A DNA stretch of 64,000 bases from NCBI RefSeq assembly GCF_003918875.1, contig NW_025765403.1:1674001-1738000 (forward strand), written 5' to 3'. How positions within the stretch are numbered: position 1 is the first letter of the stretch; the number at the start of each line of letters is the position of its first letter. Position numbers and translations under genes: made by a program. The DNA comes from Haliotis rubra. Lineage: Eukaryota. The notes under the pieces are model-generated. The model was not told the origin of the DNA. It searched no databases and was given only the letters and a program-made list of their open reading frames with translations. Positions 1 through 64,000 of this stretch are shown in pieces.

Positions 1-377
1 TTTGCCAGATCTGCGATCCAGCCACAATAAGACCCCTACTTCCCGGTCAAGCTGTCTGTGATCAGTATATATACCGAGTGCTATGGTTACTATGTAGTCA
101 CTCACTAATGAAGACATTCCTCTTTGCCACGGGGTCAAGGGTGCGCATGGTACCTATTCGTGATGTGCTGGACGCTCTGCTGTTAAGGTTCATCGTGTGT
201 GTCTGGCTAGCTGGTCTGGGTTTCTTTTGTGTTTAGGACTTGAGATAAAAAGGTTTTATATCTGGAACTAAATGTTCAGTGTCTGGCATTAAGTGCATTA
301 TTGAGGTATTTCATTATGAGGATAGAATAACAATATGTAATATTGCCGCTCCAGCCTATACATGTACATATTAATTA

Positions 378-1793
378 GGACGAGGGTATAAGTTCCCGTA
401 TATGTGATGGACGAGGGTATAAGTTCCCGTATATGTGATATGTGATGGTTCGTTCATGTTCATGCATCATGTAAATTGGATGGGAGTATAAATACGAGTA
501 TGTGTGATGTGTGTATATTTCGTTTATATATAATCTGAGTTGGTTGGGAGAAAAGATTCCCGTATATGTGACATGTGTGTATCTTTCGTTCTTGTATATG
601 TATAATGTGAATTAGGAGCAGAAAATCCCGTATATGTGACTGCGTTAATATTTAGCGTTACATCGGCAATATTTCAGCCATATCGTGACCCCGTATATGT
701 GTGTGTGTATCATTCGTTCATGTATATGTATAATTTTGGTTGGGAGTATAAATTTCATGTATATCTAATGTGTGCATATTTCGTTCATGTTCATGAACAA
801 TGTGAGTTGGTTGGGAGTATAAATTCATGTATATGTGATGTGTGTATATTTCGTTAGTGTTAATGCGAGTTGGTTTGGAGCATAAATTCCTTTATATGTG
901 ATCTGCGTATATTCCTTCATGAATAATGTGAGTTTGTTTGGAGTATAAATTCCCGTATATGTTATGTGTGTACATTTCGTTCATGAATAAGGTGAGTTGA
1001 TTGGGAGTATAAATTCCAGTATATCTATTGAGTGTATATTTCGTTCATATTCATGAATAATGTGAGTTGGGTTGGAGTATAAATTCCTGTATATTTGATG
1101 TGTGTACATTTCGTTCATGAATAATGTGAGTTGGGTTGGAGTATAAATTCCCGTATATCTAATGTGTATATATTTCGTTCATGTTTATGAATAAAGTGCG
1201 TTGGCTGGGAGTATAAATTCATGTATGTGCGATGTGTGTAATTTTTATTCATGTTCATGTGAGTTGGCTTGGAGTACAAATTCCAGTATGTGTGATGTGT
1301 GTATATTTCGTTCATATTCATGAATAATGTGAGTTGGTTTGGAGTATAACTTCAAGTATATGTGATCTATGTATATTTCCTTTATGTTCATGTACAATGT
1401 TAGTTGACTGGGGGTATAAAATCCCGTATATGTGAAGTGTGTATATTTCGTTCCTACATAATGTGTGTTAGTTCGGAGTATAAGATCCCGTATATGTGAT
1501 GTGTGGTGCTTTGTACATGTTCATGAATAATGTGAGTTGGTTTGTAGTTAGATAAATCCCCGTATATCTATTGAGTGTATATTTCTTTCATGTTCATATA
1601 TAATGTGAGTTGTTTTTGGAGTATTAATTGACGTATATGTGATGTGTTTATACTTCGTTAATGTTCATGTGAGTTGGTTTGGAGTATAATTTCAAGTATA
1701 TGTGATCTATGTATATTTCGTTCATGTTCATGTGTAATGTGAGTTGATTGGGAGTATACATTCCCCAATGTGATGTATGTATCTTTCGTTCAT
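378..1793. repeat. Degenerate minisatellite, ~63-70-bp unit, about 20 copies
   Basis: Recurring unit GTTCATGAATAATGTGAGTTGGTTGGGAGTATAAATTCCCGTATATGTGATGTGTGTATATTTC, with no unique spacers. Confidence 0.95.
639..689 (-). mobile_element. Extremely 5'-truncated insertion of the I-group LINE 3' tail
   Basis: The reverse complement reads GTCACGATATGGCTGAAATATTGCCGATGTAACG..., matching the LINE end at 25663-25715. TSD CCCGTATATGTG at 627-638 and 690-701. Confidence 0.8.
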
Positions 1794-3329
1794 GCACACG
1801 TACGTTCATTATAAAATGTGTTCATTCTAATTTTGGAAGCAGAATAACTCATTGTGTTTACCTGACATGCATACAAACTACACGTAATAAACATGGCCTG
1901 TTAAAAACCCGAAACGCTTTAACCGCGTGTTCGTACGCTTCCAGCAGGTATTGTACTCATATTACACACACCTGATCCAGAAAACCCCAGAGCAATGGGG
2001 AGTTGAGTTGTATATAGTTAGTTCCAGACTTTACCAGTGAGTGTAACAATCCAGCTAACATGAACATTACTTCTTTTGCCATTATTCACTTGGTGCATTC
2101 TCAAAATCTTATTCAGTTTCATTTGGATGATACGTTTACCGAATGAGGATCAATCATATTACACAAGATGTATAGGTACAAGCACCACAGTATAAGTATA
2201 TGTAACACTTTCACATTTCACAAGGATTAGGAATAAAATCTAACGTTGAGGAGCATTTACTATTTTGGAATGACACCTTCGCTACTAAACACTAACAGCA
2301 TTCATAAGAAACTGAACCAGGAAAATCACGATATACATTTGGATAAATACAGATACATTTATGCTGAAATAGTTCAGAGGTGAGCGCAGTTCATTTCCTG
2401 AAGAGACTTGGCTGGCTCACACCACTCGCCTAACGTAAGGTCAACAGTCAAGAGTGGAACAAACAATAGCTTTGAAATCACCTCACCATTAGTTCTAATC
2501 CACCCATCCTGCAATGAGAATGATGAACGATGGACACAGATCATCTACTGGGAGATATTGATATAGATAAATATAGAACAACAAGTCTCAAAGACACGAT
2601 GTCCGTTGGTATAAAATTCATAAAATAGCAGTAGATCTCACACCATTAGTACTTTCAAAAAGGCTTTTGAAGTTGTGTGTATAACGACAAACTTAACATG
2701 AGATTTACCTGAAATAACGATAAACAGATGAGGATATACACAAATTCACACCTAAAGTGTCATGTTTGTCAAATAGTAGCATTTAATTAAGTTTTGTCAT
2801 CATTGATATTCTTTTCTTGATAACACCTTTGGTTTACTGATCTTACATATGTAGGTGTACGACTGTCGATGAGGAATGAAAGACCCGATGAGATAACAGA
2901 TCACCTGAGAACCTTAAGACCCTGAGACATATTGTCAAACCGTGAAACATTACCGCGTCGATACGGGAACTCGAACCCACAACCCACAAACCACAACCCA
3001 TAACCCACGACCCAACTCGACACAGCGAATGGTGTCAACCTATACGATCATATTACCCCTTACCCCATCCTAGTTGTGATCGTGATGTACGTCAGTGTAT
3101 ATGAATGCAACGTGAAGCAACGGTTTGAAGTATTTTGCAGTGAGACTGACTACTTATCACCCGGTTTGGTTAACTGATTTGAAACGACCTCTGGAGCCCC
3201 GGCTCAGTCTACCCAATCACATGACCTGTCACGTATATTTCTGAGTATATATAGGGAGAGCATTTTGATCTTGTGACACCTGTTACTTTGCCATCTGCTG
3301 GACATACATTGAAGGCCGCACTGATTTGG

Positions 3330-3476
3330 CAAATAATCGAGTCAGCAGGTTCATCGATCTGCGCAATCGTGACATATAATAAATGACCACCCGATCCCGT
3401 TATCGCCTCTTAGCCAAGTAGTGTTCAAGCACATGGGTTGCTGAAGACCTATTCTATCCCGGATCTTCACGGGTCC
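3330..3476 (-). mobile_element. SINE family C (non-tRNA head GACCCGTGAAGATCC), partial
   Basis: Matches the copies at 4825-5076 and 29704-29914. Confidence 0.75.
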
Positions 3477-3554
3477 TGCTGGAGAAATCAGTATTCAGTG
3501 TCGGTATAATACATGTGAAGATAACAATCAGAGAAATGAGTATCTAAGTGAAGA

Positions 3555-3720
3555 GTGAGTGAGTGAATATGGTTTTACGCCGCTTTTAGCAATATTCCAG
3601 CAATATCACGGCGGGGGACACCAGGAATGGGCTTCACACTTTGTACCCATGTGGGGAATCGAACCCGGGTCTTCGGCTTGACGAGCGAACGCTTTAACCA
3701 CTAGGCTACCCCACCGCCCC
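3555..3720 (-). mobile_element. tRNA(Asp-like)-derived SINE, family A
   Basis: A box TAGCCTAGTGG, B box GTTCGATTCC and an (ACTC)n tail. TSD TCTAAGTGAAGA at 3543-3554 and 3721-3732. Confidence 0.9.
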
Positions 3721-4242
3721 TCTAAGTGAAGAAGCACTATAGACGTTTGGACAAAAGCGGACACACACCCACGCACACACGCATGCACGCGCACGCACGC
3801 ACACTCACGCACGCACACACGTCGATATATAATTGGAAGAATATGTCATGAGAACATGCTTTTTGTGACAGTATGATTATCAGAGCATGAAAAAGCAGCC
3901 GTCGGTAGGATAAAAATGCTTGTTGGATACATGACAAATATAAACAATCTGAAATGATATTTGATTCTCCGACAAAAATTAAATCTCGCACTTTGTTTTG
4001 TTTAAAAGATAGGACGAAACGAATGAAACGGCAATATCTTGATTAAATGGTTTAAACATTCATATTTTGTTTCCGCAACTTGTAAACGGACTGGATTGGT
4101 AAACAAGTATTGCGATTTACATAAATACTGCTCAAGTAATACACAAATTAGAAACGAAAAGAGAATTAGTACAATCAAGGTAGAAATATATAGCCAATAA
4201 TAGATAATACCAGTGAATATGATGGAGGTGTGTCGGGTATGA

Positions 4243-4404
4243 CTGACTGAGTTTGGTTTTACGCCGCTTTTAGCGATATTCAAGCAACATCATGGCGGGG
4301 AACACCAGAAATGGGCTTCGTACATTGTACCCATGTGGGGATTCGAACGTGGATCTTCGGCGTGACGAGCCAACGCTTTAACAACTAGGCTACCCCACCG
4401 CCCC
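4243..4404 (-). mobile_element. SINE family A
   Basis: Same consensus. TSD TGTCGGGTATGA at 4231-4242 and 4405-4416. Confidence 0.9.
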
Positions 4405-4824
4405 TGTCGGGTATGAGGACTAAGAGGAATAAGCTACATATTCGTATATATTTCAGGGATCAATATAAAATCTTGTTGCCTGTTCAATGAAATCATGAAC
4501 AGATGCCAAAATCTTAACGTCTACGGTTTCTGCGGAATTTCCATGCAGTACAGAAGTGAGGTTAGATTCCACGGTATAAAAGTATGAATTTGATCTCGGA
4601 TGTTATATTTCTTACAGAGGTAATAAGTATTATCCTTACGTATTGAACCACAGGAACACTGAGATCTGTCTGTCGCACACGTGGGCATGCAAGTAGCCAC
4701 ATCCTGAGTCGAGAGTGAAAGATTTGACACATTCTTGATTCATAGTCCAGATCAAAATGTGGCGTACCCGTTGTTACTGATAAGTCGGTTGCTATGGAAC
4801 CTGCATTCGTTACAGAATATATCA

Positions 4825-5076
4825 AACTCGTGAAGGTCCGGGTTAGAATATTGATCTTCAGTAACCCATGCTTGTCGTATAGGCGACTAACGGGATCGAG
4901 TGGTCAGGCTCGCTGACTTGGTTGACACATGACATCGGTTCCCAATTACACAGATCGATGCTCATGCTGTTGCTCACTGGATTGTCTGGCCCAGACTCGA
5001 TTATTTACAGACTGCCGCCATATAGCTGGAATATTGCTGAATGCGACGTAAACCTAAACTCACTCACTCACTCACT
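4825..5076 (+). mobile_element. SINE family C, full length
   Basis: Head CGTGAAGGTCCGGGTTAGAAT..., GTCGTA(T)AGGCGACTAA and an (ACTC)n tail. TSD GAATATATCA at 4815-4824 and 5077-5086. Confidence 0.9.
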
Positions 5077-6154
5077 GAATATATCATGTCATATTTTCTT
5101 TTTGTGAAGTTTTCATTTTATTCGCTCTTAAATCATTGGCAGTTATGCACAGTTGCTAAGTTACATGACATGTTAGGCTTATCTCTGAAAGTGGGAATCA
5201 AACTTATATTTGGCACTGTTATTTCCAGACCATTCAGCATGTCCAACTGAAGTATTGCAATCGCTAGAAGAGAATTCTTGGCTTCATCAATAAATGCAAT
5301 GAAATAACTGTGTAAAACGCAGTTAGGAAAAACAATTAACTTAAACTAACCTATTCTTACTGATACTGTGGATAACCCAAAAAGGTAATTCTACAGATAA
5401 AATGGACATAAACGTGACTGTTGGCACGAAGGTATGAATCGGCCGGGGTCTGAGGTAAGTACATGTACATAACACCTGTCCCTGTGACCTCAAACCGGCC
5501 CGTGTATTTTGACAGGTGCAAATGTCATCTGATTTGGGCCGGTCTCCAAATATTTCTGCTGTTGCTATTGACAATTAAAAAGGGTTGTCAGGATAGCAGT
5601 TATGATAATCATGTACCACAGTATACGTTATATTTGGTATTGCGCGTTTTTTATTTACACCTCCAGAACTTAATATGTTTTGGGGTTGAGTCCCATCTGG
5701 GATTCGAACCCACATTCTCAGAGTGAGGCACATAATCGCCAGCGTGAAGTGTACTGTATTATATATGCTTGGAAGTATGATGCAATAATTAAAAGCTATG
5801 AAACAGAATGGTTATTAGAAGGTTGTGATTTTTCTAAATCAGGTAGTATTTTTGTTCTGTGTGCCTTATCACCCTTCTTCAACGTTGTCCATTATTATTT
5901 TATTCTCCTGTTTTTAGAAGACCTCTTTCTCATTTCTATTTATCATACCGTAAAGTCGTTGTTCTGGAAGAGCTCGACCTTAGGCTAATCGGTTATACGA
6001 TCCGTGAAGATCCGGGTTAGAATTGATCTTCAGTAACCCATGCTTGTGGTAAGAGGCCACCACTGGGATCCACGGCAAACGGGCTGCCCAATTCGGTCTA
6101 AAGACCAGCAATTGGGTGCTGTGGACCACTATGCCCCCGGGGCCACACGGGGAT

Positions 6155-6213
6155 TGAAGAGCGCTTTGCGTCACCCAGCACCCACCAGGAGGAAGCGGCT
6201 CTTCACGGGTGCC
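6155..6213 (-). ncRNA. Candidate minimal (P4-less) HDV-like self-cleaving ribozyme
   Basis: The minus strand reads GGCACCC-G-UGAAGAGCC-GCU-UCCUCCU-GGU-GGGUGCU-GG-GUGACG-CAAA-GC-GCUCUUCA. This gives a 7-bp P1 with a G1.U wobble, a UCCUC L3, GG for P1.1, a C-AAA J4/2 and an 8-9-bp P2. Folded by eye only. Confidence 0.55.
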
Positions 6214-6484
6214 CTGAAAAATATGATATCTATGAAAAATATGATTTTGCCCAGCCACGTTGCCTCTGATCCATTACATTGCTTCACACACACACGCATG
6301 CACGCACGCAAGAACACGCCGCTTTGCATGCACGCAAACAAAGCACACACATAAATACGTGTGTAAACCAATGTGAACGAAAGAAACCCGTTTTCGGACA
6401 CAGATGACATGAAAGCACCTGTCGGTATTGACACAAATCTACTTTGCGACATGAGACAGGACACGCCACCGACACGTCCAGCCC

Positions 6485-6522
6485 GATAACAGCAGTAGGT
6501 CACCCGGGATGTCTCTGACCTT
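6485..6522 (+). promoter_or_regulatory. Putative proximal promoter motifs of paralogue 1 (GATA site, AGGTCA/TGACCTT nuclear-receptor half-sites)
   Basis: GATAAC at 6485, AGGTCA at 6497-6502 and TGACCTT at 6516-6522. GATAACAGC and TGACCTTACTATG are conserved at the same distance upstream of paralogue 2 (14041-14084). Confidence 0.45.
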
Positions 6523-6611
6523 ACTATGACAGGGACTGCTTAGAGTGTCGGCTTTGTCAAGGGTGAGGTGACAGGTGGCTTGGTACACACAGTCTTCCTG
6601 AAGTTATAGCA

Positions 6612-9600
6612 ATGAGTAACGGTAAAGAGGGTGACCACAACGGGAAGGTTGGGAACTCAGAAACACATCATCCAGATGAGGATAACAACTTACTGCCTAT
6701 AGACAGAGGATGGGCTTGGGCGATACTGGGAGGTACGTATACATTGGTTGTAAGTGTATAGAGCTCGAACATAATCCTGTATTAACTTTCCGGTGCTGCA
6801 CATTTGTTTTGAGTTTAGGATATAATATGTTTCTCGACAGTCGAGCGTATTTCCTCAAAGCATTGCCCATTCTCATACAAATAGAAGCGACATGACCCTT
6901 TCCACATCCACAGAAAATCTCTGCTACAAGCAGAGCCGATTGTACAATTGTGACTATATCATGAGTATATATTTGTTTAAGCAGTATTACAGCTGTACGA
7001 GACCGCCTCCGTGGTGTAGTGGTTAGAGCGTCCGCCCGGAGAGCGGAAGGTCGCGGGTTCGATCCCCGACCACGTCATACCAAAAGACGTTAAAATATGG
7101 TACTTGTTGGTCCCTGCCTGGCGCTCGGCATTAATGGGTACAACAAGGACTGGTCGGCTCGGAGTCAGAAAACTGTGTCTGAGTTGGGTATTCATGCTTC
7201 ACTGCGGCATGGTATCTCAGTCTGGGCTAGTACAAGCAGCCGCACATACACACACACACATACACACGCATGCACGTCGTCATATGAGCGAAATATTCTC
7301 AAGCACGACGTAAAACCCAACTTCACCTCACCTCACCTGAATGGTTATTCCTACTTGCTAACAGATATGATATGTCAGGTTATCCTGCATCGATGTCAGA
7401 GACGTGCTTTTACACCAAATTCTGTAACAATCCAAATACAGACTAGTGTGGTGTCTTGCTTTATCGCTATACTCACTAGTTCAGCCACTGACTGACGAAC
7501 TCAGTTTCAATCATTCTGCTGTGGTAGTGAACCATGCGCTCTCTCGTTTACCCCTTTCTTTCAACAATATTCTTATAACGTCAATACCTATTGTAAACTC
7601 AAAGTGTTAACAATATTAACTCAATTTCACCTCACCTCACCTCACAGCTGTACGATGTTGTCTGTAAACAAACCAGACAATCCAGTGGTTGTATGACACA
7701 TTCGTAAAGTATCTGTTTCAGGATGTTTCCTGAATGCTATGCTAATGGGTGGATACAACCAATCTATGGCGCTGTTCTTTGTGGAATACCTTGAAATGTT
7801 TGGTGCATCTACAACAAGGACAACCCTAATCCTTGGGGTGAAAGCGATGTCCTACAGCCTAATGTGTAAGCAGACCAATCTTAACTAATCTGAAAAAAAG
7901 TTTAATCTTGAGATTAATGCGTCCACAAATTAATGCCACTACTGACCATAAGCCAAAAATGCTGCTCAATATATACGTGACGCTTACTTGTCAAATTATG
8001 TTTCTACTCCGTGTTTTCACTGGTGTATACGTACTTACACATTTCTACATACGGAATGCATAAGACAATTTATCCCGTGTGTCCTTCATGATGAACCTAT
8101 ATCAACCGGGTTGATATTAAATTGCACCAAGGAAGTGCAAATGAGGACTAAATGTGTATTTCTGACGAGGTAATGTATCCTGTGATTCAACATGGAGATA
8201 AAACATATTTGTAATAGGAAGGGCGCGATTGATATTTGGAAATCTCCGGTTCAACTGCCAGTCATGCTATATTTAGGTAATTCATCAAATGTGTGATTGT
8301 GTCTCTATCTTCAGAATGCAAGATCACCTATAACATTTTCGAATGTATAAATGTTATAAAATAAACGGATGCACAGCTATATCCTGTTCCTGGTACCTTA
8401 CACTGAATTGTAATTTGGCTGAAGGTTCTTTATATAACCAGTGTGATTATATTATATAGATATGTTTATGCTCTGTGATGGCTTTACTCTTCTAGCACTG
8501 GTTACTATGCACGTTGTGTTGGAGTTTCTCGGGACGAGGAAGACAGTCATGTTGGGCGGACTCCTCACAGTGTTAGCTATTCTCTCAGCCACCTTCGCGC
8601 CCAACATAATGGTCATCATATGTGTTCACAGCGTTCTTTTAGGTATGTGCTTATGCAAGTCTTGTGTCCACTAAATAGTAGGAAAGAAAAACAGTTCCTT
8701 TAAAATAGGTCCTCTGATAACTGCTTAGATGGTGTTCTCGAAAGGCTCCCAAATGGACGGACAGTGCACAATGATAGCGTTTGCCAAACTCCAAGGTACT
8801 GTACGCCTATAGGTCTTAGGAGAGTAGACAGTTCTTGGAACCTCCATGAAATGAGGACTTGTATCATGTCCTAATCTTGATTTTGCATCTTTACGAACTA
8901 AACTCTAACAGATCCATCAGATAGCATAAAGTGACAGTGTCTGTGTGTTCCAATATTATATCGTCACCAAGACAATATATCCCATACCACAATCCGTACA
9001 AGTATACAATGACAACACCTATTCTTCTGTTTCAGGAATGGGGAATTCAATGATACATGCACCAGCTTTAGTGCTGATTGGAAAATACTTCAAGAAAAGA
9101 CGAGGCCTGGCTACAACAGCTGCAAGTTCAGCGATGAGTTTAGCAAGTGTATTCCCAATATTTTCTCAATATCTGCTTGATGAATATGGCGTTCGGGGAA
9201 CAACACTCATATACACTGGTCTTACTATGAATATATGGGTAGGGGCATCCCTGTTTCGACCTCTTCACTTCTATGCAAGAAGAGTGAAACCCGAACGCAT
9301 GCAGGAAGATACAGTGGACAGTGGTGGTTCTGAAGTAAGAAAGGACATCAGGAATAATGATGCTACTTGGTCTGACAATGGACACACGAAACACACAGAG
9401 AACATTCACAATGGAAGTGTCAGGAGTTGTAACGTTGTTGTTAATGACACCTTCAATGGAGTCCTTGATCCCCAAAGCGACGGTTCCTTCAGGAAAAGAG
9501 CATACTCCGAAGGTTCTAAAAGGACCATAAAGCAGTCTGATTCAGAGTCTGACAAACTGGTATACACAAGTAACCCAGACCTCGTGAGTCTCCCAATAAT

Positions 9601-10816
9601 CACACCCACACTTTTGGATGCAGTTTCGAAGGAAATACGTGTGGACGACCCAAAATCATCAATCGCGAGAAATATTGGGAAGGTTTTCAAAGCTTTTGAC
9701 TTTTCTTTATTTAAGAATCCAATGTTTCTTCTTATTATGGTATTCTGTCAGTTCGGTGTTGTTGTGAGACACGTCCCAACCTACCTCCCGGCACAGATGA
9801 AGGAAATGGGATACAGTCAGTCTGATGCAGCGTTTCTGCTGCTCATCTCTGGAATTCTGGACTTCTTTTGTCGACTGTTTTATGGTTTTGTAGCTGATCT
9901 TGGATATCTTCGTGTCTGTCAAATCATGGCTTTTGGCCTTTTGATCGTAGGAGTGGCATCACAGTTAATAATGTTCTACACCACATATCCTCTTCTTGTA
10001 GCCTACTGTGTAGTGGTTGGCGTCTTCGGATGTGCCTTCCCGTGCCTTCTTCCATTGGTAATAGTGGATTTCATGGGGGTCGACTGTATGGGAAAGACTC
10101 TAGGATTTACAGCGTTATTCCAAGGATTTGCAGTTGCACTGACCCATCCAATTTTAGGTAACAGACCTTACAAATTACCTTCTTATCATTTCATTTTGAC
10201 GATTTCTAGTCGACATCCATTGTCGGACAGTGGAAACCCATAATATCAAACCCTGTCATGTCCAATAAGCATGTAGCAATCCAAAGGACAATTCTAACAA
10301 GGCGCCGCAATCCGCTGTACAAAGTAGGACACCTATGATCGTGGTTTCGTATCTGAGAGTCTTACTGCTTATTGTTCTGGCTTCGTTAGCTCCATTTGTA
10401 CGGTTTTTGGTTTCATAAATGCAGTAAACATCCAATACTTCTAGGTTTCTTCTTACACGAAGTTGACACTCCCGGATGTAAATGAATTAATCTGAAAAGC
10501 GGCGTGAAGCCAAACGCATTCCTAACAAAATATAATGTACTTGTGTGTGCAATCTACATGAACATCACGTCATGTCATTATTAGACCGTGTTGAACAAGT
10601 CATGTCTTCATTTTTTCTAGTAGACAGGTGTGTGTGTTTTCAGGTGCATTACGTGATTTGACCGGATCCTATCTACCCTGTTTCCAGTACCTTGGTGCGA
10701 CATCTTTGCTTGCCGCAGCACAGTTGCTATGCGAGCCTCTTGTACGACATTATACAGCAAAAACCACGGAAGGATCACTTTCAAAGGATGAAGAATGTCT
10801 GGAACCACTGAAATAG
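6612..10816 (+). CDS. SLC16: SLC16/MCT-family monocarboxylate transporter, paralogue 1 (5 exons, ~568 aa)
   Basis: Exons 6612-6732, 7722-7865, 8496-8642, 9036-10157 and 10644-10816 have GT-AG boundaries and total 1707 nt in frame. Motifs: LPIDRGWAW (MCT N-terminal motif variant), YFKKRRGLA, FDFSLFKNP, TM8 DFFCR, GALRDLTGSY. Confidence 0.93.
7001..7643 (+). mobile_element. tRNA-derived SINE family B (Meta/MESC-like core) plus a ~305-nt 3' extension
   Basis: tRNA-like head with A/B boxes and core ACCAAAAGACGTTAAAATATGGTACTTG. (CACCT)n tails at ~7321-7338 and ~7626-7643. TSD ACAGCTGTACGA at 6989-7000 and 7644-7655. Confidence 0.85.
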
Positions 10817-12805
10817 GCAACTGAAGTTCTCATGCATATGCTCAGTGTTTACTTGCCCTAAGTGTATGTGCTATAAAACCCAACAATTTGGATCCTATGC
10901 TCAAAGTGTTAATTCACTCACTCAACATACAACATCAACAGGTTTGAAGGGTAAAATGGCTAAACCTTAATAGTAAACCTGGTAGTGTTGTTTTATGTTA
11001 ATCAAATAACAGTTTGTTTATCAGTTCAACGAAAGAAAAGCAACCTGGCAGTTAATGATTACGGTCAAAGCTCAGTTAATGTGCCTCAGTTGTTCTATTC
11101 AAATGCCGTGTATCAAAATTGGAAATTGGCACTAGTAAGTAGATCATACTCCCACTTGAAGTGATGCCATATTTATGTGCATGTGATTATTTCTGTGATT
11201 ATGACTGTGATTTGATCGTGCACAAATATTGGTGCCAGGATCCGATCGTTGGTGTTTTGGGTCAATTTAATGTTTGCATCACAACCAAACTGGTATGCAA
11301 GTTGCAGTAGGCATGGTCAATAGGCATGGTCATGTAGGTGACAGTATGTCAGATGTACAAAGCGGTGGTAATCCAGCACACGTCACCCACTGGCTCAGAA
11401 CACGGTATTCTACACTTGTACATAATGTGTCCTGAATTACAGACACTGTGTCGAAACAACCGAAACACCATGACTATATAATGATGGGCCACATCAAATG
11501 GTGCCATAGTATGCCATGTAGCGTTGGACATAATACCTAAGATTTGCATTTGAAAGTTTGCCTTGACACTTTTGTTAATAACGTCCCTTTATTAATTCAT
11601 TTGCATAAATGAGCTATCAGGAATAATGGCAATAAAAATGCAAGAGAAACAGCTTTATAGAAACCTCTTTATATGATTATTTCGGTTTCGGTTAACATCA
11701 TCACAAACATTGTCCTAGTTTGAATTGTTTTACTGTTAACCTGCACGGTTTCCTTTCTTTGGATGGTAGACTACTTGAGGGTTATTTCTGGAAGTATGTG
11801 ATGCGTCTGCAACTCCCGATGAACTACAGCAATGAACTGCAGCAAGATGCGGAGTAGAATGTGGCCAATCTGATATAAATAATTAGAAAGCTGACATCCA
11901 GTGAATCCTACCACTACCTTACACAGTGACGTCACTTAGTCTACATACCCAGCCTTGTTCCCAGTACAGACGGGTAACTCGTGTTCATAAACATGGTAAT
12001 TAAAAACTCTGTGAATTGAAGATCCACTCATCTTGACTCCTAACGCTATGGTTAACTCGGTTATCAGTTTTTAATTGTGTATGAGAAAATCATTGTAAAA
12101 TACAATTATGACCTTCTTCCTTATCGGCTTGTGAAAACCGTTATATGTAGACAAGCCGATTCACATATATCACTTACATAATGTTGTGACATTACTTCAT
12201 TGTCACGCTGCAGCTGATCCCATTAGGTCTACAGTTACCAAACTGCTCGTACGATCGTGGCTACACACAAATAGTTCACTATTGATTCATTTTTAGGAAA
12301 TTATATTTATAAATATTTAACCTCTAAAAGTATTCTTACAAATTTACTACTCAGGCGTACAACTTTTGAAATAATGATCCGATTGTGACCATTTATAGCT
12401 CATTTTGTAGGGAAATCATCTCGCTTTTGATCCGTAGGCCTCGACGGGGCCTTACAAAATAGTTTACGTGGTGAAATCTAACTTAGATTGAGGAGGGGGT
12501 GGTTCCGTCGTTACATCCCTTTCCTTTTATATAGTACTAGGGTAGGGTATATTTACCTATATGCCTTTCTAACGCTGTTTCTAAGCGTGACACGCCCCTG
12601 TGGGTATTGACACACTGTACTGGTGGGAGACGACATAACATATCTGACTGGGGTATCAATGTCAACGCTGAACTGCGGCAAGAGATATCAGCGGGCCTAC
12701 CCTGGAGACTCACATATGTACTTACCCACCTGTACTATGTACATATACCAGCACTCTGCACATCCACACATGTGCAGTGCAGACGATGTATATATATTTC
12801 AAGCA

Positions 12806-12882
12806 CCGTACTTCCTCTAATAAGTGCCGGGTCTTTATTAAGCGCCTGGCCTCTAATAAGCGCCTGGTCTCTAATAAGCGCC
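12806..12882. repeat. 19-bp tandem repeat (CTCTAATAAGCGCCTGGT-like, 4 copies), probable DNA-transposon/MITE end
   Basis: CCGTACTTCCTCTAATAAG start followed by four TAATAAGCGCC-like repeats. Confidence 0.55.
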
Positions 12883-14168
12883 GTGGACGTTTTTCTATAA
12901 ATGTGAATTGAAATGTAAATTGGTGAAGATGAAACTGGTTGACAATGAAATATGCTCTTTTGGAATGATGTGAATGAGAACTTATGCCGTGTATACTGGA
13001 AATGTGATGGAACCAAAACCTTTTGGAATGACCTTGGGATTGGATTATTCAAAACATACAAGAACTGCAACTGACAAAATTCCTTGTTTGGTCTGGTATT
13101 TTAGAAAAAGACCCACTATTAAATCATATAACCCTCTCTGCAATAAGACACATTTACATTTGCACTTGTCTAACATGACTTCGTCTAACTTGTGATATTT
13201 TACATGTAATAATTGGAGAACCCAGTTGTATCAAAAATGTACACCTGCTTACATATTTCTAGATGCACTGTATAATTACTCTGTATACCTGATTTGGGGA
13301 TAAAAAACCCAACAAAACCAAAAACATCGAGATTTTCATGAAGGAACTCCAAAGGAGATAAACATCACACCAAACCCCAACAAGTGACACCCGCGTTGGT
13401 TAACAGCTGGCAAAGCAATTTGAACACAGTCATCATCAACGTTTCGTTAATTATTATTATATTTTGAACATTTACACTCTTCCATAAAGTATGAGCAGCT
13501 AAATGTAACAGTCATTCTTCCTCCAGCAAAGGACACTCTGATTAGATAATGAAGTAGGTTAAAAAAGTCCAATGGTAGCCTCTGTGGTTTTATCTACCGA
13601 ATTCCACAATTGCGATTTCGAGAGATCGTATATACCGCTCTGATATCTCTGACGTCAGACTGCAATATATGTATTGTATAGTTGTACAGACACCAGTACA
13701 GTATACATGGGACGTGTAAGAGTAACGTAAAACTTCACTTTCTAGTCCACAGAGTAATTGAATCGACTTGGTATATTCACGCCTATCTACGTACTGCAGT
13801 ACTGTAGAATTCATTCGTGTTTTACATTATCTGTCATCTGCCCTGTATTTCTGAACCTGCATTTATGTCTCCTTTACGTACGTGCAAAGATATCGACATA
13901 CCTACCTAACTGTCTACCTACCGATGTACCTACCAATGAAAACTGACGTGAATGAATGATACCAGTTTTCGAATTCAGATGGCACGAGAAAACCTCAATG
14001 CTATCACAAGTTGACCTTACGTCATAAGATAGGACACTCCGATAACAGCCGTAGATCACATGGGCTGCATTTGACCTTACTATGCCAATGACAGACTTGC
14101 TGTGCATATTATTATGTAACATAGATAACGAGTGTATTACTACACACAGTCGTTTTGAAGTTATGGCA

Positions 14169-17100
14169 ATGAGTAATGATCATGGAGATGACGACAAAGG
14201 GAAGAGTGTGAAAACTGAAGTAAAACCTCCAGAAGATGATAACACAATACTACCTATAGACAGAGGATGGGCTTGGGCGATACTCGGAGGTACGTATACA
14301 TTCATGAATACTTACAGGTGCGTATAACTCAAACATATGTACTGATGAAAGTACACATGAAAGTACAGTTGTTCCTTAATCTTTCCCAGGTTTATTCGTA
14401 TGCTTTGTATCGAGGTATGTGTGAAAATCTGGAAATAAATAAAGGGTCACTCAGACAAACAGATCCTTCAGATAGCATAAGGTGTCACTGTATACTCCGG
14501 TAGCATATCGTCTCCTAGGCAATGCGAACAATATCACCCATACAACATACATATATACGCATGTCGACAGTGACACCTTCCATTCTTTTGTTTTAGCCAT
14601 AATAAATGATCATTCTGCGTTTGTGTTTTGTTTAGCACGTTATGTATGGTGTTTGGCAGTCCAGCGTATGTCCACATGAGAATTTCCATCGTCCCTCACA
14701 AAAAAATAACAATGGTAAAAAATATATTTATTTAAGGGTGTTTCCTGAATGCTCTGCTGACGGGTGGATACAACCGATCCATGGCGCTGTTCTTTGTGGA
14801 ATACCTTGAGATGTTTGGTGCATCTACCACGGAGACAACCCTTGTCCTTGGGGTGAAAGCGATGACCATCAGCCTAATGTGTAAGCAGACCGTTCGTAGC
14901 TAATGACCAGCCATAAACAAAAATACGAAAAGCTATATGTTTCTCGTGCCTTAAATTGTAAAGTTCTGTTAATGATCTGTGTTCAGTACATGTCCATAAC
15001 AACGGTTATATACGACATACATAAAATAGTTTATATTGCGTGTCCTTGTAGCACATATTATATTTGGGATTATGACATCGCATATTCATTGTGTGTCCCT
15101 AATTAAAGCTGAGCAGTATCACTTTGCACAAAGGAAGTGAAACCAGAATAATTGCGTATTTCATACTTGTTAATGTATATATTGCGATTTAACACGAGGG
15201 TACAACATATCTGGAGAGGGATACGGCAAATTCTCTTCCACTTGTCATGTAATATGTTTGACATTCATCAGTGCGTCTTTTTTATCTTGATCTTCGGGAT
15301 ACAAGAGCACCTATAGCCTTTTCGAATGTATAAATGCTTCATGTATCGAACAGAAAATAGAAACAGACACACTTATATCTTACTGCTGCATCCAAGTGAC
15401 TAGAATACCAAATTACAAAATACATCGAATTCCCATTTTACTAAACGTTAGTCTAAAATTCCGTGTGATTTTATTATATTAATATGATCGTGTACTGTGA
15501 TGGTTTTACACTTTTAGCACCGATTGCTATGAACGTTGTGCTGGAGTTCCTCGGGACGAGGAAGACAGTCTTGTTGGGCGGACTCCTCAATGTGTTGGGT
15601 ATTCTCGCAGCCACCTTTGCGCCGAACATACTGGTCCTTATATGTGTTCACAGTGTTCTTACAGGTACGTCCCCATGCCAGTTTTTGTCCACTAAATAGC
15701 AGGAGAAGAAAAACGCTTCCTTTAAAATAGGTCATCTGATAACTTACTGTCTAATGCTAGCATAGATGCGTTTTCGAAACGCGTCCAGAAGGAAGGTAGT
15801 GCATAGTTATAGCGGTTGGCAATTTCTAAGATACTGTTGGATTATTGTAGATACGGCCATTCTTGGAACTCCTGGCATGATATGATTGGATGGGAATCAC
15901 GCCCTAATCTCGATGGTGGCAATTATATTTTGTCCATGCGAACCACACTCAGACAAACAGATCCTACAGATAGCATAAGGTGGCACTGTATGCTCCGGTA
16001 TCATATCGTCTCCCAGGCAATGCCAACAATATCACCCATACCACATTCATACATACGCATGTCGACAGTGACACTTTCCATTCTTTTGTTTTAGGAATGG
16101 GCAATTCAATGGCACACGCGCCTGGTATTGTGCTGATTGGAAAATACTTCAAGAAAAGACGAGGCCTGGCTACAACAGCTGCGGGTTCAGCGATGAGTGT
16201 AGCAGGTGTATTCCCAATACTTACTCAATATCTGCTGGACGAATATGGGATACGAGGAACAATGCTTATATACACTGGTCTAACTATGAATATATTTGTA
16301 GGGGCATCCCTATATCGACCTATTCACTTCTATGAAAGAAGAGTGAAACCCGATCGCATGCAGGAAGATACAGTGGACAGTGGTGGTGTTGAAGTGAGAG
16401 CGGTCATCAGGGATGAAGATGCTACTGGAGCACACCATGGCGGAGAGGACATTCACGGTGGAAGTACCAGGAGTTGTAACGTTGTTGTTAATGATACCTG
16501 CAATGGATTCCTGGATCCCCAAATCGACGACGATTCCTTCAGGAAAAGAGCACACTCTGAAGGTTCTAAAAGAATCATAAAGCAGTCTGTTTCCGAATTT
16601 GAAAAACTGGTATACACAAGTAACCCAGACCTCGTGAGTCTCCCAATAATCACACCCAAACAGTTGGATGCAGCTGAAAGGGACATACGTGTCGATGATC
16701 GAAATCACAGAAAATCCGCAATCGCTAGAAATATTCGGAAGGTTTTCAAAGCATTTGACTTTTCTTTATTTAAGAATCCAATGTTTCTTCTCATTGTGGC
16801 ATTTTGTTTGTTCGGTGTTGTTGTGAGACACATTGTAACCTACCTCCCGGCACAGATGAAGGAAATGGGACTCAGTCAGTCTGATGCAGCGTTTCTGCTG
16901 CTTATCTCTGGAATTCTGGACTTCTTTTGTCGACTGTTTTATGGTTTTGTAGCTGATCTTGGATATCTTCGTGTCTCTCGAATCATGGCTTTTGGCCTTT
17001 TGATCGTAGGAGTGGCATCACAGTTTATAATGTTTTACACCACATATCCTCTTCTTGTAGCCTACTGTGTAGTGGTTGGCGTCTTCGGATGTGCCGTCCC

Positions 17101-17903
17101 GTGCCTTTTTCCATTGCTAATAGTGGATTTTATGGGAATCGACTGTATGGCAAAGACTATAGGATTTACAGTGTTATTCCAAGGATTTTCAGCTGCACTG
17201 ACACATCCAATTTTAGGTAACAGACCTTACATATTACCCTGTTATCATTTCATTTTCACTCTTTCGAGTCTCCATTGATTGATTGTTCCTTCGGACTATG
17301 GAAACCCAAAACGTGAAATAGACATGTAGCAATGAAAACGTGACACGGTAAAGTTATCTGCCAATCCGCTTCACAAATTAGAGGGTAGGATACATATTAC
17401 AGTGGGTTTGTAGCTGAGATTCTGACTGATTTTGGCTCTGGCTTTGTCAGCCCCATTTTCATGCTTGTTGGATTAAGAAAAGCAGTAAACATCTAATACG
17501 TGGGGTTTCCTCTTACACGAAGTTGATACACCCTGATATAACTGAATGAATGTGAAAAGCAGAATATAATCTACCTGTGTCAGCAATATACATGAAACTT
17601 TGGTCAAAGATATTTGAAGTACCTTCAGAGCATCACGTCACATCAGTATTAGACCAATAATCATGAACAAGTCATGTCTTCATTTTTTAGTGAATACGTA
17701 TGTTTGTTTCAGGTGCATTACGTGACTTGAGCGGATCCTATATACCCTGTTTCCAGTACCTTGGTGTGTCATCCTTCTTTTCCGCAGCACTGCTGCTATG
17801 TGAGCCTCTTGTACGACGTTATGCAGCAAAACACCCACAAGCATCACCATCAAAGGATGAGGAATGTCTTGAACCACTGAAAGAGGCAAATGAAGTGAAG
17901 TGA
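14169..17903 (+). CDS. SLC16: SLC16/MCT-family transporter, paralogue 2 (5 exons, ~574 aa), close duplicate of paralogue 1
   Basis: Exons 14169-14289 (alternative in-frame ATG at 14163), 14737-14880, 15518-15664, 16095-17216 and 17713-17903 total 1725 nt in frame. Same motifs as paralogue 1. The exon 2 acceptor is a weak A/T-rich AAG. Confidence 0.92.
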
Positions 17904-18926
17904 ATGCAATATTTTTAACGGAAGTGTACATGCTATCTTGAGCTCATGGGTTAAAAAAAATCAGCAATTCGGGTCCTTCGCTCGAAAAGTTAAGTCTTGA
18001 TATTTGAAGCAGCTTGACAGTATTTACGAATCACCTATAAGACTTCGGGCCTTGTCCCAAGTCAAGCTTTTGAAAGGACTATTTAAACGGAAACAGACAC
18101 TCTAAATGCAACATCAACAGGGTAAGGGTAAAATGTCTAAGCATCAATGGTAAATTAAATCCTTGCAGTTTTGTTTCATGTCAATCAAATAAAATTTTGC
18201 AAAGTATAGCAATCTAGCAGTTAACGATTACGGTCCAAGCACAATTAATGCCTCAGGTGTTCACGTGGACTTGTCAGAAAGTCTGTATCTAGATTTGAAA
18301 TTGGTACCAGTAAGTGGAACATACTACCCTTTGAAGTGATTAATTGGAAATACAATACTTTATCTGTGGAGAAACAGAAACAGACTGTGAACTCATCATG
18401 GATAATTAGATGCCTTATACATGCCAGAATCCGCTGGTTGGTGTTTTGGTCCATTGTGTGCATCCAAACCAAGCTGGGATGTTACTGTGACAGGAGTCGC
18501 CAGTTGAAGTAGACACGGCCATGCAGGTGAAAGGATGTCATGACCATTTGTACAAATCGGTGGTAAACCTAAAGATATCTCCATCTGGCTTTTAACGCGA
18601 TATTCTAGTTTTTTACAGAAAGTGTTATGGATTACAAAACACTGTTGTGTCGAAGATTAAGGCACTTACCTAAATACTTCGAGTCATCCGAGTTTCGAAA
18701 CAACGCAACACGATGACTATAGAAATTATACGAAAGGAACTTGTATTTTGTGACAACCTTAAGTTCGACATATTAAAGTTCGGCACAACAGTGTTTGATT
18801 GTACTTGGTAAAGTTAATATAGTGTGTTATATATCATAATTTAACAGCACTAAACTGTATAACTACACTGCCGACCTCCTTGTGTTATTGCTTGCAGGTT
18901 CCAAGACTTCATTGCAACAGGTTTCT

Positions 18927-19265
18927 ACCCGTAAAGGTCCGGGTTAGAATTGATTTTCAGTTACCCATGCTTGTCGTAAGAGGCAACTAACGGGTTCAGG
19001 TGGTCAGACTTGGCTGACACATGTCATCGTATCCCAATTAGATGCTCATGCTTTTGATCTCTTGATTGTCTGGCCCAGACACGATTAACATCTTTGAGCG
19101 GCATTGTTTAGAAGTTGGAGAGTAATATACAAACTTTACTTGCTTGAAGACGATACAAGAAACTGTATCAAAACGTCGCATCTACCGAATAAAGTTTGTC
19201 TGTATACAGACTCGATTATTTAAAGACCGCCGCCATATAGCTGGGATGTTGCTGAGTGTGGCGAC
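18927..19265 (+). mobile_element. SINE family C interrupted by a Penelope-like LTR fragment (19088-19205)
   Basis: Family C head and body. CAGACnCGATTA is duplicated at 19076-19087 and 19206-19217 around the insert. Confidence 0.7.
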
Positions 19266-21124
19266 GAACGGATTTCCATCAAATAATCTTCACTTATCAT
19301 ATCGAGGAGGGTTAATATCATACATGACAAAAACACAAGAACATACATGCGTCTCTAGTGTTAGTTCAGTGAAATATGGAGCTATCTTACTCTGTCAGAC
19401 CACGGATAATAATAATAAGAGAGTCGTGCCTCCTGGTGGGCCGATGGTATGCATCTCTGCATAGCGAATTGACTTATGTGACACCCTCGTCAACCTGATG
19501 TTAAAACGCACGGAGAAACGCCATATATAAGCACATGACTTGCAAACATCATTATATTCTACAGCTTGTTCAGCTTGACATGAGCTACTCTACAAATTCA
19601 TGACCCGGGAGGCCAAATGGCACAAACGGGAGGCTGAGTTAACCTCATTAAATAGGGGAGCAGAGAATGTTATTAATGTTGCCTTCGTGCGGATCATGCA
19701 TGCATGGATTCGTTAGAACTTGTCCCGGAAATCAACACTTCTGAAAAAACAATCTATCTAGTTTGCAACCTCAGTTACTTTCACAATCCAATTCACTCTC
19801 GCTATCATTCTCTACACACAGCAGTGATATCACTTTTTCTATTTCATGTTCAACTGCAATATGTCTGTAGCTTCTTTTTTAAAGAAAGTTAGGACATTGC
19901 TGAAGATTTCTCGAAACTGAGATGTCAAACGGCGCGACCTTCTCTCGGCTGTGTTGTCTCGGACATGTTGGCAGTCAACTGACAAAAGTGCACCCCTTCA
20001 CAATAATAGACCCAACCAGTTCTGGTTATTCACTTGATCTATTATTCACTTGATCAGGTCAAGCTGAACAAGCTGTAAGTCAAATGAGCGATATTTACGA
20101 TTCGTTGTGAGAAGAGGTTTGGGATAGGGGGCAATCACGTACCACCGATTTATGTCTGGAGTTGTTTCAGAAAGACCCAATGATGTATGTATGTGTATAT
20201 TGGCTTTATTTGGAACGTATGGATAGCACAAGGACATAAGAATATAAGCATAATGTGATACATGTAAACGCATCTTTATATTGTTCTATTATGAATATTG
20301 TTATGTGACTGTTTCAGCGTTTCTCACAATTTCCCATAGCACCATCAGATTACGCGTATATATAGTTAAGCGCCAGCCTATTTCAGAACTAAGATGTGAA
20401 GCTGTGGAAATGTTAGGCTAAAATAATTGGGAAGACCAATCCATAATTAGAGAAGGTTCATCTGGTAACTGATTTAGGGATATCATAAACATTTGTATTT
20501 ACAATTAAACTTTTGTTAAAGGTATCATGGCACAAAGTTTTAAAGCAAAATAACTATTCCTATTCTGCTCATACAACACTATTAAACTTAGGTTTCACTT
20601 GTCAAAAATGACAATCATGTGACCATATAACAGTCATTTCTGATTTTCACTTTTCAAAAGAAGGTAACCTTTTTGAGGAAAACAAAATGCATGTATTTCC
20701 AAAAGCGCATACATCCTGTTTAAAGGAAAAGATAATTTCCATAATGGTTTTGTTTTTAAACTAAAAGTACTAAACCAAATTATGATAGTTGATTTTTTTC
20801 TGAAAGATATCCTATGAGACAACCTATATTGGCAAAATATACTGGGTGGCGCTTAACGTTTTATTCACAGTATATTAACTACATCCACAGAGACTATCGC
20901 GATATCATCCTATGTTAGGCTGCCACACGAAGAGACTACCTCCTGTATCATATAAGCACACCATCTTGTACAGTGTCAAACATCATATATCACCGTAATT
21001 GGGATATGACACCAGAACAACAGAATCTTATAATTGTTTTCCGTCTAAATGTTCCCAAACAGAATTATTTCTTTCAATATACAATTTTTGTCGTTCTAGA
21101 ACAGTAATTAGAACATAGTTGCCT

Positions 21125-21347
21125 GTGTGTTGTTTAACCCCGCACTCAGACATTTTTTTATGGGACAGCGGTCTGTAAATAATCGAGTCTGGATCGGACA
21201 ATCCAGTGATTGACATCATAAGCATCAATATACTCAGTTGGGACACTATGACATGTGTCAGCCAAGTCAGCAAGTCTGACCACCCGACCCGTTAGTCGAC
21301 AAGCATGGGTTGCTGAAGACTAATTCTAACCCGTGTCTTCACGGGTC
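21125..21347 (-). mobile_element. SINE family C
   Basis: Ends in ...TCTTCACGGGTC on the + strand; the body matches the other copies. Confidence 0.85.
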
Positions 21348-22033
21348 ATCATGTCTAACAGAACCGTTGATAGCAAAGTAGGTCAAAGTCGTATATTTGG
21401 ATGAGAGGGCTGGGTGTCTTATCGCACCTTTATAATGTCACTTGCCACATGTACGTATACGTGTGTGGACTGTAACGTGTACGTGACTGTCCATCTTGAA
21501 ACAACACTGAAATACATGTACTGCTTGTGTTGCTAAGGACATGATTTGGCGAAAAGCATAGTGTATGAACGCAAAGACAGTTTGGTTAGCAACATTTGAG
21601 CTGAGACTGTGATGATCACCGTTGAGCATGCGAAACATTGTGGCACTGACCTCCGACATGGATATGTTATGAAGGTGCGAGGGAAAGAGTTCGTTGAACT
21701 GTTAACTGGAATCCGGTAGGTTTCACTGTCAAGGAATGCGATATAGAATATATAACATTTCGACGTCAAGTTTAAATATTCCCTCGGTTTATTTGATTCT
21801 TGTTTTGAGCTGAAGTTAGCAATATTCCAGATGTATGAGGAATGTTCCCATTTCTGTCTTTTTCCCGTTTGAACTATATCAGAAGCATGTCTCGAAAGCA
21901 TAAGAGTTTCTTGTATTTGTCCTCTTAACCCGGAGGAAACATTTCAATCTCGCAACCAAAAATCACGATATCGTTATGCAACTTTCTTAAAATAAAATGC
22001 TCAAACCTTTGCTATCCCAGAACTCCTTCACAA

Positions 22034-22200
22034 GGGCGGTGGTATAGCCTAGTGGTTAAAGCGTTCGCTCGGCACGCTGAAGACATGGGTTCAATTCCCC
22101 ACATGGGTACAATGTGTGAAGCTCATTTCTGGGGTCCCGGGCCGTGATATTGCTGGAATATAACTAAAAGCGGCGTAAAACCAAACTCGTGCACTCACTC
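22034..22200 (+). mobile_element. SINE family A
   Basis: A/B boxes and an (ACTC)n tail. Confidence 0.88.
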
Positions 22201-22736
22201 ATTCATTCACAAACAATTTGTGGTATGACAGTGACATTCGAAATTGAAAATCATACTAGTAATCCCTCACTTTGGAGATAAATTTTGTCAGAAATCACAT
22301 GCAAAACAATCCATACGTACACGCTGATGATGTGCATGGTTTCTTTGCTTATTTGCCTCAGCTCTTTCAAACACATATGTAGGCGACCTACTAATTGGGC
22401 ATCTTGATGTCAGGCACGTTACCTTGGCTGAAGATGAACCAGTCTTATGGTCATATGTATTGTGTAATCGGTTACTTTTGAAGAAATGGTTATCATGGAG
22501 TAATAATTATCCATTTTAAATTTTAGTTATTTTCAGTCATAATTCATAGATAAATACCAGTCTAGGGTGAAAGAAACCTATTTCCCCTACATACATTTAA
22601 AGAAAACACAGTTACGTCTGATTAGGTAAGATATGCTTCCAGATAAAAAGCAGCCTAATGTTACAATAGTCCATTTACATGACACAAGATCCAAAAGCAC
22701 AAGATGTCTAGGTAGTTACATGATTATTAATTAAGT

Positions 22737-22969
22737 GAGTGAGTGAGTTGGATTTTACGCCGCTTTTAGCAATATTCCAGCGATATTACAGCAGGGGACA
22801 CCAGGAATGGGCTTCACGCATTTTGCCGATTGATCGTGGATGGGCCTGGGTTATACTTTTCGGTAAATTTGAACTTGATAGACGATTGTTGAAACCCACG
22901 TGGGGATTCGAACACGGGCCTTCGGCGTGACGAGCGAACGCTTTAACCACAGGACAACCACACCTCCCC
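22737..22969 (-). mobile_element. SINE family A carrying an internal copy of the MCT exon-1 end
   Basis: The SINE consensus is interrupted at 22822-22895 by sequence matching 26468-26549. Confidence 0.88.
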
Positions 22970-23489
22970 TCTTAATCATTAATGTGCTTTTATATATCTG
23001 CAAAAACTTATTATTATCTATATTAGAAAAAGACAACCCATGAAGCATATAATTTATGCTGAGTAGGGTTTAAGTCCTCATACGTGAGTCATGATCAATT
23101 GGACGGCCTCGATCTATTCCTAGGCATGCAGTGATTGTGTCAACAAGATTAGTGCCATTTTAGGGGTGGGGTGGGAGGTCACCCATTTTGTTCGGGGAGG
23201 TAGGGGGGTACACATGTTTCTAGGGGGTTCAACAATTTTGTACATAAAAATATTTTAAAATTATGCTTTAAAAGTGTGGAAAGGAGGGGGTACATGACAT
23301 GCAGGGGGGAGCACTTACTTTGTACATAAATATTAGGGGGGGGGTGTCATTCACATTGTACATTCTTCTCCATAAAAATCATCATCGCCACCACCACCTC
23401 CAACACCCCACCCCCAGCCATAAATTATGGCTGGGACCTAAAGGATTCAAGTAATCGTGAAATTATCTGAATTCGTACACAAATCCGAA

Positions 23490-23950
23490 GAGTACAAAAT
23501 GCCTCAGCTCGGTTAAATCATCGCTGCAAGAAAACATCCAATGTAACACCATTATTGATGAATCTCCACTGGCTCCCAGTACAAGCTAGAATCGAATTCA
23601 AAGTGTTATCCCTGACCTACAGCTGTTACCATGATGTTGCACCAGGATATCTGAAAGAACTTCTCCAGAAATATACTTCAAGCAAAAACCTGAGATCATA
23701 TGATCAACTTCTATTTACCATCCCCAAGATCAAGCTCAAATCCTTCGGCCAAATACCATTCTCATTCTGTGATCCTTTTCTCTGGAACTATCTTCCTTTT
23801 GATATCAAAACCTCCCCATCTTTAGCTGTTTTTTAAGTCTAAACTTAAGACCCATCTCTTCTCCAAGTACTGCCCTTGATGCCTGCGCTTTGCGCAACTG
23901 CAACGGATGGAAAACAGCGCATAATAAAAGGGCTTGTTATTATATCATCA
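23490..23950 (+). mobile_element. L2/CR1-group LINE 3' remnant
   Basis: ORF 23555-23836 contains LHWLPVQARIEFKVL and FSFCDPFLWNYLP, typical of the L2-type ORF2 C-terminus. Confidence 0.8.
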
Positions 23951-24454
23951 TTAAATGTAGTATATATATATAATGCTATTACTATGTATACCCTACATAC
24001 ATATATACCGTACACGTCCAGACCTCAACACTAGTCATTAGTTTCGAGTACACACTATTAGTTACACTGTGTTTTGATACGGTGTACAGGACTGTAAGAC
24101 CCTTGTAAATTCCGTATTTCCTGAGACGCAGCCAAAGGGTCTAACAATCCCGTACACCCTTTCAAAACAGTGTGACGAATTTATTACCCTTAAGATTTTT
24201 TATTTTGCTTATGTTTAAACAACAACATTCAATCATCGGCAGAATGAGACACAAAACGTTTTGCCATGATTTTCTTGATAAAAATTATCGACTTTGAGGT
24301 TTTGTTAAACGACAAGTGAAATACAGAAACATTTTATTATTGGATACTTCGGATACATTTATTGACACAAACAAATAAGAAATTATGGCAACAATGTTAT
24401 TATTCTGTTTATTCTGTATACTCATAATTGTATACGTCAGCTCTAAACTTTCGA

Positions 24455-25715
24455 GCAGAAGCAAATGCCATATTAACAGCTCTTAAATATATTAATAAAC
24501 ATCGTGAATATAAACAATACATAATCTTCTCTGATTGTCTTTCGTGCCTTCAGGCTATTAAAAATCATTCTTGTAAACATCCACTTTTAATTTAATTATT
24601 GAATTGTATAATGATCTTGCTACTGGCCAATGCGACATCGTCTTTTGTTGGTTACCCAGCCAATGCGACATCGTCTTTTGTTGGTTACCCAGCCACGTTG
24701 GCATTTCTGGGAACACAATGGCCGATCTTGCTGCCAAGGCAGCACTCAACAAATCTGTGACACCACTTCTTATCCCATACTCTGATTACAAAGCTAGCAT
24801 TAGAACCTACATCCGTGATCTGATGCAGAAGAAGTGGGACACCCAAGTAGGTATCAATAAATTACATGCAATAAAACCCTATATCGGTTACACCTACTTG
24901 GGTTGTCAGTCCAGATTTGAAGAGGTCATTATGCGACGATGTCGCATTGGCCATACTAGATATGCCCACGAATATTTATTGAGAGGCGAAGATCCTCCGT
25001 TTTGTATCCCTTGTGATGAAAGAATCACGGTCAAGCATGTCTTGCTTGACTGTGTTGAATATTCCATCACAAGGGATAACTATTTCAAATCACGAACAAT
25101 GAAGGATCTTTTTAATAATATAAGTTCTCATTTAATTATTGCATTTTTAAAAGAATTAAATTTGTTAAAGTGATTTGTAAATAGATATTTTTTTATAATT
25201 GGAAGTTTAAATTTGTAACTCAGATTGTTAGTGGCAGTATCCTCAAGGGAGGTTAAAGTACTGTATAAATATTGTCCTCCCGAGAGAGTACGTAAGTCTC
25301 AAAATATTCACAGTAACTTTAAACTCTCCACTTTTTTAATCGTAGGATATGTGTATTTTTAATGTATGGCTATGTTTGTCTCAATTGCTAACAGCTGAAG
25401 GGATGGTGTAAATCCAGCTGGGGTCCATGCAGGTAGCAAATGTGCTATAAGTCCCCATGGTCCCTAGTATGGTGATCTACCTTCAGTTGTTGGTAATCTA
25501 TAGCCTGTTTTAACATTGTATTGTCATGTATGGTTAAACTGTTTTAGGTTTAATCACTAGTTTTAAATTCATATATGTGATAGTGTAGTTGTTTTACTGT
25601 CCTTTGTTGACAGGTTTTTATATTTTATCATAAATAACTATGTATAACAATTAATTGTTCTCGTCACGATATGGCTGAAATATTGCCGATGTGACGATAC
25701 ATTTTAACTCGCTCA
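24455..25715 (+). mobile_element. 5'-truncated I-group (Nimb/Ingi/Loa-like) LINE: RNase H C-terminus, CCHC knuckle and 3' UTR
   Basis: AEANAILTAL, IIFSDCLSCLQAI, WLPSHVGISGNTMAD, RCRIGHT and CIPCDERITVKHVLLDC, with a tail ending AACTCGCTCA. Near-perfect TSD CTCTAAA(C/A)TTTCGA at 24441-24454 and 25716-25729. Contains a 33-bp internal duplication and stop codons. Confidence 0.88.
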
Positions 25716-26081
25716 CTCTAAAATTTCGAAGCGGTCAGCCGTTTGGCAGCCATATTCCATCTAAGGTCAAGATACACCCTAGCAAGTCCACCTACATGGT
25801 TTGGTGTGCTTTTGCCATCGACCAATCAGAATTCGACAAATTTATCTTAAGGGTAATAATGAAATGTATAACTGTAATATCCTTGTTCATCCTAACTTTA
25901 TGACTGACTGTTTATATTGTATTTCGCGTTGTTCATTTTGTGAAAGTGAAGTATATCAATTGTAGTTTAGAATCTGTTCCTGTTCGGAACCAGTTGGTAC
26001 CATACCACATTAATCGTACTAACAGTATGACTGTTCTGCTTCAGTTGTGTCTAAGCCTCGCAAGAAAATTGGTTTCGAATA

Positions 26082-29000
26082 ATGGAGCCAAACAGCACAC
26101 ACGATGCCTATGGGCTCACTAACAGACAGGGCAGAGATCATCAGTTGGGTCTTTCACAAGTTGAAGACAGTTGTAACGAACTGGATAGCAAGGAAATGCA
26201 GGCAGTGGATAGGAATTGTGATAGTACCATGCCTGTCATCATTTGCCACAGTGCTGCCATACAACCGGAGCCTGGAAGAAAACACGTGGAAACAGAGGTG
26301 ATGGAGAACACTTGTGATGATGAAGATGGCGGTGATGATGATGGTGATGATGATGAGGAGGAGGAGGAGGATGGTGATGACATGACTGAAACTAAGAAAT
26401 TGACCGCAACATTAAATAAACAGCCCGGTGAAATCAAAGAGGGAGAAGAAGATGAAGAAGACAATAATTTGCCGATTGATCGTGGATGGGCCTGGGTGGT
26501 ACTTTTCGGTAAATTTGAGCTTTTTACCTTGAAGGATGATTGTTGAAACATGGGGAATCTTGACCCCCATGACCCCATGATTATACTGTTTTCTAAACAT
26601 TNNNNNNNNNNNNNNNNNNNNNNNNNNNNNNNNNNNNNNNNNNNNNNNNNNNNNNNNNNNNNNNNNNNNNNNNNNNNNNNNNNNNNNNNNNNNNNNNNNN
26701 NNNNNNNNNNNNNNNNNNNNNNNNNNNNNNNNNNNNNNNNNNNNNNNNNNNNNNNNNNNNNNTTAGCAATTTTCCAGCAATATCAGAAATGGGCACCACG
26801 CATTTTGCCCATGTGGGGAATCGAACCCGGGTCTTCGACGTGACGAGCTAACGCTTTTGCCACAGGCAAAGTCACACAGACGCACACACCTAACAGCAGA
26901 TGGTGTATATATACCTACGTGTGTGTATGAAACTAATGAATACGGGTTTTAGAGATTATTTACTCATTGACAATGACATAAGAATTCCAATAAGCTAAAT
27001 CCTATCTCCTTCAACTAGGTTGCTTTCTGATCGTGTTGCTGATGGCCGGCTACAGCAAGGGCATCGCTATTGTGTTCGTGGAATACATTGAAGTATTTGA
27101 CGCACCTGCGTCAAAAACCACTCTCTTATTTTGGGTTATAACAGGCACATACAGCATTGCATGTAAGTATCATATAATCATTTTATAAGTTTTACTAAAA
27201 CAAAGGTAAGCATGGTGGCTAAGCGATCGGGTTATGACCGAAAGCCTTGGTTTTATCCCCAAGAACCAGACAATGCTTGTAACTTCTGTCTCATGCATCA
27301 TACCTTCCACACGGTTAACTTCTTCGAAACAAACTTCGGTGGCACAGACAATCTGCAATGGAATTGGTTGGCTGGTTGTTGTTTAACGCCGCACTCAGCC
27401 GCTATATGGCGGCGGTCTATAAATAATCGAGTCTGAACCAGACAAACCAGTCGTCAACAGCACGCACATCGATCTACACCATTGGGATACAATGACGTGT
27501 GTCAACCAAGTCAGCGAGGATGACCACCCGATCCCATAAGTCGCCTTTCATGACAAGCATGGGTTACTGAAGATCAATTCTAACACGGATCTTCACGGGT
27601 CTGATTGCAGAGAGGTAGTTATGCATCCAGAGAAGCTCCAAGTGTTTTCTGACGCAGTGAATAAAGAATATATTACAGTAAAGAGTCAGAGGAAGTTAGA
27701 AATATCGAGTCTGAACCAGACAATTCTGTGATCAACAGCAATAGCATCGCTATTCGCAACTGGGATACAACGATATGTGTCAGCGAGCCTGACCACCCGA
27801 TCCCGTTAGTTTCCTCTTACGGCAAGCATGGGTTACTGAAGGTGAATTCTAACACGGATCAAGGGTTGCAATTGGAACACAGATAATTAACGCCGAACAC
27901 TCATTAGAGTTATTTAACATCATTCCGACTTAGTACCTAACGAGGACAGCGTAGGAACTCAACTGACAAGACCTCCAGAAAGCCGTTTCAGGTTGATTTG
28001 TGGCAATGTTTTACTGTTGTAATGATCTTCCACTTGAACTGCTTTAAAACTACTATCGGCTGGAATAACGAAATGATGCATTTATTGATTTCATCATAAT
28101 ACGTTAAAATAATGTTGATGTGTATGTGTGCCAGATTTCACCACATACTCACCTCCTGTTAGGTACGTAAATCCCAGACCATGCAAAGTAAATTTAGACT
28201 CTACATATTTTACTCGTAGAATATGTGCATTTTTAATGTATGGCTTCATTTGTCGAAATTGCAATTTTCCTACAACCGCCAGCGGCTGAAGGGATGATGT
28301 AAATCCAGCTAGGGCCCATGCAGGAAGCACATGTACTGCAAGCCACCATATTCCCTAGTATGGTGATCTGCCTTCAGTTGTTGTCAATCTATACTCCGTT
28401 TTTTATATTGTATGGTCATCTACATGTATAGATAAAATAGTTTAGATTTAATTACTAGTCATCAATTTATTCCTGTGATATTCTAGTTGTTTACTGTTCT
28501 TTGTATACAGGTAAGTATATTATATAAGTTTGTTTTTATTCATTTATACATGTACAACTTTCTTAGTCACGATATGGCTGAAATACTGCCGATGTGACTT
28601 TAAATTTTAACTCACTCACTCATCCCTTGTTAGATTTAGTCTCATCCAGGTTCCAGCTACAGTTGTACATATTTGTACTGACTCCTTGTTAGTTTTAGTC
28701 TCATCCAGGTTCCAGCTACAGTTGTACATATTTGTACTGACTCCTTGTTAGACTTAGTCTCATCCAGGTTCCAGCTACAGTTGTACATATTTGTACTGAC
28801 TCCTTGTTAGATTTAGTCTCATCCAGGTTCCAGCTACAGTTGTACATATTTGTACTGACTCCTTGTTAGATTAAGTCTCATCCAGGTTCCAGCTACAGTT
28901 GTACATATTTGTACTGACTCCTTGTTAGTTTTAGTCTCATCCAGGTTCCAGCTACAGTTGTACATATTTGTACTGACTCCTTGACTCCTTGTTAGATTTA

Positions 29001-32000
29001 GTCTCATCCAGGTTCCAGCTACAGTTGTACATATTTGTACTGACTCCTTGTTAGGTTTAGTCTCATCCTGGTTCCAGCTACAGTTGTACATATTTGTACT
29101 GACTCCTTGTTAGATTTAGTCTCATCCTGGTTCCAGCTACAGTTGTACATATTTGTACTGACGCATTTACAAAAATATGTGTCCATGCCGTATGTATTTA
29201 TATGTGTGTAAAATATGCTTGTTTCAGCTGTGCTTACAATGCACATCCTTCTTGGAGCAATAGGTATCAGGAAGACTGTCATGTTGGGGGTAATGCTGAA
29301 TGTCATTGCAATGGTCACAGCCATATTTGCAAAAAGTATCACCTATCTTATCTGCACCCACAGTCTTCTGATGGGTACGTACAGTCACAAGACCGGTTTA
29401 CTCAGGGAATGTACATTACACTCTGAAGTAGAGGGTAGTGTTCAAATATATTATCAGAATAGTAACATTTCTACCTTCTGTGATATTTGGTTAAGAATTT
29501 TGGGTATGTTTTCACATATATTCCCATAGGTACGTACATGCGATATGATATGATATGATACATATGATAGGAATTAAAAAGTTTGGTTATCAAACTCCGT
29601 TGATAATGTAATAGTCCGTCATAATTATTCACATATAATCGTTTAAACCATCTGCATACGTATGAAAAATATACGCTCAATGTCCATGTACAAATCCGCA
29701 TGGGACCCGTGAAGATCCGGGTTAGAATATTTATCTTCAGTAACCCATGCTTGTCGTAAGATGCGACTAACGGGATCGGCTCCCAATTGCGCAGATCGAT
29801 ACTCATGCTGTTGATCACTGGATTATCTGGTCCAGATTCGATTATATACAGACCGCCGCCATATAGCTGGAATATTGCTGGGTGCGGCGTAAAACTAAAT
29901 CCACTCACTCACTCACAAATCCGCATGGATATTTAATTATCTATCAAATAGCTGTATAGATAGATCTGTGTTTATGAGGAATGTAGGCCACTCTTACAGT
30001 CTAAGTGTCTTTTCAGTACTTAGTGAGACCTCCTTCCCCTGCAATACAAGACTGAATGCGGCTAGGTACACTACCGATCACAGTTTGTAGGAAATCGTGT
30101 GACAGCGTATCCCAATATTCGACCACTTCTTTCTTCATATCCTCAAAATTTCTAAGTCCTTTTTGGTTAATTCTATCCTTAAATAGTCCCCACACAAGAT
30201 CTGGGCTGCAGCTGTGCCAGTCTAACACTTGAACATTTTCGTCCGACTAACCACTGTTGTATGTAGCCCGCAGTGTGTTGTGGGTAGTTATCATGCTGGA
30301 AAATCCAGTTATCTTCATATAGTGTTCGGGCCGTTGGAAGGAGGTGACCATTTAAGATGTCAACATATCGTTCCTTCGTCAAATTTCCAGTGAAAATACA
30401 CAACGGGGTCACTCCACGTGATGATATCCTACCCCACATGTGAAATTTCGGGCTATGTTTTGGGCGTTGGTATATAGGTTTCACGGTATCTTTTGTCCAA
30501 GTTTTCACACATTTAAGAAAAAGACAGACAGAGCTTTCATAAGGAAAGAAAACAACATTATCTCAATCTTGATTTGCGAGAGGCCTACATCAGTTTAAAG
30601 TCATTCGTTTTGTGCATCTTTCATCATTGGTGAAGGCATTCCGCGCTTTTTTCACCCAGTTAAGTCTTTCAAATTATTGTCTAAGGGTTTCATTACATAC
30701 CCGAGGGCTTCCTCTATTAATCATTCTCAACGCTTTTCAATTTTCCCCTACTCACAATCTGACCAAGTTGCCGGTGATCCCGTAGTACTAGGCTTCCTTG
30801 GACTCCCTGTGCTCAATCCCAACTCATGGCTGATTATTTTTCAAAGTTCTGAAAACTGTAGACAGAAGAATGTCATATGTTTACCAGCTATTTCTTTTGC
30901 ATTAGTCGCACCCCTTTCAAAATCAGCTTTCTCTCTTCTGCTGTCAAATCTGTCATGTCAAAGAAGGACACTGTCTGGTACACCAGGGGAGATTACTCTT
31001 GATGCAGTAGGGTTTATTCTTAAGCCTACAAGAGTTGCCTCCCATACTGGGTACCTTACTACAGATTGTAACCTATTTTACAATTCTAGTATCAGTACTA
31101 GGAAACAAAGATTTTCTCAATAATTTCTGGGAAAATAATAAATATAAAAAGATGAGTCCAGATAACCCTTCCTGTCAAAACGCCTTTATCTGCGCATGAT
31201 CGTTCGCCGTTCAACTGCTCTTAGGGTGTACAATGAAAACTAAGTGTAGTCAAAGGTGACGTATAACGTGGACTCATCTTTTATATATATGGTGATCATA
31301 TCCTGCCACACAAATTTGTACTAAAAAGACCCCCAAAACCACACCCATAAATGCATGCATGATCTTGTCATATATTTGCCTGATCCATCTAGCGATCATA
31401 TGGCACATATTGAAAATGTCCATGGTTCTATGTTCAATATCATTAGAGATATGTATTCAAAGACAAAGGCTAGTGTTAAGCTAAACAATTTAAATGTTTC
31501 GGAAAATTTTGATTCTTTGAGTGGGGTTCGGCAAGGTTGCATTTTAAGTCCTCTTCTATTTGCGTTGTTTGTTAACCAGTTGTATACGGAAATAACTACT
31601 TGTGGTGACAGGGGCGTATTTATTGACCCATAGTTTATGGAATTGTATTTGCTACTGTATACAGATGATTTATGTTTGTTTGCAGATTTTGCCATCAGTC
31701 CTCAGAGGAAGATCAATGTATTACTACAGTTTTGTAAAAAATGGGGCTTGTCTGTAAATTCTGAGAAAACAAAGGTGCTAGTCTTTAGAAATGGTGGTAA
31801 ATTAAGGGGTATGAATCATGGTACATGTACTTTGGTGATCATAAGTTAAATCGTTTCTACATATTATAATTATTTGGATTTATTGTTTTCAAATAGATTT
31901 AGATGGTCTAAAGCGGTTCAAAATCTGGTATATAAAGCGAATAGCGCCTTGTGCTCAGTTAAGGTTTTTGGTAGGAGACTAAAAACTATTTCTCCAACTA

Positions 32001-34849
32001 TTTTGTTCAAAATCTTTGACGTTCAGATAAAGCCGATAATTTTATACGCTTCGGAAATATATGTTTTTCGGAAATGGCATGCTAGTGAACAGTTTCACAT
32101 TAGATTTTGTAAGTATGTGTTGGGCGTAAGTTATAAATGCTCTAACGCTGCTGTTTTGGCGGAATGTGGTAGAAAATATAGTTATGTTGATAGTTTATTA
32201 CGTGTTATGAAGTATTGGTTCAAACTTTTACGCTTTCCAAAGGATAGAAATCAAAAGCAGTGTTATATTATGTTGCACACTTTAGACAAATTTGGTAGGA
32301 AAACGTGGGTATATTTTGTCCGAAATACTTTGTTCAATTATGGTTTTGGTTTTGTGTGGGAAGCTCAAGGAGTTGGCAACGAGGAACAGTTTTTGAAATA
32401 TTTTCATGTACGAGTTGGTGATTGTCAAAAGCAATTCATATTTTCAGAAATGCACAAATGTTCATCGCTTGGTGTCTATTCCAGTATCAAAACTATATTT
32501 TGATTTGACCCATATTTAACTTTATTGAAATATAAAGATGCGAGGCGTCGAATAATAATGTTACGAATCGGTGCACTTCCAATATATAAAAATACCGGTA
32601 GATTTGATGGAGTTCCGAGGCACCAAAGACTGTAATATTTGTAATGATAATTTTGTAGAAAATGAATTTCATTTCCTATTTGAATGAAAGGTTATCATAA
32701 TTTTCGCTGTAAGTATTTTAAAGCATTACCAAATTACATAGATCAGCAATATTTTCTGAACACATTATCCTGTACCAAGTTTTGAACACTAACAAATTTT
32801 TCTTCTTACATTAAGGAAGCATTGTCATTGCGTTCTTTATACATATGAATCTGATTGTCAATTGCCACTTTCCTATAATTACACGTTTATTTGTATTGTA
32901 CGTTGGCCTAAGGCCTTGTTACGAAATACACTTGATTGAATGATTGATTGCTATTAAAAAATGCATCGGACTTTACTTAATATGGAAATGTCATCCATAT
33001 TCCTACCTTAAACTTCTCTGAGGGTTGTACAAAGTCTGCATATATCCTTTATGTTGAAGGTGCGAGCAGTGCAATGGTACAACCTCCATGCTTTGTGATC
33101 CTGGGACACTACTTCAAGAAAAGACGTGGCTTGGCAACAACGATGTCAGTATCTGGAGTCAGCCTTGGGGGGATTATCTTTCCTCGCCTTATTCGATTCC
33201 TCGTGGATGAATACTCCATTAGAGGAGCCATGCTTATTCTCACTGGGCTCAGCATGAATATGTGGATTGGGGCCCTGCTTCTAAGACCCCTGGAATCCTT
33301 TCAAACAACCAAGAAGATTGCGTCACTTGAAGATGAAACAGAAAAGGAACCAGCAGCAAAGAAATGTAGTAACTGTTGTATCCCTATACCTAAGCGAGTC
33401 AATATTGACTTCACGCTGTTTTCGAAACCATTGTTTCAACTGACTATGTGTTTTGCACCATGTGCGATAATTGTCATATTAATAGGGGAATATTTGCCTT
33501 CTCTGACAATGGAAAAGGGGATATCCAAAACAGATACTGCAACACTGCTTACGATTTTCAACGCGGTAGATTTCGTGAGTAGATTGTGTCTAGGCGCCGT
33601 GGTTGATCGGAAATACGTGAAGGTTTATAACCTGATGGCGATTGGATTGTTCATCACTGGAACGGTAAATCACTTCACTTGGTTCTACAACACGTTTCTA
33701 CATCAGCTGGTATTCGTGGTGATCGTGGGACTATTTGGAAGTTTTTATCTTTGTTTGATACCTGTCGTTGTCGTGGAGTTTATGGGTTTGGAAGATATGG
33801 GGAAGACTCTTGGATTTATGTCCCTGTTCCATGGTATATCTGGATTCATCACACACCCGATTTTAGGTAAGATTATAACATTGTCATCAGAAATTTATTT
33901 CTCAATAGATAAACAATATAGTAATCATGAAGTGGAGGATGGCATTGTGTGGGGGTGGAGGTTTTGGGTTGGTGGGGGAATGTCACCTTCTGTAATAAGA
34001 GGAACACGACATTTCGGACCTCATCACATCGGGTATCACTTGTAAATGTCATTCAAAGTTCTCATGAAGAAGTCAGAATTATTCCCAGCTAAGTTGACGT
34101 CCATAACTTTCCGAGCATATGTATCCAACATGTATTTTATTACACTCGTTTTCATTTTAACACTACATAAAATGTTATATTATTTTAAACATTATATTTC
34201 CCCTTAAGTCTACTCCTCCTCAACTGACCTTCTTCCATTGCTCTTTCTCCAGCTCCATCAGCCTGCATCTCTGTTGTTCTGTCCCATCCGCAACCGCCTC
34301 TGTGGTGTAATGGTTAAAGCACCCGCCCGGAGAGCGGAATGTCGCGGTTATCGATCCCCGGCTGCGTCATACCAAAAGACGTTAAAATATGGTACTTGTT
34401 GATCGGCATTGATGAGTACAAGGACAGGACAGCTCGGAGTCAGTATAATGTGTCTGAATTAGGTATTCATGCTTAACTGCGGCATGGTATCTCAGTGAGC
34501 TCGCAATATAAAACCAGCTTAAGTCTTGGCTAGTACAAGCAGCCATATATGTACACACGCATGCACGCCGTCGTAAGTGCGACGTTAAACCCCATTCCAC
34601 GCGTTCACTCCCTCCTTCTCCTGCCATTATTCTTATAAAATTCTAGGTAAAAGAACTTTGTGTCTGATCAGAGATATCTATTTTGCTGCAGGTATTTTAC
34701 GAGATGCGACTGGTTCGTTCGATGCCTGCTTCAACTACATGGGATCATGTATATACTTAGGTGCTATTTTTCTCCTGCTCTCTCCCCTAGTTGTCCGGCT
34801 TGATGAGAAGAGAAAAGCTCTAAGGACTCAAACTGCATCAACTGCCTAA
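26082..34849 (+). CDS. SLC16: SLC16/MCT-family transporter, paralogue 3 (5 exons, ~560 aa; long acidic N-terminus, short central loop)
   Basis: Exons 26082-26508, 27019-27162, 29228-29374, 33060-33866 and 34692-34849 total 1683 nt in frame. Motifs: LPIDRGWAW, YFKKRRGLA, DFVSR, GILRDATGSF. Intron 1 spans the N gap. Confidence 0.9.
26602..26762. other. Assembly gap (161 N)
   Basis: Run of N. Confidence 1.
26763..26866 (-). mobile_element. SINE family A, partial
   Basis: Family A body and B box next to the gap. Confidence 0.8.
27365..27860 (-). mobile_element. Two SINE family C copies (27365-27601 and ~27705-27860)
   Basis: Both match the family C consensus. Confidence 0.85.
28190..28622 (+). 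mobile_element. I-group LINE 3' UTR fragment
   Basis: Similar to 25310-25715, ending AACTCACTCACTCA. Confidence 0.8.
28625..29162. repeat. 59-bp minisatellite, 9 near-identical copies
   Basis: Unit CCTTGTTAGATTTAGTCTCATCCAGGTTCCAGCTACAGTTGTACATATTTGTACTGACT, with one extra 8-bp slip at ~28979. Confidence 0.97.
29704..29914 (+). mobile_element. SINE family C (internally deleted)
   Basis: TSD ACAAATCCGCATGG at 29690-29703 and 29915-29928. Starts GACCCGTGAAG. Confidence 0.9.
30013..31287 (-). mobile_element. Decayed Tc1/mariner transposon
   Basis: Frameshifted DDE transposase pieces: FHMWGRIS, WIFQHDNYPQHTA, WHSCSPDL..VWG, SRIQSCIAGEGGLTKY. The upstream boundary is uncertain. Confidence 0.8.
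31400..32950 (+). mobile_element. 5'-truncated non-LTR retrotransposon (RT domain; RTE-X-like)
   Basis: GVRQGCILSPLLFALFVN, LLYTDDL, FDVQIKPIILYASE and FCKYVLGV...NAAVLAECGR, with stops, frameshifts and a (TTGA)n tail. The clade assignment is tentative. Confidence 0.85.
34292..34610 (+). mobile_element. SINE family B
   Basis: Matches 7001-7338. Confidence 0.85.
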
Positions 34850-35167
34850 TTCTTGTCCAATGTTTCCTTTGACAAACTAATTTTGGCATCACAAATAGTT
34901 AAAAATAAATAATCAGACGTTCTAAACTGAATTCGAAAACCAGCCAAGTAGCCTTGAGAATTTACGGATAATCTATATCCAAAAGAATTGGTCACAACTA
35001 TGCACTGAAAGAATGTCACGTTTAGAAATATCACAGGAGAAATATGAATAAATAACCTCTTAAAGCCTGCTAGCTTGAGCACCTTTTGGGGGGTGAACCA
35101 AAACTGATAACGACCACGAGGTTTCCGGCTTAACTAGCTGCAATCTATGGATGTTTCCAAACAGGAT

Positions 35168-35310
35168 AGATCCGTGATGATCTGGATTAGAACTGGTCTT
35201 CATCAACCAATGCTTTTCGTAAGAGGCGACTAACGGGATTGGGTGGCCATGCTCAAATGCTTGTCATCGCATCCCAATTGATCGATGTTCATGCTGTTGA
35301 TCACTGGATA
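35168..35310 (+). mobile_element. SINE family C, degenerate
   Basis: GATCCGTGATGATCTGGATTAGAA...CGTAAGAGGCGACTAACGGG. Confidence 0.75.
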
Positions 35311-36151
35311 CGGCTGTAGTGCGGCAAAACTAACTAATGTGAACACAGGACTTCAGCATCAGCATCCGATTCCTATCAACTGAATGCAAGAACCAGTCTG
35401 TGTATCTGCTTATATGTCCACTATATTATCACGAATCAACTGATCATCATCAGCCGGATGCAGATGGTCGAAAGCAGAACAGTATAAGAGTGGGTTATAG
35501 AAACGATTCCGTGTAACAAGTAATAGATGTGGAATTTGTATTTACCAGCCTATGTTGGGCGGAAACATTAGTGTAAAAGATTCTTTGCAAAGTCTAGAAA
35601 CTAGTGTATTTTACGAAACCAATTTTAACAAATTATAAACTCCCACTATCCTCTCCGACACGAATGTGTGATAGGCAAGGATGTTTTGCAGTCCCCTCTC
35701 CGTGCTCCATAACCACACATCAAGGCAAGTTTGTGTTCAGTAGCGTATGATACACTGAATCTGATGATGCGGTATAGATGTTGTGTGCCAAGAATAAATT
35801 ATCATGGAAAACATATTCTCGTCAAATTATGATTTTTATGAACGTCAAATGGCAATCATTTTCGTCTACTGCTGAGATGAGATGCGATACGTTTTCATGT
35901 GCGTCAATACTAACCAGATTGTACAATTATAAAGCAGAAAGGCATTCCCGTGGATCTTTGAGGCTCATGACAGACAGGGCTTGCGAGGATGGGAGGGTAT
36001 GTCGTAGATTCCATCTTGCTGTCAGCTGTTCTGGATCGGTCCACCTGAGAGGATACATGAGTCTCAAAACATTCGAAGCAAATCTTGATCTACCACATTT
36101 TCAAATAGTAGTATTATTGTCATTTTAATGTGTGGCTAAAGCCAAGCATAG

Positions 36152-36457
36152 TCGCCAATGGCTGAAGGGATGGATTCAAACTAGGGTCCATGCGGGTAGT
36201 TAAAGTAGTGTAAGTCCCCATGGACACTAGTATGGTGATCTACCTTCAGATGTTGGTGAGATTATGTATTGTCCAAATAGCGCCATTAGTTTTAACTTTA
36301 CATGCTAGTTTTAATTCTAACTGTGATAGTCTAGTTGTTTTACTCTCTTTGACGTCAGCTTTTATAACATACACATATTCTTTATCAACGTCAAATTTGT
36401 TCTCGTCGCGATATGGCTGTCACACTGCCGATGTGACGTTAAATATTAACTCACTCA
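36152..36457 (+). mobile_element. I-group LINE 3' UTR fragment
   Basis: Similar to 25390-25715. Confidence 0.78.
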
Positions 36458-36769
36458 CTGTTCGGGATCGTGAAGGTTAACACTGAAACAAAGCATTGCA
36501 GTCGAAGATATTTAGTTATTGACAACCACACTAATGGCAGTCCAGAGTACAATTAAGATTTTCAGTTAAACAGAAATGGATCATCAGTTGTTATTGAAAC
36601 ATTGTATTAACCGCTACTCTTCGTCTCAGATGATGGATGAATGCATTGGTTTCTCGGTCACAAATACGACCGATTTCGATATTAATTTTAAAAGATGTTA
36701 TCAGTAATTTCTGAAAACACGTTATAGTCATAGTTGGATATTTTGTTAAGGACACAATCGTTACTAATA

Positions 36770-36996
36770 GTGAGTAAGTGAGTTTAGTTTTACGCCGCAC
36801 TCAGCAATATTTTAGCTATATGGCGGCGGTCTGTAAATAATCGAGTCTGGACCAGACAATCCAGTGATCAACAGCATGAGCATCGTACTGCGCAACTGGG
36901 ATACGATGACATGTGTCAACCAAGTCAGCGAGCTTGACCACCCGATCCCGTTAGTCGCCTCTTACGACAAACATAGTCGCCTTTTGTGGCAAGCAT
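36770..36996 (-). mobile_element. SINE family C, 5'-truncated
   Basis: Matches the consensus; flanked by a TCGTTACTA duplication. Confidence 0.85.
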
Positions 36997-37569
36997 TCGT
37001 TACTATTAAATTTCAACTAACAACTGTTAATTTCTTATCTAAGAGAGAGACAACAGTTTGACCAGGCTATTGTTGGTACGACGTCAGATAACCTTTAATA
37101 CAGTGGATGACTCGGCACATAATGGTTTGGGTGTCGTGAACAGCCTACGTTTCATGTAACAAGTACCTGTTAAAATCATACAAATCATACACATAATATC
37201 TACCTACTCACCAACTACATTGCGGCAAAACTATTCCATGAAATGGCTCGAATTTTCGTTGAGGTAGCACTACTTTTGAGAAAAGTTCTCTTTCAAAAGG
37301 GAATGAAGTATGCAAATAAACTGGTGCTCAAAAGAAACAATACACCGCAAAATATTACATAGAAATCACTAAAGTAAAAATGAAGTGATAAAGCCATGGC
37401 CGCACACGTACAAACCCATCCTTTCCGGGAACAAACGGCGAAACAAGTTAACGAATCGCCTAAATGTCACAAAAATCTAAAAGGACGTTTTCTGATGTAA
37501 CACGAAATGCACGTGGATACAGCCTACGCGACACGTGAGCAACACAGTAGTGAAGAGAACACCAAAAAT

Positions 37570-37835
37570 ATGCCACGTTTGAGGCAAATGGAACGAAAGA
37601 GAGCTGTCGGAATGACCCAACAAGGAGCTAGCCACGCCGTCATTGCCAGAACCTTCGGCTGCACCCGAGCAACGTCATCAGACTGATGCAACGACAGACA
37701 AACAGGCACTACGTCAGTCAGGCCTGGGGCTGGTGTGACAACTACGTGTGACAACGCCCCGTGATGATCGCCACATCCGGGCGATTCATCTGAGAAATCG
37801 TTTTGTAACGGAGACGTTAACGGCACCGACGGCAC
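37570..37835 (+). mobile_element. Tc1-like transposase N-terminal (HTH) remnant
   Basis: The ATG at 37570 reads MPRLRQMERKRAVGMTQQGASHAVIARTFGCTRAT, followed by frameshifted ...DDRHIRAIHLRNRF. Confidence 0.7.
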
Positions 37836-39380
37836 TAAAGTACTCTCGGAAATAGAAAAAACCCTGTTTTTTCACATTTATATCCATAATTTATGTAGTT
37901 AATATGTGAAAGTGTGAAATATATGCTAAACTAAGTTCGGCCTAACTACAGTCTGGGTGGTATGGAGATAGGAAACGCAAAAAAGGACTTTACTGAGGAG
38001 AGATTAGTGCAGAAATGAGCAATGTGTTTTTTCCCAAGTCCAATTCGACTTATTTGGAACAGACCTTGGCTTTATGCAAATTAGTGTGCGATGATATTGT
38101 ATTACAAAGGACACTTTTTAAATGCCCATTTTGAAATTAGACTTAGCTTCATTAGAAACGATAGCTGCTGTACAAAATAATATTTTTAATTGTGAAACTC
38201 TTAAGGATGTATAGTTACCATGGAATGCTATCTTGGAACGGCAAACTGCACGACGGTATGTGGCATTGCTTATGTTCTGTCTCAGACCCTTCCGGAATGG
38301 AATTACGTTTAATTAAAATGGTAATACATATCATGAAAGTTCAAGATAATTATACTCATAGTCTCGACTTGTTAAAACACGCTGATTTTCAAGTAAAACT
38401 TCAAAGGCATTTCTCTTACCTCACACACAAATGTCGTTTTCTGATTGGCTGAACGCTCTTCTAATATATTTAACAAGCGAATAACATTTTCTATGTTACC
38501 CCTGGGAATGCCGAGCTGTGGGAATCCATTTGGTACTTCGTGTTGGTAATTCTTTACCGATGCTTTGCGAATGCAAATAGATGGAAGGGAGATAACTCTA
38601 AATTTGCTTTTCTTGTCGTCTGCTGGATTCTGTATCATCTGAAAATCTAGTACTTGCTAATCGCCAAACAGTTCAATTGCCTTACAGTGCATCAAACAGT
38701 TCAAAATTAACATTGAGATGTTCGGTACGATAAATACGTTGTTCACTGGTCCCTCGGCTCAGGGAACATAAACAAACATAGAGGGTACATGAACCCATGT
38801 CCCCATCTTGACCAGTGAACAACGTATAATGCATAGTGTCATCGCAGTATGTTACACTGACTCGTATAAATAATTTCATAAAAGGAGCGCTTCGTGTCTT
38901 CATTAAATGGGTGATATGGTGAAGAGATATTGAGAAAAAAATCGTCGAACGAATTATTCGTCCAACGAAGTTTGTAAAATAACCAGATTTTAGCTAGTTT
39001 GTAGTTGTACCTAACTGAAGTAACTCCCAAACGGTAATAGAGAATACGAATAGCTATCACTCCATCCAGAACTTCCACTTGCCTGAATATTAGCTGCAGA
39101 CGAAAGAGTGAGACTGTTTTATGTAAACCATGTTGTCGCCAAGAATGAGAGTGTAACTTATTTGTGTGCGTTCGGAAAAAAGATGTCATCAGTCTTCTTT
39201 CTTTGACAAACTGTTATTTTGATATTAAAGATATACAGTATTTAAATGAGATATCGGCATCAATTGGCATGTACATCTCTGCGTAAGGCCAACAAGACCT
39301 GCATGTAACTTTGGAACGTGAACATACAACAACATGTAAATGCACATAATGTATACCCACACGACCATTGTAGTTGTAAC

Positions 39381-39553
39381 TGAGTGAGTAAGTGAGCGAG
39401 TACGCGTTGCGCCTCTTTTAGCAATATTCCACCAATATCGCGGCGGGGGACGACGGGAATGGGTACCACACGTTGTACCCATGTGGGGAATCGAACCCGG
39501 GTCTTCGGCGTGACGACCGGACGCTTTAATTACTAGGCTAACCCACCGCCCCA
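39381..39553 (-). mobile_element. SINE family A
   Basis: Matches the consensus. Confidence 0.85.
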
Positions 39554-39739
39554 ATTGACATACCAGATTAACACAAATATAACAAATAATGTATAACACA
39601 TTTACCCATATCATATACCGAGATCGCATTTGACATGGACACAGTGTTCAAAGAAAGTTACATTTACGAAAAGAGTACATATACTATTCCAACACAAGTG
39701 AGATCCCAACCCTTCTGTTTAATGATCGGCCTTCAGATG

Positions 39740-39966
39740 GGTCCTAAGAATCGGTCTTCAGAACCAATCCTTGTTGCAAAGAGGCGACTAACGGGATCAG
39801 GTGGCCAGCCACGCTGACTTGGTTGATGCATGTCATCGTATCCTAGTTGCTTAGATTAATGCTCATGATATCGGTCACTGGATTATCTATACTAGACCAG
39901 TCTCTATTTACGCCGTGATAAGGCTGGAATGTTGCTGAATGTGGCGTTAAACAACAAACAAACAAA
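39740..39966 (+). mobile_element. SINE family C, degenerate, with (AAAC)n tail
   Basis: AGAGGCGACTAACGGGATC and the family C body. Confidence 0.7.
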
Positions 39967-40010
39967 CCCAATGTCGCACACAAGAAATTCACCCGCTACT
40001 ATCATCTGGA

Positions 40011-40356
40011 GGTGAGGTGAGGTGAAATTGGGTTAAACATAGTGCTTGAGAATATTTCGCTCATATGACGACGTGCATGCGTATGTGCGGCTGCTTGTAC
40101 TAGCCCAGACTTAAGCTGGTTTTATAGTGCTAGCCCACTGAGATACCATGCCGCAGTGAAGCATGAATACCCCACTCAGACACATTATACTGACTCTGAG
40201 CCGACCAGTCCTTGTTGTAGCCATTAATGCCGAGCGCCAGGCAGGGACCAACAAGTACCATATTTTAACGTCTTTTGGTTTGACGCGGTCGGGGATCGAA
40301 CCCGCGACCTTCCGCTCTCCGGGCGGACGCTTTAACCACTACACCACAGAGGCGGT
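40011..40356 (-). mobile_element. SINE family B, full length
   Basis: TSD CTACTATCATCTGGA at 39996-40010 and 40357-40371; single (CACCT)n tail. Confidence 0.92.
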
Positions 40357-41125
40357 CTACTATCATCTGGATACCAAGTCAATACAGGAGACGCTGGTTT
40401 ATGATCATATCAAAGCTGTAAGTGGATCACATATCACAACCTATCAGTGCAGCTGTTCAAACAAACTAATCCTCATACCGAGGGCAACAGGTCAAGGATC
40501 AACGTACTACGTCTCGCTGACCTTACGGTCGTACCTTATCACCAGGTCAGGTTTCAGCTACTCGCTTCATGTTCTTCCCGATACCTCTATCCACAATCTG
40601 GGCTAATACGCAACCGTTTGGGCAACAATACTTTGTGTAGTAGAACGGAATCAAATCGACTTTTGTTGTGATAATAACGTTATAACAGTTGGCACAGTCT
40701 TGTTACCTTGTAGGATTGTTTCAACGCGTTCATATGGCATAAGCATAAATGCGACGTGCGTCGTAGACACATGTTCCAGTGACTGATGTTGGTTATTGTC
40801 GACGTAATGCAATTCCTTATAAGAATAGAATTCCACGTTTTGACATACGGTTGTATGTAGCTCGGCATAATCGACGTATCAGTTCTTGTATCGTTTGGCA
40901 GTACAGAATTCCTTTTTTATTACTAAACTCGACAGCTGAACATTGCTCGTGTATTCTTTCAGTTTTCAAAATCGTACAATTTATAACGAAAAGTGGATGT
41001 CGACATCTTCAATACAATTCAGTTGTACAATACGCTTGTCGTTGGCGTCACGTTGGTATGTGGTGTTACGCTGTCAATGCAACGAAACGTTTAGTATTAA
41101 TTATCATTATCCTCGTTGTATTGCA

Positions 41126-41160
<35 letters not shown>

Positions 41161-41191
41161 ACGGGTTCGAATATATATATATATATATATC
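41126..41191. repeat. (CA)n and (TA)n microsatellites
   Basis: Seen directly. Confidence 0.9.
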
Positions 41192-42125
41192 TCGATATAA
41201 CAGTTATTCATATATATTGATACAAAATAGCTTATATTTTGTTTGACGAGTTTGTCCCTGATGAAATAGTTCATACATACAATAATAGTCCAACTACAAG
41301 CACCTTGGACACGTTACACCCTTCTTCAAATTCAACTCCACGAATGTTGGCCTCGGTTTTCAATCCCTTTGAAGTCCATGTAAAGGATACTGCAATACGC
41401 ACTTAGTCTACCTCGTGTCAAACTGATCAGCGCTCGTTGCAGCCCAGCTCTGCTGTAAGTGGTGTTCGATTTCCAAGTTCGCCCGATTATGATATTTAGC
41501 GAACCCGTAAGTTACGCAACACTTAAGCTGACAGGTCGCGATTTAACTTTCGAACTGATTAAACCCAGCTTACTCAGTAACACGGGATGTGATTAACACT
41601 GACTATCATGAATCCCACTGCACTTTGAATTGATAGTCAGGATAACGAATATCATTAAATCTGTGTGACCCATTTCTTTAAATGTCTTCTAAGTCATCAA
41701 ACACACTTCACATATGATAATGCTTTCTGGTTCAAGCAAAACTGCTATCTCAGCATAAGGAAACTTCGATAGCACAAAGGTCGGTACATGGAGACATACC
41801 GTGGTTTGAAAGCTACTACAAAGCGAGAGATCACACACAACAGGGTATGCGTGATATATCACTGACAGACAATATATGTGGTGTTAGCTGTCCCAAGAGC
41901 CATTGTGTAGTGAGGATATGTTGCCAACCATACGTGAATGTTAAGTACCAGATAATGCAGATTTCACATTGACAACAATGGCTGCGTTGACCCAAGCCTA
42001 CCAAGTCCTCATACCCTCTCCTATTTATACCTTCTCCTGTGCATTAGGATCAACTATTGAATATTCCCGGTTTTTAGGGGAGACGTACCAAAATCAGATC
42101 ATCCTTCTGAATGTTGAACACAAAA

Positions 42126-42624
42126 GGGGGCGGTTGGGCAGCCTAGTGGTTAAAGCGTTCGCTCGTCATGACGAGTAAGTGAGTGGGTACGGTTTTACCC
42201 GCTTTTAGCAATACATTTTCTGTTTGCAAATATTAATGTAATGAATATAAATGTTGTTGTTTTTTTAAATAAAACTCTTTTGGACTTTTTTACATATGAT
42301 ATAGACTTGATCTCGTCACTATAAGGCAGGAATATTGCCGATGTGACGTAAAGCCCAACTCAAGTTTTAGTAATATTCTAGCAATATCACGGCATGGGAG
42401 ACCAGAAATGGGCTTCCAACATGGGTACAATCGAACCCGGGTCTTCGTCGTGACGAGCGAGCGCTTTAATCACTGGGCTACCCCACCGCCCCTCGTCATG
42501 GCGAAAGTTCAGGTTCGATTCTCCACATGGGTGCCATTTGTGAGGCTCATTTCTAGTCTCCCCCGCCGTGATATTGTTGGAATATTGCTAAAAGCGGCGT
42601 AAACACACACTCACTCACTCACTC
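42126..42624 (+). mobile_element. Nested retroelements: SINE A(+) containing SINE A(-) containing a LINE-type 3' fragment
   Basis: TSD CTCGTCATG at 42162-42170 and 42492-42500. TSD TTTTAG(C/T)AATA at 42203-42213 and 42365-42375. Confidence 0.85.
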
Positions 42625-43240
42625 AAAACAAAAAAATCATATACCACCAGAAATAATACTTCAAACATAACTGACTGACTTTTAGTTTTACGCCGCTTTT
42701 AAATATTCCAGCAATATCACGGCGGGGGACACCAAAATGGGCTTAACATAAATCAAATGAATCAAATCAAATTTATCTGTCCTTGCAGGAGTAACTGAAA
42801 AATATCTATTTTAATGACTTGCCTCATGATTCATTATCATCCGCTGCTTGACCTCTGCCACGACGTGCATCGTGTACCCTCGACATGTAACTGCCTTTGT
42901 GTCCATTTTATCGCATTCACCTTTTCTGGCAACAAAGCAGTGGCCCCGACCACGTGTATCCCTCCCATTGAATAAATCATGTAGTATTTCAACTGACCCA
43001 GTTATAATCACAAAGGAAATTAAATACGTCGAATACACGAGGGATTTGTTCCTAGAAAACGTTCGGGTTTTTTTTCAAACTGTTTATTCGAAACAAAATC
43101 AATTATAACATTAATATCTAATGTTAACTGTCAGCAAAATGAAGTTTGACTGCGGTAATAGTTTAACGTCTCATCTAAGACAATAAAGGTAAGCTCATCT
43201 CTTTGTAATCAGAATTCATGTATATGATCCTATTGCTATG

Positions 43241-43398
43241 TACGTGACTAACACGACCCACAAGCACGCGGTAGCCGTTAGGTAAACGAAAGCGATAAGG
43301 ATTTAGTGGGCGCACACAAGGTCACCTTACGTGCAGTATGGGACCTTTACCTTGGGGCCTCTATAAGAGTCGTTGTGAAGTGACGGTGTTAATCAGCT
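43241..43398 (+). promoter_or_regulatory. Putative core promoter of paralogue 4 (TATA-like box, Inr-like element, HRE-like TACGTG x2, AAGGTCA)
   Basis: TACGTG at 43241 and 43328, AAGGTCA at 43318-43324 and TATAAGA at 43362-43368. TCAGCT lies ~31 nt downstream of the TATA-like box, and the ATG is at 43420. Confidence 0.5.
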
Positions 43399-43419
43399 GA
43401 CACTAGTCTGCGCTTCGCC

Positions 43420-46400
43420 ATGACTGCTCAGGAGAACGGCAATGCTGGAATGGGAGGCGATACTCGTGAAGCCAAGGAGCATAACAGTGGTGACAATATC
43501 CCAGTAAATGTTGATAAGTGCTCGTATATTCGTGTACCTGATGATTACGTAAAGGCTCATGGACACGAGAGTGACAGCGTGGATCTTAAGGATGCGGACG
43601 GATTGAAGCTGTGCTCGGAACCTGATGCTGAGGATAATGATGGGGATGAGGAGGATGAGGATGAAGGTCTTCCTGTCGACAGAGGCTGGGCGTGGATTAT
43701 TCTGGCAGGTATGGAGTTTGTTGCGTCATAAATATATTGAACTGGTAATTTGAAGGAAGGAAGTTATATGAACAAAAACATGCTGTAAATCTCGCCTATG
43801 GTATCTAGGGGTGGTGGGGTAGCCTAGTGGTTAAAGCGTCCGCTCGTCACGCCGAAGGCCCGGGTTCGATCCCCCACATGGGTACAATGTTTGAAGCCCA
43901 TTCCGGTTTTCCCTGCCGTGATTGCTCTAATACTGCTAAACGCGGTGTAAAACCCAACTCACTCACTATGATATCTCCAAAAATATATATAGTCAGCTGA
44001 TGTCGAATATGGTTCAATGCGCCTGAAACAACCCTGCAGTTAAATCCCAATGTGCGTAGGTGCGTGGGTGCGCTTGTGGGTTTGGGTTGCTATAGTCTAG
44101 ACTAGTACTGGTTTTGTGGTGCTAGTCTACAGAGATACAATATCAAAATGTAATATGAATATCCCATGTTTCACATATACACATCGATGCTCATGGTGTT
44201 GATCACTGGATTGTCTGGTCCAGACTCGATTATTTATAGACGCCGCCTTGGTGCGGCGTTAAACAACAAACAAACAACAACAAAACACAAAGTTCGACGG
44301 ATAAACAGCATGCGCCAGGCAGGGTGACAACAAGGTGCGAGAGTTTATCGTGTTTTTGGTGTAACTCTCCTCTCCCGGCAGAAGTTCTGTCCACTAGAGG
44401 CGGCCATAGTTCTTAACGGAGGTAGTTACCAATTACAGAGTGGATGTGTTTGGTTCCTATCCACTTGCAACATCGGTTATGCACGTATTCATTTGGGTAA
44501 AAGTAAGAATTATAGCAGACACGCTGAACAGCTTAAATCGATGTGTCAGTTCCCACACAATTTTACCAAGTTTGTGAAGATAACGATTACGACCTCAAAC
44601 CAACAGTCAGATGATCATGGCTTGACAAAGTCTGCACTTCGTCCTACTGGGTCACCTTTGCTCACGTTCACATGAACAAACATTCGTTTTGTCCACCTCC
44701 GTTTTGTCTTGAAGTGGGGTGAATCCGTACTGTTCTAAATGTGGGTAGCATGTTGTGAAAACATAACACGTTTTTTAATGGATAACAACTTCTTCTCTAT
44801 TCTGTATACAATAAAGAAGTTGTTATCCATGAAAGACGTGCCAACTAAATGACTTTCAAGAACTACTTTGTGAAAGTTTCGTTCTCAGATTTTACTAAGG
44901 CACAGGTGGCTCACATGACAAGTGTGTAAACAGGTATTGAACCTGGTTTGAATCCCAGTCGGCCATGACGTTTCTATGTTATAGTCTGTTTGCAGTGAAA
45001 ACGTACCTATGAATTTCACTTTACACAAGAAAGTAAATCAAATAAAGTAAAATTAAGATTGCGTATCCTCATAATTTTACCTTGCCAATTGAACATTTGA
45101 ATCTCAGGATTTTATTCATCATAGAATAAAAGTTGTTTAACAAACGATCATAGTTTCAAATAGCTATTATTGGTTTGTATTACAAGGGGGTAAGCGCAGT
45201 AGTTGGAACACTGAAACAAATGCACGTGCGGTACGTGATGAGCGTTAACTTAGACCAACCCTACTTGTTCTCGGTGTTTCATTTAATGTGCATACACCCT
45301 TGTAATACAAACAAATGATAACGATTTGAAACTATGATCGTTTGATAAACAACTTTTATCCTAAGTTTGATAAAATTCTGATATTTAAATGTTCAGTTGG
45401 CAAAGTAAAGTTATGAGGATTCGCAATCTTAATGTCACTTTATTCGATTTACTTTCTTGTTTAAAGTGAAATTAATCGGTACGTTTTCACTGCAAACAGA
45501 CTATAGTCAACATTTACCCTTGCTCGTAGACTTCACCAAATTGGTTCACCTCTTAAACCTCCATTAGGGGTCATCGGTGGCCAGTCGTCGCATTTTGCCA
45601 TACAGAGTTGCGTCCCCTGGGCACACCAGAAACCTATGTTTGTGAGTTCAAATCCCGCTTCGTCCAGAGTATGTTTCTAAGGTTTGTGTGCACCATACCC
45701 ATGCTTCATAAATATTATAAGTTTCTCAGACTGTCATAATTCTGGGCTTTTCTCCATAATCTAAAATTCAAACACGCTCTATGTAATTGCACTGAACTGC
45801 GGCAAAAATTGACTTGAACCAAAACCACTCACTCACTCATATTTCAGGTGTAACGTTCTTATAGTACATTACACAGAAATGATACCAGTGATTTGTCTCG
45901 TCTATCTAAATACATTACAGTGATGATAATTATGACAATTGTTTGGTATATCCCACAAGTCTTGATCACAGTTTTTTTTGTTTTTTTTTTATTTCAAGGT
46001 AGTTTCATCAATATTGGCTTGATGATCGGCTATAGCCGTGGACTTGCCATGCTGTTTGTTGAGTATCTGAAAGTATTCGGCGCATCGACGGCTAAAACAA
46101 CACTTCTAATGGGAGTCAATGCTGCGTTTTACAGCTTCGGTGGTAGGTATATTGCCATTGATTTATCCTTTTGAAGCTCTGGGTTTGGAAATATATCTTC
46201 CGCGCAAGTGATATACCGTTACTTGTACTAAAGTCTTGTATTGTGAGCACGAATCAAACACTACATCCACTGTGGTAGTGGTCATAATATCAACCACCGG
46301 TTCACATGGCCATCGTCATATTCCGTCTATCTACGAAAAAACGGAATAGTTGTTAACCATTTATATCAATACAACGCAATAAATGTGTTCCGTTATATTT

Positions 46401-48716
46401 CAATGTGATTATGAAAATTGTATCTCTTTCCTCAACGTTTAATTATATAAACATGTGATGCGTCACTGGTCATTACTATTCACACTGAGGCGATGGGGTA
46501 GCCATGTGGTTAATGCGTTTACCCATTACCCCGAATACTCAGGTTCGATACCCCGACGTAGATATTGCTGGAATATTGTTTAAAGCGGTGTAAAAGTAAA
46601 TTTCCTATCAAGTAAAATGCCAGAATGTACTTGACGAATGCATCATAACCATTTCTTGTTTCAGCTCTTATTTCCATGCATATAATCGTCAGTTTAATCG
46701 GGATCAGAAAGACCTTACTTCTTGGAGCAACAATAACATGCATTGGAATGATGACAGCTATCTTCGCAACAAGCATCGACTTTCTTATTGGGACACACAG
46801 CATATTAATCGGTAGGTATATCAAACACAAGTGGATGTAATTTACACAACCTTATGCATATGCATGTAACATGTGTACCATATGTACCATAGGATACAGA
46901 GGAGAAGTTGGTTACAAATGGTGTACAGGATGCTTTGACTGCTGAAAGAGGCTAGAGAAAGATCGGATGTTCAGACACGATCATGAAAACTTACGGGTCA
47001 TTTCACTTTGAGTACGAATGAGTAGGTTTACTTTTATGCTGCACTCAGCAATATTCCAGCTATATGTCGGCGGTCTGTATATGCCAAAGGACAACCCTGT
47101 TGCCACGACATTGTATTGAGAATCTTGCTCATAATACTTACAGTGATTTTTCTATACATGCATACTCGGTGATATACCTGAGATATATTTCTATATATAT
47201 TATACACGTTTCATGTTCATGTGTCTTTTTTCAGGCCAATAGCGTACTGAATTTATCAAGCTTCAACATTTCATTTTTCTTTCATTTTCTTCCAGGACTC
47301 GGGAACTCTATGATTTATGGACCATCTATGGTAAACATTGGCCATTATTTCAAGAAACGCCGAGGCCTGGCATCAGCAGCCGCAATGTCATCAGTCAGCT
47401 TCGGCGGGAGTGTATTTCCGCCATTAGTTAGATATCTCTTGGATGAGTTCGGTCTCTTTGGTACCATGACTATTCTGACCGGTATTGTCATGAACATGTT
47501 CGTCGGGGCTGCCGTCCAAAGACCATTGGAATCGTTCAGAAAGAAGACACCTGTCAAAAAACCCCACAACGGAAAAGGATATAACCCCACATCTCAAGGA
47601 ACACCCCAAATCTTTGGTTATCAGTGAGTTAAAGAGGAACGAGATCAGTTCTAGTGGTGAAAGGAGTCTGCTGAATTCCAGAGAAAAGGACATCAATGTT
47701 CAGAACTCTACGTCAGATTCCCCCTTCCTTGTGAGGAGATTAAGAACAGATTCCGATTCCAGTGCAATGTCAAAATCAAAACGAAACATACTTCTTTTCA
47801 CCAGCCAGTCCGATTTCGGGTCCCTTGCAATGATCAACATAAGTGTTCAAGACATTGATGCTGTTGAAAGTGTTGGGTCCGCGAACAAGTCAAAGAAATG
47901 CTGCTTTTATATTAAAAAGGCTTTGTCATCCCTCGACTTCTCACTGTTCAAGAAACCAATGTTTCGACTTATCACCATTGTGGCTTTTTTCAGTGTCCTT
48001 ATAGGCGTCGTTCCAGTGTATATTCCTGCTTTGGCGAAAGAGAAGGGTTTGGATCAGACGGATGCAGCTCTGTTCTTAACAGTTGCTGGTGCAGTTGACT
48101 TCTTTTGCAGGCTCCTGGCTGGGTTCCTGATTGATCTGGGACATATCAGTGCCCACACCGTTATGGCTATTGGGTTAGCCATTGCTGGAACATTGACGCA
48201 GTTCACTTCCTTCTACAACTCTTACGCTTTAATGATGATGTTCACTGTGACAATGACTATGTTTTCCTGTTCATATTTTGCCCTGATTAACGTGGCAATA
48301 ATTGATTTCATGGGACTGGACTACCTTGGAAAGACGTTGGGATTTGTGTCCTTGTTTCATGGAATGTCCATAGCTATATGTCACCCTATTGTAGGTAAGA
48401 CGACTATTGTGATACGGAATCCTTACCACATTAATTTGTTAGATTGAAGACTTCAATTTTAAATGTGTCCTGCAAGGGGAATGAAATGCATCACCTCGTG
48501 CAATGTATCGGGTCGTTTTCAGTGACATCATCAACATCTGTTTGTGATAATGTTTCAGGGAGTATTCGTGACGCAACAGGGTCATACACCTGGGGGTTCA
48601 GCTTCATGGGAGCTTGTGCCTACGTCGGTGCCGCCTTGCTACTCAGTACACCTCTATACAAGAAATGTTTTCTGAAGAAACCCAATGAAGACAGATGCAA
48701 TGACGTAGCAGAGTAA
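43420..48716 (+). CDS. SLC16: SLC16/MCT-family transporter, paralogue 4 (5 exons; +1 frameshift in exon 4, either an assembly error or a pseudogenising allele)
   Basis: Exons 43420-43708, 45999-46142, 46665-46811, 47296-48394 and 48559-48716. Exon 4 is 1099 nt (3n+1) and is split over ORFs 47064-47627 and 47614-48447. Removing one base near 47556-47565 gives ~611 aa. Motifs: LPVDRGWAW, YFKKRRGLA, DFFCR, GSIRDATGSY. Confidence 0.85.
43808..43966 (+). mobile_element. SINE family A
   Basis: A/B boxes and an (ACTC)n tail. Confidence 0.88.
44980..45505. mobile_element. Foldback/MITE-like element with ~240-bp inverted arms
   Basis: TATAGTCTGTTTGCAGTGAAAACGTACC... pairs with ...GGTACGTTTTCACTGCAAACAGACTATA, and the arms pair over most of their length. 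Confidence 0.9.
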
Positions 48717-49169
48717 CTCCTAACAGACACCTATCTCATCCAGACCATGCTCCTGCTTGCAGCTTCAAGGAAATTTAAGAAGTCGCAGATTAACATCACA
48801 TAACGAAAGAAGTGCAAATATTTGCTGTGTTCCCTCACAGCAGGTCTTTGGGAATGATATGAATACATTAATAATATGACAGCAGAAATGTAACAGCAAC
48901 CAGTAGACTTTCGCTAAGGTGAAGCTGTTTAGAAAGGTGTCTAAAAGTATCGTCGAATTTATGATGGCATTCCTGAGTTTGCCTTCAACTTTCTTGAAGA
49001 TAAATAAATGTGTGAAATGTATATCTAACGTAATATCCAGGATCAGGATAGGGCACCCCTACTTCACATTTCCTTTACTGGACTAAAATGGGGTTAAGGG
49101 ACAAGGGGAGGCAGGGCAATGAAGGTCGCTCTTCCTCGTCAGTGTCAATAGCAGAAAAGCATTAGGTGT

Positions 49170-49528
49170 GCTTGGTTGGTTGATTGGTTGGAAAGTTGTT
49201 TAACGCCTCAATCAGCAGTATTCCAACTATATGGCGGCGGTCTGTAAATAATGTCTGGACCAGACAATTCAGTGATCAATAGCATGAGGATCAGTCTACA
49301 CAACTGGGATACGATGACATGTGTCAGCTTCATCAGTCAGATGACCACCAGATCGCCTTTTACGACAAGCATGGGTTACCGTGATTAGAGTGAGTGAGTT
49401 TATTTTTACGCCGTTTTAGCAATATTTCAACAATGTTACGGCGAGGAATACCAGAATAGGGGTTCCCACATGCGAGGGTCTTCGGCGTGACGAGCGAAAG
49501 CTTTAATCACTAGGCTACCCCACCGCCC
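49170..49528 (-). mobile_element. SINE family C (49170-49380) adjacent to SINE family A (49388-49528)
   Basis: Both match their consensus. Confidence 0.8.
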
Positions 49529-50407
49529 AAGGTCAGTATCGGTCAGTCTGAATGACCGAAACCTTGATGTTGACGTTTGTCGTGGCATTGTCTGTCATCA
49601 CAACACATGCTCCAAATGGTAAGTCGAACTGTTTCCCATCATTCACCACTAACGACACTTGGGATATAACCTTATTCTAAGCATACTTCCTACTTCTGTG
49701 CAACAGCGGTTTCATTTCCTACAGTTACAAACTGAGAATGAATTATTTGGGAATTCGTATCGACAAAACTTGATTTTGAAAAATGATAAAAAATAATTCC
49801 TCCCTACTTTTTATAACTTAGTCACTCACTCTTCTTTCAGTATCTTATAGAACAAAATGATGTTGCATATGAACGCCAAATATTTAATCAACTCTCGATG
49901 CAGCAGGTACATCGATTAGTGTGAAACCTTGAATTCACGTATATACTTCTGAGAGTTTAATATAATGATGAATTTTGTTAACGGTGAACTTGATAATCGA
50001 TCATCGATTATGTCAGACTGATTCCTAAGAATGATTGGATATCAGGAGATAAGTGTCCCATTACCGAATAATAATACAAATTCATCCGCTGGGATTCAGT
50101 ATCAACAGGATTCGGAACACAAATGTGTCATTCCTTTATATATTACACTGCATGAGTCATTGTTTTTCTCTGTAGTTGGTATCATAAAGCTTCAGGATAT
50201 AACTAACTCAGGCATGTTTTTCCTGTACAAAACTATGTAAAAAAAATCCTTTTTAGTAAATTTCTTGAATTATTTTTTTCCAAGCCTTGGTTCGGTGGCC
50301 GTTAAGAACTGCCTTTAGATACAAAAGAGCATCGGCCCTCCTTAGATACAATGTCTGAGGTTTTCTGCTTTTAAAACACGTTATATAACTGCAACATCTA
50401 GTACTTA

Positions 50408-50568
50408 GTGGGGTACCCTAGTGGGTAAGCATGCCCTCGTCACGCTGAAGACTCACGTTCGATTCTCGACATGGATAACATGTGTGAAGCCCAATTTTGG
50501 TGTCCCCCCATCGTGATATTGCTGGAATACTGCCAAACGCGGCGTAGAACTAAACTCACTCACTCACT
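50408..50568 (+). mobile_element. SINE family A, degenerate
   Basis: Matches the consensus; (ACTC)n tail. Confidence 0.8.
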
Positions 50569-51967
50569 TCCCTACCGGCCTTTTGACCACCGGTACCTAC
50601 ACCTAAAAACCAACATGAAATTTTAGTTTACTAAATTAACATAATTGATTGAAAAAAGTATCTGTGATTGATATAAAGTTCACTGAAACTATATAACACA
50701 ATACTGTTGCTTTAGAGACGCAGTTTCAGAAATATAATCCAGAATTTTATTTACCATTCACATCACAATGTATGAAGCAAACTTATATTTTCCGCTGGTA
50801 CAATATTTCACTACTAAGCAAATGTATGTGACATGTAAGACTACGCAATGTTTGTGAAGAATGAGCTAATTTTCTGTCATTCTAATCTGCCACAGCAGAG
50901 ATACGGCACTGACTGCGCCTAGTTCTGTATGGTAGCTGCAATATATCATCATGGAGGATACGAATATAATTAGACATGTCAGGTATTAAAACGGCATTTT
51001 CAGTGAGTGTTACTGTATAACATCGAGGAGTTGAGGAAGAAGCATTATATGTGTGGTTCAAACCTTTCAAATATATTTAGCCTGTGAAAAATTAGCGAAG
51101 GAATACTTCATTCAAAGGTTACTTATATTGTAATTGGGTCTAGATTTGCTGCAAAGTAGTTAGGACTAGACCAACATCGAGAATATTAAATTTCGAGGCA
51201 ACATGTGTTTGCTCTAATGTATGAATGTAGAACCACAGTGCAAAAGAATACACCGTCTTGACTAAGCTCGGAAATAAATTCCGTTTGGTGTAAAGGAAGA
51301 AATAGCTATGAAAATACTATAAACGGATGTCCAGATGTCGGTGAAGAGGGTAGATGCCTTACTGGTACGCTTTTGAAGTTCCCACAAAGAAAGATAAAAA
51401 CACTTAATTGAAGATGGGTATGCTTGAACTTGTTATTGCAAATCTCCATTGCCACAAATTATAGCGGTGTACACGACATATGTGACAAGCATATAAATAT
51501 TTCGTGATACCGTAAGCTTGAAGTCATGTAAATATTGAAACGATGATCTGCATGGACGTGGATATTTACATAAGGGTCATACATGCATGTTATTCAAAAG
51601 GAGGTCAGGTTCTTGTTACACTCAACTATGAATATTTACATAGCACAGCAACAAGAGATTTGCCGTGACACATAAAGGTAGCGGTTGAATTATGTATTGG
51701 CTAATCGTACGACAGAACATTATTCACACCTGCCATTTGCCTCATCGGGACGTGATTATGCATTTAAAATGGTCAGTTTGAAAACAGATGTACATTACAC
51801 AAGCAGTTACACCTGTTTTCACAGAGAAAGAATGAAATTGATCTCCAAAAAATGTATGGCAAAGAATGGCGCTTGATTTGGCTCTTTATCAGCACGAGTT
51901 TTCTAAATGTCCTATTCTTCTTAAATCAAGAAAAGTCTTCCACAAACCACGAATAGGGTATACGATA

Positions 51968-53509
51968 CACTTTCATCACAGGCCACAGTAAAGACTTGTA
52001 TATAACCTGACAATTACACATGGTGGGATATCCATACCGTTTACACCATGATGATATCAAAACATAGAGTATTATCTAAGAGATATCTATTGTGGTAGGG
52101 GAAAATGGATGACGCGTATAGAGCATTGTTCGATTTTTCTCTGGTAGTAATTTCCTGAAAACATCCTATTATCAAATGAGCAATTGCAAACCTCTTTTGA
52201 AGATGCATTCGACTTTCCGACTGTGTAGATCGGTTTTAATATGCTGATCTTGTTTGCCACACTTCTCAGGACGATGTGCAAAATTTGGATTGTAAATTAG
52301 TCAAACTACTTATTGTATATTCATATGTGTATTATAGTATACCGTGGGAAATATTAAGGCTGGAACGTTTGCATTAATCGAGATAACACATTTGTATTTT
52401 AAAATTAACAACTAAAAGAGATACAAGCATCAACAGGTTCAGGTGAAATTTTGCCCAGTGATCTCAATAATCTTATAGAGATGAGAATTGTTTGACAAGA
52501 ACACAATCTATTTAAGCTGTTTGGGCATAGGAGATAAAACTAAATCACTATTCTTCTGAACACTTATCACGAACCCAATGAAGCTAGAAGGTTTTGATGC
52601 CTCTTTTCATTGAACAGAATAGATAATTGACCAGTTCGTAGAATGCAACCATATGCTCCAGTTCGGTCACATTGACTAACCAAGAAATAGTTTGAAAATA
52701 ATTCGGCAACAGCTAAATATTTGTTCACTTTCATAACAGGCCACAGTACAGAGTCACATATATCCGGACAATTCCACATGGTGGGATACATATCTATACC
52801 GCTTACACCATGATGGTATCAAAACATAGACTATTACCCAAGCGATATCTGCTGTGGAAGGAAGTAATGTATGACGTATAAATCATTGCTACTGCTTTTT
52901 CCCAGAAAGTGATACCCCGGAAACATCCTATTATCTATTGAGCAATTATAAAGAATATCATTTCTTGAAGATACATTCGACGTTCCGAATTTGCATTTTT
53001 TGTACGTTCTGGATATGCTGATCTTGTTTGCCACGATTCTCAGGACGATGAGCAAACACTGGATTGTAAGTTAGTCAAAATACTTCCCTGTTGTTATTCG
53101 GAGAGCTTCAAAGTGTATTCATAATGCATATTATAGTATATCGTGGGTAATATTAATCCTGAAACATTTGCATTAATCAAGATAACATATGTTTGTATTT
53201 TGATATTAACACGTAAACACACACACAAGCATGAACAGGTTCAGGTTACCTACTGACCTTAATACTCTTTGATATGTGAAACTTTTGTGACTAGAACACT
53301 ATCTATTTAACCTGTTTCGGACCATGAAATAAGACTAAAAGAGTATTCTTTTGAACAGTTAGTCCCGAACCCAATTAAACTAGAATTGGCCAGAACATTT
53401 AGAGGCCTTTTTGCTTAGAACAAAGTAGTTGACCACTTCCTAGAATGTAACCGTTACATTGATTAACCCACAAATACTTAGAAAATTCGGCCACAGTAAA
53501 ATATTTGTT
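51968..53509. repeat. Old tandem duplication, ~758-bp unit x2
   Basis: CACTTTCAT(C/A)ACAGGCCACAGTA starts at 51968 and 52726, with colinear similarity along the whole unit. Confidence 0.88.
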
Positions 53510-56500
53510 TATATCAAAACTACTACAAAAGAAACAGTTTATAGACAGAAGAAGATGCCTGTCCATCAAACTATCCTTAGACACCAGTAGCCTGTTACAC
53601 ACACCACTGTTTGGTTCACAAGATGTACATAATTAATGAAATGAGGACAACCTTTACGATTCATTATGGTTTTCAAAGTCCTATGTATGACAATGATAAA
53701 ATGCATGTTTGGGTCTTAAACGCGTAAGTGAGATAACCATACGAAAGATAGGATTATCCCTGAGTGCTCATGAAGAATGTTTTTAATAGAATTTCACCCG
53801 GTTGATGGTCATCCGAACAACCAATCTTTTGTCAATCACTTCATCAACACATATATAGAGGCTGATATTCTACACCAGTCCCCTGCACAAGTAACCCAAT
53901 ATCCCGCCCTTTACAAAGTATATAATAGAGCATGGGGGCTTAAGGCACTGGTACCACGGGCTCCATAGCAACAGTTTTCAGCCAATATCCATGGAGTATG
54001 TTGTCACATGACAAGGGCAAGAGGGACCCCAAACCTGAAATCATCCTCTTTCTGACAGCACTGTCGACGTGGCAACTTCCCATATCAGTCTGTGGATTTC
54101 ATTTTTTGGTAAGTACACCAGTTTGTCCAGATGGCAACTGAGTCTTCTGTGCGAAATTGAAGTTATTTCATAGTATTACATTAACGTGATGAGTAAATTG
54201 TGTGCTGCTTTTGAAGGAATGCATTGGCTAATTGCAAAATAAGTATTAGGTCACTGTCATCAGTGATTCTTGCTGTGCCAAACTGGCGAAATGTCACCCA
54301 TCTTTGACTGTAGAAACGTGCCGGCTATGGGAGGAATAAATGACATATATTCATTGCAAAATATATATCCTGATGGACTTTCATTTGAGTAAAGTACTTT
54401 GTGCGTTTAGCGATGACTTTCTAATTCGATCGGCAAGTCAAAACTGTCTCTAATTTATTGCTAAATTCAAAATTCCGTTTATTTCAAACTTCTTGCTGTA
54501 AACAACAAAACAATGTTGCCATTGTATTCTAAAATAAAAACGTGGCTGTATAATTGTCCCTGTTTCCACACTGTGTTCTCAGTCAAAGCATCATGGTTTC
54601 ATCTGGAAGCATGAAGTGGCAGTCATGCTCCCTGACCACTGCTGACCTCTCCATTGAGCAGCACATAACTTTTGGCTGTCTTCGGCTATCCTCGGCATTC
54701 TTCGGCTCAAATCCGGTTGAATTACAAAATGGCTGCAGTGGGTATATACAAGTCAAGGCTCGATTGTCTTTTTTATTTATCTTAACATAGCACAGCCTAC
54801 CAAATACTGATGTCATCTTATCTGATATATCTGTAAATTCATACTAATTGATACCACATCATATCTGCAGCCTAATCGTATGGCATTCGCATATTATTGC
54901 AGTCTTCAACCTTTGTTTATTTTCTGCAAAAGGTAATTTCCTCGTTCTCTTCCCGTTTGGCGTGACGCAATCAAATGATGACAACAGTCTTAGCACTGAC
55001 CATCATTAAAACCTATAAATTGATTCTGTGACATCTTAATCGCAGTTTTTAGTTGCTGAATATGTAGTATGTTCCTTTTCTTGAAAGTGAATTCACCTTG
55101 CATTCAATGACACAATAATGAATTATATTATATGGTAAATGATATACCTGCTAATTGTAATGATATGAACTATGTAATATCCATTTCTTACACCATTAGC
55201 AATATATGTACTATAAAGTGGTGTTCCTGCAAGGTGTCATACCGGTGCCAGCCCCATTTGGAGTGGTGTGATCATCCAACAGGCATACCCAATTTCTTTT
55301 AGCCACTATTTCTACCACTTAGAATATGATTGTATAGCATACATATTCCTAATGTGATGGGTGGAAATATTGCCTTACTACGGGTTTATGTATGTATTAT
55401 TACATTTTCCATTGGGACTTTCATCTCACCTCAGGTGGGGTCCTATATGTATGATCTGTTAGAAGGGAAATGACAATTCTTTTGGGTGATTATGTTAAAA
55501 GCATTTAGATAAAAGCTCCTTGGGACTGAGTGGTCACGCATGCACCTATACTTTTTACACCAGTAATGTGTGTACAGATTCTTTTATACTATCGTTTTCT
55601 CCAATACCTATTAGCGTCACATCCTGTGTATTATTCGGATTATTGTGAACTCTCATAACAATGTATCACAATGGCTCTTTCTGACTGCATTGTCGTGGTG
55701 GCAACATCACTTATCAATCTCTGGATTGCATTTTAGTGTCATCTGGACTGTGTAGTCGGGACTTGCAAAACTGTAACCAAGACTTGTATTAAAATATATT
55801 ATTATTATTATTGTATTTTTGTGTTGTGTCATCTTTGACTGGAGTACTTTGCACACATGGCACACTTGCCCATCCCTTTCCCGTGAGACGTAATTATTAC
55901 TGTTGTAATTCACAAGGTCTTACACGTATTGTGTTGACCATGTCGAACGCCCACGGGGAAATCAGTGTAAGATAACACAGTGACTTGTTTCAATCCATCC
56001 GATCATTGTAATATTTGGGATTGCATTTGTTCATATGGTTGTGAATACTGTGAAACATTTGAACTATTGAATATCGTGCAAGACATGTTAATTATACTTT
56101 CAAATTGGCTTTTGACCTGGGCAGAGGTTGTCGGGAATGTTTGTCATAGTTTCGAATCCCAATTTTGTTATTGATCTGTAAAGGCTAAACAATTAGACGG
56201 GTTGACTGTGTATCTTTAGGTGAATCAATTTAACGTAAACGAAAAACGAATATTTCAAAACACGAATATATAAATTGAAAGAATTTTCTTTGTTTATCAT
56301 TATGTAGTTATTTCTCATCATATTGAACTGCTTGTGTATGAAACTATCTGAATAAACATGTAAGGTTTGTCCAAAGGAAGAGATATCATGGTAATTTCTT
56401 TTTACGGTTCTTGTAGAAATGCAGTTACAATTTGATATCCTTTGATCACAATATTTTTTTCCGAATATATATTCATTATATCACGGAAAACAAAAAGGGT

Positions 56501-58191
56501 GATTTGTAAAACGTTTATGACAAACTCGCACCTGGGGAATCATAATACATCATTATTTTGTCTATTAACCGACAAATTCAATGAAGAATACAATTCCTGT
56601 AAAAATGTTTGCATATACATTTCATAAAATACATCAATCATTAATATAGTCAATTTTACTTATGTGGTTAACTTTAATCGCTGTTCATTAACTTGACGAA
56701 GGGGCAAGGAAAAGCCCAGAAACGTTGTGTATACAATAAAGAAGTTGACATCCATAATAATTTGTCTTGTTCTACTTCACTGACTTCTTCATATAAATTT
56801 ACAATACTGCGTATTGCGCATCATAGGGACTTCGTAGATATAAGAAATACGTGGTTCACCTCCACTTGCTCCGTCTGTCCTGAATCACGTGAAGGAATGT
56901 CATTGAACTGTGTTCGGGGTACCGTGTGTTATGAGCCACAGTTTTGAATGGGTCAAGCAAATAGACACTTGACCCGCGGGACAATGGGCAGTATATCATG
57001 AGTCGGCTCTTTAGGGAAAACACGTTCTCGTTCTAGGTCAGGTTAGCGTTTTTAAAAAGGTCAATAGAAACTGGTGATGCTACGTCATAAAAGGTAGACT
57101 GGGTGTTACTTGAACGAGTGACCGACTAAATGCGTAATCTGCACTATGGCTACTGCTGAGTAGTGTTTTCTCTTTTAGCATAAATGTTTCAGAAAAGACA
57201 ACAGATGTGGAATATTTTCAATTCAAATTTCATTGTACAAACTGAAAGAAATGCTCGCATTCATACATGTTTCAGAAAAGGTTTTTTTGTCTGTCCCGGG
57301 GGTCCAAACTTAGCTGGCAAGTACAGACTGATACGTTCTTTTAATATTGGTTTGTAGATGTGACTGGGGTTATGCCGTTTCGACTTTAGTGATTTCTGAT
57401 CAGTTTTCAGTACGTGGGCAAATCCTTATCCCTTTCTGTGTCTGGCTATGATGATTAGTATGGTGGTGTTTGGTGGTGGTAGCGGTTACTGATGTGAAGA
57501 TTCCTCTAATAGTCTTGATCAGCTGATTAAGTCTTTCGATGAGTGCTTCCATTTGAGATATGAGTCCACAGTCGTTCTGTCCACGAGCAGTTATCTGTCT
57601 TCTCTTAGCCACTGAGTTTACACTACTCTTTCTTTTCTCGCTTCGTCCTGATCTAGTTTTATGCGGATATTTCCTCTTAGAAGATGTGGAACTGTGTTCG
57701 ACGAATGTATCTTGTGTACTGATGTTTTTAACCATGATGTCCTAGTGTCTTGCTTTCACGGCTTTGTAGTGATAAACTCAAGTAGATGCTCTGCAATTTA
57801 CAGGAGTCTCGAGTGCCTGGAGTGTTAGGGAGGCGTCGTCCATATAAAGCTATATCGCATGCCTTGCGTTAGCCGTGAGTTGCAACGTGGGGGGGAAGTG
57901 CCGTGTCTAGAGTGAAATAAACTATTTATCCTTAGAGATGCGATGCTTAGACACAATAGAAGTACTCAACAGATTGGAATCTTCCACAAACCCTACTACC
58001 ACCCTTACAATGTACCCTGCCACCAGCACCACCACCGCAATCCAAACCGTTGTCAATAACACCACCACCAATACCATCAAAAGAAGAAGTACAATTATTT
58101 CACTTCGCTCTACCAGCTACCGGAAACTTAGTATGTCCTTCTTCCAGGGGAACATCTGTATTCTTGTAGTTCTCTTGGAAAGACACATCTA

Positions 58192-58361
58192 CCCGATCGC
58201 ATTGTATGGTCCTACACTCAGGGGCAACGCTTATATATTATGACATCATTCAACAACATATAGGGAACGCTGAATTTGAAAAGGGCATCCCCACCAATCT
58301 ACAGGACGACGATTATTTTGACTCTAGTATCAAAAGCTGTCTGATACTGGATGACTTTATG
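58192..58361 (+). pseudogene. Probable Polinton/Maverick packaging-ATPase fragment
   Basis: Across one frameshift it reads PDRIVWSYTQGQRLY/YDIIQQHIGNAEFEKGIPTNLQDDDYFDSSIKSCLILDDFM, with a Walker-B-like LILDD. Recognised from memory of the family pattern. Confidence 0.5.
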
Positions 58362-58495
58362 ATTGATTTGTTGTTGTTAAACGCCGCATTCAGCAATAAT
58401 CCAGCTATATGGCGACGGTCTGTAAATCATCCAATCTGGACCAGACAATTCAGTGATCATCATCGCGAGCATCCATGTATGCAATTGTGACCCAT
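58362..58495 (-). mobile_element. SINE family C 3' part
   Basis: Tail and body match. Confidence 0.7.
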
Positions 58496-58554
58496 AACAT
58501 GCAAATATTCTGGACATCCAAACAAGAAAGACGTCTTTAAAGATGATTTCGCCT

Positions 58555-61500
58555 TTACAGTTCTGTTGTTTCTTGCAAGGGCTTGATTTCCGCTTCGTCT
58601 TTCAAAGTGTCTTCCTTTAGGTGGCTTGTGGCACGTCTTGTCAGAACGGGTACAAACAATAGAATGATTGCTGAAGCATATGCACATGCACCAAGATAGC
58701 TGAAGCCCGCAGTGTACGAACCAGTGAAATCGGTTAGGCTACCTGTAAAAAAATATCGTGGAAATATAACTGCCCAGAACAATAAAATCTAACTCCTTTA
58801 TGGTGATACCTCATTTGAAACGAATTACTTTTAAGTCCCTACCTCAATTACCTTTGCTATATACCGTTTTTTCACGAACAGATAACAAAATAGTTCGATA
58901 TTTTTGTTCAAACTTTAAGACTTCAGGCGTAAAAAGCGTCTCGGTACTTACGTAAGGAATGACATTTATCTACTTTTTATTCTAAGAGTTAATGTTTTGA
59001 GATTATAAGTGCATGCCCTGTAATATATTCTCAACGAATAAGCTACGGACCACCCCAATATTCAATATTTAAGTATTATATGTTTCATAATATTAACTAT
59101 GAAATACTTTAATATTGAAAATTGTGGTTGTCCTTAACTTTTTTGTTGAGTATATAGGACGTGTTATGCTTACCTACAATTGGGTGTGTTACAGCCATTG
59201 ACACACCATGGAAAAGCGACACAAAGCCAAGTGTCTTCGCCATGCTGGGCAATCCGAGGAGGTCTACAATTGCTACAGGTATCAGGCAAAAGTAGGAGCT
59301 GGCGAACATACCATACACTACAGAGTATATAAGCAATGTCACATAAGAATTAAAAAAGACTGTGAGGTGGGTAACAGTCCCAGTAATTATAAGACCAATT
59401 GCCATAATCGTTGTAACTCGCAGGATTTTAGTGTCTGCCAAAAACCCATAAAACAGCCGGCTAAAGAAGTCTATTGCTCCAGAAATGAGCAGAAATATTG
59501 CAGCGTTGCTCTGACTGATGCCTTTTTCTTTCGCCAAAGCAGGCAAATATACAGGCACAAGACCTATGTTTATTCCAAAATACGAATAAAAAATAACTAA
59601 CAAAAACACAGGATTCTTGAACAACGAGAACTTCAATGTTGAAAGTACTTTCTTAATGTAAAACGCAGCATTTCTCGAGGAGGCAGCATCCTGTTTACTG
59701 TTGTCATCAGCTGTTGGTGATGCTTCATCTTCCTCTTCAACACTCAACACTGGCACTGAACCAAGCTCGGCATTGCTTGCATACATACGGTAGTTTGTTT
59801 GACTCGTCGCTGACAGTGGTCTGCTAATCCTTCTAACGAGTGTAGGTGAATCTGGTAAATCAGTATTGAGGAGCGAATACCCTTGAAGTGGGGACCTTCC
59901 CATCAATTCAGACGTAATAGAACTTGCACTAAGAAATTTCTCCGGATTCAGTTTTCCAATTTGTTTTATGTCAAGTCCAAATGAACGCCGATTTAGTTTG
60001 GTATCTGACGAATGTCTGTCTTGCTTTGCTTTTGCTTTTATTCTTTCATGTTTCTTTTTTCTTTTGTACGACTCTAGTGGTCGGTTCACCATTCCCCCCA
60101 CCCACATGTTCATTGTTATTCCGGTGAGTATTATCATACTGCCCCGTAATCCATACTCGTCTAGAAGGTATCGTATCAAAGGTGGGAACACGCTGCTGCC
60201 AAAGCTTATTCCGGACATAGCTATTGCTGTAGCAAGTCCACGTCGTTTGTTGAAGTAGTGCCCAATGAGAACAAGTGCAGGCCCGTAGATCATAGAGTGT
60301 CCCACGCCTGAGTATAGAAATGCATAACTCATTAGTGAATCGAGTTGATAATTGTTGATAATAGGAATATGCACAATGCGTGTCGTGATAAGAAAATAGA
60401 TCCAGCTGTATTACATATTGGTTGACTAAAGATACTTTAATCAGGATTACACATATCAGTATTTTGAGACTTCGAGACTTCGAGTACGATTACATGCAAT
60501 CAACAAAGCTAGACTCATTATGTCGCTTCTTTCGACAATCGTATCTTGGTGTATCTTCAGCCCCAAAGTCTTCGATCATCCAATCTGTATCCCTTGTGAT
60601 GACATAATTACTCTCAAGCATGTCCTGCTTGACTGTATTCATTTTTCCATCACAAGGGATCAATGTTTCAGTGTAAAAACAATAAAGGATCTTTTAAACC
60701 ATGTCATTTATCATTCGATTGTGTGGGTATTTTTTAAATAAAGAAGAATTAATTGTTTGAAAAGTTTTGATAAACATGTTTATGTCTTAGATAAATAGCG
60801 CAATCGCCAGCGGCTGAAGTGATGGTGTAAATCCATCTAGGGTCTATGCAGGAAGCAAACGTACCAATGGTCCTTAGTATTGTGATCTACCTTCAGTTGT
60901 TGACGATCTCTAGCTTGTTATATGTTGTATTGTCTATAGTTTGAGATATGCATGTTTACACCTGTATCTGTACCTTCTGTCTGTTTTTAAGGTAATTCGT
61001 AGATTGGCCTTTATATTCTTGGTTAATGTGTCATGAATGTATATCTTGTTTTAGTCACTTTATGGCTGAAATACTGCCGATGAGACTAGAAATTTTAACT
61101 CACTCACTCACAAAATTCTTAACCGAGATTAAACTGTTATGAAAGAATTTCAGTATACCTCCATATGACAAAAGAATATCCTTACCGATAAACACGCTGT
61201 GTGTACAAATCAGGTACGTGATACTTGTAGGGAAGATAGCCATTGCCATGGCAGCAATAGTGAGGGTTGCTCCAAGCATCACTGTCTTTCTGACTCCAAG
61301 AAGGTCCACCAGGACATGCATAGATATCAGTGCTGGAGAAGAAAATGGATTTACTTTATTGTTCACAGCAAATAGGCAGATGTCCACCCAGATATCCCTA
61401 CAAGCATAATATGCTTAGCAATACAGCGAAAGAAAGAAAATATTAATGAGAGAGTCACATATTTTGTAGACTTCATTCTAAAAGGCGGCTATAACAGCAT

Positions 61501-63469
61501 AGAACAATGAAATATGAATGTATAACATTCAGTCGGATATGGCGTACGAGGCACTAAACATAAGACCATTTACATAGAATCATCGATCTGAATAAGCACA
61601 GTGCCTGATGTTGAGTTGAGTTGAGTTGAGTTATGAAATGTGTACATACGCCCGCACACACAGAGGCCTCCATACACGCATACTCTCAAGCACAGACACA
61701 CTCAGACACATAAATCATACACTCACATGCATTCATACACAAGCACGTCAACATGCATACTCATGAACATACATGCAATTATAATCATAATCACATAAAT
61801 TGCCTGCATACATGCATACTTGCCTTAATTCTTATTTTTTAATATTTTTGTTATTGTTCCCAATTAGTTGAATACAAACATACAGAAGAATATGTGTACA
61901 TTGGTATAAGTACCAGCTTGTGGGCAAAGTAGAGATATATTAAATATAAATATCAACAGCAATATGTTTTGGTTAAATAGGTATTCATGATTAAATATAA
62001 TTTGGGAGACGATGAGCAATTGTCAACAGTTGAAAGCAACCCAATAGATAATGAAAGAAATTATAATTAAAGGAACATACAATTATGTATTAATAGAAGA
62101 AGGAAATGCAATGTATTAGTGAGAGCGAAATACTGATAGTCCACACACCACAGGCTTCAGGTCTTTTAATTTAGAAAATTTGATTTTAATAGAAATCGCC
62201 TCCATACAGCACATTGCCTATTCGACGATCACATGTTCTGCCACACCTTACAACTCGAGAATCGTAATGCTGCCAACATACGGCAATCGAAACTGTGCAA
62301 ATTTCGATGGTCAGGTGTGAAGTTTTAGTTGAGGTCCGATTCCCTCTTTTCATGACTTCGAGACGAACGTCAAGCCAATATCAGCCTGAGACCATAGGGC
62401 AGACTTGCCGTTGCGCAGGCTATGTTGTGATACCTGAGTGCATCTTGAGCAAGGAAGGGTCAATGGACAGTACTCTCGGGACAACGTTCAGACTCCGTTG
62501 TTATCCCGTTTACAAGGCGTTTGACATGAGATTTTGTAGAGTGAATCAATATTTGACAAAGCGCAGCGCACTACTGATCCAAAAGCGCCAACTCAGAAAT
62601 AATTTCACCTCACACCAATCGTCCTTCAAGATTGTTGGTGGTCAAAATTTCTACTGCCTGACTTAACTTCCGGTTGGAATGCGTTTCTAGTTCATTCACT
62701 AATACCATAAGATAATATCTTCTACAATTTTGAAAATGGTATCTTCGAGTACCCCTACTTTTTTAGAAGTATATAACTTAGGGATACGGAGAAAACGGAC
62801 CCTAGCGAAAACGGACCCCCAAAAAATCAAGAAATCGGCCACTGCGCTGGAGCGAACGGCCTCCGAACCAAGAGAAAACGGCCTCTGAGCCAAGAGGAAA
62901 CGGCCAACATAGTTGCACCAAGATTACGGAAGGTTATATCATTATATATATTCTAGATGATAGAGAAGAGAGTTCTGGCTACTAGTTTTATCACGAGTCA
63001 CGTCAAGTGACATGAGAGTGAGAAAACAGGTTAATACAAGAATTAATAGATCATCTTATCTAATACTTTCACCGCCAACCACTGAGTAACGATAACATCT
63101 TCTCGTGTTTATTCAATAACTAACTGTTGACGGTTGAAGGCGCAAGCCCGAAATAATTATTTCCTATATGAAACACAAAGCTGTTCAGCATAGCTGTACA
63201 CAATAGTTATTTGTGTGGCTGGACGATGACACTGGAGCAGAACAATTCGGATCAACGGTTTGACCTTTAATGCGAGTAAGTTATATATGTAAAATATACT
63301 ACACAACATATTTAGGTATACTCACAAGACAAACTATATACACCAGCCATAACGCCCATCAGCAATGTGGTTTTGGTGGTTGATGCTCCGAACAATGCCA
63401 AGTATTCTACGAAAAGGATGGCCATTCCCCGGGCATAGCCAATCATTATGACAACGTTGAGGAAGCATC
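58555..63469 (-). CDS. SLC16: SLC16/MCT-family transporter, paralogue 5 (exons 2-5; exon 1 outside the window)
   Basis: Minus-strand exons 63469-63326 (144 nt), 61332-61186 (147), 60307-59174 (1134) and 58742-58555 (188) with GT-AG boundaries. Motifs: YFNKRRGLA, FSLFKNP, DFFSR, GSLTDFTGSY. Confidence 0.92.
60520..61109 (+). mobile_element. I-group LINE 3' fragment (CCHC knuckle and 3' UTR) in intron 3 of paralogue 5
   Basis: CIPCDDIITLKHVLLDC; the 3' UTR and tail resemble 25000-25715. Confidence 0.85.
62792..62906. repeat. ~20-bp degenerate repeats (GAAAACGGCC core), probable transposon subterminal array
   Basis: Six AA(A/T)CGG(A/C)C-like motifs at roughly regular spacing. Confidence 0.5.
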
Positions 63470-64000
63470 CTGAAAAAGGTTTTGCTAAAATTGATGTCAC
63501 TGAAAATTGATCAAAAGAACAAAACTCAGAGTGAGTGACTGGGTGCAGCTGTATCAGTTTGCCAGCTTACGGTTTCATGTAAAGCAAAGGAACACTGGTC
63601 GAGATATGTATAATATATTTTGTTTGTAAAACAAAAGTACACGCATAAGCCCTGACAAACCATAATCCATCCGAATCAGGGAATCGGACCAAGGATCATT
63701 GCAATTCGGCTTATTACGATACCTTACTGTACTTTCAAGAAAGATTTACAAAAATAACATACCTACGGACATATGCCCAATGCCAATAATTATGGCCCTC
63801 CTAGCAGTAAAACGCATATTTCTAGTATATAGTGGGTCAGAAAAAATCATTCAAATGGTTACATTATACTTTGGTACTGTTACATATTACTGCAGTCAAA
63901 ATGATCAGTGAATATATATAACATCATATCAGGAACAAATATGATTTAAAGGTATCAAATAACACAGATTGATATTAACTAAATGACATTAGTCATGTTA

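What the first reader, a model, noticed from the sequence alone, without database searches (positions are those of the whole stretch)
6155..6213. Compact HDV-like ribozyme fold, antisense and ~400 nt upstream of MCT paralogue 1
Seen: the minus strand maps onto the HDV double pseudoknot. P1 GGCACCC (6213-6207) pairs with GGGUGCU (6183-6177), including the hallmark G1.U wobble. P2 UGAAGAGC(C) pairs with G(C)GCUCUUCA (6164-6155). P3 is GCU/GGU, L3 is UCCUCCU (HDV has UCCUCGCU), GG follows P1 for P1.1, and the candidate catalytic C at 6168 is followed by AAA. P4 is replaced by ~6 nt. Established: HDV-like ribozymes process the 5' ends of several non-LTR retrotransposon clades (R2, RTE, Ingi/L1Tc, Loa), and P4 is dispensable. 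Inference: this is the 5' end of a retroelement, possibly the I-group LINE whose 3' ends are common here, and it could cleave divergent transcripts from the MCT promoter. Caveats: P3 has two wobbles, and GCUU/AAGC can extend P2 into an inactive fold.
Basis: partly seen in the sequence, partly recalled or inferred. Interest (0 to 1): 0.8.

Follow-up and report, generated by a model that had tools for sequence, protein, structure and literature searches.

The report
Decayed ribozyme head of abalone LINE
The 59 bases are a mutated, truncated copy of a very small hepatitis-delta-type self-cutting RNA that forms the exact first bases of an abundant abalone jumping gene (a LINE); the motif is real, but this kind of ribozyme was already reported in abalone and this copy is a dead fragment.

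Summary
Minus strand 6213->6155 has P1 (7 bp, G1.U), P2 (8 bp), P3, P1.1 and a C in J4/2. It is the only hit of a pseudoknot descriptor in the window; random windows give 0.06.

The main interpretation also holds. All 28 related copies first fetched start exactly at the base matching G6213, with unrelated upstream DNA. Full-length copies continue into ORF1 and an ORF2 with endonuclease, reverse transcriptase and RNase H. The core 31-mer occurs about 3,276 times in this genome, which is Haliotis rubra by its protein matches.

On the family consensus the three best Rfam matches of 4,227 families are all HDV-type ribozymes, in register from G1, with P4 reduced to one base. All score below their gathering thresholds.

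The same 25-base core occurs in 64 metagenome stretches, many in phage-like tRNA arrays. There, 33 different P1 helices and matching P2 helices show the fold co-varies.

The window copy is a relic. It is 144 bases of LINE head joined to a 72-base SINE tail, with five private core changes, and its Rfam score falls from 28.8 to 12.9 bits. Cleavage was not testable, and the MCT-promoter idea is untested.

A P4-less HDV-like ribozyme in abalone was reported in 2011. This scan has noted the same family on other pieces of this genome.

The parts
6155..6213 (-). Decayed copy of a P4-less HDV-like ribozyme. P1 is 6213-6207 with 6183-6177. P2 is 6205-6198 with 6162-6155. P3 is 6196-6194 with 6186-6184. 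L3 is 6193-6187. The P1.1 G's are 6176-6175. The candidate catalytic C is 6168. The predicted cleavage site is 5' of G6213.
   Evidence: Sequence. Sole descriptor hit in the window. Rfam HDV models rank first and second on this copy, at 12.9 and 12.7 bits. The family consensus scores 28.8 and 21.2 bits.
6071..6213 (-). 5' fragment, about 144 bases, of an RNase H-bearing LINE. It starts at the element's first base.
   Evidence: BLAST to 28 genomic copies that all begin at the base matching 6213. Matches run to 6121 or 6070. L031 and L033 continue into ORF1, endonuclease and RT.
5999..6070 (-). 3' terminal ~72 bases of an abundant SINE-like repeat, abutting the LINE fragment. The same tail ends the full SINE copy at 5074-4826.
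   Evidence: Own-genome search: 1,685 first-look candidates, with matches starting sharply at 6070 and ending at about 5999. No other locus spans the junction. Sequences compared.
24454..25422 (+). 3' end of a copy of the same LINE family (5'-truncated).
   Evidence: 83% identity to L031:4882-5787 over 972 bases. 3' termini read.
6606..10828 (+). Monocarboxylate transporter paralogue 1, a neighbour and not part of the element. Exons lie at about 6606-6740, 7721-7864, 8486-8647, 9020-10159 and 10643-10828.
   Evidence: tblastn of Haliotis MCT-like proteins P0121, P0122 and P0124.

Best explanation
The stretch is a dead, mutated copy of a minimal (P4-less) HDV-like self-cleaving ribozyme. That ribozyme forms nucleotides 1-59 of an abundant abalone LINE with ORF1 and an ORF2 carrying endonuclease, RT and RNase H.

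Inferred mechanism, by analogy with R2, RTE, Baggins and L1Tc: in working elements the RNA is read through from upstream DNA, or started by a promoter. The double pseudoknot (P1, P1.1, P2, P3) folds, and the J4/2 cytosine catalyses scission immediately 5' of G1. The LINE RNA therefore begins at its own first base, and reverse transcription to that end gives copies with a uniform 5' terminus.

Shown here: the fold elements, the match to HDV covariance models, the exact coincidence of G1 with the family's 5' boundary, the copy number, and co-variation of P1 and P2 in other carriers of the same core.

Not shown: cleavage itself.

The window copy is 144 bases of head joined to a SINE tail. One possible origin is a template switch during reverse transcription. 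It has five private core substitutions and is probably weak or inactive.
For: -: 28 copies with unrelated upstream flanks all begin at GGCACCC, the base matching window G6213.
- the core 31-mer with up to 2 mismatches occurs 1,667 + 1,609 times in the genome; the reversed control occurs 0 times.
- at least 97 copies have an identical 62-base head.
- ribozyme, ORF1, endonuclease and RT lie in line in L031 and L033.
- copies with intact ORF2 (open frames of about 1,230 aa) are 79-80% identical to L031 at DNA level, and their upstream parts run collinear from about +388. In one such copy, L075, Pfam finds endonuclease, RT and RNase H in the 1,222-aa ORF2.
- on contig C107 a ribozyme core sits 387 bases upstream of a 91% match to that 5' UTR.
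- the top three of 4,227 Rfam families are RF02682 (28.8 bits, E 4e-4 for that 101-base search), RF00094 (21.2 bits) and drz-agam-1. All are aligned from G1, with P4 reduced to 1 base.
- 64 metagenome stretches carry the same 25 specified core bases. Of 46 unique sequences, 35 have a perfect 7-bp P1 (33 distinct helices; 6.7% in shuffles). Of those 35, 31 have an anchored P2 of at least 5 bp (7% in shuffles).
- 6 of 7 P1 pairs change on both sides.
- the first 250 bases are 92-99% conserved among lineages that are 60-80% alike downstream.
- (PMC3774820) reports an abalone HDV-like ribozyme with 5 nt instead of P4, and states that P4 is not needed for HDV activity.
- natural P4-less HDV-like ribozymes cleave in vitro.
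Against: - No cleavage assay or 5'-end data. The public runs were available only as contigs labelled 'RNA?' (a guess), and some contigs run across the junction.
- All Rfam scores are below the gathering thresholds (44 and 50 bits). 28.8 bits would not be significant in a blind 1.4-Gb search.
- Within the LINE family the ribozyme is almost invariant, so the family itself gives no co-variation.
- Copies were chosen by similarity to the head, which inflates conservation of bases 1-62.
- P1 pairing in alignment A2 is 100% by construction, because I kept only sequences that had a P1.
- The P1 control shuffled only the 3' strand of P1.
- No HDV-like motif was found in three related LINE loci of other species. 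Those copies may be 5'-truncated.
Confidence: 0.85

Rival explanations
1. The conserved 5' head is not a ribozyme. It would be an internal promoter or a protein- or RT-recognition element whose sequence happens to fit the HDV descriptor, and the uniform 5' end would reflect transcription initiation at base 1.
For: The whole first ~250 bases are conserved, not only the ribozyme. In L1Tc the same 77 bases act as both promoter and ribozyme (abstract of PMC3383444), so a promoter role is plausible. Rfam scores are below gathering.
Against: All three best Rfam hits are HDV families, in register with base 1. The same 25-base core in unrelated carriers (phage-like tRNA arrays, and another LINE with a distant RT) keeps P1 and P2 through different sequences. 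A promoter would not require that. A promoter role would not exclude a ribozyme.
Confidence: 0.07
2. The window copy is still catalytically active and has been co-opted to cut divergent (antisense) transcripts from the MCT paralogue 1 promoter.
For: It lies about 393 bases upstream of the MCT start codon on the opposite strand. P1, P2, P1.1 and the candidate C are intact, and both P3 changes keep wobble pairs.
Against: Five private substitutions. G26C hits the L3 G, and A42G hits the GGGUAA stretch; both positions are upper-case (conserved) in both Rfam consensus lines. The score drops from 28.8 to 12.9 bits. The exact variant occurs only here and in one duplicate contig. The G26C form is 12 of about 3,276 heads. 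PMC3774820 calls the L3 G important and links its absence to a ribozyme with no detectable self-cleavage. There is no expression evidence.
Confidence: 0.06
3. Pure chance: a random sequence in the window that happens to satisfy the HDV descriptor.
For: A descriptor hit is expected in about 6% of random 64-kb windows.
Against: It is a member of a family of about 3,276 copies whose 5' boundary is exactly G1, and whose consensus fits the HDV models better than this copy does.
Confidence: 0.01

Closest known systems
HDV-like ribozyme of the abalone Haliotis discus (Webb & Luptak 2011, RNA Biol 8:719, as cited in PMC3774820)
   Same: Host genus; HDV-like double pseudoknot; a few bases in place of the P4 stem ('only 5 nucleotides instead of a P4 stem').
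   Different: I could not read the 2011 paper. Sequence identity with that ribozyme, and whether its LINE context was described, are therefore unverified. The genome here is H. rubra by protein names.
Minimal HDV-like ribozymes (drz-Mtgn) and theta ribozymes of gut phages (Riccitelli 2014; Kienbeck et al., bioRxiv 10.1101/2023.06.13.544163)
   Same: No P4. In the 64 metagenome stretches the core is letter for letter the same over 25 specified bases: ACC UCCUCGU GGU, then the 7-base P1 3' strand, then GGGUAA, one base, then GCUAA. Many of those stretches sit in tRNA arrays, as described for theta ribozymes. I did not compare them with published drz-Mtgn or theta sequences.
   Different: The carrier and role differ. 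Here it is the 5' end of an animal LINE with thousands of genomic copies, not a phage tRNA trailer. The preprint states that minimal forms were detected exclusively in gut phage genomes.
HDV-like ribozymes at the 5' ends of R2, R4/Dong, RTE, Baggins (LOA) and L1Tc/ingi retrotransposons
   Same: Position at the element's first base, and the inferred role of releasing the element RNA from a co-transcript (PMC3774820; abstracts of PMC3185411 and PMC4035085). Silkmoth R2 ribozymes also lack P4.
   Different: A different LINE lineage (RNase H-bearing, mollusc, labelled 'jockey' by NCBI). The ribozyme is much smaller (59 bases), and its J1/2 is 1 base rather than the hundreds seen in silkmoth R2.

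Membership tests
HDV-like self-cleaving ribozymes | P1 helix (6-7 bp) starting at the cleavage site, usually with a G1.U pair | tested here: met
   7 bp with G1.U, in both the window copy and the consensus.
HDV-like self-cleaving ribozymes | P2 pseudoknot pairing the strand after P1 with the 3' end | tested here: met
   8 bp, 6205-6198 with 6162-6155. P2 co-varies in other carriers of the core: 31 of 35 against 7% in controls.
HDV-like self-cleaving ribozymes | 3-bp P3 closed by a 7-8 nt L3, and a two-pair P1.1 between L3 and the bases after P1 | tested here: met
   The consensus has ACC/GGU, L3 UCCUCGU, and CC with GG. The window copy has two wobble pairs in P3 and a C in place of the L3 G.
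HDV-like self-cleaving ribozymes | Catalytic C in J4/2, aligned with C75 of HDV | tested here: met
   Both Rfam models align their GCUAA with the consensus GCUAA. The matching base in the window is C6168.
HDV-like self-cleaving ribozymes | Score at or above an Rfam gathering threshold | tested here: not met
   Consensus: 28.8 bits against 44 (RF02682) and 21.2 against 50 (RF00094). Window copy: 12.9 and 12.7 bits. Both models expect a P4 helix, which is absent here.
HDV-like self-cleaving ribozymes | Co-variation supporting the helices | tested here: inconclusive
   None within the LINE family, whose head is 98% identical. Strong in other carriers of the same core: 33 distinct P1 helices. That supports the class, and supports this element only through its shared core.
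HDV-like self-cleaving ribozymes | Site-specific self-scission giving a 5'-OH product | not testable with these tools
   Only contigs of runs labelled 'RNA?' were available, and they cannot show ends.
Minimal (P4-less) HDV-like / theta ribozymes | P4 domain absent | tested here: met
   One base lies between GGGUAA and GCUAA. The same spacing is seen in nearly all of the 64 metagenome matches.
Minimal (P4-less) HDV-like / theta ribozymes | Phage context next to tRNA genes (theta subfamily) | tested here: not met
   Here it heads a LINE in an animal genome. It works like a theta ribozyme but is not one by context.
I-group (RNase H-bearing) non-LTR retrotransposons | ORF2 with AP-endonuclease, RT and a C-terminal RNase H | tested here: met
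   L075 ORF2: Exo_endo_phos at 1-207, RVT_1 at 489-740, RNase_H at 957-1079. It is 79-80% identical at DNA level to ribozyme-headed L031.
I-group (RNase H-bearing) non-LTR retrotransposons | Placement in a named clade (I, Nimb, Ingi, LOA, R1) by RT phylogeny | not tested
   No reference RT set was at hand. Only the generic NCBI label 'mobile element jockey' was seen.

The most novel reading that the evidence does not exclude
The same 25-base catalytic core is shared by an abalone LINE, a second eukaryotic LINE with only about 23% RT identity, and ribozymes in phage-like tRNA arrays. This could reflect horizontal movement of one ribozyme module between phages and animal retrotransposons, rather than convergence on one minimal solution. 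If so, minimal HDV-like ribozymes would not be confined to gut phages as has been stated.
Probability: 0.12. Interest if true: 0.6.

Novelty: new member of a known kind. Interest (0 to 1): 0.3.

Why it matters
It adds a well-documented case to a known theme: LINEs use HDV-like ribozymes to set their 5' ends. This case is the smallest, P4-less form, in a mollusc, on an RNase H-bearing LINE with about 3,300 heads and intact, apparently young copies.

It also shows that the core found in phage-like tRNA arrays occurs letter for letter in animal retrotransposons. That matters for anyone annotating ribozymes or asking where minimal HDV-like ribozymes come from.

For this locus the practical message is modest: the copy upstream of the MCT gene is a decayed fragment.

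Tried and rejected
- Rfam over 4000-9000 at E up to 10 gave no HDV hit. The hit appears only when about 100 bases are searched, because filters are looser then.
- Nested MFE folding is uninformative for a pseudoknot: z-scores 0.14, -0.36 and -0.19.
- Covariance model R1 run on the genome returned only near-identical copies, because only 150 candidates are scored. It gave no diverged lineages.
- R1, Rfam and my descriptor found no ribozyme in three related LINE loci of other species, L065-L067. Loci L144 and L145 were fetched but not analysed.
- Read laying served contigs only. They show the 5' boundary at base 101 of L031 in three coded organisms, and some contigs cross it. They carry no information on ends.
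The link rests on collinearity and on one coordinate coincidence on contig C107.
- Webb 2009, Ruminski 2011 and Webb & Luptak 2011 are not held.
- I rejected the idea that the window's three P3/L3 changes mark a subfamily. The exact variant exists only here and on duplicate contig C1192.
- No target-site duplication was seen around 6213 and 5999.

Full report
**Observation**

- P1 is GGCACCC with GGGUGCU, 7 bp, with G1.U.
- P2 is UGAAGAGC with GCUCUUCA, 8 bp.
- P3 is GCU with GGU (G.U, C-G, U.G).
- L3 is UCCUCCU.
- GG follows P1 and can form P1.1.
- C6168 is followed by AAA.
- Only six bases stand between P1.1 and that C, so there is no P4.

A pseudoknot-aware descriptor that I wrote finds this single site on both strands of the window. 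In 400 first-order Markov random windows it finds 0.06 sites per window. The descriptor was written after I had seen the site, so by itself the motif is only mildly improbable.

**What it belongs to**

A search of the window's own genome with 6260-6140 (minus strand) gave matches that almost all begin at query base 46-48, which is G6213. When 28 copies were cut out with their flanks, every one starts at GGCACCC and the 40 bases upstream are unrelated. The core 31-mer with up to two mismatches occurs 1,667 + 1,609 times in the 1.38-Gb genome, and the reversed control occurs 0 times. At least 97 places carry an identical 62-base head.

Downstream of the head, copies such as L031 and L033 run for about 5.7 kb. 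They pass through a 301-aa ORF1, an endonuclease fragment and reverse transcriptase.

The genome also holds many copies with an uninterrupted ORF2, with open frames of about 1,230 aa. They are 79-80% identical to L031 at DNA level. One of them, L075, has a 341-aa ORF1 and a 1,222-aa ORF2 in which Pfam finds endonuclease, RT and RNase H. The upstream parts of three of these intact loci (L075, L076, L078) are collinear with ribozyme-headed loci from about base +388. On contig C107 a ribozyme core lies 387 bases upstream of a 91% match to that 5' UTR.

The element is therefore an RNase H-bearing LINE. A 3' end of the same family lies at 24454-25422 in the window.

**Is the head a ribozyme?**

On the consensus-like copy (L031:90-190) the three best of 4,227 Rfam families are all HDV-type:
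- RF02682: 28.8 bits, E 4e-4 for that search.
- RF00094: 21.2 bits.
- drz-agam-1: 12 bits.

All three are aligned in register from G1. GGGUAA matches the models' GGCAA or GGGCAA, and GCUAA matches their GCUAA, which holds the catalytic C. A single base stands where P4 would be. All scores are below the gathering thresholds, and the models expect a P4 helix.

The consensus has a fully canonical P3 (ACC with GGU) and L3 UCCUCGU.

The family is 98% identical over these 62 bases, so it offers no co-variation. I therefore searched metagenome contigs for the core with P1 left free: 25 specified bases and a 1-20 base gap at P4.
- 64 stretches matched, nearly all with a one-base gap.
- Of 46 unique sequences, 35 have a perfect 7-bp complement to the free P1 strand at the right distance. 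These make 33 distinct helices, 31 of them starting with G. After shuffling the P1 3' strand, 6.7% do.
- Of those 35, 31 have an anchored P2 of at least 5 bp, against 7% after shuffling the downstream bases.
- On a gapless 13-sequence alignment, 6 of 7 P1 pairs change on both sides. Pairing there is 100% by construction, because I kept only sequences with a P1.

Many of these contigs hold tRNA arrays with the ribozyme on the same strand, in one case 3 bases after a tRNA. That matches the published theta ribozymes, which are P4-less HDV-like ribozymes of gut phages that cleave in vitro.

One group of contigs (the WLWD and WLWI records) carries the core at a (GT)n-flanked 5' junction, about 2.7 kb upstream of an RT fragment. 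That RT is only about 23% identical to the abalone RT. It is a second LINE with the same core and different P1 and P2.

**Conservation**

Among 16 long loci, a few of which are the same genomic copy fetched twice, the first 250 bases are 92-99% identical. The rest is 57-88% identical, mostly 60-80%. Bases 1-62 are inflated by how the copies were chosen. Bases 100-250 are not, so something beyond the ribozyme is also conserved.

Contigs of public runs from three coded organisms cover the head and break off exactly at base 1. Those runs were served as contigs only and their RNA label is a guess, so they say nothing about cleavage.

**The window copy**

LINE homology runs from 6213 to 6070 only. 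From 6070 to 5999 the sequence is the 3' tail of an unrelated, very abundant SINE-like repeat, and no other locus shares the junction. LINE sequence does not resume below 5999. No target-site duplication is evident. A template switch from SINE RNA to LINE RNA during reverse transcription would give this arrangement, but that is inference.

The copy differs from the consensus at A18G, C20U, G26C, A42G and U47A. The combination is found only here and on contig C1192, which holds a duplicate. C1192 is probably a haplotig.
- The two P3 changes keep wobble pairs.
- G26C replaces the L3 G, which PMC3774820 calls important.
- G26C occurs in only 12 of about 3,276 heads.
- The Rfam scores fall to 12.9 and 12.7 bits.

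I judge this copy weak or dead.

It sits about 393 bases upstream of, and antisense to, the first coding exon of MCT paralogue 1. The idea that it cuts divergent promoter transcripts is untested.

**Host and prior knowledge**

The MCT-like ORF matches proteins named Haliotis rubra at 98% and 80% identity. Those proteins sit on contigs of 1,914,083 and 68,323 bases, and 68,323 is the length of C1192. The genome is therefore an abalone, most likely H. rubra.

[quoted passage not shown] I could not open that paper.

Earlier notes of this scan describe the same family on other pieces of this genome. I reached the 2011 citation before reading those notes. My own tests agree with them on the fold, the LINE context and the shared theta-like core. 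My count of heads, about 3,276, is higher than one note's 'about 1000'.

**Verdict**

This is a real feature. The family-level interpretation is supported, the kind is known, and this copy is a relic. Interest is low to moderate.

Noticed in passing
window 6606-10828, 14163-17900, 27018-34813, 45998-48704 (+) and 63470-58561 (-): Five monocarboxylate-transporter-like paralogues in one 64-kb window, four on the + strand and one on the - strand. Each has about five coding exons. The second is 93-100% identical, exon by exon, to an H. rubra protein on the 68-kb contig C1192.
   Followed up: partly
L031:163-350 (LINE bases 63-250): The 5' UTR just after the ribozyme is 92-96% conserved among lineages that are 60-80% alike further on. 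It starts with a CCCCCG...CGGGGG hairpin. Its function is unknown.
   Followed up: partly
window 5999-6070 and 4826-5074 (-): An abundant SINE-like repeat of about 250 bases, preceded by (GTGA)n at 5074. The search with its 72-base tail region gave at least 1,685 first-look candidates. Weak tRNA-model hits at 7013-7077 (+) and 4333-4399 (-) may be SINE heads.
   Followed up: partly
G000:C1192:37371-37491 and 56115-56225: The 68-kb contig C1192 holds a 100% identical copy of window 6140-6260, and a 95% copy of the SINE-tail region about 19 kb away. It is probably a haplotig or a recent segmental duplicate of the MCT cluster.
   Followed up: no
L075 (G000:C280:171540-178208) and the places listed: LINE copies with intact ORF1 and ORF2, and 300-base 5' UTR stretches that are 99-100% identical at many loci. 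The family looks recently active.
   Followed up: partly
L080, L092, L100, L101, L113, L122, L143 (metagenome contigs): P4-less HDV-like ribozymes with the same core sit inside dense tRNA arrays of up to 20 tRNAs, including one tRNA with a CUA (suppressor) anticodon in L113. This is the context described for theta ribozymes.
   Followed up: partly
L104:5440-5520 and related WLWD/WLWI contigs (L091, L098, L106, L107, L114, L116, L117, L128, L142): A second ribozyme-headed retroelement of unknown eukaryotic host. Its copies are 5'-truncated at different points, and most join a GT-rich or (GT)n tract at the junction. In L104 an RT fragment lies about 2.7 kb downstream.
   Followed up: partly
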